Part shown: piece by piece, positions 1 to 64,000 of the stretch | Position numbering within the stretch: position 1 is the first letter of the stretch | Layout of the letters: every line of letters starts with the position of its first letter | DNA from: Candidatus Saccharimonadia bacterium | GTDB taxonomy: Bacteria > Patescibacteriota > Saccharimonadia > Saccharimonadales > 2-12-FULL-41-12 | NCBI GenBank assembly: GCA_963717365.1 | Contig: OY970327.1 | Coordinates: forward strand, 651,599-715,598 | Length of the DNA stretch: 64,000 nucleotides | Direction of reading: 5' to 3' | Notes under the pieces: model-generated | The model's input: only the letters and a program-made list of their open reading frames with translations | Told to the model about the DNA's origin: nothing | Databases searched by the model: none | Made by a program: the position numbers and the translations under genes

Positions 1-397
1 ATACAGGCAGGAAGCCACGAATGCCTTCCATTTCTACCAACATACCGCCACGGTTGGCGTCATACGGAGTAATTTCAATTGCTTCGCCAGCTTCAAAGAT
101 GCGCTGTAATTCGTCCCAGCCCCTGTCTTTAGCGGCTCGTTTAACGCTGAGAAGCGCAAAACCTTCTTCGAGTTCTGGGTCTACCACGCTGGTAGTTACT
201 TTGGCGCCTTCTTCTATCACCTGGCCGTGCCCAATTTCGCGGCGCATAACGACGCCGACGCCATGCGCGCCTAGGTCAATCCATACTTCGTGCTTGCGCA
301 CCGATGTAACGGTTCCTTCGACGACATCGCCGGCTTTTAGTTGTTCAATGGTACTGCCTGCAAGCAGTTCGTCCATCGTAATAGTTGATTTTGACAT
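1..397 (-). CDS. rpsA: Ribosomal protein S1-like protein (S1 RNA-binding domains). Only the N-terminal 132 codons are present; the gene runs off the window start.
   Basis: My own minus-strand translation from the ATG at complement 395-397 reads MSKSTITMDELLAGSTIEQLKAGDVVEGTVTSVRKHEVWIDLGAHGVGVVMRREIGHGQVIEEGAKVTTSVVDPELEEGFALLSVKRAAKDRGWDELQRIFEAGEAIEITPYDANRGGMLVEMEGIRGFLPV. It shows S1-fold motifs (GDVVEGTV..V....VWIDLG and GGMLVEMEGIRGFLP). A GGAGG Shine-Dalgarno (complement of 408-412) sits 10 nt upstream. The + ORF 21..458 in the track is its antisense shadow. Confidence 0.65.
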   Translation of the reverse strand, partial: MSKSTITMDELLAGSTIEQLKAGDVVEGTVTSVRKHEVWIDLGAHGVGVVMRREIGHGQVIEEGAKVTTSVVDPELEEGFALLSVKRAAKDRGWDELQRIFEAGEAIEITPYDANRGGMLVEMEGIRGFLPV

Positions 398-545
398 GAT
401 ACACATGCCTCCTTATATGCTGCGGCAACCCGTGGATTGTTTCCCCGTTCAGACTTAAGTCATTATTATAGCTGTTTCACCCCTATTAGTCAAAACCCTA
501 TTACAGACAAGACAAAGCGTTGCATTCTATAGTACGATACTAGCA

Positions 546-1367
546 ATGTATTTAGCAGTCGACATTGGCGGTACCAAGACATTGATGGCAGTATTTTCCG
601 CCAAAGGAAAATTACTGGAGTCAGTTCGGTTCGAAACGCCAAAAGACTACCCGGACTTCTTGAACGAACTCAAAAATACCTTTGAAAAACTTGAGCATAA
701 AGCTGATATAACCGTCTGTGTAGCTGGGGCGCCCGGGCGAATTGACCGGCGAACTAACCAGTCTGTTATTGCGTTCGGCAACCTTCCTTGGGAAAACGTG
801 GCGATTGGCGAAGCGCTTGAGGAAATTTGCGGTGTGCCGGCAGTACTTGAAAACGATGCGAATTTGGCTGGACTGTCTGAAGCAATACTGATCAGTCATG
901 CGTATAAAAAAGCTCTTTATATAACTATTAGTACTGGTATTGGTGGAGTAGTGATCATAAACGGTATAATTGATCCGGAATATGCCGATATGGAATTTGG
1001 CCATATGATCTTTGAACACGATGGCAAGCTGCAGAAGTGGCAAGACTTTGCTTCTGGCAAAGCTATTTTTAATAAGTACGGCATGCGAGCCAGTGATATC
1101 GATGATCCGCAGACCTGGTACGCCATCAGCCGCAATATCGCGCTGGGTCTGACCAACGTAATTACTACTGTAACGCCGGACGTAGTCATCGTTGGTGGCG
1201 GCGTAGGCAGTCATTTTGAAAAATTTTCCGACCGGTTGCATGAGGAGTTAATGCTTTTTGGCTCAAATTTAGTGTCGGTACCTCCCTTACGGGAAGCACT
1301 GAGAGCCGAAGAAGCCGTCATATATGGATGCTATGAATTCGCCCGCCAAATCAAAAACCAGCAGTAG
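546..1367 (+). CDS. ROK-family sugar kinase (glucokinase-like)
   Basis: 273-aa ORF. It has the N-terminal ATPase motif LAVDIGGTK, the ROK signature-like ENDANLAGLSEA, ISTGIGGG-like TISTGIGGVV and a C-terminal VIVGGGV. The usual CxCGxxGC zinc motif is absent (EFGHMIFEHDG instead), so this is a divergent member. Confidence 0.75.
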   Translation: MYLAVDIGGTKTLMAVFSAKGKLLESVRFETPKDYPDFLNELKNTFEKLEHKADITVCVAGAPGRIDRRTNQSVIAFGNLPWENVAIGEALEEICGVPAVLENDANLAGLSEAILISHAYKKALYITISTGIGGVVIINGIIDPEYADMEFGHMIFEHDGKLQKWQDFASGKAIFNKYGMRASDIDDPQTWYAISRNIALGLTNVITTVTPDVVIVGGGVGSHFEKFSDRLHEELMLFGSNLVSVPPLREALRAEEAVIYGCYEFARQIKNQQ

Positions 1368-1815
1368 TTTTAGCACATTATTGGCCGCTGTTAAGCGCGA
1401 CTTCCCTGCTATGCGCTTTGAGACTTCGGATACCTTTTCCTGGTCTGCCGAAGATAAGATAATTTACTACGACCCCGCGGCTGAAAATCCGGCTTGGTCT
1501 CTGTTACATGAACTGGGCCACATGAAGTATGGCCATAACACATACAATACTGACGCACGGTTAATTCGCATGGAAGTTGAAGCCTGGCAAAGTGCTAAGG
1601 AGTTAGCTGAACACTACGGACAGGCAATTAGCGATGAACATATTGAAGATTGTATGGATAGTTACCGAAACTGGCAGTATTTACGCAGTAAATGCCCGGT
1701 TTGCGCGCAGTCTGGGGTTGAAAAACAAAGCGGCCACTACCACTGCATTAACTGCCGGCATAACTGGACTGTTACGGCTAATCGTTTTTGCCGGGTGTAC
1801 CGTTTAACTAACTAA
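1324..1815 (+). CDS. HExxH zinc-metallopeptidase-like protein (ImmA/IrrE M78-like motif) with a C-terminal zinc ribbon
   Basis: 163-aa ORF containing WSLLHELGHMKYGH (an HExxH in ImmA/IrrE-like context) and C-terminal CPVC...18 aa...CINC. It overlaps the ROK gene by 44 nt, so the true start may be the ATG at 1333 or a later one. Confidence 0.5.
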   Translation: MDAMNSPAKSKTSSSFSTLLAAVKRDFPAMRFETSDTFSWSAEDKIIYYDPAAENPAWSLLHELGHMKYGHNTYNTDARLIRMEVEAWQSAKELAEHYGQAISDEHIEDCMDSYRNWQYLRSKCPVCAQSGVEKQSGHYHCINCRHNWTVTANRFCRVYRLTN

Positions 1816-1938
1816 ATTTTTAATCGGGATACCTACCTTCGGCTACTATAGTTGGACTTCATTAAACTTTCATTAACTCGAGCAATAGTATGTATGGTGC
1901 AGGTCAAGAGGTTAAAACTATCTTCAAAATAATTAAAA

Positions 1939-1971
1939 AGTCCCGCAGCGATAACTCGGCGCGGGACTTTT
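1939..1971. terminator. Bidirectional rho-independent terminator between convergent genes
   Basis: AGTCCCGC (1939-1946) pairs with GCGGGACT (1961-1968). The stem is flanked by AAAAA on the left and TTTT on the right, so it reads as hairpin plus U-tract on both strands. It lies between the + gene ending at 1815 and the - gene ending at 1986. Confidence 0.7.
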
Positions 1972-1985
1972 ACATTTTGTTAAGA

Positions 1986-2183
1986 CTATGCAGTCTTTTT
2001 GGTGCGGCGGCTGATGCGGCCACCTTTGGCGCCAGCAGCGCGGGCTAATTCGCGGTTAGCGAAGAAACCGCCGGTGCGGCCTTTTTTACCGCCTGCGGCA
2101 CCGATTTTTGCGTAAAAATCAGAACCGTATTTGGCTTTGTTAGTTTGAGCAGCAGCTTTGCCGCCATCTTTTGTTCCTGCCAT
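1986..2183 (-). CDS. Small KGG-repeat general stress protein (YciG-like)
   Basis: 65 aa, very basic and Gly-rich, with repeated GGKKG / GAKGG motifs (MAGTKDGGKAAAQTNKAKYGSDFYAKIGAAGGKKGRTGGFFANRELARAAGAKGGRISRRTKK). This is typical of the stress-induced KGG repeat family. GGGAG lies upstream. Confidence 0.6.
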   Translation of the reverse strand: MAGTKDGGKAAAQTNKAKYGSDFYAKIGAAGGKKGRTGGFFANRELARAAGAKGGRISRRTKKTA

Positions 2184-2223
2184 AATGTGAGGACTCCCGT
2201 TAGTACTTATTTACTCCGCCGAA

Positions 2224-2262
2224 TAATAAAAGAGGGCCGCCGTTTTACCGGTGAACCCTCTC
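2224..2262 (-). terminator. Rho-independent terminator of the G1 / small-partner transcription unit
   Basis: On the minus strand AGAGGG (2261-2256) pairs with CCCTCT (2236-2231), with an inner CCGG/CCGG-type sub-stem, followed by TTTATTATT. It sits about 60 nt after the stop at 2319. Confidence 0.5.
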
Positions 2263-2318
2263 TTGCTTATTCAAGACTAGGCAAATATTAACATACTAGT
2301 GCTAATGAGTCAACAATA

Positions 2319-2861
2319 TTATGGTGTCGTGGTAAAACCGGAACCTTCCAGGGAGTCAGGCTGCGGAGCGGTGCTGGCAGGAGCCGATTGGGCAGGCGCT
2401 TTTGGATCGCCAAGGTTAATTGGTGCTACTTCTATGATTTTTTTGGTGTCAGGCCGGTATAAGACGGCTTTCTTGGCTTTGGCATACATTACAACCCGGT
2501 CGCCATTCTGGGCTTTGGCAAAGAAGGCTTGGTTGCTGAGTTTGGTTGAGTCAACGACCGTGGCTATAGTAGGGTCTTCATCGGTTGGCAATTCAATTAA
2601 GCGGGAAACTTCCTGTTTAATCTTTTCTGTCTCGGCCTTGGCGGATTCCTGCGGGTTAGACAGGCGCTTCACTTCTTTACGCTGCTCATCATACGCCCGG
2701 TATCCAAAAGCACCTCCGGCGGCAATGAGCAGTACCAGCACTATAATAGCGAGGTAACTTTTTTTAATTTTTACGAAACGGGTTTTGCGATGTTTGTGCG
2801 TTTCTGCGGCAACCGATGCGGTTTCTGCATTCGACGCATTTTTTTTACTTACTTTGGCCAC
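2319..2861 (-). CDS. Single-pass membrane protein, partner of giant gene G1 (paralog of 11157..11843)
   Basis: 180 aa with a GTG start preceded by AGGA. It has a basic N-terminus, a TM helix (YLAIIVLVLLIAAGGAFGY), and a C-terminal domain TIATVVDSTKLSNQAFFAKAQNGDRVVMYAKAKKAVLYRPDTKKIIEVAPINLG. That domain aligns with SLVAVTDPAKLAEKSPVLFKNAQKDDVVLFYLNPDKTGKAVLYRPLTKKLIAIVDGVNLN of the 228-aa protein. Confidence 0.6.
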   Translation of the reverse strand: MAKVSKKNASNAETASVAAETHKHRKTRFVKIKKSYLAIIVLVLLIAAGGAFGYRAYDEQRKEVKRLSNPQESAKAETEKIKQEVSRLIELPTDEDPTIATVVDSTKLSNQAFFAKAQNGDRVVMYAKAKKAVLYRPDTKKIIEVAPINLGDPKAPAQSAPASTAPQPDSLEGSGFTTTP

Positions 2862-2951
2862 GACTATTATTCCTTTTTAGCTCTTGTTTTTACACTTATG
2901 CTTAACAGCATATATAAGAGTACGCTAAATATCAAGGAGATTCAGGGGTAG

Positions 2952-5900
2952 TTAATGGCTGGCTACCGGAGCCGGTGGGGGCGGATCGGCTGATAAGGCT
3001 ATCCAGGAGAGAGCCATGTCCTCAAGTGCTGGGCTGGCTAGAATAATTTCAAACTCTTCTTCGGTGACATTTTTATAGCTATACTGCGCGAATTTACCAT
3101 CGCCGAGGGTTAGTGAAATAACCGGCTTAGTTGTCTTTGGCTTGCTGAATTTCACCTTAACGCTCGTTTCGCCGGCTTTTACTACAGCAGTACCGGCGGT
3201 ATCGCTGTTCAGCGTAATTTGCCCCTTAACCGCCACATTGCCGTCAAACTGGGCGTCTTTTTCAAACCGCACCATTTCTTTAAATGTAGCCGGTCCCTTA
3301 ACTTCCAGGGCACCCTGGACGATAAGGTTAAGGTTCACCGTCAGGCCCTGGACGTTGGCGTAGCCCAGCACATTGATCTGGCCGTCAAACTGGACGTCTT
3401 TCTGGAAACGGGCCATTTCTTTAAACGTTGCCGGGCCATTAATTTCAACAGCACCTTGGACGATCAGATCAAGGTTTACGGTTAGTTTTTGAACATTAGT
3501 TTCACCGTTAATAATAGCGTTACCGTTGGCCGTTAAGTTGCCGATGGACAGATTCTCGAGGTCAATTTGCTGGGTATTACCTTGGCTGGCTGGCTGTTGT
3601 TCCAGATTGTTTACCCGTGCTTCCAACGACTCAAAGCGGCCATTGTATTCAAGGCCTTCTATGCGATCCGCCCGGATTGTGCCGGCTGTAATGTCGCCGT
3701 TAACCGTTAATGTGTTTGCGGAAACTGCATTCAGGCTGGCATTGCCTTGAGAATTTAAATGCTTAGCAATCTCACCGACAGCCTTCAAATTATAGAAGCT
3801 GAGTCCTTGGAAGTTAACTTCTTTATAGCCGTCCTCCCGCTGCTTCACTAATTCAGGGAAAATTTGTTCAAGTTCCTGGGCTATGACACCGTACTGAAGT
3901 CCGTGGTCAAGGTTAAGTTCGGGCATCTCTTCAACTTTAAAGTTGAAACTGACAACGTTTACACTGTTTAACTTATCAAGGACAGAGCCTACCGAGGTAA
4001 CGTCTTTCTTAACCCGAGCGTCTGAAATACCGGTGGCATCGTTGCGACAGGTACCGGCCGTTGTGATACCACCGCTAATTCTTACGCCGTTACCGATATA
4101 CTGGCCGGCGGTACATGCGGCGACAGTTACGCCGCTTAATCCAGCCTGCTGGTATACACCGCTGGCAACATTAAGGTTGGCTATGCCGGCTCCGAGGTTG
4201 TCTAAGGTCAATGTGGTGGTGGCAGCATTGTTCAGATCAATAGTTGTAGTTCCTGCGGCGTTACGCTGGAGAGTAGAGTCGGTATCGGATATAACAATCT
4301 TATTGCTTGCGCTATCGAGGGTAAGGTCTCCACTGCCGCCGCTAGCTAGCGTGAGACCAGTTGTACCAGTAATATTTGCCCCTACACCAGTAATAGATCC
4401 TGTTTCTGTAATATTGCCGCTGTTATTGTCGATACCCCCTGTAATATTTGCACCTCCGGCTAAAATGGTTAACCCAGATCCTATAATTGCTGTGCCGGAG
4501 GAGGAGGCGCAGCCTGAATCCGAAGTCTCTATACACAAACCTCCGCCCGTTATGTGAAGTCTTGAATCAGGGGCGCTTGTGCCAATGCCAACGCTGCCGT
4601 TAGCCAAAGCCGTAATTATGTCAGTGCCTGATCCGGTGCCGGTAGAAATATTTCCCCGTGTATCGGTAGAGATACTAAATGACCCGGCATTATCGAAGAA
4701 GAAGCCGGATTTTGCCAGTCCTGATTTAAGGGAAGCGATAACGCCGTCAGTACGGTCGATCATAATTGCCGCTCCGGTAGCAGTTTGCTGGACCAGAAGG
4801 TTGCCGTTAATAGCTACGCTTTCGCCGAATTGTACGGCCGTACCATCCAGGTCTGTGATTGCGCCAGCAGTGGTAATTTGGAGACCGGTAGTGCTTGAGC
4901 CCAATAATACCTGGTCATTAAGTACCAGACTGCCATCAATATCGAGCAGCGAACCATCGATAGCTACCTGAAGACCGGTAGCCGCCGAGCCTATATCTGT
5001 TATGTCGTTAAGCACGAGGTTGCCGGTTGGATCAAAAATGGCTCCATCGATGCTAAATGCGCCAGTTATAGTTAAGCCGCCAGTTCCCTGGATAAGGCCG
5101 CTTCCAGCCGTCACTCCGTTGCTGGATACAAGTCCGCTGGCATTTACCTGGAACTGGCTGGTTGAACCTACTGAGAAGAGACCGTCCGGTGTAAGGTCAC
5201 CGCCGACTCCCACATTGCCGCCTAGAGGGTTAAGAACCAAGTCGCGGCCGCCGCCCGATCCAAAGATATCATAAGCACCAATTTCAAAACGGCTGACCGT
5301 ATCACTGGTGCTGACCGAACGGAAATATCCATAGGCATTAAGTGTAGCATCCGTACCCATAAGGTTATATCCGGTGGTATATGTTCCAAATGTGCCATTG
5401 ATAGTACTGTTTCCAGTGATAGAGGCGCTTCCCGACGTGACCACCAGCCCTGTGCCAAACGTTCCTTGACCCTCCACATTCAAGTTTGCCAGCCCTGCCC
5501 CGCTGTTATTTATAGTGAACGCGGTGTCGCTGGCATTAGCCATGTTAAACGTAAGGCCGCTGGTTGTGGCGATGGTGCTTGCACCAAGGTTAACCAATCC
5601 AGAGCCGCTTGAGATTGTTAAGTTATTGGCACCGGTTGTAGATAAGGTTAAGGCACCGGCGTTAGTAACCAGCGGCGTGGTAACGCTGGTATCAAAGACC
5701 GGTGCTTCAGAGATGGTAATGCTGCCGCAGCTGCCGCCGCTGCCAAGGGTAATGACCGTGCCGCCGCCGGTGAGGTCGCCGGAGCCGGCGGCGCAGGTAA
5801 GCTGGGTATTGCCCTGGACTGCCGTGTTGGCGGCTGCGCCGTAGGTAACGCTCAGGCCAGGAGTACTGCCCTCGCCGGAGTTGGTACCGGTAATGGAAAG

Positions 5901-8900
5901 GCCAACCATTGTTCCCAGGTTCTGGACGTAGTCGCCGACCGTTTCGGCGCCCAGGTCAACGGCGTTGTTCTGGACGTCGTTGACGCTTAGTCCGGCCGTG
6001 AACGAGCCGGAGACGTCGCCGGCGGCCGGGCTTTCGCCGACGTTGACGTAGGCGGCGTCGAGTCCGCCGGCGGCGCCGAAGTTAGCCGTTGTCAGCACCG
6101 TTCCGCTAGCACCGTCGAAGGTGTAGGTGGCGGCTGCGCCGCTCGGAGTATTCATGACTATGGTAGCGTCGTTGGTGCCCTTTTCGAAGAACAGCTGGCC
6201 GTTCTCCAGGATACGCAGCTTTTCGCTGCCGGCCGTCGAGAAGACGATGTCGTCGGCGCCGGCCGAGGCGGCGGCTTGCAGATCCAATAGCCCGCCGGCG
6301 TTCTTAAACAGCGGGCTGGTAACGCTGGTATCAAAGACCGGTGCTTCAGAGATGGTAATGCTGCCGCAGCTGCCGCCGCTGCCAAGGGTAATGACCGTGC
6401 CGCCGCCGGTGAGGTCGCCGGAGCCGGCGGCGCAGGTAAGCTGGGTATTGCCCTGGACTGCCGTGTTGGCGGCTGCGCCGTAGGTAACGCTCAGGCCAGG
6501 AGTACTGCCCTCGCCGGAGTTGGTACCGGTAATGGAAAGGCCAACCATTGTTCCCAGGTTCTGGACGTAGTCGCCGACCGTTTCGGCGCCCAGGTCAACG
6601 GCGTTGTTCTGGACGTCGTTGACGCTTAGTCCGGCCGTGAACGAGCCGGAGACGTCGCCGGCGGCCGGGCTTTCGCCGACGTTGACGTAGGCGGCGTCGA
6701 GTCCGCCGGCGGCGCCGAAGTTAGCCGTTGTCAGCACCGTTCCGCTAGCACCGTCGAAGGTGTAGGTGGCGGCTGCGCCGCTCGGAGTATTCATGACTAT
6801 GGTAGCGTCGTTGGTGCCCTTTTCGAAGAACAGCTGGCCGTTCTCCAGGATACGCAGCTTTTCGCTGCCGGCCGTCGAGAAGACGATGTCGTCGGCGCCG
6901 GCCGAGGCGGCGGCTTGCAGATCCAATAGCCCGCCGGCGTTCTTAAACAGCGGGCTGGTAACGCTGGTATCAAAGACCGGTGCTTCAGAGATGGTAATGC
7001 TGCCGCAGCTGCCGCCGCTGCCAAGGGTAATGACCGTGCCGCCGCCGGTGAGGTCGCCGGAGCCGGCGGCGCAGGTAAGCTGGGTATTGCCCTGGACTGC
7101 CGTGTTGGCGGCTGCGCCGTAGGTAACGCTCAGGCCAGGAGTACTGCCCTCGCCGGAGTTGGTACCGGTAATGGAAAGGCCAACCATTGTTCCCAGGTTC
7201 TGGACGTAGTCGCCGACCGTTTCGGCGCCCAGGTCAACGGCGTTGTTCTGGACGTCGTTGACGCTTAGTCCGGCCGTGAACGAGCCGGAGACGTCGCCGG
7301 CGGCCGGGCTTTCGCCGACGTTGACGTAGGCGGCGTCGAGTCCGCCGGCGGCGCCGAAGTTAGCCGTTGTCAGCACCGTTCCGCTAGCACCGTCGAAGGT
7401 GTAGGTGGCGGCTGCGCCGCTCGGAGTATTCATGACTATGGTAGCGTCGTTGGTGCCCTTTTCGAAGAACAGCTGGCCGTTCTCCAGGATACGCAGCTTT
7501 TCGCTGCCGGCCGTCGAGAAGACGATGTCGTCGGCGCCGGCCGAGGCGGCGGCTTGCAGATCCAATAGCCCGCCGGCGTTCTTAAACAGCGGGCTGGTAA
7601 CGCTGGTATCAAAGACCGGTGCTTCAGAGATGGTAATGCTGCCGCAGCTGCCGCCGCTGCCAAGGGTAATGACCGTGCCGCCGCCGGTGAGGTCGCCGGA
7701 GCCGGCGGCGCAGGTAAGCTGGGTATTGCCCTGGACTGCCGTGTTGGCGGCTGCGCCGTAGGTAACGCTCAGGCCAGGAGTACTGCCCTCGCCGGAGTTG
7801 GTACCGGTAATGGAAAGGCCAACCATTGTTCCCAGGTTCTGGACGTAGTCGCCGACCGTTTCGGCGCCCAGGTCAACGGCGTTGTTCTGGACGTCGTTGA
7901 CGCTTAGTCCGGCCGTGAACGAGCCGGAGACGTCGCCGGCGGCCGGGCTTTCGCCGACGTTGACGTAGGCGGCGTCGAGTCCGCCGGCGGCGCCGAAGTT
8001 AGCCGTTGTCAGCACCGTTCCGCTAGCACCGTCGAAGGTGTAGGTGGCGGCTGCGCCGCTCGGAGTATTCATGACTATGGTAGCGTCGTTGGTGCCCTTT
8101 TCGAAGAACAGCTGGCCGTTCTCCAGGATACGCAGCTTTTCGCTGCCGGCCGTCGAGAAGACGATGTCGTCGGCGCCGGCCGAGGCGGCGGCTTGCAGCG
8201 CCAATAGCCCGCCGGCGTTCTTAAACAGCGGGCTGGTAACGCTGGTATCAAAGACCGGTGCTTCAGAGATGGTAATGCTGCCGCAGCTGCCGCCGCTGCC
8301 AAGGGTAATGACCGTGCCGCCGCCGGTGAGGTCGCCGGAGCCGGCGGCGCAGGTAAGCTGGGTATTGCCCTGGACTGCCGTGTTGGCGGCCGAGCCGTAG
8401 GTAACGCTAAGTCCCGGAGTACTGCCCTCGCCGGAGTTGGTACCGGTAATGGAAAGGCCAACCATTGTTCCCAGGTTCTGGACGTAGTCGCCGACCGTTT
8501 CGGCGCCCAGGTCAACGGCGTTGTTCTGGACGTCGTTGACGCTTAGTCCGGCCGTGAACGAGCCGGAGACGTCGCCGGCGGCCGGGCTTTCGCCGACGTT
8601 GACGTAGGCGGCGTCGAGTCCGCCGGCGGCGCCGAAGTTAGCCGTTGTCAGCACCGTTCCGCTAGCACCGTCGAAGGTGTAGGTGGCGGCTGCGCCGCTC
8701 GGAGTATTCATGACTATGGTAGCGTCGTTGGTGCCCTTTTCGAAGAACAGCTGGCCGTTCTCCAGGATACGCAGCTTTTCGCTGCCGGCCGTCGAGAAGA
8801 CGATGTCGTCGGCGCCGGCCGAGGCGGCGGCTTGCAGCGCCAATAGCCCGCCGGCGTTCTTAAACAGCGGGCTGGTAACGCTGGTATCAAAGACCGGTGC

Positions 8901-10862
8901 TTCAGAGATGGTAATGCTGCCGCAGCTGCCGCCGCTGCCAAGGGTAATGACCGTGCCGCCGCCGGTGAGGTCGCCGGAGCCGGCGGCGCAGGTAAGCTGG
9001 GTATTGCCCTGGACTGCCGTGTTGGCGGCCGAGCCGTAGGTAACGCTAAGTCCCGGAGTACTGCCCTCGCCGGAGTTGGTACCGGTAATGGAAAGGCCAA
9101 CCATTGTTCCCAGGTTCTGGACGTAGTCGCCGACCGTTTCGGCGCCCAGGTCAACGGCGTTGTTCTGGACGTCGTTGACGCTTAGTCCGGCCGTGAACGA
9201 GCCGGAGACGTCGCCGGCGGCCGGGCTTTCGCCGACGTTGACGTAGGCGGCGTCGAGTCCGCCGGCGGCGCCGAAGTTAGCCGTTGTCAGCACCGTTCCG
9301 CTAGCACCGTCGAAGGTGTAGGTGGCGGCTGCGCCGCTCGGAGTATTCATGACTATGGTAGCGTCGTTGGTGCCCTTTTCGAAGAACAGCTGGCCGTTCT
9401 CCAGGATACGCAGCTTTTCGCTGCCGGCCGTCGAGAAGACGATGTCGTCGGCGCCGGCCGAGGCGGCGGCTTGCAGCGCCAATAGCCCGCCGGCGTTCTT
9501 AAACAGCGGGCTGGTAACGCTGGTATCAAAGACCGGTGCTTCAGAGATGGTAATGCTGCCGCAGCTGCCGCCGCTGCCAAGGGTAATGACCGTGCCGCCG
9601 CCGGTGAGGTCGCCGGAGCCGGCGGCGCAGGTAAGCTGGGTATTGCCCTGGACTGCCGTGTTGGCGGCCGAGCCGTAGGTAACGCTAAGTCCCGGAGTAC
9701 TGCCCTCGCCGGAGTTGGTACCGGTAATGGAAAGGCCAACCATTGTTCCCAGGTTCTGGACGTAGTCGCCGACCGTTTCGGCGCCCAGGTCAACGGCGTT
9801 GTTCTGGACGTCGTTGACGCTTAGTCCGGCCGTGAACGAGCCGGAGACGTCGCCGGCGGCCGGGCTTTCGCCGACGTTGACGTAGGCGGCGTCAAGAGTA
9901 GATGCATAGTTACTGAGAGTCAGAACACCGTTGCCAAGCCTGATGCGGCTGACGCCGCTGCCCTCGTTGGTTACGATAAATTCACTGTCAGAGCCGGTAG
10001 GCGGCCCAAATTCTATTATGTCTGCCGCTATTGTGGGTGAGCCGTCACTTTCCCGCACCCCGATTGAGGAGCCGCTGCTTGACGTACATTGCCACTCTTT
10101 AGCAGTTGCGTTCCATTTGAGTGATTGCCCGTCGCTGCAGCCCCCCAGCAAACGCAGACCATCGGCACTAATCTCCAGGCCAGAATTGTTGCTTGTCGTA
10201 GCAGTGGTGTTTGTTGTGCTCACATCCACGCAATCCGGTGAGCCTTGGATACAAAGCGTACCATCTTGATCGGGCAAATTGATATTACGGTCTGCCGTTA
10301 AAGCTAAGAAGTCTAAAATACCGGTATTGGCACCGGTGGTTTTGTTTAGAATTTCCGATTGTTTGGCCTGAAAGGCATAAGGCACAGCCGTCAGCTTTAT
10401 CCGCGGCGTCATTTCGCCGTCCCAAACCGGGGTACCGCTGCCCCCAATATTCATCGTCAGCCAGTGGTCCTGATCCCAATCTATTGTCGGTGGAAAACCG
10501 CTTACGTCGCCCAAATTAGCTGATAGGTAACCATTGACTACCCTAACCTTGCTTCCCCCTGTCCTAGTCTCCGTCCATTCGCTTGTTCCGCCGGTACTAG
10601 CGGAGTAGAGGTTAAATTCAATATTGTAGAAGCCGTCCGGTACGACGTTGCCGGCATTGGAAAGCAGGCGCGCCTGGAAGTTGAGATTGCTGGAAGTAGC
10701 CGCATACACGGGGGCAGGCGCGCCCATGCGCGTATATGAAATAACAGCAACAGAGGTCAGAATTACAAAATATACAAAAACACGCAGCAACCGCGTGACA
10801 GGGGAAATTCTAGAACTGAATGCCGATTTGCTAAATCGACACGGATATATCCGTTTTAACAT
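2952..10862 (-). CDS. Giant surface fibre protein G1 (2636 aa): signal/anchor, conserved N-domain, 213-aa tandem repeats, S74-like chaperone domain, C-terminal module
   Basis: Uninterrupted 7.9-kb ORF starting at ATG 10862. The N-terminal hydrophobic segment VFVYFVILTSVAVISY is followed by APAPVYA|ATSS. The ectodomain is rich in T/G/A/N/S/V. It has 6.6 copies of a 213-aa unit. SDARVKKD...GVIAQELEQIFPELV sits near the C-terminus. Confidence 0.85.
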   Translation of the reverse strand: MLKRIYPCRFSKSAFSSRISPVTRLLRVFVYFVILTSVAVISYTRMGAPAPVYAATSSNLNFQARLLSNAGNVVPDGFYNIEFNLYSASTGGTSEWTETRTGGSKVRVVNGYLSANLGDVSGFPPTIDWDQDHWLTMNIGGSGTPVWDGEMTPRIKLTAVPYAFQAKQSEILNKTTGANTGILDFLALTADRNINLPDQDGTLCIQGSPDCVDVSTTNTTATTSNNSGLEISADGLRLLGGCSDGQSLKWNATAKEWQCTSSSGSSIGVRESDGSPTIAADIIEFGPPTGSDSEFIVTNEGSGVSRIRLGNGVLTLSNYASTLDAAYVNVGESPAAGDVSGSFTAGLSVNDVQNNAVDLGAETVGDYVQNLGTMVGLSITGTNSGEGSTPGLSVTYGSAANTAVQGNTQLTCAAGSGDLTGGGTVITLGSGGSCGSITISEAPVFDTSVTSPLFKNAGGLLALQAAASAGADDIVFSTAGSEKLRILENGQLFFEKGTNDATIVMNTPSGAAATYTFDGASGTVLTTANFGAAGGLDAAYVNVGESPAAGDVSGSFTAGLSVNDVQNNAVDLGAETVGDYVQNLGTMVGLSITGTNSGEGSTPGLSVTYGSAANTAVQGNTQLTCAAGSGDLTGGGTVITLGSGGSCGSITISEAPVFDTSVTSPLFKNAGGLLALQAAASAGADDIVFSTAGSEKLRILENGQLFFEKGTNDATIVMNTPSGAAATYTFDGASGTVLTTANFGAAGGLDAAYVNVGESPAAGDVSGSFTAGLSVNDVQNNAVDLGAETVGDYVQNLGTMVGLSITGTNSGEGSTPGLSVTYGSAANTAVQGNTQLTCAAGSGDLTGGGTVITLGSGGSCGSITISEAPVFDTSVTSPLFKNAGGLLALQAAASAGADDIVFSTAGSEKLRILENGQLFFEKGTNDATIVMNTPSGAAATYTFDGASGTVLTTANFGAAGGLDAAYVNVGESPAAGDVSGSFTAGLSVNDVQNNAVDLGAETVGDYVQNLGTMVGLSITGTNSGEGSTPGLSVTYGAAANTAVQGNTQLTCAAGSGDLTGGGTVITLGSGGSCGSITISEAPVFDTSVTSPLFKNAGGLLDLQAAASAGADDIVFSTAGSEKLRILENGQLFFEKGTNDATIVMNTPSGAAATYTFDGASGTVLTTANFGAAGGLDAAYVNVGESPAAGDVSGSFTAGLSVNDVQNNAVDLGAETVGDYVQNLGTMVGLSITGTNSGEGSTPGLSVTYGAAANTAVQGNTQLTCAAGSGDLTGGGTVITLGSGGSCGSITISEAPVFDTSVTSPLFKNAGGLLDLQAAASAGADDIVFSTAGSEKLRILENGQLFFEKGTNDATIVMNTPSGAAATYTFDGASGTVLTTANFGAAGGLDAAYVNVGESPAAGDVSGSFTAGLSVNDVQNNAVDLGAETVGDYVQNLGTMVGLSITGTNSGEGSTPGLSVTYGAAANTAVQGNTQLTCAAGSGDLTGGGTVITLGSGGSCGSITISEAPVFDTSVTSPLFKNAGGLLDLQAAASAGADDIVFSTAGSEKLRILENGQLFFEKGTNDATIVMNTPSGAAATYTFDGASGTVLTTANFGAAGGLDAAYVNVGESPAAGDVSGSFTAGLSVNDVQNNAVDLGAETVGDYVQNLGTMVGLSITGTNSGEGSTPGLSVTYGAAANTAVQGNTQLTCAAGSGDLTGGGTVITLGSGGSCGSITISEAPVFDTSVTTPLVTNAGALTLSTTGANNLTISSGSGLVNLGASTIATTSGLTFNMANASDTAFTINNSGAGLANLNVEGQGTFGTGLVVTSGSASITGNSTINGTFGTYTTGYNLMGTDATLNAYGYFRSVSTSDTVSRFEIGAYDIFGSGGGRDLVLNPLGGNVGVGGDLTPDGLFSVGSTSQFQVNASGLVSSNGVTAGSGLIQGTGGLTITGAFSIDGAIFDPTGNLVLNDITDIGSAATGLQVAIDGSLLDIDGSLVLNDQVLLGSSTTGLQITTAGAITDLDGTAVQFGESVAINGNLLVQQTATGAAIMIDRTDGVIASLKSGLAKSGFFFDNAGSFSISTDTRGNISTGTGSGTDIITALANGSVGIGTSAPDSRLHITGGGLCIETSDSGCASSSGTAIIGSGLTILAGGANITGGIDNNSGNITETGSITGVGANITGTTGLTLASGGSGDLTLDSASNKIVISDTDSTLQRNAAGTTTIDLNNAATTTLTLDNLGAGIANLNVASGVYQQAGLSGVTVAACTAGQYIGNGVRISGGITTAGTCRNDATGISDARVKKDVTSVGSVLDKLNSVNVVSFNFKVEEMPELNLDHGLQYGVIAQELEQIFPELVKQREDGYKEVNFQGLSFYNLKAVGEIAKHLNSQGNASLNAVSANTLTVNGDITAGTIRADRIEGLEYNGRFESLEARVNNLEQQPASQGNTQQIDLENLSIGNLTANGNAIINGETNVQKLTVNLDLIVQGAVEINGPATFKEMARFQKDVQFDGQINVLGYANVQGLTVNLNLIVQGALEVKGPATFKEMVRFEKDAQFDGNVAVKGQITLNSDTAGTAVVKAGETSVKVKFSKPKTTKPVISLTLGDGKFAQYSYKNVTEEEFEIILASPALEDMALSWIALSADPPPPAPVASH
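3745..4040 (-). other. Peptidase S74-like intramolecular chaperone / autoproteolysis domain of G1
   Basis: Sequence GISDARVKKDVTSVGSVLDKLNSVNVVSFNFKVEE...LQYGVIAQELEQIFPELVKQREDGYKEVNFQGLSFYNLKAVGEIAKHL. The Ser-Asp codons are at complement 4020-4025, with Lys at +5. This pattern matches the endosialidase / tail-spike C-terminal chaperone family. Confidence 0.65.
5679..9892 (-). repeat. 639-bp (213-aa) in-frame tandem repeat, about 6.6 copies, in two subfamilies of identical copies
   Basis: Antisense shadow ORFs recur at 6127, 6766, 7405, 8044, 8683 and 9322, a period of 639. The three copies spanning 8044-9892 are identical to each other. The copies spanning 5679-8043 are also identical to each other. 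The two sets differ at about 7 nt per unit, for example gcagcgcc vs gcagatcc (LLALQ vs LLDLQ) and YGSAAN vs YGAAAN. Confidence 0.9.
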
Positions 10863-10927
10863 GTGTTTTTGTTTGTTTTTGGTTTTTGTTTTTGTTTTTA
10901 CTATATATTTAGTAAATAACTAGTCAC

Positions 10928-10975
10928 AGTATGACTCTTTTCAAACAGGGGTGCAATAGTAATCGAGTACAAAAT
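10928..10975 (-). promoter_or_regulatory. Promoter-like block upstream of G1 (-10 CATACT, -35 TTGCAC, upstream ATTTTGTACTC element)
   Basis: The minus strand reads ATTTTGTACTCgattactaTTGCAC-N17-CATACT, with -10 at complement 10928-10933 and -35 at complement 10951-10956. The whole block is about 85% identical to 44911..44959 upstream of G3. It is followed by a leader of about 60 nt, AAAAACAAAAACAAAAACCAAAAACAAACAAAAACAC-ATG, with no Shine-Dalgarno. Confidence 0.45.
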
Positions 10976-11129
10976 ATATGCAGGTATTGTATGGAAATTC
11001 CGCTTTGCACATAAATAAAATGACGTATTTATAGCAACAATATTTTCCATATTTATCTGTTAACTAGCAGTATTGAACACATTTAATACTATAGACACTG
11101 CTGGAACTTTAATTTAATTGCAACAATAC

Positions 11130-11138
11130 TTATCCACA
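11130..11138 (+). promoter_or_regulatory. Perfect DnaA-box 9-mer TTATCCACA (followed by G) in the G2-operon/G1 intergenic region
   Basis: Read directly as ctTATCCACAgccggg with the preceding t, at 11130-11138. It lies 19 nt downstream of the stop of 11157..11843 and about 270 nt upstream of the G1 ATG. TTGAACACA lies at 11073-11081. Confidence 0.4.
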
Positions 11139-11156
11139 GCCGGGAAAAGATTTTTA

Positions 11157-11843
11157 TTATCGAGCTGGTCTGGCTGGCATCGCGTTTGTGGCAGGTTCGG
11201 TACTAGATGTACCAGGGTTCAGGTTAACCCCATCGACAATAGCAATAAGTTTTTTAGTTAATGGCCGGTATAAAACAGCCTTTCCTGTTTTATCGGGGTT
11301 AAGATAGAACAGGACAACATCATCTTTTTGGGCATTCTTGAATAATACCGGACTCTTCTCGGCAAGCTTTGCCGGGTCGGTGACGGCTACTAACGAGGGT
11401 GTCTGGTCGGCCGGGACATCAGTATAGGAGCGTATTTCCTCGTGGTACTTAACCGCTTCGGCCTCGGCATCTGCTGTGGCGGCTTGCGATGCTTTTGGAT
11501 CAGCAGCAGTATTTGAGCCATCGTCATCGCGGCTTACTAACAGTATAACGGCTATAAAGGCTGCCAGCAGGAGCAACCCGGCTATAACCAGCATCTTAGG
11601 TGATACCACGATACCGGGCGCTGGCGGAGGGGATAGTGGCGCCTGTCTTGGTAAAAACAGAGGCGGATGAGACGTTTCGGCAGGTTTCCCGGGAGGCTTG
11701 GTTTCTTCTGCCGATTCTTCCGGGGTGTCATCTAAGGAGGGCTGGGTCTCAATTGGTTTTGCCTCATCTGTAATGGCGGCGTCTGATGACACTGGCTCTG
11801 TTGGCTCCTCGGCTTTTGGAACTTTTACACGCACGCGCGCCAC
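11157..11843 (-). CDS. Single-pass membrane protein, partner of giant gene G2 (paralog of 2319..2861)
   Basis: 228 aa with a GTG start preceded by GGAGAGGAG. It has an acidic/Pro-rich N-terminus, a TM helix (MLVIAGLLLLAAFIAVILLV), and a C-terminal domain shared with the 180-aa protein (KAVLYRP.TKK.I motif). Confidence 0.6.
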   Translation of the reverse strand: MARVRVKVPKAEEPTEPVSSDAAITDEAKPIETQPSLDDTPEESAEETKPPGKPAETSHPPLFLPRQAPLSPPPAPGIVVSPKMLVIAGLLLLAAFIAVILLVSRDDDGSNTAADPKASQAATADAEAEAVKYHEEIRSYTDVPADQTPSLVAVTDPAKLAEKSPVLFKNAQKDDVVLFYLNPDKTGKAVLYRPLTKKLIAIVDGVNLNPGTSSTEPATNAMPARPAR

Positions 11844-11917
11844 GATGGGATCTCCTCTCCCTGCTGATAATGCTAAAGCTATTGTAACGACTTATTCCCC
11901 TGTCAGCAAGGCTTGGT

Positions 11918-14900
11918 TTACTGTTGGATAAAGGTATTTGGATTTGTAACGCTGAGGGCGGTCCATGAGAACTGGACGTTCTCTGTGGCCGGCTGGCTGA
12001 GCATAATATCAAATCCGGTTGACGTTACGTTGCGGTAGGCATACTGGGCAAAGCCGCCCTCACCGAGAGTAAGGGAGATAACCGGCTGCTGGCTGAATGG
12101 CTTTGTGAAGCTGACATGGACACTCTGCTGCCCGGCATTGATTGCCGCGTAGCCGCCGGTGTTGCTATTGAACCTGGCCTCGCCGTTAAAGCTGGTAAGG
12201 CCGTTGAGCTGCACGTCGCCATTAAAAGTTGCCAGCTGCTCAAACAGGGCCGTACCCTGGAAAGTTGAGCTGCCCTTCACTACCAATGCGCCTTCGGTAA
12301 ACATATCTAGGGTTATATTCAGGTTGCCAACTGTCAGGTTTTCCAGGTCAATTTGCTGGCTTGGACCGGTGTTGCTTGCCTGACTTTGCTCAAGACTATT
12401 TACCCGGGTTTCCAGAGCTGATAACTTAACGTCCAAGCCGTCTATCTGCTCAAATTGTTCCATACTGATATCGCCGACTTTTTGGTTAAGCTCAATTAGG
12501 CCTTTTAAGGTGTATATATTAAGGGCGTCGTATTTTACCCGGAAATAGCCGTCTTGGCCCTGAGCAACTAGTTCAGGAAAGATCTCAGCTATCTCCTGGG
12601 CAATAACACCAGTGCCGCGGTCGCAGCTTAAATCAAGAACCGTATAGTCGGGATCGTCACATTTAAACTCAAACGTAACAGTATTAATGCTCTGGAGTTT
12701 ATCTAAAATTCCATCTTCAATGCTGGCGACATTTTCTTTCAGGCGGGCGTCAGAAAGTCCGGCATCATCAGCTTCGCAGGTACCAGCTGTAATGATACCG
12801 CCTGTTGAGGTGGCGTTACCCATAAATTGGTTAGCGGCACAATCCAGAGTGATGCCATTTACGCCATCATTCTGATATACGCCCGTCCCTGTTACATTAA
12901 AGTTGCCACTGGTAGATATGGTACTGCTGGCAGCTATGGTGGTAGCGCCGGAAACAGCGCCGGCGCTGGTTATACCACCGGCATTATTGTTTATGCCGCC
13001 GGTTATATTTGCCCCCCCGCCGGTAACTGTCAGTCCGGTAATGTTCTGCAAGGCACCGGCGTTAGTTAATCGTGTCACTCCGGCAGTTTGAAGGCTACCT
13101 TCGCTGATATTAAAGTTAGCAACTCCCAAGCCGCTGTTGGTTAGTATAAAAGTAGTAGTTAACAGATCATTCAGATCGGTTGTGAAAGAACCGGCCCCAG
13201 TCCTTTGGACTGAAGTATCAGAACTATCAATAACGAGAGTGTTACTGGCACTGTTTAACGTAAGGTTTGCGCTGCCTCCTGAGCTAACCGTCAGTGCGCC
13301 AGTTCCGGTAATACTCGCGATATTCTGCAAAGCACCGGTACTGGTTAGCCGTACGGTACCATTAGTGGCGACCGAGTTAAAGTTTATATTGCCGTCTCCG
13401 TCCAACAGGTCTGCCATTTCTGTTGTGGCGGAAAGTCCATAGAATAAGAGGGACTGGTTTCTTACTTGTAAAAATCCGTTGGCACCCGTAGAAACTAGTT
13501 CTGGAAATATTAACGCAAGCTGCTGGGCTATTACTCCCGTGCGATCATCGCAGGTTAAATCAAGAGCTGCGTACAACACGTCCAGGCAAAGATAGTTGTA
13601 ATCAACAACGTTTACATTCTTTATCTGGCTGAGCATGTTTGTTTTGGACACCACATTTGTTTTAAGGGTGCCGTCTGAAATACCGGTGTCATCAGGTTCG
13701 CAGGTTCCTGCCGTGATTATACCGCCGCTGACGGTTTGGTTGCCCAGGAATTCATTAGCTGCACAGTCTGGACTGATACCGTTTACTCCATCATTTTGAT
13801 AAACGCCAGTACCCGTTACATTGAAGTTTCCACTGGTAGAGATGGTATTGTTGGCAGCAATAGTAGTAGCGCCGGCAATTGCGCCCGTATTAGTGATACC
13901 GCCGGTGTTATTGTTAATACCGCCGCTGATACTGGCACCGCCGCTAGCGACTGTCAGCCCCGTAATACCGGTAAGGGTCCCTGTTATAGTACTATTCCCT
14001 GTTACAGTTATGCCGCCAGCTGTGACTGCCAAGCTGCCACCGAATGAGCCTCCGCCTTCGACGCTTAAACTAGCGGTTTGTGTTCCGTCGGAATTTGTAA
14101 CAGATAAGGTAGTGTTGGCACCGGCGTTTAGCAAATCGATAATTGTAGTACCGGCAGCACTGCGCCGCAAAGTGCCTGAACCGATATTAACCACGCCGTT
14201 GCCACTCGTTAAAGTAAGTGCCCCTGTACCTTGGGTTTGTACGAGTAGGTTTTGGTTATTGGCAGCTTGGATAGTTGTTGCGCCGGCTCCGGCGAAAGTC
14301 AGCGCGGTACCGGTAAATGTATTGGTGTTTATAGTACCGCCAACCGTTATATTATTTGTTACGTTAATCGCTACCCCGGCTGCTGAAAAAGTATTGGCTA
14401 AAGTAAAGTTATTTGCCTGGTTTTCATATGCTATGTTGGTGAGCGTTCCGGCAGTATTAATATCCACGCCGTTAAGCTGGAAGGCACCGGCAGTAGTATT
14501 AATGTTGCCTGACGCGGTAACACTAGTAAAACTTGGCGTAGCCGACAATGAAACGTTGCCACAAGTGCCGCCAGTCCCCAGGGTTATGGTATTGCCACCG
14601 CCGCTTAGGTTGCCAGTTCCAGATGCACAAGTGATCTGGGTATTGCCTTCTACCGCCGTGCCTGCACCGGAACCGTACTGAACATTTAGAGTAGCGGTAC
14701 CGCCGGCTCCTAGGGTAAGTGTTCCGCCGCCGCCAAGGCCTGTGCCAGCAGCTACAGTAACTGCTGTATTGCCCTGGACAGCGGTGTTGGCGGCTGAGCC
14801 GTAGAGCACGCTGATGGTTGGAGTACTGCCTTCGCCGGTGTTGCCGGTGGTAGATAGGCCGGTTAGGGTGCCGAGGGTGGCTATGTAGTTGCCTACAGTG

Positions 14901-17900
14901 TCAGTACCTAGGTCAACACTGTTGTTCTGTACACTGTTTACGAGGAAGCCAGCCGTGAATGAACCGGAGATGTCACCGGCAGCCGGTGCCTGCCCTTCGT
15001 TTACATAGGTAGCATCAAGCGTAGTGGTGTAGTTGGCGGTAGTCAGGACGGTGCCGGTGGCGCCTGAGAAGGTGTAGGTGGCAGCGGCGCCGGGGGCGGC
15101 TACCGCAAAGGTAACGTCGTTAGTGCCCTTTTCGAATTTCAGGTCGCCGTTTTCAAGGATACGCACTGCTTCGCCGCCGGCCGTATTAAAGATGATGTCG
15201 TCGGCACCGGCGGTGGCGGTTGTACCAACAGTAAGTATTCCGGCGCTTTGTACTATTGGTGTAGTAACGCTGGTGCCAAAGCTAACGGCAGCATTGGTAG
15301 TTATGTTACCGCAAGAACCAGCTGTACCTAAGGCAAAGCTGTTGCCGCCACCGGTGAGGTTACCAGTGCCGGATGCACAGGTAATCTGGGTATTGCCCTG
15401 GACAGCGGTGTTGGCGGCAGAGCCGTACAGTACTGAGATAGTTGGCGTGCTGCCTTCTCCGGTGTTGCCGGTGGTGCTGAGGCCGGTTAGGGTGCCAAGG
15501 ACGGATATGTAGTTGCCGGTTGTTTGAGTCCCTAAGGTAACGGCGTCAGCGTCGATCTCGCCATTAGAAATTGAGGTACCGAGGGTTGCTACCAGCGATC
15601 CGCTGGAAATACCCAGCCCTGTACCTGTTAAATCAGTGAAGGCGTCGCCGTTAAGCGTAAATGTGTCGCCGGTCTCAATGGTTAGGCCACCGTTGGCGGT
15701 AATCAGGCCGGCCGCGGCCACCGTGCCGGTGAAGCTGACAGCGTTGCCAATAGTCTGGCCGTTAATAGTGCCACTGGTCACGTTGCCATTGGTTGCGACC
15801 TGGAAGGCATCAGCCGTACCGGCCGTCAGCGTACCGGATACATCTAGGTTGCCGGTAACGTTAGTGTTATCTTGCAGCTCTATGGTTGAACCGCTGTTAA
15901 GTGTTATCAGGTCAGCACTGGTAATGGCCAGGTCATTGCCCACTCCTGTTGCTGAGATTGTTAAGTTCCCAGCATTAGTAACGATTGGCGTCGTAACACT
16001 GGTGCCAAAACTAACCGCCGCATTAGTTGTAAGGTTACCGCAAGATCCGGCTGTACCAAGGGCAAAGCTGTTACCCCCACCGCTGAGGTTACCAGTGCCG
16101 GATGCGCAGGTGATCTGGGTGTTGCCTTGAACGGCAGTGTTGGCGGTTGAACCGTAAAGGACGCTGATGGTTGGAGTTGAGCCCTCTCCAGTGTTGCCGG
16201 TAGTGCTTAGGCCGGTTAATGAGCCTAAGGTAGCTATGTAGTTGCCTACGGTATCTGTCCCTAAGTCTACGCTGTTGTTTTGGACGCTATTAACGAGGAA
16301 ACCAGCGGTGAATGAACCGCTGATGTCACCGGCTGATGGATTTTCGCCAGTGTTAACGTACGTTCCGTCCAGAGTAGCTGTGTAATTAGCGGTGGTGAGA
16401 ATCGTACCAGTAGCGCCTGAGAACGTATAGTTAGCGGGAGCGCCAGACGGGGTAGCAATAATAAAGGTGGCGTCGTTAGTACCACGCTCAAACCGTAAAT
16501 CACCGTTTTCCAGTATGCGGAAAGTTTCGCTTCCGGCGTTGCTAAAGACAATGTCATCAACACCAGCCGTAGCGGTCGATGAGATAGCAAGCGATCCAGC
16601 GTTCGTTAGTGTTGGCGTGGTCACAGAAGTTGCAAAGCTCACAGCTGCGTTAGTTGTAATATTGCCGCATGATCCGGCTGAACCAAGGGCGAAACTGTTA
16701 CCGCCACCTGAAAGGTTGCCCGTCCCACTGGCGCAGGTGATCTGGGTATTGCCTTGGACGGCGGTATTGGCGCCTGAGCCATAAAGAACGGCTATGGTTG
16801 GAGTGCTGCCTTCGCCGGTGTTGCCGGTGCTAGATAAGCCAGTCAGCGTGCCTAGGGTAGCAATGTAGTTTCCAACCGTATCTGTGCCCAGATCAACTGA
16901 GTTATTCTGGACGCTGTTAACCAAGAAGCCGGCAGTAAATGAACCGGAAATATCACCGGCTGTTGGGTTTTCACCAGTATTAACATAGGTACCGTCAAGC
17001 GTAGCCGTATAATTAGCGGTGGTGAGAATCGTACCGGTAGCGCCGCTAAAGGTATACGTAGCAGCCGCGCCGGGAGTTACTACTGCAAAAGTCACGTCGT
17101 TGGTACCTTTTTCAAACCTAAGGTCGCCGTTTTCCAAAATACGCACTACTTCACTGCCAGCTGTGTTAAAGATTATGTCGTCGGCGCCTCCGGTAGCGGT
17201 GGTACCGATACTCATAGTGCCTGCATTCTGAATAGTTGGCGTAGTTACAGAGGTTGAGAAACTGACTGCCGCGTTAGTAGTAAGGTTGCTGCAGCTACCG
17301 CCCGTACCAAGCGTGAGCGTATTGCCGCCCCCACTCAGATTGCCAGTTCCAGATGCGCAGGTAATTTGGGTATTACCTTGGACGGCGGTATTGGCTGCTG
17401 AACCGTATAGCACACTGATGGTTGGAGTACTGCCTTCTCCAGTGTTGCCGGTGGTAGATAAGCCAGTTAAGCTGCCCAAGGTTGCTATGTAGTTGCCGAC
17501 TGTATCTGTTCCAAGATCAACGCTGTTATTCTGGACGCTGTTAACTAAGAAGCCAGCAGTAAATGAGCCGCTAATGTCACCGGTGGCAGGGCTTTCACCA
17601 GTGTTTACGTAGCCGGTGTCCAGGTTGGTGGCGTAGTTTCCGGTGGTTAATATGGTGCCGCTGACACCGCTAAAGGTGTAGGTAGCAGCCGCGCCGGGAG
17701 CCGCAAAGGCTAAGGTTATATCATTGGTGCCCTTCTCGACTCTGACATCGCCGTTTTCTAAGAACCGCATCACTTCGTTGCCAGCCGTGCTCAAGACAAT
17801 GTCGTCAGCACCGGCCGTAGCGGTTGTAGTCAGATTTAGAGCCCCGGCGGTGGTTATTGTTGGCGTAGTAACTGAGGTACCAAAGCTAACAGCCGCATTA

Positions 17901-20900
17901 GTAGTAATGTTACCGCAACTGCCAGCTGAACCAAGGGCGAAGCTGTTGCCACCGCCACTTAAGTTGCCAGTTCCAGATGCACAGGTGATCTGGGTATTGC
18001 CCTGGACGGCGGTGCCCGCGCCAGAACCGTAGAGAACTGCCAAAGTAGGCGTAGAGCCTTCTCCGGTGTTGCCGATGGTTGAGAGACCGGTGAGAGTGCC
18101 TAGAGTTGCTATGTAGTTGCCGGTAGTCTGTGTACCTAGAGTAACTGCGTCGGCGTCAATCTCACCATTAGAAATTGAGGTACCAAGGGTTGCTACCAGC
18201 GATCCGCTTGAAATACCCAGTCCGGTGCCTGTTAAATCAGTAAATGTGTCTCCGTTAAAGGTAAAGGTATCACCCGCTTCAATGATTAGACCGCCGTTAA
18301 CACTTAACAGCGCGGAGAACATACCGGCACCGGTTACACTTAGATCGCCACCCAACAAACTCAGACCGCGAGTACTGTCGATTTCAATATTAGAACCATT
18401 CTGAGCAAGCCAAGAGCTGGATAAGCTATTACTACCGGTATATAGAGGAATTCGATTGGTTGTACCGGAGCCAGTGATAGTTCCGGCCGCACCGCCATCG
18501 TCGTTGTCGCAGGTTAGAACACCGCTGGCATTGACGGTTAGAGCACCGCCGTTATCATAAGTAGAACAGTTGAAACCAGTTAAAATGATCTGGTCAGCAC
18601 TGGTAAGTGTTAAGTCGTTGCCGGCTCCTGTTGTTGAAATGACTAATCCTCCAGCATTGGTTATCAGCGGTGTAGTAACACTGGTAGCAAACGATGGAGC
18701 CGCGCTAATGCTCAGGTTGCCACAACTGCCGGCTGAACCGAGAGCAAAGCTATTGCCACCACCTGTGAGATTACCGGTACCGCTAGCACAAGTGATCTGG
18801 GTGTTGCCTTGGACAGCGGTGTTGGCGGCTGAACCGTAGAGGACGCTGATGGTTGGAGTACTGCCTTCGCCGGTGTTGCCAGTGGTGCTTAGGCCAGTCA
18901 GTGTGCCGAGGACAGATACATAATTGCCAGTAGTTTGCGCACCTAACGTGACGGCATCAGCATCAATTTCGGCATTAGAGATAGATGTGCCGAGAGTAGC
19001 CTGCAGTGATCCGCCGGAAATGGCTAAGCCGGTGCCTGTAAGATCAGTGAACGCATCACCGTTCATAGTGAATGTATCACCTGCTTCAACGGTTAGGCCA
19101 CCGTTAGCACTAATCAGGCCAGCTGCAGCCAGTGTGCCAGTGAAGCTGGCGCTGGCACCGATGGTTTGTCCGTTAACGGTGCCACTGGTTACATCGCCAT
19201 TTGCCACCACTTGGAAAGCGTTTGCCGTACCCGCTATTAAGGTTCCGGACACATCCAGACTACCAGTAATGTTAGTGTTATCTTGCAGTTCTATGGTTGA
19301 ACCGCTGTTAAGTGTTATCAGGTCAGCACTGTTAATGGTCAGGTCATTGCCTGCCCCAGTAGCTGAAAGTGTTAGGTTGCCGGCATTGGTAACGGTTGGC
19401 GTAGTGACACTGGTTGCAAAACTAACCGCGGCATTAGTAGTAATATTTCCACATGATCCAGCTGAACCAAGAGCAAAGCTATTGCCACCACCTGTGAGAT
19501 TACCGGTACCACTGGCGCAGGTGATCTGGGTGTTGCCTTGGACAGCGGTGTTGGCGGCTGAACCGTAGAGGACGCTGATGGTTGGGGTGGAACCTTCGCC
19601 AGTATTGCCAGTGGTTGAGAGACCTGTCAGGGTGCCTAGGACGGATATGTAGTTGCCTACTGTATCTGTACCTAGGTCAACTGAATTGTTTTGGACACTG
19701 TTAACTAAGAAGCCAGCAGTAAATGAGCCGCTAATGTCACCGGTGGCAGGGCTTTCACCAGTGTTTACGTAGCCGGTGTCCAGGTTGGTGGCGTAGTTTC
19801 CGGTGGTTAATATGGTGCCGCTGACACCGCTAAAGGTGTAGGTAGCAGCCGCGCCGGGAGCCGCAAAGGCTAAGGTTATATCATTGGTGCCCTTCTCGAC
19901 TCTGACATCGCCGTTTTCTAAGAACCGCATCACTTCGTTGCCAGCCGCGCTAAAGACAATGTCGTCAGCCCCTGCAGTAGCGGTAGTAGCGATGGCAAGC
20001 GAACCGGCATTTTGCAATGTTGCGGTGTTCACACTAGTAAACGATGGAGTGGCGGTCATACTGATGGCGTTACAAGTTCCACCGGTGCCAAGCGTTATAG
20101 TGTTTCCGCCGCCAGAAAGATTACCGCTGGTGCTGCTACAAGTAACTTGGGTATTGCCTTGGACGGCAGTGTTGGCACCTGAGCCGTATATAACGCTGAG
20201 CGTAGGAGTGGAACTTTCACCGGTGTTGCCGGTAGTATTAAGACCAGTCAGGGCACCGAGAGTTGCTACGAAATTACCAGTAGTTTGAGTGCCTAGTGTT
20301 ACTGCATCGGCATCAATTTCTCCATTAGATATAGAGGTACCAAGTATTGCCTGTAGGGCACCGCCAGAAATCGATAATCCGCTGCCGGTCAGATCACTAA
20401 AGGCTTCGCCATTGATGGTGAAGCTATCGCCTGTCTCTATTGTCAGGCCGCCGTTGGCGGTTAACAACGCGGAGAACATACCGGCACCAGTAACATCCAA
20501 ATTGCCTCCAAGTAAGCTCAGGCCACGGGTACTGTCGATCTCAATACTTGATCCGTTTTGCGCCAACCATGAAGTTGATAGGCTGTTTGCACCGGTGTAC
20601 AGCGGTATTCGATTGGTAATACCCGAACCCGTGATAGTTCCGGCCGCACCGCCATCGTCGTTGTCGCAGGTTAGAACACCGCTGGCATTGACGGTTAGAG
20701 CACCGCCGTTATCATAAGTAGAACAGTTGAAACCAGTTAAAATGATCTGGTCAGCACTGGTAAGAGTTAAGTCATTACCGGCTCCTGTTGTTGAAATGAC
20801 TAATCCTCCAGCATTGGTTATCAGCGGTGTGGTAACACTGGTAGCAAATGAAGCGGCAGCGTTGGTGGTAATATTTCCGCACGAACCGCCCGTACCCAGA

Positions 20901-23900
20901 GTTAAGGTATTGCCTCCACCAGTAAGATTGCCCGTACCGCTGGCGCAGGTGATCTGGGTATTGCCTTGAACAGCGGTGTTAGCGCTGGAACCGTAGAGTA
21001 CGCTCAGGGTAGGAGTTGAGCCTTCTCCGGTGTTGCCAGTGGTTGAGAGACCGGTTAATGAGCCGAAGGCAGCCACGTAGCTGCCAGTTGTATCTGTTCC
21101 CAGAGCAACTGAATCGGGTTGGATAGCGGTTACACCAGCACTGCTTACCGCCAGGTCGCCAGATAGCGCGGCACTGACCCAACTGGTGCCGCTTCCGATT
21201 AATAAGTTACCGGCGCTGGCAGTTGTATCACCTAAGGCAGTGCCATTTATCCGGGCAACGGTTGGGGCTGGATAGGTGCCACTGAGGTCGCCGGTGGCGG
21301 CTCCACCAGGTGCCACGCCGCTGATAGTCGTGTTAGTAACACCACTAATCCGGCCTTTAGCATCTACTGTGAAGACTGGAACTTGGGTAGCACTGCCGTA
21401 GGTATTAGCAGATACGCCAGTACTAGCAAGCGTAAGAAGGCCAGATGGATTGAGCGTGGCATCGCCGCCTAAGGAGACAAAGGCTGGCACGCCACCGATG
21501 CCTGCTACCAGTAATTGCCCGCCCGTGCCAGCCGCGCTTACTCCTACTGCCCCTGTTCCATTTCCAAATAGAATGCCGTTTGTGGCCAAAGTGGTTGCTC
21601 CGGTGCCACCGTATTGAACACTTATGGTTGAACCCTGCCATACACCACTGGTTAAGGTGCCGACAGTGGTGATATCACTTAAATTACCTGTTGTTATAAT
21701 TACTCCACTGGCGTTGGGAAGTGTTAAGGTGCGAGTTGTGCCCGCAGCAATGCCTGCCAGCTCTAGAATAACTTTCTTGGTAGCATCGGTATTATCCTGA
21801 AGGCTAAAACTGTTATCGTTAAAGGCCCAATTACCACTGATTACTTCGGCAGCAGTTCCTCGAACGATACCGGAACTGGCATAGTCTATTGAAAGATTGG
21901 CTTCACCGGCGGGCGTTTCAGTCACATTAAAGTCTGATCCTAGGAAATCTAAGGTGTTAGCGGCGCTCGTAATATTTACATCGTTTTCCTGAATAGCCAG
22001 TGATCCGGCGTTATCATCAGATGCGCACGCCCAAACCGAGCCATTCCACTTTAATATCTGATTGCTTAAGCAGCCGCCCAGCAACCGTAGCCCGTTGCTG
22101 CCTACTTCTAGACCCGAGTTTGAGCTAGCTGTTACGGTTGTACCAGTTGTTACAGCATCAATAGTAATACTAACTCCGGCCGTCTCTGAGCCGGAACCAA
22201 TTACCGTTAAGCCAGTACCCCCTGTTAAGCTAGCTACGTAATTGCCGATTGTATCTGTTCCAAGACTAACACTATCTGCTCCTATGGTAGCTACTCCCGA
22301 TCCATTTACTGACAAATCTCCTCCGAGTACGGTACTTACCCAGCTGCTGCCGTTACCTATTATTAAGTTACCGACACCAGGGTTAGTGTCACCCAATGTG
22401 TTGCCATTTATCTTAGCAACAGTTGGGTTTGGATAGGTGCCGTTGAGGTCGCCGGTGGCGGCTCCACCAGGTGCCACACCGCTAATGGTGGTATTGGTTA
22501 CACCGGTTATGCGGCCTTTGGCATCGACGGTGAATACCGGTACTTGGGTTGCGCCACCGTATGTATTAGCCGATACTGTGGTGTTTGCTAGTGTCAAAAC
22601 GCCTGTTGCATTTATTACAGCATCGCCTGAAAGTGTTGTGAATGTTGGAACATTCGATCCATTGGCAATTAGTAATTGACCTCCGTTACCAGCTGTTGTA
22701 ACTTGTACATTTCCTGTTCCGTTACCGTATAAAATACCGTTAGATGTAAGACTTACAACGCCTGTTCCACCGTACTGTACACCAATGGTTGAACCCTGCC
22801 AGACACCGCTAGTCAAGGTACCGACCGTATTTATATCAGTTAGGTTACCAGTAGTAACAAGGGTACCATTAGTATTAGGAATAGTTAGGGTTCGGGTTAT
22901 ACCACTGGCTATACCGCCTAGTTCAAAGGCAACCCGTTTGGTGGCATCAGCGTTGTCCTGCAACGCCAGGCTAGTGTCATTGAACGACCAGTTACCACTG
23001 ATTACTTCATTGGCAGTGCGTCTGGTAATACCAGAGTTAGCGTAGTCGATGGCAATAGTGGCTTCGCCCAGTGCATTTGTAATGTCGAAGTCTGGTCCTA
23101 AGAAGTTTAATGAAACAGTCGGGTTTGAAACAGCGGTCCCACCCTCTTTGGTAATAAGTGCCGCGCTAATATCGTCTGTTGAACAGATCCATACGGTACC
23201 ATTCCATTTGAGAAGTTCTCCCGGGCCGCATCCACCTACCAATCGTACTCCATCGGCGGTAATCTCTAGGCCTGATACAGATGAGGATGTGCCGGTTGTG
23301 CCACTGGCAGCCAGTTTTACATCGGCAGCATCACCGACTATCTCGAGACTATTACCTATACTGAGGTCTAACGTAACCGTTGCTCCTGTTCCGCCACCCG
23401 ATAAGCCCGAACCAGCAACAATCGTCATTGAACTGCCAGCTCCCGGAGGACCTTGCGGCCCCTGAAGACCTTGTGGTCCTTGCGCGCCTTGCACGCCCTG
23501 GGCACCCTGAGCGCCTTGAGGTCCTTGTGCGCCAGCGGCGCCTGGAGCTCCTGCGACACCATTTGTGCCAGATGGTCCGGCTGGTCCCTGGAGACCCTGA
23601 GAGCCCTGTGGACCGGCTGCACTGCTTACAAACGAGGAACTACCGCCACGGTTATTGAGCATGCTCTGAAGGCTCGAGGAGAGGTTATTCAACTGTATAG
23701 TTCCATCAGCTAGGTCCTGGCCAGTGACCGATCGGTCCTTTATGTGATTTCCGGTCAGTGGCAGTATGGCTACATCACCGTTGTTATCACCGGCCCTGTG
23801 ACCATCGAGAAACTCGCTATTAAGGTTACCGACCAATCCTTGATCGGGGATACGGAGATATGATGAATCAGGTACTGTAAAGACGTAACGACTAACCACA

Positions 23901-24808
23901 TTTCCCTCTTCGTTAATCTTAAATAGCTCGTTTACGTCCTTGATCACCCCAACCCCAGATTCTTGCTTAAGCGAAGGGTCGACCGTGCCTGCTATCTGAT
24001 ACGCAACGTCTGCGAACGGCCCAAGACCCCGGGCAAGAATATTATTTTCTTCTTGGACCTTATAGTGTTTACTATCGTTTTCACCTGTATCGATGCCGAA
24101 TGTATGGGTCATGGTACTAGGAAAAGTCAAAAAGAGGACAGTTAGTCCTCCAATTAATCCGCCAGTTGCTCCAACGGCATATATAAGCCACAACGGCATA
24201 TACTTCCGTTTTTTAGGTTTCCTTACTTTTGGCAGACCAAGGTTCGGTATCTTCAGGTGAACACCCTTTTTCAAAGGTGCAGTATCGATATAGCCGTCCG
24301 AGTCGCTGAGTAGCGGCGTCACTGGCTGGCTTAATGCTACTCGTATTGCCTGTAAAACATGGCTGCCATGCAGAGAATTGTCCTGTGCATTTGCTTTCTC
24401 CACCTCAGTAATTTCTATTGCTTGTGATTTTGGCTCTATAGTTGTTTTTTGGCTTATTCTCGCCTGATATTCTTTGACAGTCTGACGGTCATATTCACGT
24501 CTTCCATTCTCATCACGAGACGGTACCAACATGGCCTGATCCTCTAGTCGACGAACCGATGAGGGAGAGACCTTAAGCAGCTTTGCTACCTCTGTTGTTG
24601 AAAGCGGTTGCGCAGATTTATAGGCTTCGAGTTCATCGACTGGAAAGTATCGATTCTTGCCATCTAGCCGTTCGGCAGCCAGCTTGCCGCCTTTTTCCAA
24701 GCGCCGCACCGTATCAATAGATACACCTAGAATATTAGCAGCATCACCTACTGTAACGTAGTCTCTGTACACTTCTTCTGGCTGCGATGTTGGCGAATTA
24801 CTATTCAT
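11918..24808 (-). CDS. Giant protein G2 (about 4296 aa): 2x cytoplasmic HTH, TM helix, collagen-like tract, about 13 degenerate fibre modules, two S74-like domains, C-terminal module
   Basis: The ORF in the track runs to 24922. A promoter-like TTGCAT-N17-TAAACT lies inside that extension, so I favour ATG 24808 ([12 protein letters not shown]...). Sub-domains are listed separately. Confidence 0.8.
12470..12770 (-). other. S74-like chaperone/autoproteolysis domain no. 2 of G2 (canonical SDARLK)
   Basis: Sequence [98 protein letters not shown]. The Ser-Asp codons are at complement 12749-12754. Confidence 0.65.
13400..13700 (-). other. S74-like chaperone domain no. 1 of G2 (variant SDGTLK, Arg replaced by Thr)
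   Basis: Sequence [97 protein letters not shown]. The Ser-Asp codons are at complement 13673-13678. Confidence 0.6.
23435..23614 (-). repeat. Collagen-like triple-helix tract, 20 uninterrupted G-X-Y triplets
   Basis: Translation is [60 protein letters not shown]. It begins about 170 residues after the TM helix, that is, on the predicted outside. Confidence 0.85.
24125..24199 (-). other. Single transmembrane helix of G2 (N-in / C-out by the positive-inside rule)
   Basis: [10 protein letters not shown] precedes [26 protein letters not shown]. Confidence 0.7.
24458..24760 (-). other. Two tandem MerR/excisionase-type helix-turn-helix domains at the cytoplasmic N-terminus of G2
   Basis: HTH1 is [50 protein letters not shown]2 is [47 protein letters not shown]. 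Both follow the (T/S)xxE/DAAxxLGVSxxTVxRxxxxGxLxxxR....R.Y pattern of HTH_17/MerR_1-type domains. Confidence 0.65.
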
Positions 24809-24878
24809 TTTGTTAGATTTTTGAACTACTTTTGTGTTCGTTATCTGTTTCTTATGTCTGTTAAGAAAGCTTATGCAT

Positions 24879-24931
24879 AGTTTACCTGGTAGCATTACAC
24901 TATGCAAGCCTATTGTGCACATTTTGTACTC
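24879..24931 (-). promoter_or_regulatory. Promoter-like block upstream of G2 (-10 TAAACT, -35 TTGCAT, inverted GAGTACAAAAT element)
   Basis: The minus strand reads GAGTACAAAATgtgcacaataggcTTGCAT-N17-TAAACT, with -10 at complement 24879-24884 and -35 at complement 24902-24907. The leader ...CGAACACAAAAGTAGTTCAAAAATCTAACAAA-ATG has no Shine-Dalgarno. Confidence 0.4.
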
Positions 24932-25224
24932 ACAGTACTAATTAATACTTTTACTGTTTATAGGGGTCGGGTATGTGGGCAGCGTGTATCACCGAGGAAT
25001 ATGACTGGAAAATACTGATTATTAATAAGGAGATTTATGCATGGAAGACAGTTTAGTTTTTTGTATTGAGGAATTTTATTAAATTAAGATTGAATTGAAT
25101 AATAATTAATTTATTTACGTGCTGCCAAAAATGTAATTTATCGTTAAAAATAAGCAAATTGGCTATAAATATTTGTATTTTATGTGTTCAAAAGTATATA
25201 TTATACAACATATTTTTTTCGGAC

Positions 25225-25233
25225 TTTTCCACA
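25225..25233 (+). promoter_or_regulatory. DnaA-box-like 9-mer TTTTCCACA (fits TTWTNCACA) upstream of G2
   Basis: Read directly as ggacTTTTCCACAatt. TGTGTTCAA lies at 25183-25191. It sits in an AT-rich intergenic region between the 5S terminator and G2. Confidence 0.3.
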
Positions 25234-25311
25234 ATTTAGACTTGAGGTCTGCTTAGTTTTGGCTTTCTTTTGAAATTCTGCGTTTTGTATTTTGCGACAG
25301 AGCTTTATTAT

Positions 25312-25347
25312 CTGAAAAGCAAAGAACCGCCCATAAAGGCGGTTCTT
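25312..25347 (-). terminator. Rho-independent terminator of the 23S-5S operon
   Basis: On the minus strand AAGAACCGCC (25347-25338) pairs with GGCGGTTCTT (25331-25322) across a 6-nt loop, followed by TGCTTTTC. Confidence 0.75.
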
Positions 25348-25356
25348 ATACATAAA

Positions 25357-25469
25357 ACGGCACCGTGCTATCTTCCCAGGGTTAAAACCCAAGTATTGTA
25401 ACCGCTGCGAGGCTTAACTGCTGTGTTCGGGATGGGAACAGGTGTGACCCTCACGCTATGGGCACCGAT
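25357..25469 (-). rRNA. rrf: 5S rRNA
   Basis: The reverse complement reads AUCGGUGCCCAUAGCGUGAGGGUCACACCUGUUCCCAUCCCGAACACAGCAGUUAAGCCUCGCAGCGGUUACAAUACUUGGGUUUUAACCCUGGGAAGAUAGCACGGUGCCG. It has the conserved CCGAAC and GUUAAGC motifs. Helix I (CGGUGCC / GGUGCCG) closes with two G-U pairs. Confidence 0.9.
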
Positions 25470-25520
25470 GGTGCTCTGGTGTGTAGCCCTGCCGCACTAC
25501 GTGCAGCATTACTATTATTA

Positions 25521-25567
25521 AGTACTATATCTCGGCTTCATTAAATTTTAATAAACCACGGGTATAG
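25521..25567. repeat. Copy a (degenerate) of the 48-nt near-palindromic module, in the 23S-5S spacer
   Basis: Sequence agtactatatctcggcttcattaaattttaataaaccacgggtatag. Homology with 28855..28935 extends over about 85 nt (ttaagtactata...catgtatcgg). Confidence 0.7.
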
Positions 25568-26102
25568 TCCGGCCAAAGCATATATCGGTGTCCATACGGA
25601 CGTTTTATGCTGACATTTAATCAATTGTAAATAAACGAATGTTTTACTAGTGTTATGAACTACTCAAATCATTCAGGGTTTACCTAAGCAACGCTTAGAT
25701 TTTTGTCTAAATGACTTAAATAATTGGCCATAATCACCAATAACTAGTCAAATGCACTTTTTTCCTATGAGACGAATCCGCTCCAGCCGCAAGCGGCATT
25801 TTGAAGATTCAACTCATAGGTCATAAAAAGTCAGTGGGGCTATTAGTACGCTTCGGCTGAGCATATTGCTATGCGTACACCTTGCGCCTATCAACCTGAT
25901 CGTCTATCAGGGCCCTCATAGGGAAATCTAATCTTGAGGTTAGTTTCGCGCTTAATATGCTTTCAGCGCTTATCTAGTCCGCACATAGCTACCGGGCAGT
26001 GCCATTGGTATGACAACCCGTACACCAGCGGTGCGTTCACCCCGGTCCTCTCGTACTAGGGGCAAATTCTCTCAAATTTCCTGACGTCCACAGCGGATAT
26101 AA

Positions 26103-26173
<71 letters not shown>

Positions 26174-26187
26174 AAGATGCTTCACCT

Positions 26188-26222
<35 letters not shown>

Positions 26223-26507
26223 AGCGCCGTCTATGTGAACTATTGGGCGCTATAAGCCTGTTATCCCTGGCGTAACTTTTATCCGTTTGCGCTGTCGATC
26301 CCACGTTCATATGTATAAATACATGGACAGCGGATCACTTACTCCTACTTTCGTACCTGATTGGATTGTATTCCTCACAGTCAAGCTGGCTTATGCGTAT
26401 GCACTATCACTACGATTTCCATCCGTAGTTAGCCAACCTTTGAACGCCTCCGCTACTCTTTAGGAGGCAACCGCCCCAGTTAAACTACCCACCAGACACG
26501 GTCCGGA

Positions 26508-26570
26508 AACCAGAAGAGATTTTCGAAATATAGCGCAAAAAATGCGTTTTCAAAAACCTTTTGTGGTTTC
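26508..26570 (-). other. Small helix expansion in 23S (about 40 nt longer than the E. coli counterpart as I recall it)
   Basis: ggaaaccagaagagattttcgaaatatagcgcaaaaaatgcgttttcaaaaaccttttgtggtttcc is a long hairpin (GGAAACCA/TGGTTTCC). It sits where E. coli has a short helix between CCAGACAC and GGGTGGTATTTCA. Confidence 0.5.
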
Positions 26571-27012
26571 CGTAAGAATAAAACTACAACAAGGGTGGTA
26601 TTTCACTGGCGACTCCACCTGGACTAGCGTCCAGGCTTCAAAGTCTCCCACCTATTCTACACATGTTATAGCTCGATTCAATGTCAAGCTGTAGTAAAGC
26701 TGCACAGGGTCTTTTCGTCCTGCTGCGGACAGACGGCATCTTTACCGTCAATGCACTTTCACCGAGCTCTTCGTCGAGACAGTGCCCAAATCATTACTCC
26801 ATTCGTGCGGGTCAGAACTTACCTGACAAGGAATTTCGCTACCTTAGGACGGTTATAGTTACCGCCGCCGTTCACCGGGGCTTCAGTTCGCACCGTGAAG
26901 CACTCCCCTTAACCTTCCGGCACCGGGCAGGAGTCAGCCCCTATACATCCACTTTCGTGTTAGCAGAGACCTGTGTTTTTGGTAAACAGTTGCTTGGGCG
27001 CCTTAGCTGCGG

Positions 27013-27410
27013 CCCCGTCACATTATCTACCATGATAACGCGCATATTAGGGGTCAGCTTTCTATTTGATTTGATACAAAGTATCTCGACATTAACTCGT
27101 AAATAGATCCTACAAAATCCATACCATTGTATATACAGCGGCATAGAAATCATAGTCTCTTAAGATGCGGTTCAGAGAAGTTAAAAACTCTAAATTCGCA
27201 AATTTTTGTTCTTGCCGGCTTTAGTACAGTTGTTTTTGTTGCTATACCTGTGTTTCATTAAATTTTAATGAAGTCGAGGTATAGTACTCGAAACCTTATG
27301 TAGTAAAAGCTTAGAAAACTGGCTAATATGTCACGTGCTGTCAGGTTTCGCAAGCGAAAACTGGATATTTGGCTTGCAAGGCAAGCCACATGATAAACAC
27401 TGTGACGGGG
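27013..27410 (-). other. 23S insertion 1 (about 360 nt extra): stem-bounded expansion/intervening sequence in a variable helix upstream of the CCCGAAGTTACGG block
   Basis: It is bounded by ccccgtcac (27013-27021) and gtgacgggg (27402-27410). The interior is AT-rich with several local hairpins (ggcttgc-aag-gcaagcc at 27371-27387; gtttcgc..gcgaaaac). It has no ORF with a convincing product. It contains module copy b. Confidence 0.7.
27241..27288. repeat. Copy b of the 48-nt near-palindromic module (inverted relative to copies a and c), inside 23S insertion 1
   Basis: Sequence gctatacctgtgtttcattaaattttaatgaagtcgaggtatagtact. Its reverse complement matches copy c at 45 of 48 positions. Confidence 0.85.
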
Positions 27411-28603
27411 CAGACCTTATCCCGAAGTTACGGTCGCTGTATTGCCGAGTTCCTTGACGAAGAATCACTCGTACACCTTGGTCTACTCGACCTGAGCACC
27501 TGTGTCGGTTTGCGGTACGGATAGCGTAGTCCACGCGTTTCGTTGCTTTTCTGGTCAGCTCTGTTACCGGAATTCGATTCCAGAGGAACCGTTTCATTCG
27601 TAGGTATTTCTCCTACTTAGACGGGTATAACCATGAACCCGCTCCGGCTAATAAGCCGCGCACACGAAACAAAACTACACTAGTACGGGAATATTAACCC
27701 GTTGTCCATCGCCTACGCTACGCGCCTCGGCTTAGGACCGACTAACCCTGGGACGATTATCGTGGCCCAGGAAACCTTGCTCTTTCGGTGGGCAGGATTC
27801 TCACCTGCCTTATGGTTACTCATTCCAACATTCTCACTTCCTCACGCTCCACCGGACCTCGCGATCCGACTTCAACGCAGAGAGGAACGCTCCTCTACCG
27901 CTCATATAAATATGAACCCATATCTTCGGTACTATGCTTTAGCCCCGTTACATTTTCCGCGCAAGATCTCTTGATGAGTGAGCTGTTACGCACTCTTTAA
28001 ATGAATGGCTGCTTCTAAGCCAACATCCTCATTGTTTAAGAAATCTCACCTCGTTTCCCACTGAGCATAGATTTGGGGACCTTAGATGATGGTCTGGGCT
28101 GTTTCCCTTTCGAGCGCCGATCTTAGCACCGACGTTCTAACTGCAGCGATTCCACAGATGGTATTCGTAGTTTATCAAGGGTGGGTACGCTTACGCGCCC
28201 CAGTCCGAAACAGAGCTCTACCCCCACCTGCTACCACGCCACGCTAGCCCTAAAGCTATTTCGAGGAGAACCAGCTATCTCCAGGTTCGATTGGCATTTC
28301 ACCGCTAACCACAGGTCATCCGAGAGTGTTGCAATACTCGACGGTTCGGTCCTCCACGACGTTTTACCGTCGCTTCAACCTGCCCATGGTTAGGTCACCT
28401 GGTTTCGGGTCTACTAATACACACTATATCGCCCTATTCAGGCTCGCTTTCACTACGCGTCCGTCAAATGACTTACGCTTGCGTGTATCAGTAACTCGTT
28501 GGATCGTTCTACAAAAAGCACCCCGTCACCCCTTGCTGGGCTCCGAGTCCTTGTACGCACATAATTTCAGGTTCTATTTCACTCCCCTTCCGGGGTTCTT
28601 TTA

Positions 28604-28634
<31 letters not shown>

Positions 28635-28811
28635 ATCGTAAGATATATTTAGCCTTAGGAGGTGGTCCTCCCAGATTCAAACAGGGTTTCTCGTGCCCCG
28701 TCCTACTCAACAAAACAATAATAAGGTTAGCAACGCTTAACATACCGGGCTTTCACCGTCTTTGGCCAGTCTTTCCAAACTGTTCTGCTCGCATTGCTGA
28801 TTTCTTACCTT

Positions 28812-29082
28812 ATGCAAGATGATGGTAGATCTTGCTGCCAACACGGAACACTGTGTTTTAAGTACTATACCTCGACTTCATTAAAATTTAATGAAACGTT
28901 GGTATAGCTGCGAAAACATGTATCGGCTTGTGGCCGACTCAGTGCTCTGTACTGGTTTTTTGTAATGTTACAACCCCTTTTAGATATTCGTCTACCAACT
29001 TATTTGCCGCCGTTGCCAGCTGCCCTCGCAATCTGTAAACAGATTGGTCAAACAACAAGCTGACAGGCAAAAACCTAAAAAG
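28812..29082 (-). other. 23S insertion 2 (about 250-270 nt extra) in domain I
   Basis: It lies between ...ctgttctgctcgcattgctgatttc and gtttgggctattccagtttcgctcgccactac, where E. coli has only about 20 nt as I recall it. It contains the hairpin gcaagat..atcttgc (28814-28835) and module copy c. Confidence 0.65.
28861..28908. repeat. Copy c of the 48-nt near-palindromic module, inside 23S insertion 2
   Basis: Sequence agtactatacctcgacttcattaaaatttaatgaaacgttggtatagc. The arms pair ctatacc/ggtatag and ttcattaaa/tttaatgaa around a 5x5 internal loop. Confidence 0.85.
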
Positions 29083-29750
29083 TTTGGGCTATTCCAGTTT
29101 CGCTCGCCACTACTCCCGGAATCATTGTTTATTTTCTCTTCCTCTGGGTACTAAGATGTTTCAGTTCCCCAGGTTACCGCTGCCTTGCCTATATATTCAG
29201 CAAAGAGTGATTAGACATGACTCTAACCGGGTTTCCCCATTCGGACATCTTCGGTTCAAAGTTTGATTGGCAACTCCCCGAAGCTTATCGCAGCCTTCTA
29301 CGTCCTTCATCGGTATCTTACGTCCAGGCATCCATTTTGTGCGCTTGAGTAACTTTTTATGAAAGTTAAATGAGACAAAACCTTGGGTTTTTTCTCATCG
29401 CTGCGCTGCTCTTTTTCCTAAGAAGAAAAGCTTATCTCGAAATAAATTCGAGATCGCTTTGATGAAATATGCCTTTGGCTTCTCATTTTGCATTTGACTA
29501 GTTATCGGTAATTACCAGCGAATTTCATTTTACTGAAACCTGCTAAATAACGTTTGCGATAACGATGTCGTCTATTTACTAATGTCAGTCCAAATTTTTA
29601 AGTTGCAAAACTCTAATTCCTTTAAGACAAACAGAGGTAAAACCACCCCATAATTGTTTGTCGGAACTCAAGTTTACGCTTGGGGGTTTGTTCGCTATGG
29701 CTACTGAGCCCGGCGAAACCTCACGGCCTAAACTTGAGGGTAACTTGACT

Positions 29751-29779
29751 ATCATAGCAATTTTAACAGAGAGGGTCAA
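29751..29779 (-). promoter_or_regulatory. Sigma-70-like promoter of the 23S-5S operon
   Basis: The minus strand reads TTGACC (complement 29774-29779), N17, TATGAT (complement 29751-29756). This would give a structured leader of about 385 nt, for example CTCAAGTTTA...TAAACTTGAG as a 10-bp stem at about 29640-29735. Confidence 0.55.
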
Positions 29780-29823
29780 GTATTATGCGCTGTTATAAAT
29801 ACTACACATTGGCAGGTGTTTGG

Positions 29824-30612
29824 CTAATCTAAACTGACGATATAATGGACGATCTGCTCTTTGGTCAACGGTTTGGTAGCGCGAATAAATATCAGCAAGT
29901 CCTTTTTGGCAAAAATAACGGTTTGCGTTCCGTCCTGGGAAGATGTGCCAGTATATGCTTTTATGCCTGGCGCCTCGATGAGCTTGGTAGCTTTAAGATT
30001 TGTAGCTAGTTTCAGGATTTCCCCATCAGGATCCTGCTTAAAGGATACAGGTAGCGGTTGTTGACTGACGGTAACATTGATGCCGGCTATCTTGTCTCCG
30101 TAGCTAGCAACGCCTTTTTCTGGATCAAAGCCGGTAGCCGGCTTTGATTGCTCGGCAGTTTGCGGTAGCACTGTGTCGAAGGTGGGTGTGGCTGGCTTAA
30201 CATCGGTGACAGTACTAGAGACAGTTCCTTCGTTCTTATTATTTAGACTCATAAAAACGGCAAATCCCAGTAATATGACAACGAGAACGGCTGCTGCCAC
30301 CAGAATACGCCGGCGCGGCAAACGCGCCAGCTTAACCTGTTTGACCCGTTTAGCCCAACTAGTTAGTTTAGGCATTGGCGGCAGTTTAGGTCGCTTGATT
30401 TTTGGTAACTTTAATTCTATTGAAACTATTTTGGGTGCCTTTTTGGTAGCTGAAGATTTAGCTTTAGGGGTTGCTGGTAAAGGTTCTGGGGCGGAACGGC
30501 GAGCTGAAGGTGATACGGGCTCGTAGAAAGAAGCTTTTGGGCGGACGTGCTTAGGCGGAGCTACACCGCTCAATGAGTCAATTGGCTGTTTGCCCCCATA
30601 TTTGTTTGCCAT
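29824..30612 (-). CDS. Single-pass membrane protein with a Lys/Pro-rich N-terminus (hypothetical)
   Basis: I prefer ATG 30612 (MANKYGGKQPIDS...). The longer ORF to 30699 would overlap the divergent gene start. The TM helix is ILVAAAVLVVILLGFAVFMSL, followed by an extracytoplasmic domain of about 130 aa. TACAAT lies 6 nt upstream of the ATG, so the mRNA may be leaderless. Confidence 0.55.
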   Translation of the reverse strand: MANKYGGKQPIDSLSGVAPPKHVRPKASFYEPVSPSARRSAPEPLPATPKAKSSATKKAPKIVSIELKLPKIKRPKLPPMPKLTSWAKRVKQVKLARLPRRRILVAAAVLVVILLGFAVFMSLNNKNEGTVSSTVTDVKPATPTFDTVLPQTAEQSKPATGFDPEKGVASYGDKIAGINVTVSQQPLPVSFKQDPDGEILKLATNLKATKLIEAPGIKAYTGTSSQDGTQTVIFAKKDLLIFIRATKPLTKEQIVHYIVSLD

Positions 30613-30667
30613 AAACACATTGTAACGAAAGCCTGTTTTCCGTGCTAATATTGTGAGGTAAATTCTT

Positions 30668-31414
30668 ATGACTATTCGAATAATCCTTAACCGCCGCAAT
30701 TTGTTGATTGGACTGGCAGCGCTAATTCTTATTATTGCTAGTACGGTGCTACTGGTTAAGCATCTCCAGGGTCAAACGCAGGCCAAATACTATGGGAAGC
30801 AGTTGGAGCTGCTAAAGAACGATGTTGCAGCGATTGATTCTCTCAACCAACGAGAGAGCCTAAAGGGCTCCTTAACAGATCAAGTTGTCCTCTATCAAAG
30901 CAAGCTTACGGGTATTGTGAACGTCTGCGGTAACATAGCGGCTAACGCCGACAAAACCAAAGATGATCCCAAGAACAAGCGAATTGCCGAGCAAATCAAG
31001 CAAGTTTCTACGCTATGCAGCGATATGGTGACCGTGACCGTCTATGCCCAAAAACAAGCCGATGCCACCCGGAATTTTGTGCTCTTCCCGGCCGATTCTT
31101 TGTCTGAACAAAAAAACGTAGCGAGCTTTACGGATACGTTACGGTTAACCAAAGCCAGTCTGGAAGGCTTGAAACAAGATCCAATAAATGATCCTGCCGT
31201 ATCTGAACAGATAATAATCTTGGAACAATTGCAACTGTTAGCAGGCGGAGCTGACGAAAAGACTACCGACTTTAACGCGCTCGCACGGCAAACTAGTATT
31301 CATCAAGTTAATTTTCTTAATGCCCGGAGTTACTACTGGACAAATACCATACTGATTGGAGACCTGAGAAATTCTATTGCTTCCCTGCAGAGTGAATTTA
31401 ACGCGCAAAAGTAG
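30668..31414 (+). CDS. N-terminally anchored hypothetical protein (alpha-helical, 248 aa)
   Basis: GAGG lies about 10 nt upstream of the ATG. The N-terminal TM is LLIGLAALILIIASTVLLV. No recognisable catalytic motif. Confidence 0.6.
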   Translation: MTIRIILNRRNLLIGLAALILIIASTVLLVKHLQGQTQAKYYGKQLELLKNDVAAIDSLNQRESLKGSLTDQVVLYQSKLTGIVNVCGNIAANADKTKDDPKNKRIAEQIKQVSTLCSDMVTVTVYAQKQADATRNFVLFPADSLSEQKNVASFTDTLRLTKASLEGLKQDPINDPAVSEQIIILEQLQLLAGGADEKTTDFNALARQTSIHQVNFLNARSYYWTNTILIGDLRNSIASLQSEFNAQK

Positions 31415-31420
31415 CGTTCC

Positions 31421-34108
31421 TTAATCTCTGGCCCAGAAGAAAGACCGCTTTGTACCGGAGCAAAAATAGGCTCCAGAACGTAGCAAGGCGTCAGTTGTTG
31501 GAGTGTTGCGGCAGAAGTTGATTTCTGGCACAACACTATATGATCCATTGACTGTGGCATCGTTCAGTAAAATTGGGGTTGCGTCATTATAGGTTGCACG
31601 AAAGCAGTAGGCGCCAAATGCATTGAAGTCTCGCATTGTGAAATCCCACATACCGTCTTGGCCTATGGGAACCGCGGCGACAGTCGTGAAAGCATTGGCT
31701 TCTTCTATGGTTTGTCTCACGGTAGAATGGCCACTATGGACAGGGTCGCCAGTAAGCCCCGCGGCTAGCGTTACACCGTCTGCCAGCGAAGAGTTGTCGT
31801 GATACCGGATCTCATTACTAGAAGTGGTGACATCTTGGTAATTTTCATTTACAAAGGCAGTATCGCAGGTTCCTACCTTGGGGGCATATTGCAACTTCAG
31901 ACTTTCTTCGCCAATACCCAATTGCGCCACGCTAACATGTAGTAAAAGTCGTAGCCTAAAGGTAATATTTGTGCTGGCTATAGCTGCGGTGTCCTGGGGC
32001 GTACTAAGCCACGTGCCGCCGTAGTCGAGATCAAATTTCTGGATGCGCCATTGTTGGTTGGATACACCAAGACTACGATCGCCCCCTGATGTATACAAAT
32101 AATTACGTAGCAAATCTACGGCAATCCACGCTGGCGCATCATCATTGGCACTTGGGTCAATAATTACAGCACCGCTCGTTCCAAATGAGCTGACCAGAGC
32201 ACCATCGCTACGATTACGTTTCTCTATACGCCAGCGAATATTAGTACCTGAATTATCCTCCTGGCCGGTAGTATAGATATACCCTCCCGCATCATCCAGA
32301 TCAAGGTCAAGTAGTTGATCATCACCAGTAGTTAAGTTATATGTAACTATACCGTCGGTATCAAAAGCAACGCCACAGTTGGCAGCCGTACAGAGTGCAC
32401 CGGTAGTAGCATTAAGCTTCTCGAGACGCCACTGGTTACCACTGGTTGAGTCAAAACCGCCGACATAAATTGCATTACCCGGTGTATCAACTTGGAAGGT
32501 CAGTATTTGATCGGTACCGGCCGTTGGTGTCTCCGTATAGACCCCATTGGTGGCAAATTGCGTGCCGCAATTGGCAGCACTACAGAGTGCTCCATCGCTG
32601 GTACGACGTTTTTCCATGCGCCAGTCAGTATTCGCGTTAACATACCAGCCCCCTGCATACACATAGCCGTTTTGGGGATCAACCGAAATTGTTCTAATAC
32701 GGTCGCTGCCGGTACCGGGATTATTACAGGCATAACCAGCTGTTGCTGAACAACCGGTGCCTGCCGCTTGGTTAAAACTCGAGCCTACCGCACCGGTTAA
32801 TGAGTTATATTTACCAATAAGCCATTTATCGTTAGTAGCCGTTTCATAGCCACCGACATAAATAAAACCGTTCACACCATCTATATCAATCGAGTTCAGT
32901 GAACCAGCACCGGGAAAACCGGCCCCAGAGTTAATGATGCCATCGGTATCAAATGCCGTGCCACAATTAGCTGCCGTGCATAGGGCAGCATCGCTGGTAC
33001 GACGTTTCTCTATACGCCAAGTACCGCCGCTATTACCGGCAACGTATATATAGTTGCCTGTTGGATCAATAGCAATACCACCTACGTTACCCGTCACTCC
33101 TGTCGGATAGGCGAACGCCGCGACTAGTGAGCCATCATTAATATTTCTTTTCTGAACCCGCCACTCAGTTGTAGTATAGCCTCCTATGTAGAAAAAGCCG
33201 TTGGCGCTGTCGGTAGCCAGACCACGAATAGTATCGTCTGTAGCAGAAGGGTTAGAAACGATAAACTCGGAACCGTTGGAATCTATATTACTAAGAAAGC
33301 GGAAAGATGATTGGTCAAGCGCAGGCCTGAGAGGATTGAGCGCCACCATGTGGGCGGCCCAATCGTCGCTGGTAACCGTAGACGTTTTGTTGCCGGTAGC
33401 TCCGGCAACCGCTTGCAAGCCATCATCAGCTGATATACCTGTACTGAGTGCTTCTATGTCGTAGCGTTCGGTCATACCGCTAACAGTAGATGCTACACTA
33501 TCGTTGTGTGCGCTACTGAACACTAGCATTGTATTGTTCCGAAGGGTTGTAAATCCAGTTGCAGTGGCAGTGGTACTGTTGCCGAAATTAGCACTCTTGG
33601 AAGCGCCGCCATTATCTATAACATTGGTAGTATCAACACCGCTAAAAGCTTGAATACCGGCCACTCGAAGTCCTGAACCAGGCACGGTGAAAACATAGTT
33701 CGCCGGTGGGGTCCCACTGACGACATGATATAAGGTTTTTAGGCACTTATTGGGTGTCCCACTGGCATCTGTATAACTAATTGTTGTCCAGCCAGCCAGG
33801 GTAGCATTGCAATCTGAGTTATTATCAGTACCAAAAGTAGCTACAAGGACATCCCCGATGTCTATACTTGCCGGCGCAGTGATAGTCATGGTTGGGCCGG
33901 CACTACCGTTAAAAGTACTAGAGGATCTGTAAACAATCGCCGCTTCTGCCTTTTGAGGTGGCACAATAATAGTAGCCGTTATAACTAAGATAAATGAAAT
34001 AGTAAGCGCAACACCCTGCCGCCTAATAGCGCGTATCCTTGACTTGAACAGTTGTTTTTTAACTGTTCTTTGTTTTTGCTTGTGCAAATATTTTTTGAAA
34101 ACCCTCAT
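31421..34108 (-). CDS. Secreted beta-propeller repeat protein (895 aa)
   Basis: A signal peptide ends at ...PPQKAEA|AIVY. The N-terminal domain of about 200 aa resembles an internal domain of G3. It is followed by about 7 repeats of 60-70 aa of the form YV(A/G)G...W(R/L)(I/V/L/M)EK(R)...DG(A/S)L..(AANCG)..F...G, for example TWRIEKRRTSDAALCTAANCGTAFDTDG, DWRMEKRRTSDGALCSAANCGTQFATNG, QWRLEKLNATTGALCTAANCGVAFDTDG and RWRIEKRNRSDGALVSSFGTSG. Confidence 0.75.
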   Translation of the reverse strand: MRVFKKYLHKQKQRTVKKQLFKSRIRAIRRQGVALTISFILVITATIIVPPQKAEAAIVYRSSSTFNGSAGPTMTITAPASIDIGDVLVATFGTDNNSDCNATLAGWTTISYTDASGTPNKCLKTLYHVVSGTPPANYVFTVPGSGLRVAGIQAFSGVDTTNVIDNGGASKSANFGNSTTATATGFTTLRNNTMLVFSSAHNDSVASTVSGMTERYDIEALSTGISADDGLQAVAGATGNKTSTVTSDDWAAHMVALNPLRPALDQSSFRFLSNIDSNGSEFIVSNPSATDDTIRGLATDSANGFFYIGGYTTTEWRVQKRNINDGSLVAAFAYPTGVTGNVGGIAIDPTGNYIYVAGNSGGTWRIEKRRTSDAALCTAANCGTAFDTDGIINSGAGFPGAGSLNSIDIDGVNGFIYVGGYETATNDKWLIGKYNSLTGAVGSSFNQAAGTGCSATAGYACNNPGTGSDRIRTISVDPQNGYVYAGGWYVNANTDWRMEKRRTSDGALCSAANCGTQFATNGVYTETPTAGTDQILTFQVDTPGNAIYVGGFDSTSGNQWRLEKLNATTGALCTAANCGVAFDTDGIVTYNLTTGDDQLLDLDLDDAGGYIYTTGQEDNSGTNIRWRIEKRNRSDGALVSSFGTSGAVIIDPSANDDAPAWIAVDLLRNYLYTSGGDRSLGVSNQQWRIQKFDLDYGGTWLSTPQDTAAIASTNITFRLRLLLHVSVAQLGIGEESLKLQYAPKVGTCDTAFVNENYQDVTTSSNEIRYHDNSSLADGVTLAAGLTGDPVHSGHSTVRQTIEEANAFTTVAAVPIGQDGMWDFTMRDFNAFGAYCFRATYNDATPILLNDATVNGSYSVVPEINFCRNTPTTDALLRSGAYFCSGTKRSFFWARD

Positions 34109-34152
34109 ATCTTATGGGGTATTCTACCAAGTAAACCGCTTATTTTAAATGG

Positions 34153-34314
34153 CTAGATGTCCATTATTTGCATGTCATCCATGATCTGTTCAATCAGGCC
34201 GGTCTGCTTTTTAAGTTTGTAGCGTGATAGTTTTTTGCGCTGAGGCCGGACAACTTCGTAGACAAGCCGATTGTTTGGATTTCCTTTCTTGTTGGTGTGT
34301 ATTTTAGGTGCCAT
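34153..34314 (-). CDS. Possible small basic protein (53 aa) between G3 and the propeller gene
   Basis: It is not in the ORF track. My own translation is MAPKIHTNKKGNPNNRLVYEVVRPQRKKLSRYKLKKQTGLIEQIMDDMQIMDI. The ATG lies 12 nt after the G3 stop. There is no Shine-Dalgarno. Confidence 0.3.
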   Translation of the reverse strand: MAPKIHTNKKGNPNNRLVYEVVRPQRKKLSRYKLKKQTGLIEQIMDDMQIMDI

Positions 34315-34325
34315 GATAGTGTCCG

Positions 34326-37300
34326 TTACTTACTCTTGTAACTTATTGTTATATCGCCGGCCCGGGCGATCTCATTATTTACTCCGACAGACAGCGTGAG
34401 ACGAATAGTCATAACCTCATTAGCACTTGGGATACAACCGGAAGATGTATAGGTGGTTTGGGTCCAGGTAGTTGTGTTCGCAATGCTTGTTGCCGTACCG
34501 CAAACCACACCGGCAGTGTTATACATAGTCATAGTCACGCTGGTGCCGGCCGAACTGCTGCTTCTCCAACCGCTAAATTGCACTGGGTTAGAGGCAGCAA
34601 AGCTGCTAAAGTCACTTGGCAACTGGTAACGGACCCAGATGTCGTAGTCGTTGGTGGCCTGGGCAGTCCACGCGTAGTAGTTGCGTGACTCATCAACCGC
34701 ACAGTTAGTACCCACCACATTGATGGAGAGCGCTGGAGAAGTTGTACGGTTGATACAGAAATCAGACGTCATGGTACCTGTGTTATTACTGCCGTCACCA
34801 GTCATCACCGCGCCCTGGTACTCTGGGGTTAAGGTGATTGTCTGGTCTAACGTACTACAGCTGCCCCAGACACCGCTTTCGTAACACTGGATGCGACCCA
34901 AAGTGCTATCGTAGTACATCGCGCCGTTAACACCGGCGCCGTCAGCGGATGGCGCGGTGGTGGCAGTATCTAGTACGAACTGGGTAGTGGCCGTAGTGGT
35001 GCCTGTGCTGTTGCCTACTTTTATAAAATTGCCACTGGTATCAATGTTGAACATGACGTCGGCGGCGGCCGCTGATTGTACTTTGAAGGCAGCCGCGTCG
35101 GTCCTGTTGATTAGCAAGCTACCATCGGTTGCCAATGTACTGGCAGAGGATTCGTAAAGATTTGCACTATTTGAGCCAAAGTAAACAGCATTTCCGGTAG
35201 TAGTTGCGCTTCTGAAGTATACCGCGTTGCCCTGGTTGTTGAGTTCCAGCGTTCTACCCCCCCATGACTGTATGAATGCATTCGATCCATTTGCTCCAAA
35301 CGTAAGAGCTTCTGAGCCGGCGACCGATCCCATCAGACGTAACCCGTAAGTGTTCGGTGTAGCTTGTACAAGGGTAGCAGCCTGGGTAACAGTTAAGTTA
35401 TCGTCTGTCATTAGGATGTCCGCACTCGGTCGATAAAGGTTAACTGAGTTAGCGCCGCCAGCACCGAAGACTATGCCGGACTTACTGCCGGTGCCTACGG
35501 CTCCGATTTTTACTTCTTCAGCAGTGCCATCGGCAGCATCTATGCTGCCGGTTGCATATATTTCTCCATTTGCTTGCAAGCTGGCGTATGTGGATGGACC
35601 AGTGTATGAGACTATGTTACCGCTTGCGGTAAACACTCCCCCTGTATTGAGCGAGTTTGCTGCGGAGCGATAGAGACTGGTATCGGTGCCAAAGTATAGT
35701 CCACCACTCGCTGCGGTAGTGTCAGTTCCTACTGTCAGAACTCCATTAGCCGGCACAGCAGCCGGTCCGATAGCCAGCCGAGAGGTGGAGCCATCAATCC
35801 GGAGAAGATTGGTAGCTCCTGTGGCATCTTGGACTCTGAAGTCATTGGTTCGGAAATAAGGTGAAGCTTGACCGTTCGATGGTACAATGGCGATAGAAAC
35901 GGTTCCGTTGCTTCCTCCTGCTTTAGCGGACAAGGCATAGCCAATAATTCCGCTGGTAGCATTATTGTCAGCCGTAGCTCTGCCCGCCGTAGTACTGGTA
36001 ACAAGCTGATCCCCGACGGCGACGGCTGAGGTATCGACGTTAATCGTAGTGTTACCTGCGAATATTACCGAAGTATTGAGGCCGGTAGTCTGCGAAATGA
36101 GCGAGACTCCATAGACCCTCGTATCCCGGGCAGTAGTCGTGGTTTCTACTCGATTAGCAACGGCGGTGCTGCGAACCACTACATCACCTGCCGCAACGCT
36201 GCCGTTAACAGTGGCTATCTTTTGGATATAACCTAGATTGTCCGCACCCGTATTAAGAGTGAAGTCTTGACTGGCTGCTACACGAAGCCCAATTATATTA
36301 CCGTTGGTAGAGGTAATATGAGAGCTACAGTCTAGAGTCCCGCTTGCCCCGTCTACCGTACAACCAGTCGCACCCGAACCGCCGGCAATGTTGATGGTGG
36401 CGGCAGCGGCAGCGGCCGGGCCTATATTGAACGTAGCGGCTGCCGCACCCAGGGTAATGTTGGTCGGAGTAGCGAATAAGGCTAGGGTGGCGGCATTGCT
36501 GTTGATGGCAGGAGCGTTCAGGTTAATGGTAGCAGCGTTCTGGAGAGTGGTAGTACCGGCTATTGTAGAACCGATGACAACATTATTGGTTGAGCTGGCT
36601 GTAGTGTTGTTGCCTATATTAATAGTCTGCGTAACCGCACCGGTGGTGTTACCTATCTGGACGGTGTTGGCTACTCCGGAAGATCCTATGCCGATAGTGC
36701 CGGAAGTAGCTGATTGTATGGAGACAGCAGAGGCACCATTGCCACCCTGTATAAGAGTCGTGTGGGCGGCTCCGCCTATGCTACCGAGAGTAACACCGAC
36801 TGTACCGGTAGTCGTACCGCCGTTACCGATAGCTACAGTGTTGGTAGTGCCGGCACCTGGGGTGCCGTTGGCGATGTTAACGATCTTGCCGCCGGACGTA
36901 GTTGAAGTGCCGCCGCCGATGGTTATAGTCTGAGTAGAAGCGGTGCCGTTAGCCGACTGGATATTCAGGAGCTGGGTGGCAGCCGTGGTGGCCTGACCGA
37001 GCGTTATGGTACCGGTCTGGGTGGTGCCGCCGACAGTGATGGTGCCGGCAACTGCCGCGCTGCCGATGGCAATAACATTGTTACTGGCCGTACCAACATT
37101 GATGGTACCGCCGGCTCCGGCCTGAATGTTAACAGCGGTTGAGCCCGTGCCACCCTGGATGCTAGTGGTAGAGGCGTTGGTAGTAGAACCAATAGAGATG
37201 AGGTTGGTACCGGCACCGGTTGGTGCCGTGTTGCCGATGTTAATAGTCTTACCACCGGCTACGCTGGTAGCACCGGTGCCGATGTTGAGGGTATCGATGC

Positions 37301-40300
37301 CGACAGCGTTGGCACCGGTACCGACATTGATGGTACGGGCTGCTGCTGCTGCAATGTTACCGAGGTCTATTTGGGTAACTCTGGTGTTGTTGCCTAGTAG
37401 CAAGGTAGAAGCACCGGCTGTACCGACTCCGGACAGGATACTGACGTTGGTGTTGGCAGCGCTGGCTCCGTTGGCGATGTTGACGGTGTTGGTAGAGGTA
37501 TTAGCAGCTCCGGCTATATTAAGAGTTACGCCGGACACAGTGGCGTTGGCAATACTGACTGTTGAGGCCCCGGTGCCGTTGGAGATCAGGACAGACTGAG
37601 CAGCGCTGGAGGAACCTAGCGTTATTGTACCCGTGCCATTGGAGCCGCCAATACTAATTGTCTTAGCCGATGAATTGGTGGAAGTACCGATGTTAATAGC
37701 CGAAGTACCGGTGCTGGAAGTACCGACATCTATAGCAACGTTACCAGCGGTGCCGGTAGTAGAACTGCCGGACTGAAGGGTAACCAGGCCGCTGTTACCG
37801 TTAGTAGTAGCGCCAGACTGTAAGCTGAGAGCACCGGAAGCTCCGGACGTAGCGCCGCCGGCACCGGTAAGGATAGTTATGGCGCCGCCGGCACCGGTAG
37901 CCGAAGCCGTACCGCCGGTAAAGCTCAGAGCTCCGCCGTTATTGGCGTTGCTGCCGCCAGCGGTACCACCTTGGATGGTAATAGCGCCGCCGGCACTACC
38001 GGTGGTAGTCGAAGCACCGGCTCCGCCCTGGACAGTTAGCGCACCGCCGGCATTGGCAACGTTGTTGCTGCCCGTACCACGTACGCTAAACGCAGTTGGA
38101 GCCGTGTTGACACCGCTGCTGTCGGCGTTGCCGAGGAATAAGTTGTTGCTTGTATCAAAGTAAGCCCGCCCGTTGGGTCCCCCGCTGCCGGTAACGATCT
38201 GTAAACCGTTAGCATCGGTAGTTCCTAGGACGGCTGTAGCTCCGAAGGCATTGCCACCCTGGACAAAGGCAGCACCGGTGCCGGTGGTATTACAGCCGGC
38301 CAACTGCCCTGCGGCATTTCGGCAGACTGCTGTGGAAGTATCGGTTGAACCGGCTAAATAATTAACTACGCCGGTAGCACTAACCTGGAAGGCATCGCCT
38401 GTTCCAACTTTAAGAGTTCCGGCTATATCTACGTTGCCAACAAAATTACTGGTGCCCGTGCCTTGGACGGTGAGGTTGGAACTGGCACCCTCTATTATAA
38501 GACTCCCCGTCACTGATAGCTCATTGGCATTCGTGTGAGTAATATAAACTTGTCCGCTATTACCAAGGACTATTATTGCTTCTCCTCCGGGATTATTTCT
38601 TGTGAGAATTATTTGCCCGCTGTCTCCGTAATAGGATGCGATTTGGCTGGCACTCGTTGTGACTCCTTCAGCACTCACCCTAAACACACTCGTAGGACTA
38701 GAGCCGGACTGAAGATCTAATAGGTTGCCGGTTGGGCTGGCATTAGTATTGCTGGCAAAGATCAGGGCGTTACCGGCTCCCGGGTTGCCGGCAGTGGTTA
38801 CTCTTAGTGTGTTGCCTGTATTAGTACCGTTGTCCAGATTCAATACTCCGGAAGCAATGGCGCTGCTGGAGTTGGTAAAGCCGTACAGGTAGTTAGCAGC
38901 CGTGACGGCAAAGCCGGAAGTGTCGGCTACGTTCTTGCCCAAAAAGCCGGTGCCGCCACTGCCGGTAATGGTACCGGAACAAGCCAGATTCCCCGTCGCC
39001 CCGTCTACCGTACAACCAGTCGCACCCGAACCGCCGGCAATGTTGATGGTGGCGGCAGCGGCAGCGGCCGGGCCTATATTGAACGTAGCGGCTGCCGCAC
39101 CCAGGGTAATGTTGGTCGGAGTAGCGAATAAGGCTAGGGTGGCGGCATTGCTGTTGATGGCAGGAGCGTTCAGGTTAATGGTAGCAGCGTTCTGGAGAGT
39201 GGTAGTACCGGCTATTGTAGAACCGATGACAACATTATTGGTTGAGCTGGCTGTAGTGTTGTTGCCTATATTAATAGTCTGCGTAACCGCACCGGTGGTG
39301 TTACCTATCTGGACGGTGTTGGCTACTCCGGAAGATCCTATGCCGATAGTGCCGGAAGTAGCTGATTGTATGGAGACAGCAGAGGCACCATTGCCACCCT
39401 GTATAAGAGTCGTGTGGGCGGCTCCGCCTATGCTACCGAGAGTAACACCGACTGTACCGGTAGTCGTACCGCCGTTGCCAATGGCTACAGTGTTGGTAGT
39501 GCCGGCACCGGGCGTGCCGTTGGCGATGTTAACGATCTTGCCGCCGGACGTAGTTGAAGTGCCGCCGCCGATGGTTATAGTCTGAGTAGAAGCGGTGCCG
39601 TTAGCCGACTGGATATTCAGGAGCTGGGTGGCAGCCGTGGTGGCCTGACCGAGCGTTATGGTACCGGTCTGGGTGGTGCCGCCGACAGTGATGGTGCCGG
39701 CGACAGCAGCAGTGCCGAGGTTAATAACGTTATTGTTGGTGGTACCGACACTGATGGTACCCGAAGCTGCAGCCTGGACAGATACAGCAGAGGCACCATT
39801 GCCACCCTGTATAAGAGTCGTGTGGGCGGCTCCGCCTATGCTACCGAGAGTAACACCGACTGTACCGGTAGTCGTACCGCCGTTACCGATAGCTACAGTG
39901 TTGGTAGTGCCGGCACCTGGGGTGCCGTTGGCGATGTTAACGATCTTGCCGCCGGACGTAGTTGAAGTGCCGCCGCCGATGGTTATAGTCTGAGTAGAAG
40001 CGGTGCCGTTAGCCGACTGGATATTCAGGAGCTGGGTGGCAGCCGTGGTGGCCTGACCGAGCGTTATGGTACCGGTCTGGGTGGTGCCGCCGACAGTGAT
40101 GGTGCCGGCGACAGCAGCAGTGCCGAGGTTAATAACGTTATTGTTGGTGGTACCGACACTGATGGTACCCGAAGCTGCAGCCTGGACAGATACAGCAGAG
40201 GCACCATTGCCACCCTGTATAAGAGTCGTGTGGGCGGCTCCGCCTATGCTACCGAGAGTAACACCGACTGTACCGGTAGTCGTACCGCCGTTACCGATAG

Positions 40301-43300
40301 CTACAGTGTTGGTAGTGCCGGCACCTGGGGTGCCGTTGGCGATGTTAACGATCTTGCCGCCGGACGTAGTTGAAGTGCCGCCGCCGATGGTTATAGTCTG
40401 AGTAGAAGCGGTGCCGTTAGCCGACTGGATATTCAGGAGCTGGGTGGCAGCCGTGGTGGCCTGACCGAGCGTTATGGTACCGGTCTGGGTGGTGCCGCCG
40501 ACAGTGATGGTCTTGGCTGTTGAGTTAGTACTGGTACCAATATTGATTTGCGGGGTACCGCTAGTTGAGGTCCCGACATCAATCGACACATTACCGGCGG
40601 TAGTTGTTGCATCACCAGACTGCAAGACTATATTACCGCTGCCAGACGTAGCTCCTGAAGCTGTACCCGACTTGATCGTCAGTACCTGAGAGTTGGTACT
40701 GGCAGTTGTCGTGTCAGCCGTACCAACCTTAGAGTTAGTCGTATCGACATTAAAGATGCTCGTGCCGGCCGCATTCTGGACTTGGAAGGCAGTGGTAGAG
40801 TCAGTAGAAGGCTTGAACAGAACACTGCCAGAGCTACTAAAACTGCCTACTAGATTGCCTGCACCGTCTCTTAGATCTAATATGTCACCAATACCGGCGA
40901 CGTTAGCCTGCAAGACACCCGCAACAGTACCAGAGGTTGCTGCCTTAACATAAAAGTTAGCATCCTGGCTATTTACGCCGTTAACAATAACATTGTTGTT
41001 AGCAAATGCAACTATGGTTGCAGCGATAGTGTAGGAGTTACCACTTGAAGCTTGGTTGGCAGTTGGCGATAATGCAACACCGCTTGTGGTTGCAGTTTTG
41101 TAGGCAACTACCCCTTGTGTGCCTGTAGTAATGCGGTAGCTAAAGCCAGACGTAGCACCAGCCGAGGCTGGTGTATTTGCCACAAATCCATAGCCTGCAT
41201 AAAGTTCATTGGTAGCCTGAGGAGTAAGGGTCGGATATGTTACCGTTGCGCTACCGGTGTTAAATTGTGTAGAGCTACTATCAATGCTCCAGGTTCCATA
41301 TGCGTTGCCCATAGTATACTCATCGACAGCAATATCTGTTGAGCCTGTATTTCCTGAGAAGGTTAAGGTTGCTGTGCTGGCACCAGTTGTAGTAATTACA
41401 CCGCGCCATAACTCGACACATTTTACTGTTCCAGAACCGTTACAGCCAGAAGCTATCTTCTGCCAGCTTGTTACACCACCACCCGATATACTATTTACTG
41501 TTTGAATGTTCTGGTAACCAACTCCAAGAACCAAAAGGTCTCCTACGTTTGCAGGAACCACGTTAACTGTTACTTGGTTTGAGCCGTTTGCACTCCAGCC
41601 CGTGACATGAGTGACGGGCGCATTGGTAACTTGCTGGAAACAAGAACCAAAGGTTAACTGGCTTGAATCAAGTTGTGAGGTAACCAGACAAAGTCCGGTT
41701 GAAGGAGTTGTATCAGGAAGTTTTAGAGTATAATTGGCGCTCAAAGTTGAAGGCGCAGCAATTGTAATGGTATTGCTGTCACCACTAGTTTTGAATTCTA
41801 ATTTACCAGAAAGCACGTTTGAATCACCGAGGATAACAGCACCGCTGGTGGTGCTTGCTGTAAGTATGGAGTCCCCGGATGTATTTTGAACTTGGAAGGC
41901 AGCGGTTGAAGCATTGGCTGGTTTTATTAAAACCCCGCTATTGGAAGACCCGCTAGGCAAAAGATTTATACCCCCACTACCAGCCTGTAAGGTCAAGGAC
42001 GATGTGGAATTAACAGACCCAATAGTTACAAGTTGTACTCCAGCTGAACTATCAGCAATGTGTATTGTAGTATCCTGAGCCGTAGAGCCGACTGAACCTA
42101 TGTTAATAGCCTTGGAAGCAACGTCGTTTATGCCTATATTAATAATGCCCGAAGCAGCAGCTTGCAAGACAATGTCACCGGTACCAGTACCAGTGCCACC
42201 TTGGATGATGGCTGTGGAGGCACCGTTATTAGTACCGATCGTAATATTGTTCTTACCAGTACCGGTAGCACTATCACCAATGCGGATGGTTTGGGTGGCG
42301 GCGTTAGCTACTTGAGCAGCACCTATGTTTATGGCCTGGCCAGCGGTTGACTGACCGAGCGTTATGGTACCGGTCTGGGTGGTGCCGCCGACAGTGATGG
42401 TGCCGGCAACAGCAGCAGTGCCGAGGTTAATAACGTTATTGTTGGTGGTACCGACACTGATGGTACCCGAAGCTGCAGCCTGGACAGATACAGCAGAGGC
42501 ACCATTGCCACCCTGTATAAGAGTCGTGTGGGCGGCTCCGCCTATGCTACCGAGAGTAACACCGACTGTACCGGTAGTCGTACCGCCGTTACCGATAGCT
42601 ACAGTGTTGGTAGTGCCGGCACCTGGGGTGCCGTTGGCGATGTTAACGATCTTGCCGCCGGACGTAGTTGAAGTGCCGCCGCCGATGGTTATAGTCTGAG
42701 TAGAAGCGGTGCCGTTAGCCGACTGGATATTCAGGAGCTGGGTGGCAGCCGTGGTGGCCTGACCGAGCGTTATGGTACCGGTCTGGGTGGTGCCGCCGAC
42801 AGTGATGGTGCCGGCAACTGCCGCGCTGCCGATGGCAATAACATTGTTACTGGCCGTACCAACATTGATGGTACCGCCGGCTCCGGCCTGAATGTTAACA
42901 GCGGTTGAGCCCGTGCCACCCTGGATGCTAGTGGTAGAGGCGTTGGTAGTAGAACCAATAGAGATGAGGTTGGTACCGGCACCGGTTGGTGCCGTGTTGC
43001 CGATGTTAATAGTCTTACCACCGGCTACGCTGGTAGCACCGGTGCCGATGTTGAGGGTATCGATGCCGACAGCGTTGGCACCGGTACCGACATTGATGGT
43101 ACGGGCTGCTGCTGCTGCAATGTTACCGAGGTCTATTTGGGTAACTCTGGTGTTGTTGCCTAGTAGCAAGGTAGAAGCACCGGCTGTACCGACTCCGGAC
43201 AGGATACTGACGTTGGTGTTGGCAGCGCTGGCTCCGTTGGCGATGTTGACGGTGTTGGTAGAGGTATTAGCAGCTCCGGCTATATTAAGAGTTACGCCGG

Positions 43301-44798
43301 ACACAGTGGCGTTGGCAATACTGACTGTTGAGGCCCCGGTGCCGTTGGAGATCAGGACAGAGTTAGTACCGGAACTGCTGCCGAGAGTGATGTTGCCGGT
43401 TTGGGCCGTACCGCCGATAGCAATAGTACCGGTCGTAGTACTGGCACCCATGGTGTAGGTAGAGCCGGCTACGCCGTCTAGGGTGTAGTTGCCGGTGCCG
43501 ACACGGAGGTTTAGGGCGGTGGCACTTGTAGCAGTACCTATAGTAATAGTTCCTTTAGTGGCGTCGGACGTGGAGTCAATAGTAATGCCTCCTGAAGCTG
43601 CACTACTTCCATATATAGTGCTGGCTATCAATGAGCCGGAGCCGCTGCTACCGTTAGTAACCTTGAGCACTCCGGCAGCTTGGCGGGACAAACCTACGTC
43701 ACCACCTGAGGTACTGGCACTGGCGCTAAAAGTTATCTGCCGACTCTCACTATAACTACCGATGTTTATGCCTTGGTTTCCGTGGATATAGATAACATTC
43801 GCCGTACTGTTGCTCGAGACAGAAACTATTCCGTGTCCAGCACCGGCTGCGCCCGGTCCTACTGTCAATGTCGGATTAGTCCCCCCGCCAAACGCAAACT
43901 GTGGAGTACCGGCAGTGTTTTGCAACTGCAACAAGTCCACTGTCTGTCCTCCGGCAGCGCCCCGGATAATACCGCCAATGGTTCCCGTGGTAGTACTGTT
44001 GGTAGCCTGGATATTGAAGTTGGAGGCTGCCTGCGGCGTACCTGAGCCGCCCGTATTTTGAATATAAAACGCCGAGCCGGTGGCGGCTGGGCAATTAGAG
44101 GTAGCGCCGTTGAAGATACAGATGGTTCCGGGGCTGGCAGTGGTGGCCAGGGTGCTATCCGGCAGCAAGTATTTGCGGTCTACCGTCAGGCTGCTGAAGT
44201 CTACCGTGCCTACCCCGCCGCCGGCTGTTGTCTTCACCAGGGTTTCGGATTGCTTGGCCTGGAAGGCGTATGGCACCGAGGTGAGTTTGATCCTCGGGCT
44301 CATCTCGCCGTCCGGGGCACAAGCGTTGGAGCCGTACGGCGTGGTAAACGGCGCTCCACAGGTGCCCAGCTGGGCGGTATTACCGACGTTCATGGTCAGC
44401 CACATGTCCTGGTCCCAGTTAATCGCCGGGAAGGCCGACTGGGAGCCCAGGTTGACGCTGAGGTAGCCGTTGACTACCCTGACCCGGTTGTCGTTGCCGG
44501 CGGTTACCCCGTTGCTGTCGTAGTACGTTTCGCTCCAAAGGGACGAACCGCCGGAAGCAACGCTGTACAGCTTGAACTCGATGTTGTAGAACCCATCGGG
44601 TACGATGCTGCCGCTGCTGTTGAGCAGGCGGGCCTGGAAGTTGAGGTTTGAGGAAGTAGCGGCATAGACGGGTGCCGGCGTGCTTAAGCGCGTATAAGAA
44701 AATACCCCTGTTAGGATGACCACAATCAAAACCAGGAAAACACGAAAACTGCGTAATACGCAGCATAGGGATTTGACCTGTTTTAAATTGTTTTGCAT
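34326..44798 (-). CDS. Giant surface protein G3 (about 3490 aa): signal/anchor, N-domain shared with G1, beta-helix-like T/G/A/N/I repeats with large identical duplications, distinct Cys-containing C-terminal domain, no S74 domain
   Basis: The track start at 44939 is a TTG that coincides with the -35 hexamer of the predicted promoter. The first in-frame ATG is at 44798 (MQNNLKQVKSLCCVLRSFRVFLVLIVVILTGVFSY...PAPVYA|ATSS). Short repeats such as NVIAIGSAAVAG, NTVAIGNGGTTTG and TINVGTGANAVGIDTLNIGTGATSVAGG resemble YadA-head / Hep_Hag-type motifs. Confidence 0.8.
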   Translation of the reverse strand: MQNNLKQVKSLCCVLRSFRVFLVLIVVILTGVFSYTRLSTPAPVYAATSSNLNFQARLLNSSGSIVPDGFYNIEFKLYSVASGGSSLWSETYYDSNGVTAGNDNRVRVVNGYLSVNLGSQSAFPAINWDQDMWLTMNVGNTAQLGTCGAPFTTPYGSNACAPDGEMSPRIKLTSVPYAFQAKQSETLVKTTAGGGVGTVDFSSLTVDRKYLLPDSTLATTASPGTICIFNGATSNCPAATGSAFYIQNTGGSGTPQAASNFNIQATNSTTTGTIGGIIRGAAGGQTVDLLQLQNTAGTPQFAFGGGTNPTLTVGPGAAGAGHGIVSVSSNSTANVIYIHGNQGINIGSYSESRQITFSASASTSGGDVGLSRQAAGVLKVTNGSSGSGSLIASTIYGSSAASGGITIDSTSDATKGTITIGTATSATALNLRVGTGNYTLDGVAGSTYTMGASTTTGTIAIGGTAQTGNITLGSSSGTNSVLISNGTGASTVSIANATVSGVTLNIAGAANTSTNTVNIANGASAANTNVSILSGVGTAGASTLLLGNNTRVTQIDLGNIAAAAARTINVGTGANAVGIDTLNIGTGATSVAGGKTINIGNTAPTGAGTNLISIGSTTNASTTSIQGGTGSTAVNIQAGAGGTINVGTASNNVIAIGSAAVAGTITVGGTTQTGTITLGQATTAATQLLNIQSANGTASTQTITIGGGTSTTSGGKIVNIANGTPGAGTTNTVAIGNGGTTTGTVGVTLGSIGGAAHTTLIQGGNGASAVSVQAAASGTISVGTTNNNVINLGTAAVAGTITVGGTTQTGTITLGQSTAGQAINIGAAQVANAATQTIRIGDSATGTGKNNITIGTNNGASTAIIQGGTGTGTGDIVLQAAASGIINIGINDVASKAINIGSVGSTAQDTTIHIADSSAGVQLVTIGSVNSTSSLTLQAGSGGINLLPSGSSNSGVLIKPANASTAAFQVQNTSGDSILTASTTSGAVILGDSNVLSGKLEFKTSGDSNTITIAAPSTLSANYTLKLPDTTPSTGLCLVTSQLDSSQLTFGSCFQQVTNAPVTHVTGWSANGSNQVTVNVVPANVGDLLVLGVGYQNIQTVNSISGGGVTSWQKIASGCNGSGTVKCVELWRGVITTTGASTATLTFSGNTGSTDIAVDEYTMGNAYGTWSIDSSSTQFNTGSATVTYPTLTPQATNELYAGYGFVANTPASAGATSGFSYRITTGTQGVVAYKTATTSGVALSPTANQASSGNSYTIAATIVAFANNNVIVNGVNSQDANFYVKAATSGTVAGVLQANVAGIGDILDLRDGAGNLVGSFSSSGSVLFKPSTDSTTAFQVQNAAGTSIFNVDTTNSKVGTADTTTASTNSQVLTIKSGTASGATSGSGNIVLQSGDATTTAGNVSIDVGTSTSGTPQINIGTSTNSTAKTITVGGTTQTGTITLGQATTAATQLLNIQSANGTASTQTITIGGGTSTTSGGKIVNIANGTPGAGTTNTVAIGNGGTTTGTVGVTLGSIGGAAHTTLIQGGNGASAVSVQAAASGTISVGTTNNNVINLGTAAVAGTITVGGTTQTGTITLGQATTAATQLLNIQSANGTASTQTITIGGGTSTTSGGKIVNIANGTPGAGTTNTVAIGNGGTTTGTVGVTLGSIGGAAHTTLIQGGNGASAVSVQAAASGTISVGTTNNNVINLGTAAVAGTITVGGTTQTGTITLGQATTAATQLLNIQSANGTASTQTITIGGGTSTTSGGKIVNIANGTPGAGTTNTVAIGNGGTTTGTVGVTLGSIGGAAHTTLIQGGNGASAVSIQSATSGTIGIGSSGVANTVQIGNTTGAVTQTINIGNNTTASSTNNVVIGSTIAGTTTLQNAATINLNAPAINSNAATLALFATPTNITLGAAAATFNIGPAAAAAATINIAGGSGATGCTVDGATGNLACSGTITGSGGTGFLGKNVADTSGFAVTAANYLYGFTNSSSAIASGVLNLDNGTNTGNTLRVTTAGNPGAGNALIFASNTNASPTGNLLDLQSGSSPTSVFRVSAEGVTTSASQIASYYGDSGQIILTRNNPGGEAIIVLGNSGQVYITHTNANELSVTGSLIIEGASSNLTVQGTGTSNFVGNVDIAGTLKVGTGDAFQVSATGVVNYLAGSTDTSTAVCRNAAGQLAGCNTTGTGAAFVQGGNAFGATAVLGTTDANGLQIVTGSGGPNGRAYFDTSNNLFLGNADSSGVNTAPTAFSVRGTGSNNVANAGGALTVQGGAGASTTTGSAGGAITIQGGTAGGSNANNGGALSFTGGTASATGAGGAITILTGAGGATSGASGALSLQSGATTNGNSGLVTLQSGSSTTGTAGNVAIDVGTSSTGTSAINIGTSTNSSAKTISIGGSNGTGTITLGSSSAAQSVLISNGTGASTVSIANATVSGVTLNIAGAANTSTNTVNIANGASAANTNVSILSGVGTAGASTLLLGNNTRVTQIDLGNIAAAAARTINVGTGANAVGIDTLNIGTGATSVAGGKTINIGNTAPTGAGTNLISIGSTTNASTTSIQGGTGSTAVNIQAGAGGTINVGTASNNVIAIGSAAVAGTITVGGTTQTGTITLGQATTAATQLLNIQSANGTASTQTITIGGGTSTTSGGKIVNIANGTPGAGTTNTVAIGNGGTTTGTVGVTLGSIGGAAHTTLIQGGNGASAVSIQSATSGTIGIGSSGVANTVQIGNTTGAVTQTINIGNNTTASSTNNVVIGSTIAGTTTLQNAATINLNAPAINSNAATLALFATPTNITLGAAAATFNIGPAAAAAATINIAGGSGATGCTVDGASGTLDCSSHITSTNGNIIGLRVAASQDFTLNTGADNLGYIQKIATVNGSVAAGDVVVRSTAVANRVETTTTARDTRVYGVSLISQTTGLNTSVIFAGNTTINVDTSAVAVGDQLVTSTTAGRATADNNATSGIIGYALSAKAGGSNGTVSIAIVPSNGQASPYFRTNDFRVQDATGATNLLRIDGSTSRLAIGPAAVPANGVLTVGTDTTAASGGLYFGTDTSLYRSAANSLNTGGVFTASGNIVSYTGPSTYASLQANGEIYATGSIDAADGTAEEVKIGAVGTGSKSGIVFGAGGANSVNLYRPSADILMTDDNLTVTQAATLVQATPNTYGLRLMGSVAGSEALTFGANGSNAFIQSWGGRTLELNNQGNAVYFRSATTTGNAVYFGSNSANLYESSASTLATDGSLLINRTDAAAFKVQSAAAADVMFNIDTSGNFIKVGNSTGTTTATTQFVLDTATTAPSADGAGVNGAMYYDSTLGRIQCYESGVWGSCSTLDQTITLTPEYQGAVMTGDGSNNTGTMTSDFCINRTTSPALSINVVGTNCAVDESRNYYAWTAQATNDYDIWVRYQLPSDFSSFAASNPVQFSGWRSSSSAGTSVTMTMYNTAGVVCGTATSIANTTTWTQTTYTSSGCIPSANEVMTIRLTLSVGVNNEIARAGDITISYKSK
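36350..37010 (-). repeat. Dispersed duplicate (offset 2652 bp) of 39002..39662 within G3
   Basis: Identical antisense shadow peptides (MLMVAAAAAAGPILNVAAAAPRVMLVGVANKARVAALLLMAGAF...) are seen in ORFs 36388..36933 and 38902..39585. Reading the nucleotides shows only a few differences (cgttaccgatagc vs cgttgccaatggc). Confidence 0.8.
36725..37595 (-). repeat. 871-bp dispersed duplicate (offset 5766 bp) of 42491..43361 within G3, apparently 100% identical
   Basis: The two stretches, read side by side, are identical from cagcagaggcacc... to ...ggagatcaggacaga. The shadow ORFs 37004..37255 and 42770..43021 give identical peptides. Confidence 0.85.
39376..40510 (-). repeat. 408-bp (136-aa) tandem repeat, about 2.8 copies, with extra single copies at about 42364..42770 and 36600..37000
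   Basis: Shadow ORFs at 39658 and 40066 (period 408) and at 42364 give identical peptides. The unit is TITVGGTTQTGTITLGQATTAATQLLNIQSANGTASTQTITIGGGTSTTSGGKIVNIANGTPGAGTTNTVAIGNGGTTTGTVGVTLGSIGGAAHTTLIQGGNGASAVSVQAAASGTISVGTTNNNVINLGTAAVAG. Confidence 0.85.
42491..43361 (-). repeat. Partner copy of the 871-bp dispersed duplicate (see 36725..37595)
   Basis: Same evidence as for 36725..37595. Confidence 0.85.
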
Positions 44799-44910
44799 TT
44801 TGGTTTGGTTTTGGTTTGGTTTGGGATTTGGTGTTAGCTGTTTTTTAGCTGTTAGTTTTTTGAATTTGTTTTGGTTATTTTTTGTTCTGTTTTTTAATAA
44901 CCTGAGCACT

Positions 44911-44959
44911 AGTATGGAGCATCCTGAATAAGGGGTCAATGGTTAATTGAGTACAAAAT
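44911..44959 (-). promoter_or_regulatory. Promoter-like block upstream of G3 (-10 CATACT, -35 TTGACC, upstream ATTTTGTACTC element)
   Basis: The minus strand reads ATTTTGTACTCaattaaccaTTGACC-N17-CATACT, with -10 at complement 44911-44916 and -35 at complement 44934-44939. It is followed by an A/C-rich leader of about 105 nt ending CCAAACCAAACCAAAACCAAACCAAA-ATG. Confidence 0.45.
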
Positions 44960-45134
44960 TTATGTATCAATATAGATGTGTAAATTACAATGATATTGAA
45001 TTTATATCGTAGTTTATAATACTACGATAATTGTCTCTAACCACTGTATCTGCGAAAAATACTGAATAATATAGGTGTTCAAACACCTTAAATTCGAAGT
45101 TATTTATACAACATTCCGTCTAGTAAACGTCCAG

Positions 45135-45143
45135 TTATCCACA
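45135..45143 (+). promoter_or_regulatory. Perfect DnaA-box 9-mer TTATCCACA (followed by G) upstream of G3
   Basis: Read directly as ccagTTATCCACAggaaaa. The palindrome AGGTGTTCAAACACCT lies at 45073-45088. Confidence 0.4.
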
Positions 45144-45309
45144 GGAAAATACTGTTTTAAGTTACCAGAATATGAATTATGCAGTTAAAAAAGTCAGTAA
45201 GTACTGTTAATCTAGCTTTTTGTTTGGAGTTAGGTCTAGCAAGTTTAGTCACGTGGACTTTGTGCCACCGGCCATCCAGTAAGACAGCCAAATACCTTGA
45301 TCTTGAAAT

Positions 45310-45370
45310 TACACACTAGTACACACTTGATTAGATGACTGGTGTGTACGGCGTGTGTATTCAGTGTGTA
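45310..45370. promoter_or_regulatory. Array of five phased 8-mers (2x TACACACT, then 3x NGTGTGTA) in the G4/G3 intergenic region
   Basis: TACACACT occurs at 45310-45317 and 45320-45327. GGTGTGTA is at 45341-45348, CGTGTGTA at 45352-45359 and AGTGTGTA at 45363-45370. Spacing is 10-11 bp. Confidence 0.45.
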
Positions 45371-45601
45371 GTTACAAAAAACAGGCTAACAAGTACTGTG
45401 AGGAGGTATTGAGACTCCGGCATAGTCTGGTTGGCAAGCTTACCCGGAAGCAATGATATTGCAGACGGACAGCTTTCTCTGATAACTCCTACGTTGTCAG
45501 TGCCCGTCGTCCAGGGCCGATTAACACGTGAATATAGCTCAAAGAAAGCCATTAGAATAGCTAGTGCCTGCTAACATGGAGTTTCCGTCCGATAAACTAA
45601 T

Positions 45602-48600
45602 TTATTCAGCGATAAAGTAGTCGTAGCGGTATTCCGTATTCGGCGCCGGCGTACCCTTGGCATTGAACATGACGTCGGTAGCCGTAGCATTGCCCTTATA
45701 GTAGCTAAGGCCAGCCGCCGAATCATTGGACGGGCTTAGCACTACCTTCGGCGCCTTGGAGTAAGCTTTGCTGAATAGTATCTTAGCCAGCTCGCCGGCT
45801 GTAGGCGCCGATCCGGTACGGATAATGATCGTACCGGCGGTATCATTGCCATCTATTATGACAGCCGCCCCTTTACCGCTGGCCCCAAGGACTTGGCTGG
45901 TTGGAGTATCACCGACGGTTATAATGTGGCCTTCCACTATTATATTGGCTTTGAACACGGCATTGCTGGTTACAGTTAAGGAATTAACCGTGGCTGCACC
46001 GGTTACCGTAAGATTTTGAATAGATGCCCCACCAGAGACATTAATGTTCGCGAAACTGGTATTGTTAACCTGCTGCTGCAAGGTTAGGATCTGCTTCTGC
46101 TGGGCTTGGATGGCAGCGGCCAGGTACGGCGTCAGGCCGGCGTATGATACAGAGTAGTAACCTTCGGCGTCCTGCTGTACAAGATCTGGGAAATTATTAA
46201 TGAATTCTTGGGCTATTACACCAGTATGGGCCCGGTCGGAGGAATTTTCGGACAGCATCCGGTAATTTACTACGTTGATGCCTAGTATTTTATTGAGCAT
46301 ATCTTCGCTGGAAGTAGCCGATAAGTCTTTCTTTAGTCTCTGGTCGGAGGTACAGGTAATACCGCCTGCTGTAGTTGGGTTAACCGTACAAGTACCGCCG
46401 GAATTTTGGAAACGGGCCACTGAAGTATCTGCTGTGGTACCGCTGCCAACGTGCAGCAAATACCCGGGGGCACTGTTTGCTATGCCAACCCGCCCATTCT
46501 CGCCAATCACAATTCTCTCAACTACAACGTTAGAAACCGGATCATAGAGTGCCACGCTGAACCGGCCGCCAACTTCATTGACGCCTACATTGTCCGCATT
46601 TAAGTTAATGCTGCCGACTGCCCTGTAGGCGCCACCGACGTATCCATAACCATACATACGAGCTATTAAGTCATTTCCCTGGATATCTGTTGGAGAGGCA
46701 GTAGTGCCGCGTGCTTTATGGAATCTAAGCTCCGACGAAAGGTCGTCGGATGAGGCTCTGCCTAATAGCACCGAGGATTCTGTATAGTTATCACCTTGGA
46801 TATGAAGTCTCAGCGACGGTGCTGTTGTACCAAGCCCAATACTCTTGGTTACGGAGTTGGCACTAAAGAATTCCGTGCCGGCGCCGTTTTGTATACGGAA
46901 GAAGTTGGGAGCATCGAGGCCAGCGCCAGATTTAAATATAATGTCTTTAAGCGTAGAAGTAGTGGCGATAGTTGCCGGTGAACCAGATAAGTCATAAGCA
47001 GCTTGAAGATCGCCGCCGCCGCCACCACCGCCACTACTGCCACCAACTTTGGTCATGGAGAAATAAAGTGGTTGAGAGACGGAGTTAGCGGCTACAGTTT
47101 CGCTGAGACCTGTTGAAGAAGCCATAACTTCTACGTAATCATTCGCGTTCAGGTAATAAGTAGTCGTTGTTGTCATTGAGCCTGAGGACTGACTATCCAA
47201 CGAATCTTTTGATATGTAGGTAGTTGTGCCGTTGAGCCTAATCTGTAAGTTTCTGTCTTCATTACCATCACTGAATGTAACTCCAGCGGAAATCACATAG
47301 GTACCAGCGACCGGCGCGGTAAGGCGAGAGGTGTTGCTTGAAGTAGAATGGAGATTATTAGTATCGTATGTTTCTGTGTTGAAAACCAAAGCTACGAGAG
47401 TAGAGTTCACTGATTGGCTGGCATTATGTGTTACCCGCGCGCTGGCATCGGCATTGCTTACGCATGTACCAGCCGTCACTATACCACCGCTGATAGTAGC
47501 CCCCTGCAAAGCTTCCCCTGCAGCGCAAGTCGCGGATATGCCCGAAACCCCGTTGGCTTGATAACCACCGACAGAGTTAATGGTACCGATAGCTTCAAAA
47601 CTGTCATCAGTTTTTAGCAAATTGCCCGCTGCTGCCCGATAGAGATTAGTGTCTGGTGTACCCGAGCCACCTGAAGCGCTCCAACCAATTTGATTTGTCG
47701 GGCCCAAAACGAACACACCCGAGGTATTAAATCGTGCGTTTTCAACAGTCCCTCCATTCGACTTAAACAGTATCTGGTCATTCGTAGCACCAGAAATAAG
47801 TTGTAAGTAGCCAGTACTTTGCAAAATGCCTCCGCTAGGAAGCAGTATATTGTTTGCTTCGAAGTTACCATCGGTTTTTAGGGTGCCAGCTCCTGATCTA
47901 TAAAGGTTAGTGTCTTGGGCGTTGCCGAAATAAATTGTGGGTAAACCGGGTGTAGGAATATTATTTTGAAGTGATATTTGAGCAGTTGTTCCTTGATACG
48001 AAACAATGCTATTTCCTGCAGTAAAAGTGGTGTCCGTTCTTAAGGTACTACCAGCTGAACGATACAAATTAGTATCCCCGCCAATAGTTATTCCTGAGCT
48101 CTGCCCGCCTGAGTCAGCGATCTGGATGGCTGTTTTGCCTGTGGCGTTGGCATTAATGATTCCGTTGAATGTCTTAATACCACCAAAAATCTGAGTGCCA
48201 CTAGTATTTACCAACCCAGGTGCGCTGGCAGTGGCGCTTTGCAGGATTAAGTTGTTACTACTAATTGTCGCGCCTTGGGCACCGGAACCATTACTGTCGA
48301 AGGTCCCGATAGCGTTTACGCCACTGCCACAACTGCCCCAGATAGGAGCAGTTGAGACACCTTGTGAGATTAGGCATGAGCCTATGGCTACGGCGGCCCT
48401 GCGGGCAAGTGAAGTTGTGGTATTGGCATACAGAAGATCGCCTATAGCATAGGTAGTATGACCGGTACCTCCTACGGTTGCTATGACCGTGCCACTACTG
48501 ATGCTTGAGCCATTTAGTGCTGTTAAATTAGTGCCGACACCGCTGAAGTTACCAGCAGTAACAGTACCGCTAACGTTAATGTGGCCTGTCTGTGGAGATC

Positions 48601-51600
48601 CGGTGGTAGGTTGCAACGAAACACATGCGCCGCAAGTACCTGAGCCTGGAGCGCTCAGGTTAATAGTGCCGGCACCATTAGTTATGACCACTGTCGAGTC
48701 ATTTGAAGTAAGGTTAGCGGCGGTATAATTAGTGCCATTGCCTATAAGAAGCTGGCCGTTGGTAGGAGTTGTAGTAATACCTGTGCCGCCGCGACCCACA
48801 AGGAGAATGCCGCTGTTAATATCACCAGCGTCTAGATTAGTCAGGTTGCTACCATTACCCTGAAAGAATCCGGCAATAATAGTCCCGGAAACATTAATGT
48901 GGCCGGTCTGAGCAGTATCCGGAGTGGCAGCTTTCAGAGCTACACAGGCGGCGCAAGTGCCGGCACCAGGTACAGTAAGGTCGATTGTGCCGGCACCGTT
49001 AGTGATCGTAACGCTGGAGTTAGAGGATGTCAGGTTAGCCGAAGCATAACCGGTACCATTACCAATAAGCAGCTTACCATTTGTTGGCACCGTAGCAATA
49101 CCGGTACCACCATACGCAACCCCTACAAGACCACTGTTAACGTTGGTACCGTTTAAGTTGGTAATATTGACACCGCTTAGGGCGGGGAATGCGCTAGCAG
49201 CAGTTGTTTGGATGAGTTGGCTAACACCGTTAAAGGTGTTGCCTTGCTTAGTGACAACAGCATCTAGGGTAACCGCTCCGACTGAAACATCGAAGTCAGC
49301 AGTCGCAAAACTAGCGATACCCTTTATAGTAGTTGTAGCATCAATAATAGTAATAGCCGAACCGGTAGTAAGTGCGCCGTTGAACGTTAATGATCCGCTT
49401 GCCAAGACAGAACCGCCGGCAGAGCCGGTTATACCGGTCACACCACCACCCACACCGGTACAAGTTCCCCAACTTGGTGCTGCACTTGTGGTAGCCAATA
49501 AACACTGTCCAGTAGTACCAGCCCCTGTAACGCCCAAGGCACTTGTTCCATTACCAAACAGAACGCCGTTCGTCGTAAACGTTCCGGCGCCGGTACCGCC
49601 GCGAGCAACAGTTAAGGAGCCGGCCGTAAAGAAGTTGGCGGCATCGGCATGACTAACGTTTTGTAATACCCCGGAACTATTTATCCGAGTTGTTCCACCG
49701 GCTTGAAGCGCAGTACTAGCGTTGAATGTACCAGCTGCTGTTACGGTTGTGCCTGATTCAGTCAAAATTGAGTTACCTATGGTGGCGCCCGTGCCGGTGT
49801 ACTTAGTGATAGTACCTGCGGTACCAGAGCCGGTGATGCCCCCGCCCGCGCCGGCGCAGTTGCCCGTAGACAGACAGAAGTTAGCGTTGCCGCCAACATC
49901 AGGCACCGTATAAACACGTCCTGCAGCTGAGGTGCCAGTTATACGGAAGTTATTGGTAGCCGTGCCGCCAACATACAGATCGCGGAACGGCTTGGCTGCT
50001 GAACCTAAGTCAATGCTGGCGGTGGCGGGTAGCAAGCTGGTATTGATTGCTACGTTTGCTAAATTGTCTAGCTCAATAGTGGCCAAATCTGGGTCGCTGC
50101 CGCCTCCGCCACAGAAGAATCCATACGTACAAACCGTGCTGTCATCAATTTCTATTGTTATGCTTCCTGCCCCATTGGTGATAATAATTCCAGCGCCTTG
50201 TGTTAAGGTAGCCGCAGTTGGCGCGCCAGTGCCGTCACCAATCAGTAATTGTCCGTTTGTTAGCACGCTGCTGGCAGTAATGGCGCCGGTGCCGTTACCA
50301 AACAAAATACCGCCGGAAGTAAGCGTGGTAGCGCCGGTGCCGCCCCTATCAACCATAAGTGTGCCAGTAGTACCTGAGCCAATAATCAAGCCGGTAGCAT
50401 CCACCAGGTTAAACGCCGGAGTTAAGTCGCTAGCGCCAAGGGAAACGCTTACGCCGCCGAAGTTAACGGCGCTGCTTACCAAGTCTCCGTTTGCTATTGT
50501 GCCGTCTGTAATCTCTCCCGATTCAATAGTCTGGCCTAGTTTTGTAACATTAGACCCTAAGCTAACCGCGCCAGCCGTGACGCTGAAGTCAGTACTGCTA
50601 AAGCTGGCAATACCCTTAGTGGTAGTCGTAGCGTTGTTAATAGTAATAGCAGAACTGGTTGTAGCCGCGTCATTAAATGTTATTGCCCCTGCCGCGGCAA
50701 CAGAGCCGCCGGCAGTACCAGTGATGCTGTTAACAGCGCCTGAACCTGTACAGTTGCCCCACGTTGGTGCCAACCCGGTGTTGCCTAATAGGCACTGCCC
50801 GGTGGCTCCAGCGGCGGTAGCGGTAATAGCGCTAGTACCGTTGCCTAACAATACGCCGTTTGCGCCAAGGGTCGCGGCGCCGGTACCGCCCTTGTTCACA
50901 TTAAGCGTACCGCTTAAGTTATTGATGGCTATGTTTGCTTCAACCACATCTAGGGTTGGGTTGCCGGCTACGCCGTTGCCGTTTGTTACCCCAAGCTTGC
51001 TAGAGCCAGCCGTTATGGTGCGGCCGGTAAAGGTATCAGCTGCAGTTTGGACAATTAATCCGTTCGTATTGTAAGCAGACAGTGATGTAAGGGTACTGTC
51101 GGCAGCTTGCTTACCGGTAAATTGGGTCTGGATATTGCTGCTAACTCCATCCAGGGCTGCCAGCTCGGTACTTTGAAGCGTTACGCCGCCAACTGTTATG
51201 GCGTTTGTTCCAAGCGCCAAGGCAGTAGCGTTTGCAAAGGTAACTGTTTCGTTGAATGTTTTGGCACCAGCAAAGGTTTGCGTGCCGGTGCTGACAAGGC
51301 CGGCAAAGCCGGCATCAGCCGTCTGCATAAATATATTGCTGCCGCTGATAAAGGCGCCGTCAGCGGCTTTAACTCCGCCGTTACCAGTATCAATTGTACC
51401 AACGGTAGTTACGCCAGTGCCGCCGGGCTGGCAAGAACCCCAGATAATAGTCGTGCCGTTCGAAGTCAAACACTCGCCAGGAGCCCCTCGTCCCAAACGG
51501 GTAGAGTTAGTACCGTTGTGGTAAAGCAGGTCGCCGTTGGTAGTCAGTTGCGAGATGTTATTAATAGCAGCCTGCGAAGTAGTAGCATTTGTACCGCCGT

Positions 51601-54600
51601 TAGCAATTGGCAATGTACCGGTTACTTCACTGCCGGCCGTACTTAAGGTAACGCTAGTCCCCAGCGTAGTCTCCAGTACCCCGGCGTTAAAGGCCAGGCC
51701 GGTGCCGGTCAGGTCGCTAAAGGCTTCGCCGTTAATAGTAATGACTTGGCCACTGGTGACAGTAAGGCCAGTAGCGAACACAGCCGTACCGTTAAACGTC
51801 TTAGCGCCGGCAAAGGTCTGGACGCCGGTGGTGACGGTACCGGCGACGGTGGCGCTGGCGTTAGATACCGTTAAGGTAACAGCATCAGGTGTAGCACCGG
51901 TGTTTAGGCTGAAGGTAGTACCAGCCACGGTACCAGTAGCAGTGGTATCAATAAAGTCGGCGTCAGTTGCAGCGGCGCCGTTAACGGATACCGAGTCACC
52001 AACACCTGCTCCGCCGGCATCGGTGCCGCAGACTAGGTTGCCGGAAGCATCGGTATCGATGCTGTCACAGTTAGCTAGGCCACCAACCCGGAGGTTAGCT
52101 GCACCAGCACCGCTGTTATCTAGGAACAAGGTAGTGTTGGCGCTATCTACTAGATCAAAGGTGTAAGTACCGGCGGCAGTACGGCGGATGGTAGTATCGG
52201 ATCCATCAATAAGTAGAATGTTACTACCGGAGTCAATTGTTAGGGCAACGACGCTGCTCTGGATCAGTGGCGTGGTGACACTGGTACCGAAGGTTGGGTT
52301 GGCGACGGTGGCTATGGTTAAGGTACCGTTAGCACCGCCGTCGGTGAAGGCGGCGATGTTAGTACCATTAGTCAGGACCCGTTCGTTGGTTAGGTTGCTA
52401 TCCAGGCCAAGTGTTAAGTAACTGGCGTTGTTGGGAGCAGCTGCACCGGCACCAGAGCCAACACAGTTACCGGTGGAGAGACAGACGTTGGCCGATGCAC
52501 CGGTAAAGTCTGGGAACAGATACGTCTTGTCTCCAGCCAGGTCAGCTACGTCAAAGGTACCGTAGAAGCTTGGGGTGCCGCCATTCTCCAGCATACGCAG
52601 TTCAGATGAGCTGTTGTTAAGTACTAGGTCAAAGGCACCACCCTGCATGTAGTCGGCAGTAAGGTTACCCAGGGCAATTGCCCGGGAGGTACCTTCACCG
52701 GCGCTGCCGCCGATGCCAATGCCGTTGCCGGCAGTGACGTCGCCGACGTAGTTGCCAGTCGTCTGGGTACCGAGTGCTACGGCATTGTTAGCAATATCTA
52801 CGCCGGCTACCTGGCCGTCGGTTATCTCGGTGGAGTCGATGCTCGTCCCCAGTGTAGTCTCCAGCTGTCCAGCATTAAAGCTTAGGCCGGTGCCGGTCAG
52901 GTCGCTAAAGGCTTCGCCGTTAATAGTAATGACTTGGCCACTGGTGACAGTAAGGCCAGTAGCGAACACAGCCGTACCGTTAAACGTCTTAGCGCCGGCA
53001 AAGGTCTGGACGCCGGTGGTGACGGTACCGGCGACGGTGGCGCTGGCGTTAGATACCGTTAAGGTAACAGCATCAGGTGTAGCACCGGTGTTTAGGCTGA
53101 AGGTAGTACCAGCCACGGTACCAGTAGCAGTGGTATCAATAAAGTCGGCGTCAGTTGCAGCGGCGCCGTTAACGGATACCGAGTCACCAACACCTGCTCC
53201 GCCGGCATCGGTGCCGCAGACTAGGTTGCCGGAAGCATCGGTATCGATGCTGTCACAGTTAGCTAGGCCACCAACCCGGAGGTTAGCTGCACCAGCACCG
53301 CTGTTATCTAGGAACAAGGTAGTGTTGGCGCTATCTACTAGATCAAAGGTGTAAGTACCGGCGGCAGTACGGCGGATGGTAGTATCGGATCCATCAATAA
53401 GTAGAATGTTACTACCGGAGTCAATTGTTAGGGCAACGACGCTGCTCTGGATCAGTGGCGTGGTGACACTGGTACCGAAGGTTGGGTTGGCGACGGTGGC
53501 TATGGTTAAGGTACCGTTAGCACCGCCGTCGGTGAAGGCGGCGATGTTAGTACCATTAGTCAGGACCCGTTCGTTGGTTAGGTTGCTATCCAGGCCAAGT
53601 GTTAAGTAACTGGCGTTGTTGGGAGCAGCTGCACCGGCACCAGAGCCAACACAGTTACCGGTGGAGAGACAGACGTTGGCCGATGCACCGGTAAAGTCTG
53701 GGAACAGATACGTCTTGTCTCCAGCCAGGTCAGCTACGTCAAAGGTACCGTAGAAGCTTGGGGTGCCGCCATTCTCCAGCATACGCAGTTCAGATGAGCT
53801 GTTGTTAAGTACTAGGTCAAAGGCACCACCCTGCATGTAGTCGGCAGTAAGGTTACCCAGGGCAATTGCCCGGGAGGTACCTTCACCGGCGCTGCCGCCG
53901 ATGCCAATGCCGTTGCCGGCAGTGACGTCGCCGACGTAGTTGCCAGTCGTCTGGGTACCGAGTGCTACGGCATTGTTAGCAATATCTACGCCGGCTACCT
54001 GGCCGTCGGTTATCTCGGTGGAGTCGATGCTCGTCCCCAGTGTAGTCTCCAGCTGTCCAGCATTAAAGCTTAGGCCGGTGCCGGTCAGGTCGCTAAAGGC
54101 TTCGCCGTTAATAGTAATGACTTGGCCACTGGTGACAGTAAGGCCAGTAGCGAACACAGCCGTACCGTTAAACGTCTTAGCGCCGGCAAAGGTCTGGACG
54201 CCGGTGGTGACGGTACCGGCGACGGTGGCGCTGGCGTTAGATACCGTTAAGGTAACAGCATCAGGTGTAGCACCGGTGTTTAGGCTGAAGGTAGTACCAG
54301 CCACGGTACCAGTAGCAGTGGTATCAATAAAGTCGGCGTCAGTTGCAGCGGCGCCGTTAACGGATACCGAGTCACCAACACCTGCTCCGCCGGCATCGGT
54401 GCCGCAGACTAGGTTGCCGGAAGCATCGGTATCGATGCTGTCACAGTTAGCTAGGCCACCAACCCGGAGGTTAGCTGCACCAGCACCGCTGTTATCTAGG
54501 AACAAGGTAGTGTTGGCGCTATCTACTAGATCAAAGGTGTAAGTACCGGCGGCAGTACGGCGGATGGTAGTATCGGATCCATCAATAAGTAGAATGTTAC

Positions 54601-57600
54601 TACCGGAGTCAATTGTTAGGGCAACGACGCTGCTCTGGATCAGTGGCGTGGTGACACTGGTACCGAAGGTTGGGTTGGCGACGGTGGCTATGGTTAAGGT
54701 ACCGTTAGCACCGCCGTCGGTGAAGGCGGCGATGTTAGTACCATTAGTCAGGACCCGTTCGTTGGTTAGGTTGCTATCCAGGCCAAGTGTTAAGTAACTG
54801 GCGTTGTTGGGAGCAGCTGCACCGGCACCAGAGCCAACACAGTTACCGGTGGAGAGACAGACGTTGGCCGATGCACCGGTAAAGTCTGGGAACAGATACG
54901 TCTTGTCTCCAGCCAGGTCAGCTACGTCAAAGGTACCGTAGAAGCTTGGGGTGCCGCCATTCTCCAGCATACGCAGTTCAGATGAGCTGTTGTTAAGTAC
55001 TAGGTCAAAGGCACCACCCTGCATGTAGTCGGCAGTAAGGTTACCCAGGGCAATTGCCCGGGAGGTACCTTCACCGGCGCTGCCGCCGATGCCAATGCCG
55101 TTGCCGGCAGTGACGTCGCCGACGTAGTTGCCAGTCGTCTGGGTACCGAGTGCTACGGCATTGTTAGCAATATCTACGCCGGCTACCTGGCCGTCGGTTA
55201 TCTCGGTGGAGTCGATGCTCGTCCCCAGTGTAGTCTCCAGCTGTCCAGCATTAAAGCTTAGGCCGGTGCCGGTCAGGTCGCTAAAGGCTTCGCCGTTAAT
55301 AGTAATGACTTGGCCACTGGTGACAGTAAGGCCAGTAGCGAACACAGCCGTACCGTTAAACGTCTTAGCGCCGGCAAAGGTCTGGACGCCGGTGGTGACG
55401 GTACCGGCGACGGTGGCGCTGGCGTTAGATACCGTTAAGGTAACAGCATCAGGTGTAGCACCGGTGTTTAGGCTGAAGGTAGTACCAGCCACGGTACCAG
55501 TAGCAGTGGTATCAATAAAGTCGGCGTCAGTTGCAGCGGCGCCGTTAACGGATACCGAGTCACCAACACCTGCTCCGCCGGCATCGGTGCCGCAGACTAG
55601 GTTGCCGGAAGCATCGGTATCGATGCTGTCACAGTTAGCTAGGCCACCAACCCGGAGGTTAGCTGCACCAGCACCGCTGTTATCTAGGAACAAGGTAGTG
55701 TTGGCGCTATCTACTAGATCAAAGGTGTAAGTACCGGCGGCAGTACGGCGGATGGTAGTATCGGATCCATCAATAAGTAGAATGTTACTACCGGAGTCAA
55801 TTGTTAGGGCAACGACGCTGCTCTGGATCAGTGGCGTGGTGACACTGGTACCGAAGGTTGGGTTGGCGACGGTGGCTATGGTTAAGGTACCGTTAGCACC
55901 GCCGTCGGTGAAGGCGGCGATGTTAGTACCATTAGTCAGGACCCGTTCGTTGGTTAGGTTGCTATCCAGGCCAAGTGTTAAGTAACTGGCGTTGTTGGGA
56001 GCAGCTGCACCGGCACCAGAGCCAACACAGTTACCGGTGGAGAGACAGACGTTGGCCGATGCACCGGTAAAGTCTGGGAACAGATACGTCTTGTCTCCAG
56101 CCAGGTCAGCTACGTCAAAGGTACCGTAGAAGCTTGGGGTGCCGCCATTCTCCAGCATACGCAGTTCAGATGAGCTGTTGTTAAGTACTAGGTCAAAGGC
56201 ACCACCCTGCATGTAGTCGGCAGTAAGGTTACCCAGGGCAATTGCCCGGGAGGTACCTTCACCGGCGCTGCCGCCGATGCCAATGCCGTTGCCGGCAGTG
56301 ACGTCGCCGACGTAGTTGCCAGTCGTCTGGGTACCGAGTGCTACGGCATTGTTAGCAATATCTACGCCGGCTACCTGGCCGTCGGTTATCTCGGTGGAGT
56401 CGATCGACTGACCAAGTTTTGAAACAGCAGCATTCAGGCTAACTGCGCCGCCTGTAACATCGAAGTCAGCAGCAGTAAAGGAAGCGATACCTTTATTAGT
56501 GGTAGTAGCATCATCGATAGTAATAACGGCACCAGTGCCGGTAGCGTTATTAATAGTAAGCGCGCCGGTTAAGCCCTCTAATGAAGCCACCCCTCCAGCG
56601 CCAGTACAAGTGCCGAAAGTTGGAGCACTACCAGTGTTAGCCAACAGACACTGGCCGGTAGTACCGGCAGCTGTCGCGCCAATTGCACTAGTAGCATTGC
56701 CGAATAAGACACCATTACTAGCAAATGTGCCAGCGCCGGTGCCACCGCGAGCAACTGCCACCGTACCAGTAGTTAGTTCAGAAGCGTTTAAGTCAGTGAT
56801 ACCGGATCCATTACCTTGCAAATTAGTTGCAACCAATGTGCCGCCAACAGTGATGGTAGCACCCGATTCAGTAATAATAGAGTCGACAATGTTTTGGGAC
56901 GCATCAAACTTAGCGATCTTGCCAGGCGTGCCAGCGCCGGTAATCGAAGATCCAGCCCCGCCGTCATCAGCCGAACAAATCAGATTGCCGGAAGCGTCAG
57001 TTGTTAAAGCACCGCCATTACCAGCAGTACTACAGTTGTAGGCGCCCAGGTTAAGCAAGCCGGTAGCCCCTATAGTAACCCGGGTAACTCCGCCGGTTTC
57101 CAGGTTAAAAGCAAACGCGTCGTTAGTACCAAGCGTGAGAGCCGCAGTGAAAGTATTGCCGCCCTGCAGGACGTCACCATTGCCGCCGGTACCAGCACAG
57201 TTACCGGTGTTGCGGCAAACAGTACTATCAACTGCAACCGTCGGGCTGGTACCCTCGCCGGCTGCACCAGTAACGGTAATCCCATCTCCAGCCGTAGTGA
57301 AGGCTTGGTAGTTCCCCGTCGTCTGGCTGCCAAGTGCTACGGCGTCACTAGCGATGTCGATGCCGGCGATGGTGCCGTTAACAATTTCGGTGGTATCAAT
57401 AGTAGTGCCTAAAGTAGTTTCCAGTACGCCGCTGGTTACCTGAAGTCCGGTACCGACTAAGTTAGATATGGCTACTCCATTAATAGTAAGAGCTTGGCCA
57501 GTCGTGACAGTAAGGCCGGTTGCGAACACGGCGGTGCCATTAAACGTCTTAGCGCCGGCAAAGGTCTGGACGCCGGTGGTGACGGTACCGGCTTCAGTAG

Positions 57601-60600
57601 CAGAAGCGTTTGTAACACTTAAGGATACGGCGTCAGGGGAAGCACCGGTATTAAGAGTCCAGCTCAGGCCAGCCGTGGTACCGGAAACGGCTGTATCAAT
57701 AAAGTTAGCATCAGAAGCACCAGCCCCGTTAACGGAAATGCTGTCACCAACGCCTGCGCCACCGGCGTCAGCACCACAGACTAGGTTACCGGAAGCGTCG
57801 GTATCGATGGTGTCACAGTTGGCTAGGCCGCCAACTCGGAGGTTAGCTGCACCAGCACCGCTGTTATCTAGGAACAATGTAGTGTTAGCGCTATCGCTCA
57901 AGTCAAAGGTGTAGGTGCCGGCGGCAGTACGGCGGATGGTGGTATCGGTACCGTCAATTAATAAGATGTTGGAGCCGGAGTCAATCGTCAGGGCGGCAGC
58001 ACTCTGCAGTAGCGGTGTAGTCACGCTGGTACCAAAGGTTGGGTTAGCAATAGTACTAATAGTAAGCGTGCCGTTGGCACCGCCATCTGTGAAGGCGGCA
58101 ATGTTAGTACCATTAGTGAGAACCCGTTCGGCAGTTAAGCTTGGATCAAGGCCTAGTGTTAGATAAGACGCGTTGTTTGGAGCGGCCGCACCAGCGCCGC
58201 TGCCAACACAGTTGCCAGTACTCAGACAAACGTCGGCGGTAGCGCCGCCGAAGGTTGGGAATACATACGTCTTGTCGCTATCCAGGTCAGCTACGTCAAA
58301 GCTGCCGTAGAAGCTGGCACCAGCGCCGTTCTCAAGAATACGCAGTTCAGACGAACTGTTAGCTAGAACCAGGTCAAAGGCACCGCCCTGCATGTAGTCG
58401 GCCGTTAGGTTGCCCAGAGCGATGGCCCGGGAGGTACCTTCGCCAGCCGCACCGCCGATGCCAATACCATTGCCGGCAGTGACGTCACCGACGTAATTCC
58501 CCGTCGTCTGGCTGCCAAGTGCTACGGCGTCACTAGCGATGTCGATGCCGGCTATGGTGCCGTTAACAATTTCGGTGGTATCAATAGTAGTGCCTAAAGT
58601 AGTTTCCAGTACGCCGCTGGTTACCTGAAGTCCGGTACCGACTAAGTTAGATATGGCTACTCCATTAATAGTAAGAGCTTGGCCAGTCGTGACAGTAAGG
58701 CCGGTTGCGAACACGGCGGTGCCATTAAACGTCTTAGCGCCGGCAAAGGTCTGGACGCCGGTGGTGACGGTACCGGCTTCAGTAGCAGAAGCGTTTGTAA
58801 CACTTAAGGATACGGCGTCAGGGGAAGCACCGGTATTAAGAGTCCAGCTCAGGCCAGCCGTGGTACCGGAAACGGCTGTATCAATAAAGTTAGCATCAGA
58901 AGCACCAGCCCCGTTAACGGAAATGCTGTCACCAACGCCTGCGCCACCGGCGTCAGCACCACAGACTAGGTTACCGGAAGCGTCGGTATCGATGGTGTCA
59001 CAGTTGGCTAGGCCGCCAACTCGGAGGTTAGCTGCACCAGCACCGCTGTTATCTAGGAACAATGTAGTGTTAGCGCTATCGCTCAAGTCAAAGGTGTAGG
59101 TGCCGGCGGCAGTACGGCGGATGGTGGTATCGGTACCGTCAATTAATAAGATGTTGGAGCCGGAGTCAATCGTCAGGGCGGCAGCACTCTGCAGTAGCGG
59201 TGTAGTCACGCTGGTACCAAAGGTTGGGTTAGCAATAGTACTAATAGTAAGCGTGCCGTTGGCACCGCCATCTGTGAAGGCGGCAATGTTAGTACCATTA
59301 GTGAGAACCCGTTCGGCAGTTAAGCTTGGATCAAGGCCAAGTGTTAGATAAGACGCGTTGTTGGGGGCAGCCGCGCCGGCGCCGGATCCGACGCAGTTGC
59401 CAGTACTCAGACAAACGTCGGCGGTAGCGCCGCCGAAGGTTGGGAATACATACGTCTTGTCGCTATCCAGGTCAGCTACGTCAAAGCTGCCGTAGAAGCT
59501 GGCACCAGCGCCGTTCTCAAGAATACGCAGTTCAGACGAACTGTTAGCTAGAACCAGGTCAAAGGCACCGCCCTGCATGTAGTCGGCTGTCAGGTTACCC
59601 AGAGCGATGGCCCGGGAGGTACCTTCGCCAGCCGCACCGCCGATGCCAATACCATTGCCGGCAGTGACGTCACCGACGTAGTTCCCCGTCGTCTGGCTGC
59701 CAAGTGCTACGGCGTCATTGGCGATGTCGATGCCGGCTATGGTGCCGTCGGTGATCTCGGTAGATTCAATTGATTGGCCAAGCTTCGTAACGTTAACGTT
59801 CAAACTAACTGCGCCGGCAACAACAGTAAAGTCAGTAGTCGCAAAGGAAGCAATGCCTTTCGCAGTAGTAGTAGCATCGTCAATAGTGATAATGCTGCCG
59901 CTACCAGTGGCGTTGTTAATAGTAAGGACGCCGGTCAGACCATCCAAGGATGCCACGCCCCCAGAACCAGGACAAACGCCAAAGCTGGGAGCACTGCCCG
60001 TAGTAGCTAATAGACACTGGCCGGTGGTGCCAGCTGCTGTCGAGTCAATCGCACTAGTACCGTTACCAAACAGAACGCCGTTAGTAGTAAAGGTACCAGC
60101 GCCAGTGCCGCCGCGGGCAACGGTAACAGTACCAGTAGTAAGATTAGATCCGTTTAAGTCAGTGATGCCGGAACCATTGCCCTGCAGGTTAGTTGCAACC
60201 AATGTGCCACCAACAGTTACAGTAATACCCGATTCAGTAATAATAGAGTTGACTATATTCTGCGAAGCATCGAACTTAGCAATACTGCCAGCCGTGCCGG
60301 TACCGGTAATGGCGGCAGCTGCGCCGTTGTCATCGTTCTGGCAGATCAGGTTGCCTGACGCGTCAGTTGTCAGCACGCCCCCATTGCCAAAAATACTACA
60401 GTTGTAGGCACCTAAGTTAAGTAAACCGGTGTTACCAATCGTAACGCGGGTGATGCCAGCAGTCTCCAAGTTAAGAGAGAAGTTATCATTTGTACCAAGA
60501 GTCAGCGTCGAGCCAAAGCTATTACCTCCTTGTAGAACATTGCCATTGCCCCCAACCCCAGCACAGTTGCCAGTTGTTCGACACACCGTTGTATCTACTG

Positions 60601-62089
60601 CAACATTATCAGCGTTTACCGTAATTCCATCGCCTGCGCCGATATCAAGAGTAGCGACTCCGCCCAAGCTAACTACACCGCCATTGAACAACCCTCCGCC
60701 TGCTGTAACTGTCAGGCTAGAGTTAGTTAAATCTATGTTGGCTATTGAGCCATCAGAAACTTTACTGCCATCAACCGAATTAGACTCCAGCTCAGCCATA
60801 CCAATAGTTTGACCCAGCAATGAAACGCTGGAATCAAGCCTAAGGTTGCTCAAAGTACCGGCATTAAGATTACTGGCACTCTGGTAATACGAGCCAGTCT
60901 GGCCGTTTAACTGGATAGCGTTAACATTTGTCACACCAGAGCCATCACCAGTGAAGCTAGCAGCCGTAGTGGCGCCGGTAATTGCTGTATCGCCCGTTAC
61001 CGCTAAATCCCCGTTTACAGTAATCACGGTGGCTGACTGGGTCAAAATTGAATCAGCAATTATCTGGGAAGCCGTGAATACCGGTATAGTACCGCTGGTT
61101 CCGGTACCGTTAATGGCACCAGCCGCTCCACCGTCATCATCGCTACAAATCACTTGCCCACTAGCATTGGCAGTCAGTGCACCACCATTCAGGTTAGTCG
61201 TACAATTTAAGCTGGAGAGAGTCAGAGTACTGGCAAACGTTACTGCCCCACTAGCGTTTATGCTGCCAATGGTAATACCAGCGAAGGTTGGACTTGAGGT
61301 TACATTAATATCTTGGGGTGTTGTCAGGGTAAAGGTACCGGCACTGGCGTTAACGCTGATCTGGTTAGAAGTCCCTTGTATCAACAAGCCGCCGCTCTGA
61401 TTGTTGATAGAGCTTACCTTTGGGTCTCCGGCGGAGGTATCACTAATTCTGATGTTACCGCCGTTATTGGTGATCAACAAGTTAGCCGTGCCGGCTGTAA
61501 TGCTCTGGATGCCAGCGATCTGGGCGCTTGGGGCTGGTATTAGCCCCCTCAGAGTCTGAAATTGTGCCTGTGTGACATACTCACAGTTATTGGCGTCAAG
61601 ACATATCACTCCCGAAGCATTTGGAAGCGTATAAGTCTGGCTCTTGTTGTTTAGGCTAGAAACAAAGGTACCACTCACAACCTTAAGGTTGCCGCGAATC
61701 GCAACATCTCCATTGACTAATACTGATTCTTTGGCACCCTGTAACTCCGAAGGTAAGTTAATATCTGAGCCTTGCTGGATAGTTACCTCTTGGGTAGGAA
61801 TAGCGCTTCGTAAGTTGCCATCTTCGGTTAGATTATTATTTCTAGTCTGATAGGCTATAGTCGCGCCTGTAAGGATCAGGACAACGGCGGTAATAATACA
61901 CGAAACAATGGTAGCTTTTTGGCGGTAAAACGGCGTGCGCACAACGCTGGGCAGTACATACTCAGGACTAGTTGCATCTACAGGGAGCAAAACAGGGCTG
62001 TTAAGGTCCACTTGCGGGTGCCCAAAATCAACACCGGCAGAATTTTGACGGCTTTCTTGGGGTTGATTTGGATTTTTATTTGGAAACAT
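45602..62089 (-). CDS. Giant surface fibre protein G4 (5495 aa): short cytoplasmic N-terminus, TM anchor, modular fibre with 395/396-aa tandem repeats, C1q-like domain, S74-like domain, C-terminal module
   Basis: Uninterrupted 16.5-kb ORF starting at ATG 62089. The TM helix is [22 protein letters not shown], about 55 aa from the N-terminus. The GGTG motif ([19 protein letters not shown]) and the Cys-pair motif (NC....NGG.LT.DASGNL.C..DDGG) recur many times. Confidence 0.85.
46070..46360 (-). other. S74-like chaperone/autoproteolysis domain of G4
   Basis: Sequence [96 protein letters not shown]. The Ser-Asp codons are at complement 46343-46348. Confidence 0.65.
47050..47440 (-). other. C1q/TNF-like jelly-roll domain in G4, followed by a poly-Gly linker
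   Basis: Sequence [140 protein letters not shown]. The pattern (F.....YD....F......F.AP..G.Y......V........L..NG........Y.L...D.V.V) is typical of C1q-like tips of BclA and phage fibres. Confidence 0.5.
51657..56405 (-). repeat. 1188-bp (396-aa) in-frame tandem repeat, 4.0 copies (type B), apparently identical
   Basis: Shadow ORFs at 52188, 53376, 54564 and 55752, and at 52752, 53940 and 55128, give identical peptides with period 1188. The unit starts [36 protein letters not shown]... and ends ...[12 protein letters not shown]. Confidence 0.9.
57311..59750 (-). repeat. 1185-bp (395-aa) in-frame tandem repeat, about 2.06 copies (type A), homologous to type B
   Basis: Shadow ORF pairs 57468/58653 and 57915/59100 are identical with period 1185. 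The unit starts [36 protein letters not shown]... Each array is preceded in the protein by a homologous X module of about 300 aa (coded at 56405-57310 and about 59750-60650). Confidence 0.9.
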
Positions 62090-62195
62090 TTTGATTTGTT
62101 TTATTTTTGTTTTAGCTATTTTATATATAACTAAACTACACTATACTCCACTGTCAACACCTTACCTAGTACTTTGAACACAAAATTTACTTAGG

Positions 62196-62204
62196 TTATC
62201 CACA
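62196..62204 (+). promoter_or_regulatory. Perfect DnaA-box 9-mer TTATCCACA (followed by G) upstream of G4
   Basis: Read directly as taggTTATCCACAggttaa, 107 nt upstream of the G4 ATG. TTGAACACAAAAT lies at 62174-62186. A TTGACA hexamer is at complement 62152-62157. Confidence 0.4.
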
Positions 62205-62292
62205 GGTTAAATTTAGTAAGTACTTGTTATTATTGTATTTATAACAATATATTTTACCAAAAAACATCGTTAATATTAAATTTTGTGTTCGT

Positions 62293-63144
62293 TTAAATGC
62301 TCACAATAGCATAGATTGCGGCTACTCCAACCAGCATAACCACTATCACTAATCCTAATACTCTGAGCAATTCAGTCTGAATAATCCTCTTTGAGAATGG
62401 ATTTCGTCCCATCGATATGATTGAACTTGATACGGCTCCATAAACAATTGCCCCTTCCGCCACAATTACTATTAGGAAGATAGCCAACGCTGCTAATACC
62501 TGGATTAGGCCTATGTCTTTACCTGTTACTTTTTTACCAAATATTTCAAGTTGTGTTTTATCTTCAATTGTCTGGCCTGGTTTTTCGGTAGTCAAGGAGT
62601 TAGCCAAAGAAATAGTCATTTTTCCTACCATGACAATGCGTTCGCTGTCATTCACTCTAATCGTCTGCGGCTCCGCGTCATCGCTATTAAAGTCCTCTAA
62701 GGCCTCTCCAAGATTCCCCTTATCTGCCTCCGCGCGCATTAGAACCCCTTTAATAGGTGATATAGTAAGTGAGTCACCTTTTTTAATAGCGCCACTCACA
62801 TCGCTTACAAGTGCCTCGACGGTACCACTAGTTTGGACATATGCCTGCTGCTCTCCCGAAGCCAGGGTAACGAGGTTATCTTTAGGATCTGTGGTAATTC
62901 CAATAAGTTTACTGGTAGTTTCTTGCGTAGCCCGTTCAATTTTCGGCTTGTCAGCGGTGCTTGAGCCGCTTAAAGCTGCAAGCATCCCCGTCCTCAGATC
63001 ACGATCTTCCGTAATGTAACCCTTTGCAAAACTTTGAGCTAATGCAGCGGCGCTCGCAAAAAGAATAATTAACAGCGTAGTGACCCCAATAAATAAAATA
63101 AGAGTTTGGCTTCGCCCAGTGCTTCTAGCTAAATTTGCCTTCAT
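62293..63144 (-). CDS. Membrane protein (N-terminal anchor plus two C-terminal TM helices), hypothetical
   Basis: I prefer ATG 63144 (MKANLARSTGRSQTLILFIGVTTLLIILFASAAALA...), because the track start at 63183 is a TTG. The C-terminus reads IGLIQVLAALAIFLIVIVAEGAIVYGAV...LLRVLGLVIVVMLVGVAAIYAIV. It lies directly upstream of G4. Confidence 0.6.
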   Translation of the reverse strand: MKANLARSTGRSQTLILFIGVTTLLIILFASAAALAQSFAKGYITEDRDLRTGMLAALSGSSTADKPKIERATQETTSKLIGITTDPKDNLVTLASGEQQAYVQTSGTVEALVSDVSGAIKKGDSLTISPIKGVLMRAEADKGNLGEALEDFNSDDAEPQTIRVNDSERIVMVGKMTISLANSLTTEKPGQTIEDKTQLEIFGKKVTGKDIGLIQVLAALAIFLIVIVAEGAIVYGAVSSSIISMGRNPFSKRIIQTELLRVLGLVIVVMLVGVAAIYAIVSI

Positions 63145-63252
63145 GTTTATGTTTAGTATGAGCTGACTAACGATAATAATCAATGTAACATCTTAAAAGC
63201 GCTGTTTATATAATTATGAAAGGAACAAATTAAGTAACTTATTGATTTAAGA

Positions 63253-63274
63253 GCCTGCTTATTTCTAAGCAGGC
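63253..63274 (-). terminator. Hairpin downstream of tRNA-Ile (candidate terminator of the tRNA unit)
   Basis: GCCTGCTT (63253-63260) pairs with AAGCAGGC (63267-63274). On the minus strand it is followed by TCTTAAATC, a weak U-tract. Confidence 0.45.
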
Positions 63275-63288
63275 TGCGTATGCAATTC

Positions 63289-63365
63289 TGGTGGGCGATG
63301 AGGGATTCGAACCTCCGACCTCGTCATTATCAGTGACGCGCTCTAACCAACTGAGCTAATCGCCC
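63289..63365 (-). tRNA. tRNA-Ile (anticodon GAU), CCA encoded
   Basis: The reverse complement folds as GGGCGAT TA GCTC AGTTGGTTA GAGC G CGTCA CTGATAA TGACG AGGTC GGAGG TTCGAAT CCCTC ATCGCCC ACCA. This is a cloverleaf with one A-C mismatch in the T stem. Confidence 0.85.
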
Positions 63366-63570
63366 GTATAGTGATATACGGCTAACTTGTTAATTTACTG
63401 CGCTCAGTTGGCGAGAGCATCTATCGCTTACTCTGCAGCTGCGCTGCGCCAACCGAGCTAATCGCCCGTATAGTGATATACGGCTAACTTGTTAATTTAC
63501 TGCGCTCAGTTGGCGAGAGCACACTTTTTTAAGCTTGCAGCGAAGCTGCGCCAACCGAGCTAGTCGCCTG
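63347..63570 (-). repeat. 102-bp tandem repeat (2.2 units) duplicating the tRNA-Ile 5' acceptor/D-arm fragment plus its leader
   Basis: ccaacYgagctaRtcgccYg occurs at 63347, 63449 and 63551 (period 102). tatagtgatatacggctaacttgttaatttactgcgctcagttggcgagagca occurs at 63367 and 63469, identical in both. The second and third units are truncated tRNA-like 5' halves (GGGCGATTAGCTCGGTTGGCGCAG... and GGCGACTAGCTCGGTTGGCGCAG...). Confidence 0.8.
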
Positions 63571-63583
63571 CATTACTAAATTA

Positions 63584-63660
63584 TGGTGGAGCGTCGGGGA
63601 CTCGAACCCCGGACCCCCTGCTTGCAAAGCAGGTGCTCTAGCCAACTGAGCTAACGCCCC
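63584..63660 (-). tRNA. tRNA-Ala (anticodon UGC), CCA encoded
   Basis: The reverse complement folds as GGGGCGT TA GCTC AGTTGGCTA GAGC A CCTGC TTTGCAA GCAGG GGGTC CGGGG TTCGAGT CCCCG ACGCTCC ACCA. This is a perfect cloverleaf with the G3:U70 alanine identity pair. Confidence 0.92.
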
Positions 63661-63703
63661 ATAATCTGTATCGAGCTGCTGTTTCTCTGTTACAACAGAG
63701 GTT

Positions 63704-63732
63704 ATTGTACCTAAAATTAGACTATTTAACAA
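63704..63732 (-). promoter_or_regulatory. Sigma-70-like promoter of the tRNA-Ala/tRNA-Ile unit
   Basis: The minus strand reads TTGTTA (complement 63727-63732), N17, TACAAT (complement 63704-63709), about 40 nt upstream of tRNA-Ala. Confidence 0.5.
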
Positions 63733-63791
63733 CTCTTTTATTGTATGGTCTTTTTATGATTTCCTCCGATTGAGCTATGAATTTAACTGTC

Positions 63792-63873
63792 TTTTCAATT
63801 CTACACACTGAGTGTGTAATTATGGCAGTCACAATACACATATGGCACAACATCGAGTGTGTAGAATTGAAAA
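63792..63873. promoter_or_regulatory. 18-bp perfect inverted repeat plus inner palindrome built from the same AGTGTGTA/TACACACT 8-mer as 45310..45370
   Basis: TTTTCAATTCTACACACT (63792-63809) is the exact reverse complement of AGTGTGTAGAATTGAAAA (63856-63873). The inner palindrome TACACACT-G-AGTGTGTA is at 63802-63818. A TATGGCA direct repeat occurs at 63821 and 63841. Confidence 0.5.
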
Positions 63874-63920
63874 CGTATAAATTGACTCCATATCAGGTAA
63901 CACTAATTGGTCTGTAAAAT

Positions 63921-63946
63921 AACAAACCTCCTAATGGAGGTTTGTT
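63921..63946 (-). terminator. Hairpin, possible terminator of a minus-strand gene lying beyond the window end
   Basis: AACAAACCTCC, loop TAAT, GGAGGTTTGTT. On the minus strand it is followed by ATTTTAC. Confidence 0.4.
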
Positions 63947-64000
63947 ATTAGGCCTTAGCCAGCTAAAAATCAAGATAGTGCAAATCAAACGTCAAATTCG

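Follow-up and report, generated by a model that had tools for sequence, protein, structure and literature searches.

The window, i.e. the whole 64-kb stretch of DNA analysed here, encodes 23S and 5S rRNA, tRNAs, a ROK kinase and four giant open reading frames (ORFs) of 2,636 to 5,495 aa, which fill approximately 48 kb. The rRNAs, tRNAs and ROK kinase indicate a cellular context rather than that of a phage. The 23S rRNA is long; no Rfam match was obtained at E ≤ 0.01, so an intron of group I or group II was discarded as the reason. The longest of the four ORFs, termed G4, has the other giant genes among its neighbours and comprises the following features:

45602..62089, minus strand: G4 coding sequence, candidate giant surface fibre protein of 5,495 aa, single uninterrupted ORF
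61844..61918, minus strand: predicted N-terminal membrane anchor, aa 58–82, the only strongly hydrophobic segment
~59771..60634, minus strand: X1 module, aa 486–773, defined by similarity to X2
57312..59748, minus strand: A array, 2.06 copies of a 1,185-bp (395-aa) unit, from a lag-1185 comparison
56405..57310, minus strand: X2 module, aa 1594–1895, defined by similarity to X1
51653..56404, minus strand: B array, 4.0 copies of a 1,188-bp (396-aa) unit, from a lag-1188 comparison
~50450..50932, minus strand: partial X-like module, ~aa 3720–3880, 56–59% identity to the C-terminal half of both X1 and X2, direct-repeat families D10 and D11
~49160..49642, minus strand: partial X-like module, ~aa 4150–4310, 45–57% identity to X1 and X2, direct-repeat families D10 and D11
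47045..47443, minus strand: C1q/TNF-like jelly-roll knob, ~aa 4883–5015, from an AlphaFold model and Foldseek
46178..46348, minus strand: Peptidase_S74 intramolecular chaperone domain (Pfam PF13884), aa 5248–5304, beginning with S-D-Q-R-L-K
45605..46057, minus strand: conserved C-terminal tail domain, ~aa 5345–5495, after a short coiled coil, common to relatives

The entire repeat feature lies within this one ORF (45602–62089, minus strand), whose frame stays open over 7.2 kb of repeats. Glycine, threonine, alanine and serine account for 51% of the residues, and about 30 closely spaced cysteine pairs are distributed along the whole protein. A Kyte-Doolittle scan yielded 19-residue windows scoring above 1.6 at aa 58–82 only. 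This anchor and the domain following it are conserved in the relatives P0065, P0067, P0068, P0073 and P0074, and G4 is predicted to attach to the surface via a single N-terminal transmembrane helix. The module order given in the earlier note (X1, two A units, X2, four B units) was confirmed; both arrays together span aa 781–3465, the proximal and middle stalk of G4. Both partial X-like modules, absent from that description, are located downstream of the B array and share about 45–60% identity with X1 and X2.

When the sequence was compared with itself shifted by 1,188 nt, the B array showed zero mismatches over positions 51696–56404 (4,709 bp, 3.96 copies), with a single exact run of 3,521 nt (51696–55216). 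Divergence is confined to the terminal ~43 nt of the final B copy (51653–51695), so that the protein copies 1–3 are identical and copy 4 differs at two residues near its end. With this exception the four B units are, as the earlier note had it, indistinguishable. Four exact copies of 1.19 kb cannot have originated by chance. The A units had likewise been called identical, which did not hold: at a lag of 1,185 nt, the 2.06 copies (57312–59748) share 98.5% identity with 18 differences, 16 of them synonymous. Eleven of the 18 are clustered within 55 bp (58154–58208 versus 59339–59393). No donor for this synonymous patch was found within the window, and at 8 of 36 positions the B copies agreed with neither A version. 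The two arrays measure 7.15 kb together, close to the 7.2 kb initially estimated.

Between the arrays the divergence is of a different order. Identity between A and B units is 76.6% at the DNA level and 84% at the protein level (dS 0.97, dN 0.12, dN/dS 0.13), in line with their initial description as diverged homologs. X2 (56405–57310) was also correctly recognised as a diverged copy, with 78% protein identity to X1 (72–87% per 100-aa chunk against aa 1608–1895; dS 1.46, dN/dS 0.10). Units and X modules alike are thus, by their substitution rates (dS ~1.0–1.5, dN/dS ~0.1), old duplicates under purifying selection, whereas the dS within arrays is 0 for B and 0.046 for A. The two-level pattern of old divergence between and recent identity within arrays therefore stands, the A copies being near-identical only, and indicates that an X-plus-unit block was duplicated in the distant past and that each array has been amplified or homogenised recently. 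Elsewhere in the window, G1 shows a similar picture, with a 639-bp array of ~6.7 copies at ~98.7% identity.

An exhaustive search of 1.84 billion representatives revealed 770 homologues (cut-off E ≤ 0.001), the majority being giant proteins; a word-index search with the B unit had returned short partial matches of at most 50% coverage, and the giant relatives were only accessible to the exhaustive search. The N-terminal domain of G4 was present at ten loci. Nine of these are titled Saccharibacteria, Saccharimonadales or Patescibacteria, and the tenth, titled 'uncultured bacterium', shares a contig with one of the nine. Tandem arrays of at least 95% identity occur in 5 of 93 large homologues, with units of 74–415 aa. 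Among the relatives examined, exact arrays were restricted to two loci of one long-read genome, MFD01275 (921 nt × 5.5, 864 nt × 4.1 and 747 nt × 2.6). A positional homologue from another lineage, L080, has the conserved upstream gene and lacks any A or B unit: its sequence proceeds from the N-terminal and X region through a different duplication of 1,276 nt to the equivalent of G4 aa 3657. Over aa 3657–5062 the two proteins share 75–93% identity, whereas the N-terminal region reaches only 57% and the flanking gene 49%. From these comparisons with L080, the A/B stalk appears to be lineage-specific and the distal part mosaic.

Taken together with the domains discussed below, these observations make it reasonably probable that G4 is a very long, membrane-anchored, Saccharibacteria-like surface fibre with a length-variable stalk built from recombining 1.19-kb cassettes. 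An ancestral block of X module and unit would have been duplicated long ago, and recently the 1.19-kb direct repeats would have given rise to two and four unit copies, either by unequal homologous recombination or by slippage during replication. The same process would keep the copies of an array identical and change the stalk length in steps of one unit. We infer both this recombination mechanism and length variation of G4 within populations.

Arrays of this kind could also be recent segmental duplications without an adaptive role, which expand and contract neutrally while the additional stalk units are tolerated and the length is not tuned. We regard this as rather unlikely, though it is the strongest competitor. 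The recency of the copies (dS 0 and 0.046) and the purifying selection on the unit sequence do not demonstrate selection on copy number, and the relatives amplify different segments with no unit in common. However, several family members carry their arrays at the same proximal-to-middle position of the stalk, and the arrays are always in frame, starting and ending at natural module boundaries ('...TTLGTS / IDSTEITDG'). Neutral retention has also to be reconciled with the cost of ~48 kb of giant genes in the window for a genome estimated at ~1 Mb.

That the arrays are an artefact of assembly or polishing, with a different true copy number or with diverged copies homogenised by the consensus, is improbable. 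Short reads are unable to resolve exact tandem copies of 1.19 kb, and the copy numbers derive from one assembly. In a short-read assembly of sample ERR12037361, representing the same organism, a contig of 3,649 bp covers the upstream gene plus residues 1–800 of the G4 ORF and breaks off ~57 nt inside the A array, which is what a repeat boundary should produce. Such a break at the array edge fits a misassembled repeat, yet it is itself evidence that a repeat starts at this exact point. Moreover, the reading frame is open across 7.2 kb of repeats, exact arrays are present in independent genomes of the family, and the A copies retain 18 ordered differences, which means that the assembler did separate the copies. 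Consensus polishing of a long-read assembly could partly account for the perfect identity of the B array. In the genome and metagenome collections scanned for copy-number polymorphism, no sequence of the same species was found; the best match had 61% identity over ~124 residues.

The presumed recombining unit was characterised further by searches of the stalk. Sub-modules of the unit also occur separately in other proteins; the unit of 395/396 aa is, judging from its sequence, a composite of several smaller fibre sub-modules. An AlphaFold monomer model of one B unit from a 25-row alignment was of low confidence (pLDDT 56, pTM 0.25). The stalk modules searched (the N-terminus, and X2 with one B unit) matched no family in Pfam, NCBIfam or PHROGs. 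No known triple beta-helix family was matched by the stalk modules, and neither a collagen family nor a GXX run was found in the translation of G4. A B_lectin match (19.6 bits, cut-off 32.4) was disregarded as sub-threshold. A sequence search of the PDB gave a marginal match of unit positions 295–359 to the receptor-binding protein of TP901-1 (E 0.008); a match to chorismate synthase was considered noise. Two PHROG tail-fibre families match the C-terminal third of G4 weakly. X2 and the B unit had no tblastn match among 50,697 phage records, a result that speaks against the stalk having come from a prophage; with no phage neighbourhood either, a prophage or phage tail fibre gene was rejected.

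The distal part of G4 was more informative. The knob model (pLDDT 82, pTM 0.76) retrieved the central spike knob of phage phi812 (E 2.4e-9) and many C1q domains (probability 1.0, TM ~0.85 normalised to the target) from the PDB with Foldseek, and also resembles the binding domain of a cyanophage short fibre. Four of 20 knob homologues matched Pfam BclA_C and three of 20 matched C1q. The knob of G4 is internal, ending at ~aa 5015 with 480 residues to follow; the same domain is terminal in at least ten smaller homologues. The Peptidase_S74 domain (46.9 bits, Pfam cut-off 22) starts with the motif Ser-x4-Lys (S5248-D-Q-R-L-K5253), which we take to be the catalytic dyad, as in endosialidase; cleavage of G4 is putative. 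Classical S74 chaperones constitute the extreme C-terminus and are released after folding. Unlike this arrangement, ~190 residues with a short coiled coil and the conserved tail follow the S74 match in G4. The tail domain is common to P0118, P0091, P0164, P0093, P0076, P0071 and P0133, and is carried by P0068 as well, as read from its sequence. P0068 also passes the Pfam threshold for BppL_N, a further weak hint of phage fibres; a Peptidase_G2-like cleavage module suspected in relatives such as P0068 was unsupported by Pfam.

The solved structures of C1q/TNF domains and phage spike knobs that the knob model matched are known as homotrimers, and S74 domains are chaperones of trimer folding. By analogy with these two domains, G4 is probably a homotrimeric fibre. 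A monomeric coat, S-layer-like protein or beta-solenoid adhesin, in which both domains were domesticated and play no part in trimerisation, is highly improbable. In its favour, the stalk modules match no known triple beta-helix family, and the monomer model of the unit lacks structure (in itself uninformative). Against it, this reading conflicts with the homotrimeric nature of the known structures, with the trimer-folding role of S74 domains and with the occurrence of both in the distal part of one chain. In the recombining fibre that we favour, the N-terminal helix would hold G4 in the cell membrane with ~5,400 residues outside the cell and the knob and chaperone near the far end. A change in unit number would then alter how far the distal knob extends, presumably in the direction of the episymbiont's host bacterium. 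We infer such a role in host attachment by analogy solely with cultured Saccharibacteria and other CPR bacteria (e.g. passages of PMC8080830).

Variable numbers of highly identical tandem repeats are known from Periscope Proteins such as SasG, Rib and Aap, surface proteins with repeat domains of ~50–165 residues that form single folds and monomeric rods (Whelan; review PMC9704523). Similarly, G4 is predicted to be surface-anchored, its in-frame repeats are 100% (B) and 98.5% (A) identical in DNA and lie between the anchor and the distal domain, and expansion and contraction by recombination are expected. In contrast, the unit of G4 has 395–396 residues, appears composite and probably belongs to a trimer. 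Furthermore, G4 has two arrays that differ from one another, with an X module ahead of each, and its predicted anchor is an N-terminal transmembrane helix instead of a cell-wall sorting signal or an autotransporter. Repeat numbers of Periscope Proteins vary between close strains, while for G4 no same-species sequence was found in the collections scanned and the more distant L080 is without its units.

BclA from the exosporium of Bacillus anthracis has an anchored N-terminus, a stalk of a few hundred residues forming a collagen-like GXX triple helix, in which the repeat number sets the filament length, and a C1q-like trimeric knob. G4 shares the repetitive stalk, the C1q-like knob and, as predicted, the anchored N-terminus, and homologues of its knob match BclA_C (PF18573). 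It differs in lacking a collagen-like GXX stalk and in the internal position of the knob, which is followed by the S74 chaperone. Fibres with Peptidase_S74 include endosialidase and the L-shaped fibre of T5. G4 resembles phage fibres and spikes in its above-threshold S74 domain with the Ser-x4-Lys motif, weak tail-fibre PHROG matches, a knob similar to that of phi812 and to the binding domain of the cyanophage short fibre, and the apparent distal mosaic evolution. Unlike these, its gene lies next to rRNA genes on a bacterial chromosome, and the protein is predicted to be anchored in the membrane, has four to five times the length of typical fibres, has stalk modules unmatched in the phage records and continues beyond S74.

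Consecutive genes for giant extracellular proteins that occupy a large share of a small genome, as the four giant ORFs do in about 48 of the 64 kb here, with a proposed role in cell-cell interaction, are described for Apilactobacillus kunkeei (the gene cluster Giant1-5, with beta-solenoid/SRRP-like domains; PMC12863079) and Vampirococcus (giant membrane proteins with WD40, TPR and PKD domains; PMC8080830). Their domain content is unrelated to that of the G4 window, and neither the abstract and section outline of PMC12863079 nor keyword passages of PMC8080830 mention perfect arrays at the kilobase scale. Identical tandem repeats that set the length of surface proteins are an established concept; what G4 adds is scale, architecture and lineage.

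Apart from type IV pili, little is known about the way in which ultra-small episymbionts identify and contact their hosts. Speculatively, Saccharibacteria-type episymbionts may evolve giant trimeric fibres in the manner of phages, with stalk cassettes as a fast length ruler operated by homologous recombination and with exchange of distal knob segments between lineages; the latter is proposed from the higher identity of L080 to G4 over aa 3657–5062 than over the N-terminal region and flanking gene. Were this the case, cassette recombination and knob exchange would constitute an undescribed cellular system of host-range switching. The locus itself suggests that there is a family of giant proteins which are anchored in the membrane, resemble phage fibres, change their stalks by whole cassettes of 0.75–1.25 kb and have apparently mosaic distal parts. 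If so, such giant fibre genes would be candidate determinants of host range. Short-read assemblies would systematically fragment or collapse them and, as exact arrays among the relatives surfaced only in long-read loci, the content and length of giant genes in CPR genomes may be widely underestimated.

Both arrays of G4, the giant surface-fibre gene of the window, and the ~300-residue X modules that precede them lie within a single minus-strand open reading frame (45602..62089, 5,495 residues). The arrays were detected by self-comparison of the window at fixed offsets. With a lag of 1,188 nt, the sole exact run of the B array covers 51696-55216 and thus no mismatch occurs across 51696-56404 (4,709 bp, 3.96 copies). 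The identity of the B copies claimed in an earlier note is thereby borne out, apart from the end of the final copy, where alone ~43 nt diverge and cause two amino-acid changes. The same claim did not hold for the A array (57312-59748, 2.06 copies, lag 1,185 nt), in which 18 differences separate the two complete copies (98.5% identity), 16 of them synonymous. Eleven of these differences, all synonymous and including a TCC/AGC serine codon switch, are located within 55 bp (58154-58208 versus 59339-59393). A donor for this patch was not found within the window, and it may have come from another strain as a conversion tract or be a remnant spared by homogenisation. The order of the modules agreed with that described earlier:

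Modules of G4 (minus strand)
aa 486-773: X1 module, preceding the A array
aa 1594-1895: X2 module, preceding the B array

Two more partial X-like modules (45-59% identity) are located past the B array. The boundaries of the units match a module junction that recurs among family members, where '...TTLGTS' meets 'IDSTEITDG...'. In a short-read assembly of sample ERR12037361, a contig carries the upstream gene and G4 residues 1-800 and stops ~57 nt into the A array; this contig end confirms the repeat boundary at the start of the array and says nothing of copy number. Three of the four B units also contain an antisense, TTG-initiated ORF of 200 aa (52752-53354, 53940-54542 and 55128-55730, plus strand), most likely a mechanical by-product of repeat and composition and not a gene.

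Synonymous and nonsynonymous divergence between the copies was as follows:

Divergence between and within the arrays of G4
A versus B: dS 0.97, dN 0.124, dN/dS 0.13
X1 versus X2: dS 1.46, dN 0.148, dN/dS 0.10
A1 versus A2: dS 0.046, dN 0.005, dN/dS 0.10
Among B copies: dS 0 (from the exact run), two residue changes at the end of copy 4 (last ~43 nt), dN/dS not defined

According to these values, the block of X module plus unit is an old duplication maintained by purifying selection. Amplification or homogenisation within the arrays is very recent. The old divergence between arrays claimed earlier is supported by the dS of A versus B, and the claimed absence of divergence within arrays applies to B and not to A. 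Neutral duplication as the origin of the arrays fits the evidence less well than a length-variable stalk.

With a single B unit as query, an exhaustive HMMER search retrieved 770 mostly giant proteins at E <= 0.001, 59 of them at E <= 1e-30, the closest relative being 51% identical. At high identity, the entire 395-aa unit is present in none of these proteins; its sub-modules reappear in varying combinations among the relatives, several of which share the N-terminal anchor domain of G4. In a collection with one genome per species, ten loci carry this anchor domain. The titles of nine name Saccharibacteria, Saccharimonadales or Patescibacteria, and the tenth (L006), titled only 'uncultured bacterium', is located on the same contig as locus L008. 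Tandem arrays of at least 95% identity occur in 5 of 93 large homologues, with units of 74-415 residues. The long-read genome MFD01275.bin.1.89 contains two adjacent family genes with exact arrays, made of 5.5 copies of a 921-nt unit, 4.1 copies of an 864-nt unit and 2.6 copies of a 747-nt unit:

Arrays of MFD01275.bin.1.89 (CAWIAU010000001.1), no mismatch, up to 5.5 copies
L006: 11493-16350
L008: 12568-18600

The same scan detected no tandem array at the other eight genome loci; at locus L004 the repeated stretches are short (up to ~600 nt) and stay below one period. Array collapse or fragmentation in short-read assemblies would explain the array-free loci, and the array frequency is therefore a lower bound. 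An assembly or polishing artefact as the source of the G4 arrays themselves also fits the evidence less well than stalk cassettes.

A positional homologue of G4 is encoded at locus L080 (ENA ERZ25039476, contig_21985), on a contig full of frameshifts:

Regions of the window corresponding to L080
46891-51076
60507-62089

The N-terminal region of this homologue is followed by a different duplication of 1,276 nt, which runs straight into the equivalent of G4 aa 3657-5062 (84.6% DNA identity). Neither an A nor a B unit is present in L080; the arrays are therefore lineage-specific, and its stalk is ~2,500 residues shorter than that of G4. Since identity to the window rises sharply from 49% in the upstream gene and 57% in the N-terminal region to 75-93% in the distal protein, the comparison suggests a mosaic in which the distal fibre segment (~1,400 residues) was recently exchanged between lineages.

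G4 contains one strongly hydrophobic helix only (aa 58-82), G, T, A and S account for 51% of its residues, and about 30 closely spaced Cys pairs are spread along its whole length, which together fit a predicted extracytoplasmic protein. The sole Pfam domain above threshold is Peptidase_S74 (aa 5248-5304), which serves endosialidases and tail fibres as an intramolecular chaperone. The domain starts with S-D-Q-R-L-K, in agreement with the Ser-x4-Lys dyad of endosialidase. N-terminal to it, aa ~4883-5015 yielded a confident predicted structure (pLDDT 82, pTM 0.76) with the phage phi812 central spike knob and many C1q, TNF and Caprin-2 C1q domains as top PDB matches (TM ~0.85, normalised to target). 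Homologues of this knob domain match Pfam BclA_C and C1q, and in many smaller proteins it is the C-terminal head. As S74 and C1q/TNF-like knob domains are both known from homotrimers, we infer a trimeric fibre as the G4 product; a monomeric coat protein is less consistent with the evidence. For the stalk modules (X and unit), there was no family match in Pfam, NCBIfam or PHROG and no match among phage records. Two hints are marginal, a match to the TP901-1 receptor-binding protein over the unit stretch '[12 protein letters not shown]' (E 0.008) and the passing of Pfam BppL_N by the relative P0068, the protein of the L008 gene.

The window is cellular DNA. It holds a 23S rRNA gene, a 5S rRNA gene, tRNA-Ile, tRNA-Ala and a ROK kinase, and ~48 of its 64 kb are taken by four giant ORFs of 2,636-5,495 residues each.

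rRNA/tRNA region of the window
25822-29359 (minus strand)
25355-25469
63289-63660

The 23S rRNA gene has 3,538 nt, compared with 2,925 positions in the model, and hence insertions amounting to ~600 nt; it matched no intron family. The window contains no 16S rRNA gene, and tRNA-Ala and tRNA-Ile, which share the strand of the 23S gene, are located 34 kb upstream of it and separated from it by G4 and the giant gene G3; the rRNA genes therefore appear unlinked. Upstream of tRNA-Ile lies a 102-bp tandem repeat (63347-63568, 2.2 copies, 88-99% identical), each copy of which duplicates the initial ~19 nt of the tRNA together with leader sequence. Among the other giant genes, G1 (2952-10862, minus strand) also encodes a Peptidase_S74 domain and carries a 639-bp (213-aa) tandem array (5637-9922, ~6.7 copies, ~98.7% DNA identity) within a stretch whose G+C is unusually high (0.64, compared with 0.46-0.55 in the rest of the window). 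In G2 (11918-24922, minus strand), the N-terminal ~150 residues resemble, on reading the sequence, two short candidate helix-turn-helix-type DNA-binding motifs ('[15 protein letters not shown]' and '[15 protein letters not shown]'), an odd combination with a giant S74-like fibre protein; the annotated start of G2 may be too far upstream.

We propose that the arrays are stalk cassettes of an N-terminally anchored trimeric fibre. Unequal homologous recombination or slippage between the 1.19-kb direct repeats would have made the arrays and would keep their copies identical, so that the fibre would change length by one-unit steps and reposition its distal knob. At about 0.05 nm per residue, the value for phage long tail fibres, such a fibre would by rough estimate measure a few hundred nanometres. 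This explanation is preferred over each of its rivals. Cultured Saccharibacteria have an episymbiotic lifestyle. In other CPR bacteria, giant proteins have been proposed to act in cell-cell interaction (PMC8080830). Solely from this lifestyle and these proposals, we infer that the G4 fibre may attach to a host bacterium.

The closest concept to G4 is that of the Periscope Proteins, whose repeats are single domains of 50-165 residues (PMC9704523). G4 shares with them high-identity repeats and a predicted surface anchor, whereas its unit is composite and two to eight times longer. Similar to BclA, G4 follows the logic of an anchor, a variable stalk (proposed in G4) and a C1q-like knob, but without a collagen stalk. 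With phage S74 fibres it has the S74 chaperone and mosaicism in common, and differs from them in genomic setting, membrane anchor and stalk modules. The G4 arrays stand out by their scale, by their two-level super-repeat and by their occurrence in a poorly understood lineage.

Follow-up and report, generated by a model that had tools for sequence, protein, structure and literature searches.

In a member of Candidatus Saccharibacteria (TM7; genome of ~1.2 Mb), the tRNA-Ala and tRNA-Ile genes are separated by a spacer with two tandem 102-nt units, each of which opens with a fragment of the 5' end of tRNA-Ile. The fragment nearer to the complete tRNA-Ile gene (copy B) is a chimera of that live gene (positions 1-13) and the more distant fragment, copy A (position 14 onward). 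On balance, the arrangement probably arose by local, lineage-specific duplication within the tRNA-Ala to tRNA-Ile spacer, as a neutral or mildly costly by-product and not as a dedicated regulator. The feature is real and mechanistically mostly ordinary; the crossover chimera is a new detail. Coordinates are those of the window, the whole 64,000-nt stretch of DNA that was analysed, and all features of the operon, from its promoter-like site to the hairpin that follows tRNA-Ile, lie on the minus strand.

The tRNA-Ala/tRNA-Ile operon and its repeat

In most bacteria, tRNA-Ile and tRNA-Ala are located in the 16S-23S spacer. Here they form a small operon of their own, in the order tRNA-Ala to tRNA-Ile. 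The window contains 23S (25822-29359) and 5S (25355-25469) genes on the minus strand, and Rfam detected no 16S gene or spacer tRNAs next to them within the 64 kb, so the rRNA genes are unlinked. Both tRNA-Ala(TGC) (63584-63660; Rfam, 69.7 bits) and tRNA-Ile(GAT) (63289-63365; Rfam, 70 bits) are complete with an encoded CCA, and ARAGORN and Rfam agree with the initial annotation in finding only these two tRNAs. Neither a second tRNA-Ile gene (ARAGORN) nor a second copy of the 3' 25 nt of tRNA-Ile is present in the 64-kb window. Rfam 15, searched at E <= 1 over 63289-63700, returned the two tRNAs and one antisense match to Plastid-ycf2, which overlaps tRNA-Ile and falls far below the gathering score.

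A promoter-like site found by consensus scan, TTGTTA-17-TACAAT (63704-63732; 9/12 matches), sits ~44 nt upstream of tRNA-Ala and is presumed from its sequence to be the start of the tRNA-Ala/tRNA-Ile transcript; the number of promoter-like sites in the region is not above that in shuffles. The scan called no promoter inside the spacer, where TTAACA-17-TATACG and TATATC were rejected as internal leader promoters because they do not end in the conserved T or are wrongly spaced. No intrinsic terminator was called between the tRNAs, and no U-run follows the spacer hairpins. Directly after tRNA-Ile, the inverted-repeat search found a 10-bp hairpin, AGCCTGCTTA-GAAA-TAAGCAGGCT (63252-63275), whose T-run is poor here; its counterparts in two relatives (loci L001 and L025) have following T-runs. 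A gene for a 283-aa membrane protein and then a 5495-aa ORF lie further downstream in transcript order, and on the other side of the operon a strong hairpin with a T-run (63949-63918, minus strand) ends the upstream gene.

Related loci, 25 in number, were collected from homologues of the downstream 283-aa protein, which assign the window to Candidatus Saccharibacteria. In two of the 25, L001 and L025, whose proteins are 78% and 60% identical, tRNA-Ile is the immediate upstream neighbour of the membrane-protein gene; the short-read contigs of both relatives end in tRNA-Ile, so this comparison covers the position of tRNA-Ile. The tRNA is absent from this place in L024 (56% identity), and no tRNA is found near the homologue in the 22 loci at <=50% identity. 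The rplU gene is upstream of the homologue in L002 and L003, the two loci with called genes listed. Because only the two closest relatives found have tRNA-Ile at this place, the locus is a lineage-specific rearrangement. A metagenome scan for the tRNA-Ile 3' end followed by GAAT recovered only tRNA-Val genes of unrelated organisms.

Tandem Repeats Finder reports 2.2 copies of a period of 102 with 88% matches at 63347-63568, bearing out the tandem 102-bp repeat first described at this locus. On the minus strand, GGGCGATTAGCTCAGTTGG, the first 19 nt of tRNA-Ile, matches the live gene (63347-63365) without mismatch, fragment B (63449-63467) with one mismatch and fragment A (63551-63569) with three, which confirms the three tRNA-Ile 5' fragments that had been noted at 102-nt spacing; the sole further match is tRNA-Ala itself, and 0.01 would be expected from shuffles. 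Evidence from the tandem repeat, the inverted-repeat search, folding and alignment delimits unit A at 63468-63569 and unit B at 63366-63467, each of 102 nt. Between tRNA-Ala and fragment A lies a unique 14-nt spacer, TAATTTAGTAATGC (63570-63583), recognized from the sequence.

In transcript order, each unit begins with positions 1-19 of tRNA-Ile, as AGGCGACTAGCTCGGTTGG in fragment A and with the single change A14->G in fragment B, so that the near-invariant A14 is G in both fragments. There follows a 5-bp mini-hairpin of the general form CGCAGC-NNN-GCTGC, which is GCAGC-TTC-GCTGC in unit A (63537-63549) and GCAGC-GCA-GCTGC in unit B (63435-63447), and then ~15 nt of unrelated sequence. Next comes a segment complementary to the D-arm, GTGCTCTCGCCAACTGAGC, here called anti-D (63500-63522 in unit A and 63398-63420 in unit B). 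The initial annotation had placed such a segment in each unit, and its 21-mer GCTCTCGCCAACTGAGCGCAG is indeed present at two places only, 63398-63418 and 63500-63520, where none would be expected by chance. GCAG and an AU-rich linker (63484-63499 in unit A; 63382-63397 in unit B) lead to a 7-bp hairpin, CCGTATA-TCAC-TATAC(GG), at 63468-63483 in unit A and 63366-63381 in unit B, where it abuts tRNA-Ile +1. The two G that close this hairpin already belong to what follows it, as +1 and +2 either of a fragment or of the live tRNA. The repeat also contains paired mini-ORFs with TTG starts, of 24 aa on the plus strand and 20 aa on the minus strand; considered as candidate small proteins, they were set aside as a mere consequence of the repeat. 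A 67-aa ORF spanning the spacer is also regarded as spurious.

The chimeric copy, the mosaic patch and the inverted D-arm

In the alignment, fragment B agrees fully with the live gene through the leader and positions 1-13 (G1, T7), and just as fully with copy A from position 14 on (G14, then CGCAGC). Such a chimera reads as the signature of unequal homologous exchange or slipped mispairing within TAGCTC (positions 8-13): if the dead fragment exchanged there with the live 5' end, one unit would become two and a copy of exactly this composition would be left. Among the origins that the initial annotation had listed without choosing between them, slipped or unequal duplication is the one that the sequence favours; the pairings that it had proposed hold in silico, and a scar of site-specific recombination fits poorly.

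The remainder of the two units is a mosaic. Units A and B differ at 16 positions, 14 of which are concentrated in a 23-nt patch of equal length (63522-63544 in unit A; 63420-63442 in unit B) and none of which is in the last 54 nt, a clustering with p of about 1e-9 and 1e-6. Plain duplication followed by even drift does not predict this divergence; the scrambled patch calls for a multi-base replacement event, or else for gene conversion or selection acting on its flanks. On either strand of the 64-kb window, the variable patches have no match of at least 11 nt that could indicate their source, save one of 15/17 at 34208-34224 at chance level (E = 40); the rest are 9-10-mers, also at chance level. 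The mosaic divergence, together with the fold energies described below, counts against the favoured duplication.

The inverted-repeat search extended the complementarity between the anti-D segment and the D-arms beyond the length first noted: the segment is an 18/19 (95%) reverse complement of the tRNA-Ala D-arm, GCTCAGTTGGCTAGAGCAC, which is its best match, and a 15/17 (88%) reverse complement of the whole tRNA-Ile D-arm (63340-63356). On these matches, the segment is best regarded as a whole D-arm copied in inverted orientation, with its nearest counterpart in tRNA-Ala, whose D-arm lies 110-208 nt from the anti-D segments. Template switching is known to make reverse-complement copies and hairpins in RNA genes (PMC8794818), and the reverse-complement copy of nearby sequence that marks it is found here. 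The resemblance to template-switch (quasipalindrome) mutations, in which a short reverse-complement copy of nearby sequence creates a perfect stem (PMC8794818), is to a mutational mechanism and not to a family. The description of the segment as an inverted D-arm copy, the chimeric copy B, the mosaic units and the Saccharibacteria host with unlinked rRNA genes were all absent from the initial account of the locus.

In the favoured course of events, formation of the first unit would have left the live gene preceded by a dead copy of the first 19 nt of tRNA-Ile, and the new leader would also have gained the reverse-complement D-arm copy, most simply by a replication template switch from the neighbouring tRNA-Ala D-arm. 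The second step can be read off the sequence itself: unequal exchange or slipped mispairing in TAGCTC doubled the 102-nt unit and left the chimeric copy B. Several observations count for this local duplication besides the chimera, namely the anatomy and the non-random occurrence of the repeat, the inverted D-arm copy, the unit hairpins of the minimum-energy folds, the G14 that both fragments share as a dead state, the recently rearranged context of the locus, the lack of recombinase or transposase domains in the scanned ORFs and of dispersed copies in the searches made (detailed below), and a verified precedent in the tyrV repeats of E. coli K-12.

These E. coli repeats are the closest analogue. 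In the tyrT-tyrV locus of K-12 (rttR/rtT RNA, tpr), a 178-bp repeat is present in 3.1 copies (L031, 1205-1763) and reaches into tyrV, taking in its last 19 nt; one of the units encodes the sRNA rttR (PMC3318445). Here as there, a tandem repeat in a tRNA operon has a unit that takes in one end of the neighbouring tRNA gene, and both cases fit unequal recombination at a short tRNA-derived repeat. Whereas the E. coli repeats take in the 3' end of the tRNA, lie downstream of it, are 178 bp long and contain no inverted tRNA copy, those described here take in the 5' end, occupy the upstream leader, are 102 bp long and contain the inverted D-arm copy. The two share no sequence or structure similarity, and no Rfam match indicative of rtT homology was obtained in 60000-64000 at E <= 1 or in the whole window at the gathering threshold.

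Predicted folding of the leader

Folded alone, each unit adopts a minimum-energy structure with the mini-hairpin, the leader hairpin and a 12-bp stem between the tRNA fragment and the anti-D segment (63549-63560 with 63504-63515 in unit A; 63447-63458 with 63402-63413 in unit B). This is the 12-bp stem with one G-U pair that had been proposed from inspection of the sequence. The unit hairpins have z = -2.3 to -2.6. When the last leader is folded together with tRNA-Ile, the anti-D segment is predicted to form a 16-bp helix with the genuine D-arm instead, at -47.7 kcal/mol versus -31.0 kcal/mol for the leader alone plus the cloverleaf, and the whole stretch from tRNA-Ala to tRNA-Ile gives -157.3 versus -140.6 kcal/mol. 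The pairing of the last anti-D segment with the genuine tRNA, which the initial annotation had raised as a possibility, is therefore real in silico and stronger than was stated: its predicted advantage over the cloverleaf is about 17 kcal/mol, and the tRNA-Ile D-arm is paired to one or other anti-D segment with an ensemble probability of 0.996, on nearest-neighbour energies that take no account of tertiary structure in the tRNA, of its modification, of processing in the course of transcription or of the order of folding. The anti-D segment makes perfect Watson-Crick pairs with the live D-loop (A14) and a G-U pair with the decoy fragments. In prefix folds, the tRNA-Ala D-arm is a further possible partner of the anti-D segments. 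By order of emergence, the first partner that becomes available to an anti-D segment is its own decoy fragment.

Under the favoured explanation, the whole stretch would be transcribed as one precursor, in which each emerging anti-D segment would fold onto the decoy just upstream through the 12 bp with one G-U. With both anti-D segments masked, the genuine D-arm would be free to enter the cloverleaf; the units would then be discarded as spacer, with RNase P cutting at tRNA-Ile +1 and the 3' end of tRNA-Ala being trimmed. The arrangement may be tolerated since no anti-D segment arrives without a decoy partner of its own. Since the computed folds favour pairing with the genuine D-arm over the decoys, this masking idea rests on folding order, and the predicted pairing may have a real effect on tRNA-Ile maturation.

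A functional, structured leader is the alternative that survives best, and is itself unlikely. The anti-D segment would pair in cis, as an antisense, with the D-arm of pre-tRNA-Ile and perhaps also with that of tRNA-Ala, and the decoys would serve as anti-antisense; the balance of the two pairings would set the speed of tRNA-Ile maturation, the precursor being held in a non-cloverleaf state. The 16-bp leader:D-arm helix, with the energy advantage and ensemble probability given above, speaks for such a role, but the energies take no account of tertiary structure or of folding order. The preference of the anti-D segment for Watson-Crick pairs with the live A14 over the G-U pair with the decoys is also in its favour; the mutation of an invariant position in the fragments, however, is what would be expected of dead copies. 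The 54 nt that are identical in both units, beside a scrambled patch, could reflect selection, but fit recent duplication or gene conversion equally well. The leader hairpin takes in G+1 and G+2, beside the RNase P site, and the 64 kb contain no second tRNA-Ile and no tRNAs adjoining 23S/5S; if this is the sole tRNA-Ile(GAT) gene of the genome, its leader would matter. Against these points, the leader matches no Rfam family, even at E <= 1, and known cis-regulatory leaders (T-boxes, attenuators, ribozymes) were rejected for lack of a credible covariance-model match.

A folding switch is quite unlikely, more so than either a functional leader in general or the recombination scars considered below. 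In such a switch, built into the leader of what may be an essential, single-copy tRNA, the anti-D segment would capture the nascent tRNA-Ile D-arm and the decoys would compete for it, so that their number and strength would set the maturation of tRNA-Ile(GAU), with the single-stranded GCUCU tail of the decoy hairpin serving as a toehold. If it operated, the leader would govern maturation through antisense pairing with the tRNA itself, and would belong to a type that is not known to have been described.

Two known systems bear on a role for the spacer. The 3'ETS-leuZ sRNA sponge is an excised tRNA-operon spacer with a base-pairing role of its own, according to the summary of Lalaouna et al. 2015 in PMC8166272; the spacer described here differs in being complementary to tRNAs of its own transcript. 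By analogy with 3'ETS-leuZ, a role for this spacer is conceivable. The split tRNA genes of Nanoarchaeum offer a likeness, in that there too the sequence behind a 5' tRNA piece pairs with a second RNA piece. Those genes are true halves, split after the anticodon and joined in trans, whereas here the fragment ends within the D-loop, the complete gene exists as well, and the window contains no separate 3' piece.

Other possible origins and significance

Integrases that target tRNA genes are known to duplicate the 3' part of the tRNA, from the anticodon or T loop to its end, and the elements flanked by att-type duplications carry an integrase gene. Next after a functional leader, and also unlikely, is the reading that the repeats are scars of site-specific recombination, through repeated integration or att-site accretion by an element whose recombinase crosses over in the D-loop of tRNA-Ile and which brings its own leader and 5' end; the element bodies would later have been lost, to leave a CIME-like (remnant att-flanked element) array of attL - attI - attR. 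Three direct copies of 19-25 nt share a sharp common boundary, GGTTGG|CGCAGC, the leader-core-CGCAGC junction is laid out like attP (leader - GGGCGATTAGCTCGGTTGG - CGCAGC), and the variable centres could be remnants of different elements. Fragments of tRNA genes are a common product of element integration, which leaves direct repeats of a partial tRNA gene beside one complete gene only (PMC9897764), and here too direct repeats of a tRNA segment bound the intervening DNA. However, the described cases enclose 9-23 kb of element DNA (PMC9897764), against 83-nt 'inserts' between the present repeats, and the duplicated block comprises positions 1-19, the 5' end, stopping in the D-loop and not running to the tRNA 3' end. 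As initially noted, no integrase is nearby: no integrase, recombinase, excisionase or transposase domain was found among the window ORFs scanned with Pfam (those of at least 150 aa other than the giant genes, together with 400 aa from the ends of the giant ORFs). Two patterns for the junction and the leader had no matches in IMG/VR, the sole collection used for these, and homologous exchange alone explains the chimeric copy B. The recombination scar that had been proposed thus fails on three defining features, having no recombinase domain, a duplicated 5' end and inserts of only 83 nt.

Less probable again is an origin from decayed tRNA genes, either as remnants of a tandem tRNA array or as hybrids of a tRNA-Ile 5' part and a tRNA-Ala 3' part formed by unequal crossing-over in their nearly identical D-arm regions. 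The two tRNAs share TTAGCTCAGTTGG, a possible substrate for exchange, and the 91 nt from the start of tRNA-Ala to fragment A, like the 102 nt of a unit, approximate a tRNA plus a short spacer. The unit centres also bear a weak collinear likeness to the anticodon arm of tRNA-Ala (TGCAAGC, and AGCGCAGCTGC versus AGAGCACCTGC), but in local and global alignments the unit interiors resemble the bodies of tRNA-Ala and tRNA-Ile no more than shuffles do (p = 0.08 to 0.9), and neither ARAGORN nor Rfam sees a tRNA-like fold in the units.

A dispersed mobile repeat, a MITE-, REP- or BOX-like hairpin that landed twice by tRNA-Ile, is highly improbable. The 12-bp inverted arms, the sub-terminal hairpins and the unit length of about 100 nt would suit one, but the arms are tRNA sequence and not element-specific. 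There is no further copy of the unit in the 64-kb window, and the hairpin pattern TAGCTCRGTTGGCG-N15-45-CGCCAACYGAGC has 0 matches in three public collections (species-representative genomes, JGI metagenomes and IMG/VR), so within these searches there is no sign of the generic dispersed element that the initial annotation had left to be checked. Integron attC sites, REP/RAYT elements and IS200/IS605-type ends are not known to make a 19-nt duplication, and they were rejected here because the arm order is GTT...AAC and not AAC...GTT, and because these searches revealed no dispersed copies. A CRISPR array would call for at least three identical repeats of 23-47 nt, unique spacers between them, and cas genes; the locus has only two 73-nt blocks, 29 nt apart, and no cas domain was found in the Pfam-scanned ORFs of the window.

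Least probable of all is a repeat mis-expanded in assembly. The short-read contigs of the organism's own sample (run ERR12037361) and of the two relatives L001 (SRR22388172) and L025 (SRR22356415) break inside tRNA-Ile, all starting at the same base, but the source of the sequence appears to be a single 1.19-Mb contig, and collapse or expansion errors do not create structured differences such as the 23-nt patch, the three mismatches of fragment A and the chimera. Differences among the copies, and the chimeric nature of copy B, make a simple stutter of the assembly unlikely.

If local duplication is indeed the origin, as it seems, the locus offers a clean, small example of short tRNA-derived repeats seeding local duplications, with the crossover point still visible. 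It would also show how an inverted copy of a tRNA arm can persist in the tRNA leader of a very reduced genome. For annotation, 5' fragments of tRNA genes need not mark integrated elements. If the leader:D-arm pairing slows the maturation of tRNA-Ile, this would be a tRNA precursor regulated by an antisense in its own leader.

Giant reading frames and rRNA genes

Most of the window is occupied by four giant ORFs, all on the minus strand, which would encode proteins of 2636 aa (2952-10862), 4334 aa (11918-24922), 3537 aa (34326-44939) and 5495 aa (45602-62089). Giant ORFs here contain long internal tandem repeats, one set with a period of ~639 bp near 6079-9284 and a second with a period of ~1188 bp near 52437-56009. 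The 639-bp coding repeats of the 2636-aa ORF coincide with a stretch of high G+C content (64-65% at 6001-10000, within this ORF, versus 41-56% elsewhere). Two of the four have a Peptidase_S74 (endosialidase chaperone) domain close to the C-terminus, and the 4334-aa ORF begins at its N-terminus with two MerR/HTH_17 DNA-binding domains.

The 23S rRNA gene (25822-29359, minus strand) is 3538 nt long compared with 2925 nt for the model, and therefore carries ~600 nt of inserted sequence. Neither a 16S gene nor spacer tRNAs adjoin the 23S and 5S genes (25355-29359; 5S at 25355-25469, minus strand), so the rRNA genes are unlinked.

Flanks of the tRNA operon

A perfect 18-bp inverted repeat (63792-63809 and 63856-63873, with a 46-nt spacer) is positioned between the terminator hairpin of the upstream gene and the promoter-like site preceding tRNA-Ala (63704-63732). 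It occurs once within the window and has a folding z of -5. Possible readings are that it serves as an operator, encodes a small RNA or marks the end of an element. On the 3' side of tRNA-Ile, the hairpin at 63252-63275 is not followed by a T-run in the window; T-runs follow the equivalent hairpins of the two closest relatives (loci L001 and L025). Transcriptional read-through past this hairpin into the gene of the 283-aa membrane protein is possible.

A shared contig start within tRNA-Ile

Short-read (Logan) contigs from three samples and three species start at the identical base of tRNA-Ile, T29 (TCACTGATAATG...), which is 63336 in the window and position 1 in both L001 and L025. Because the repeat of the window would instead predict a contig break near 63382 at k = 31, some other sequence must share this start 30-mer of tRNA-Ile.

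The locus in other Saccharibacteria

Window 63144-63700 was compared with the corresponding loci of more distant Saccharibacteria (L002, L003 and L004-L023), in which no tRNA was found near the 283-aa membrane-protein gene. In L002 and L003, the two loci with called genes, rplU (ribosomal protein L21) precedes this gene. Placement of the tRNA-Ala/tRNA-Ile operon at this site happened only in the lineage to which this genome belongs.
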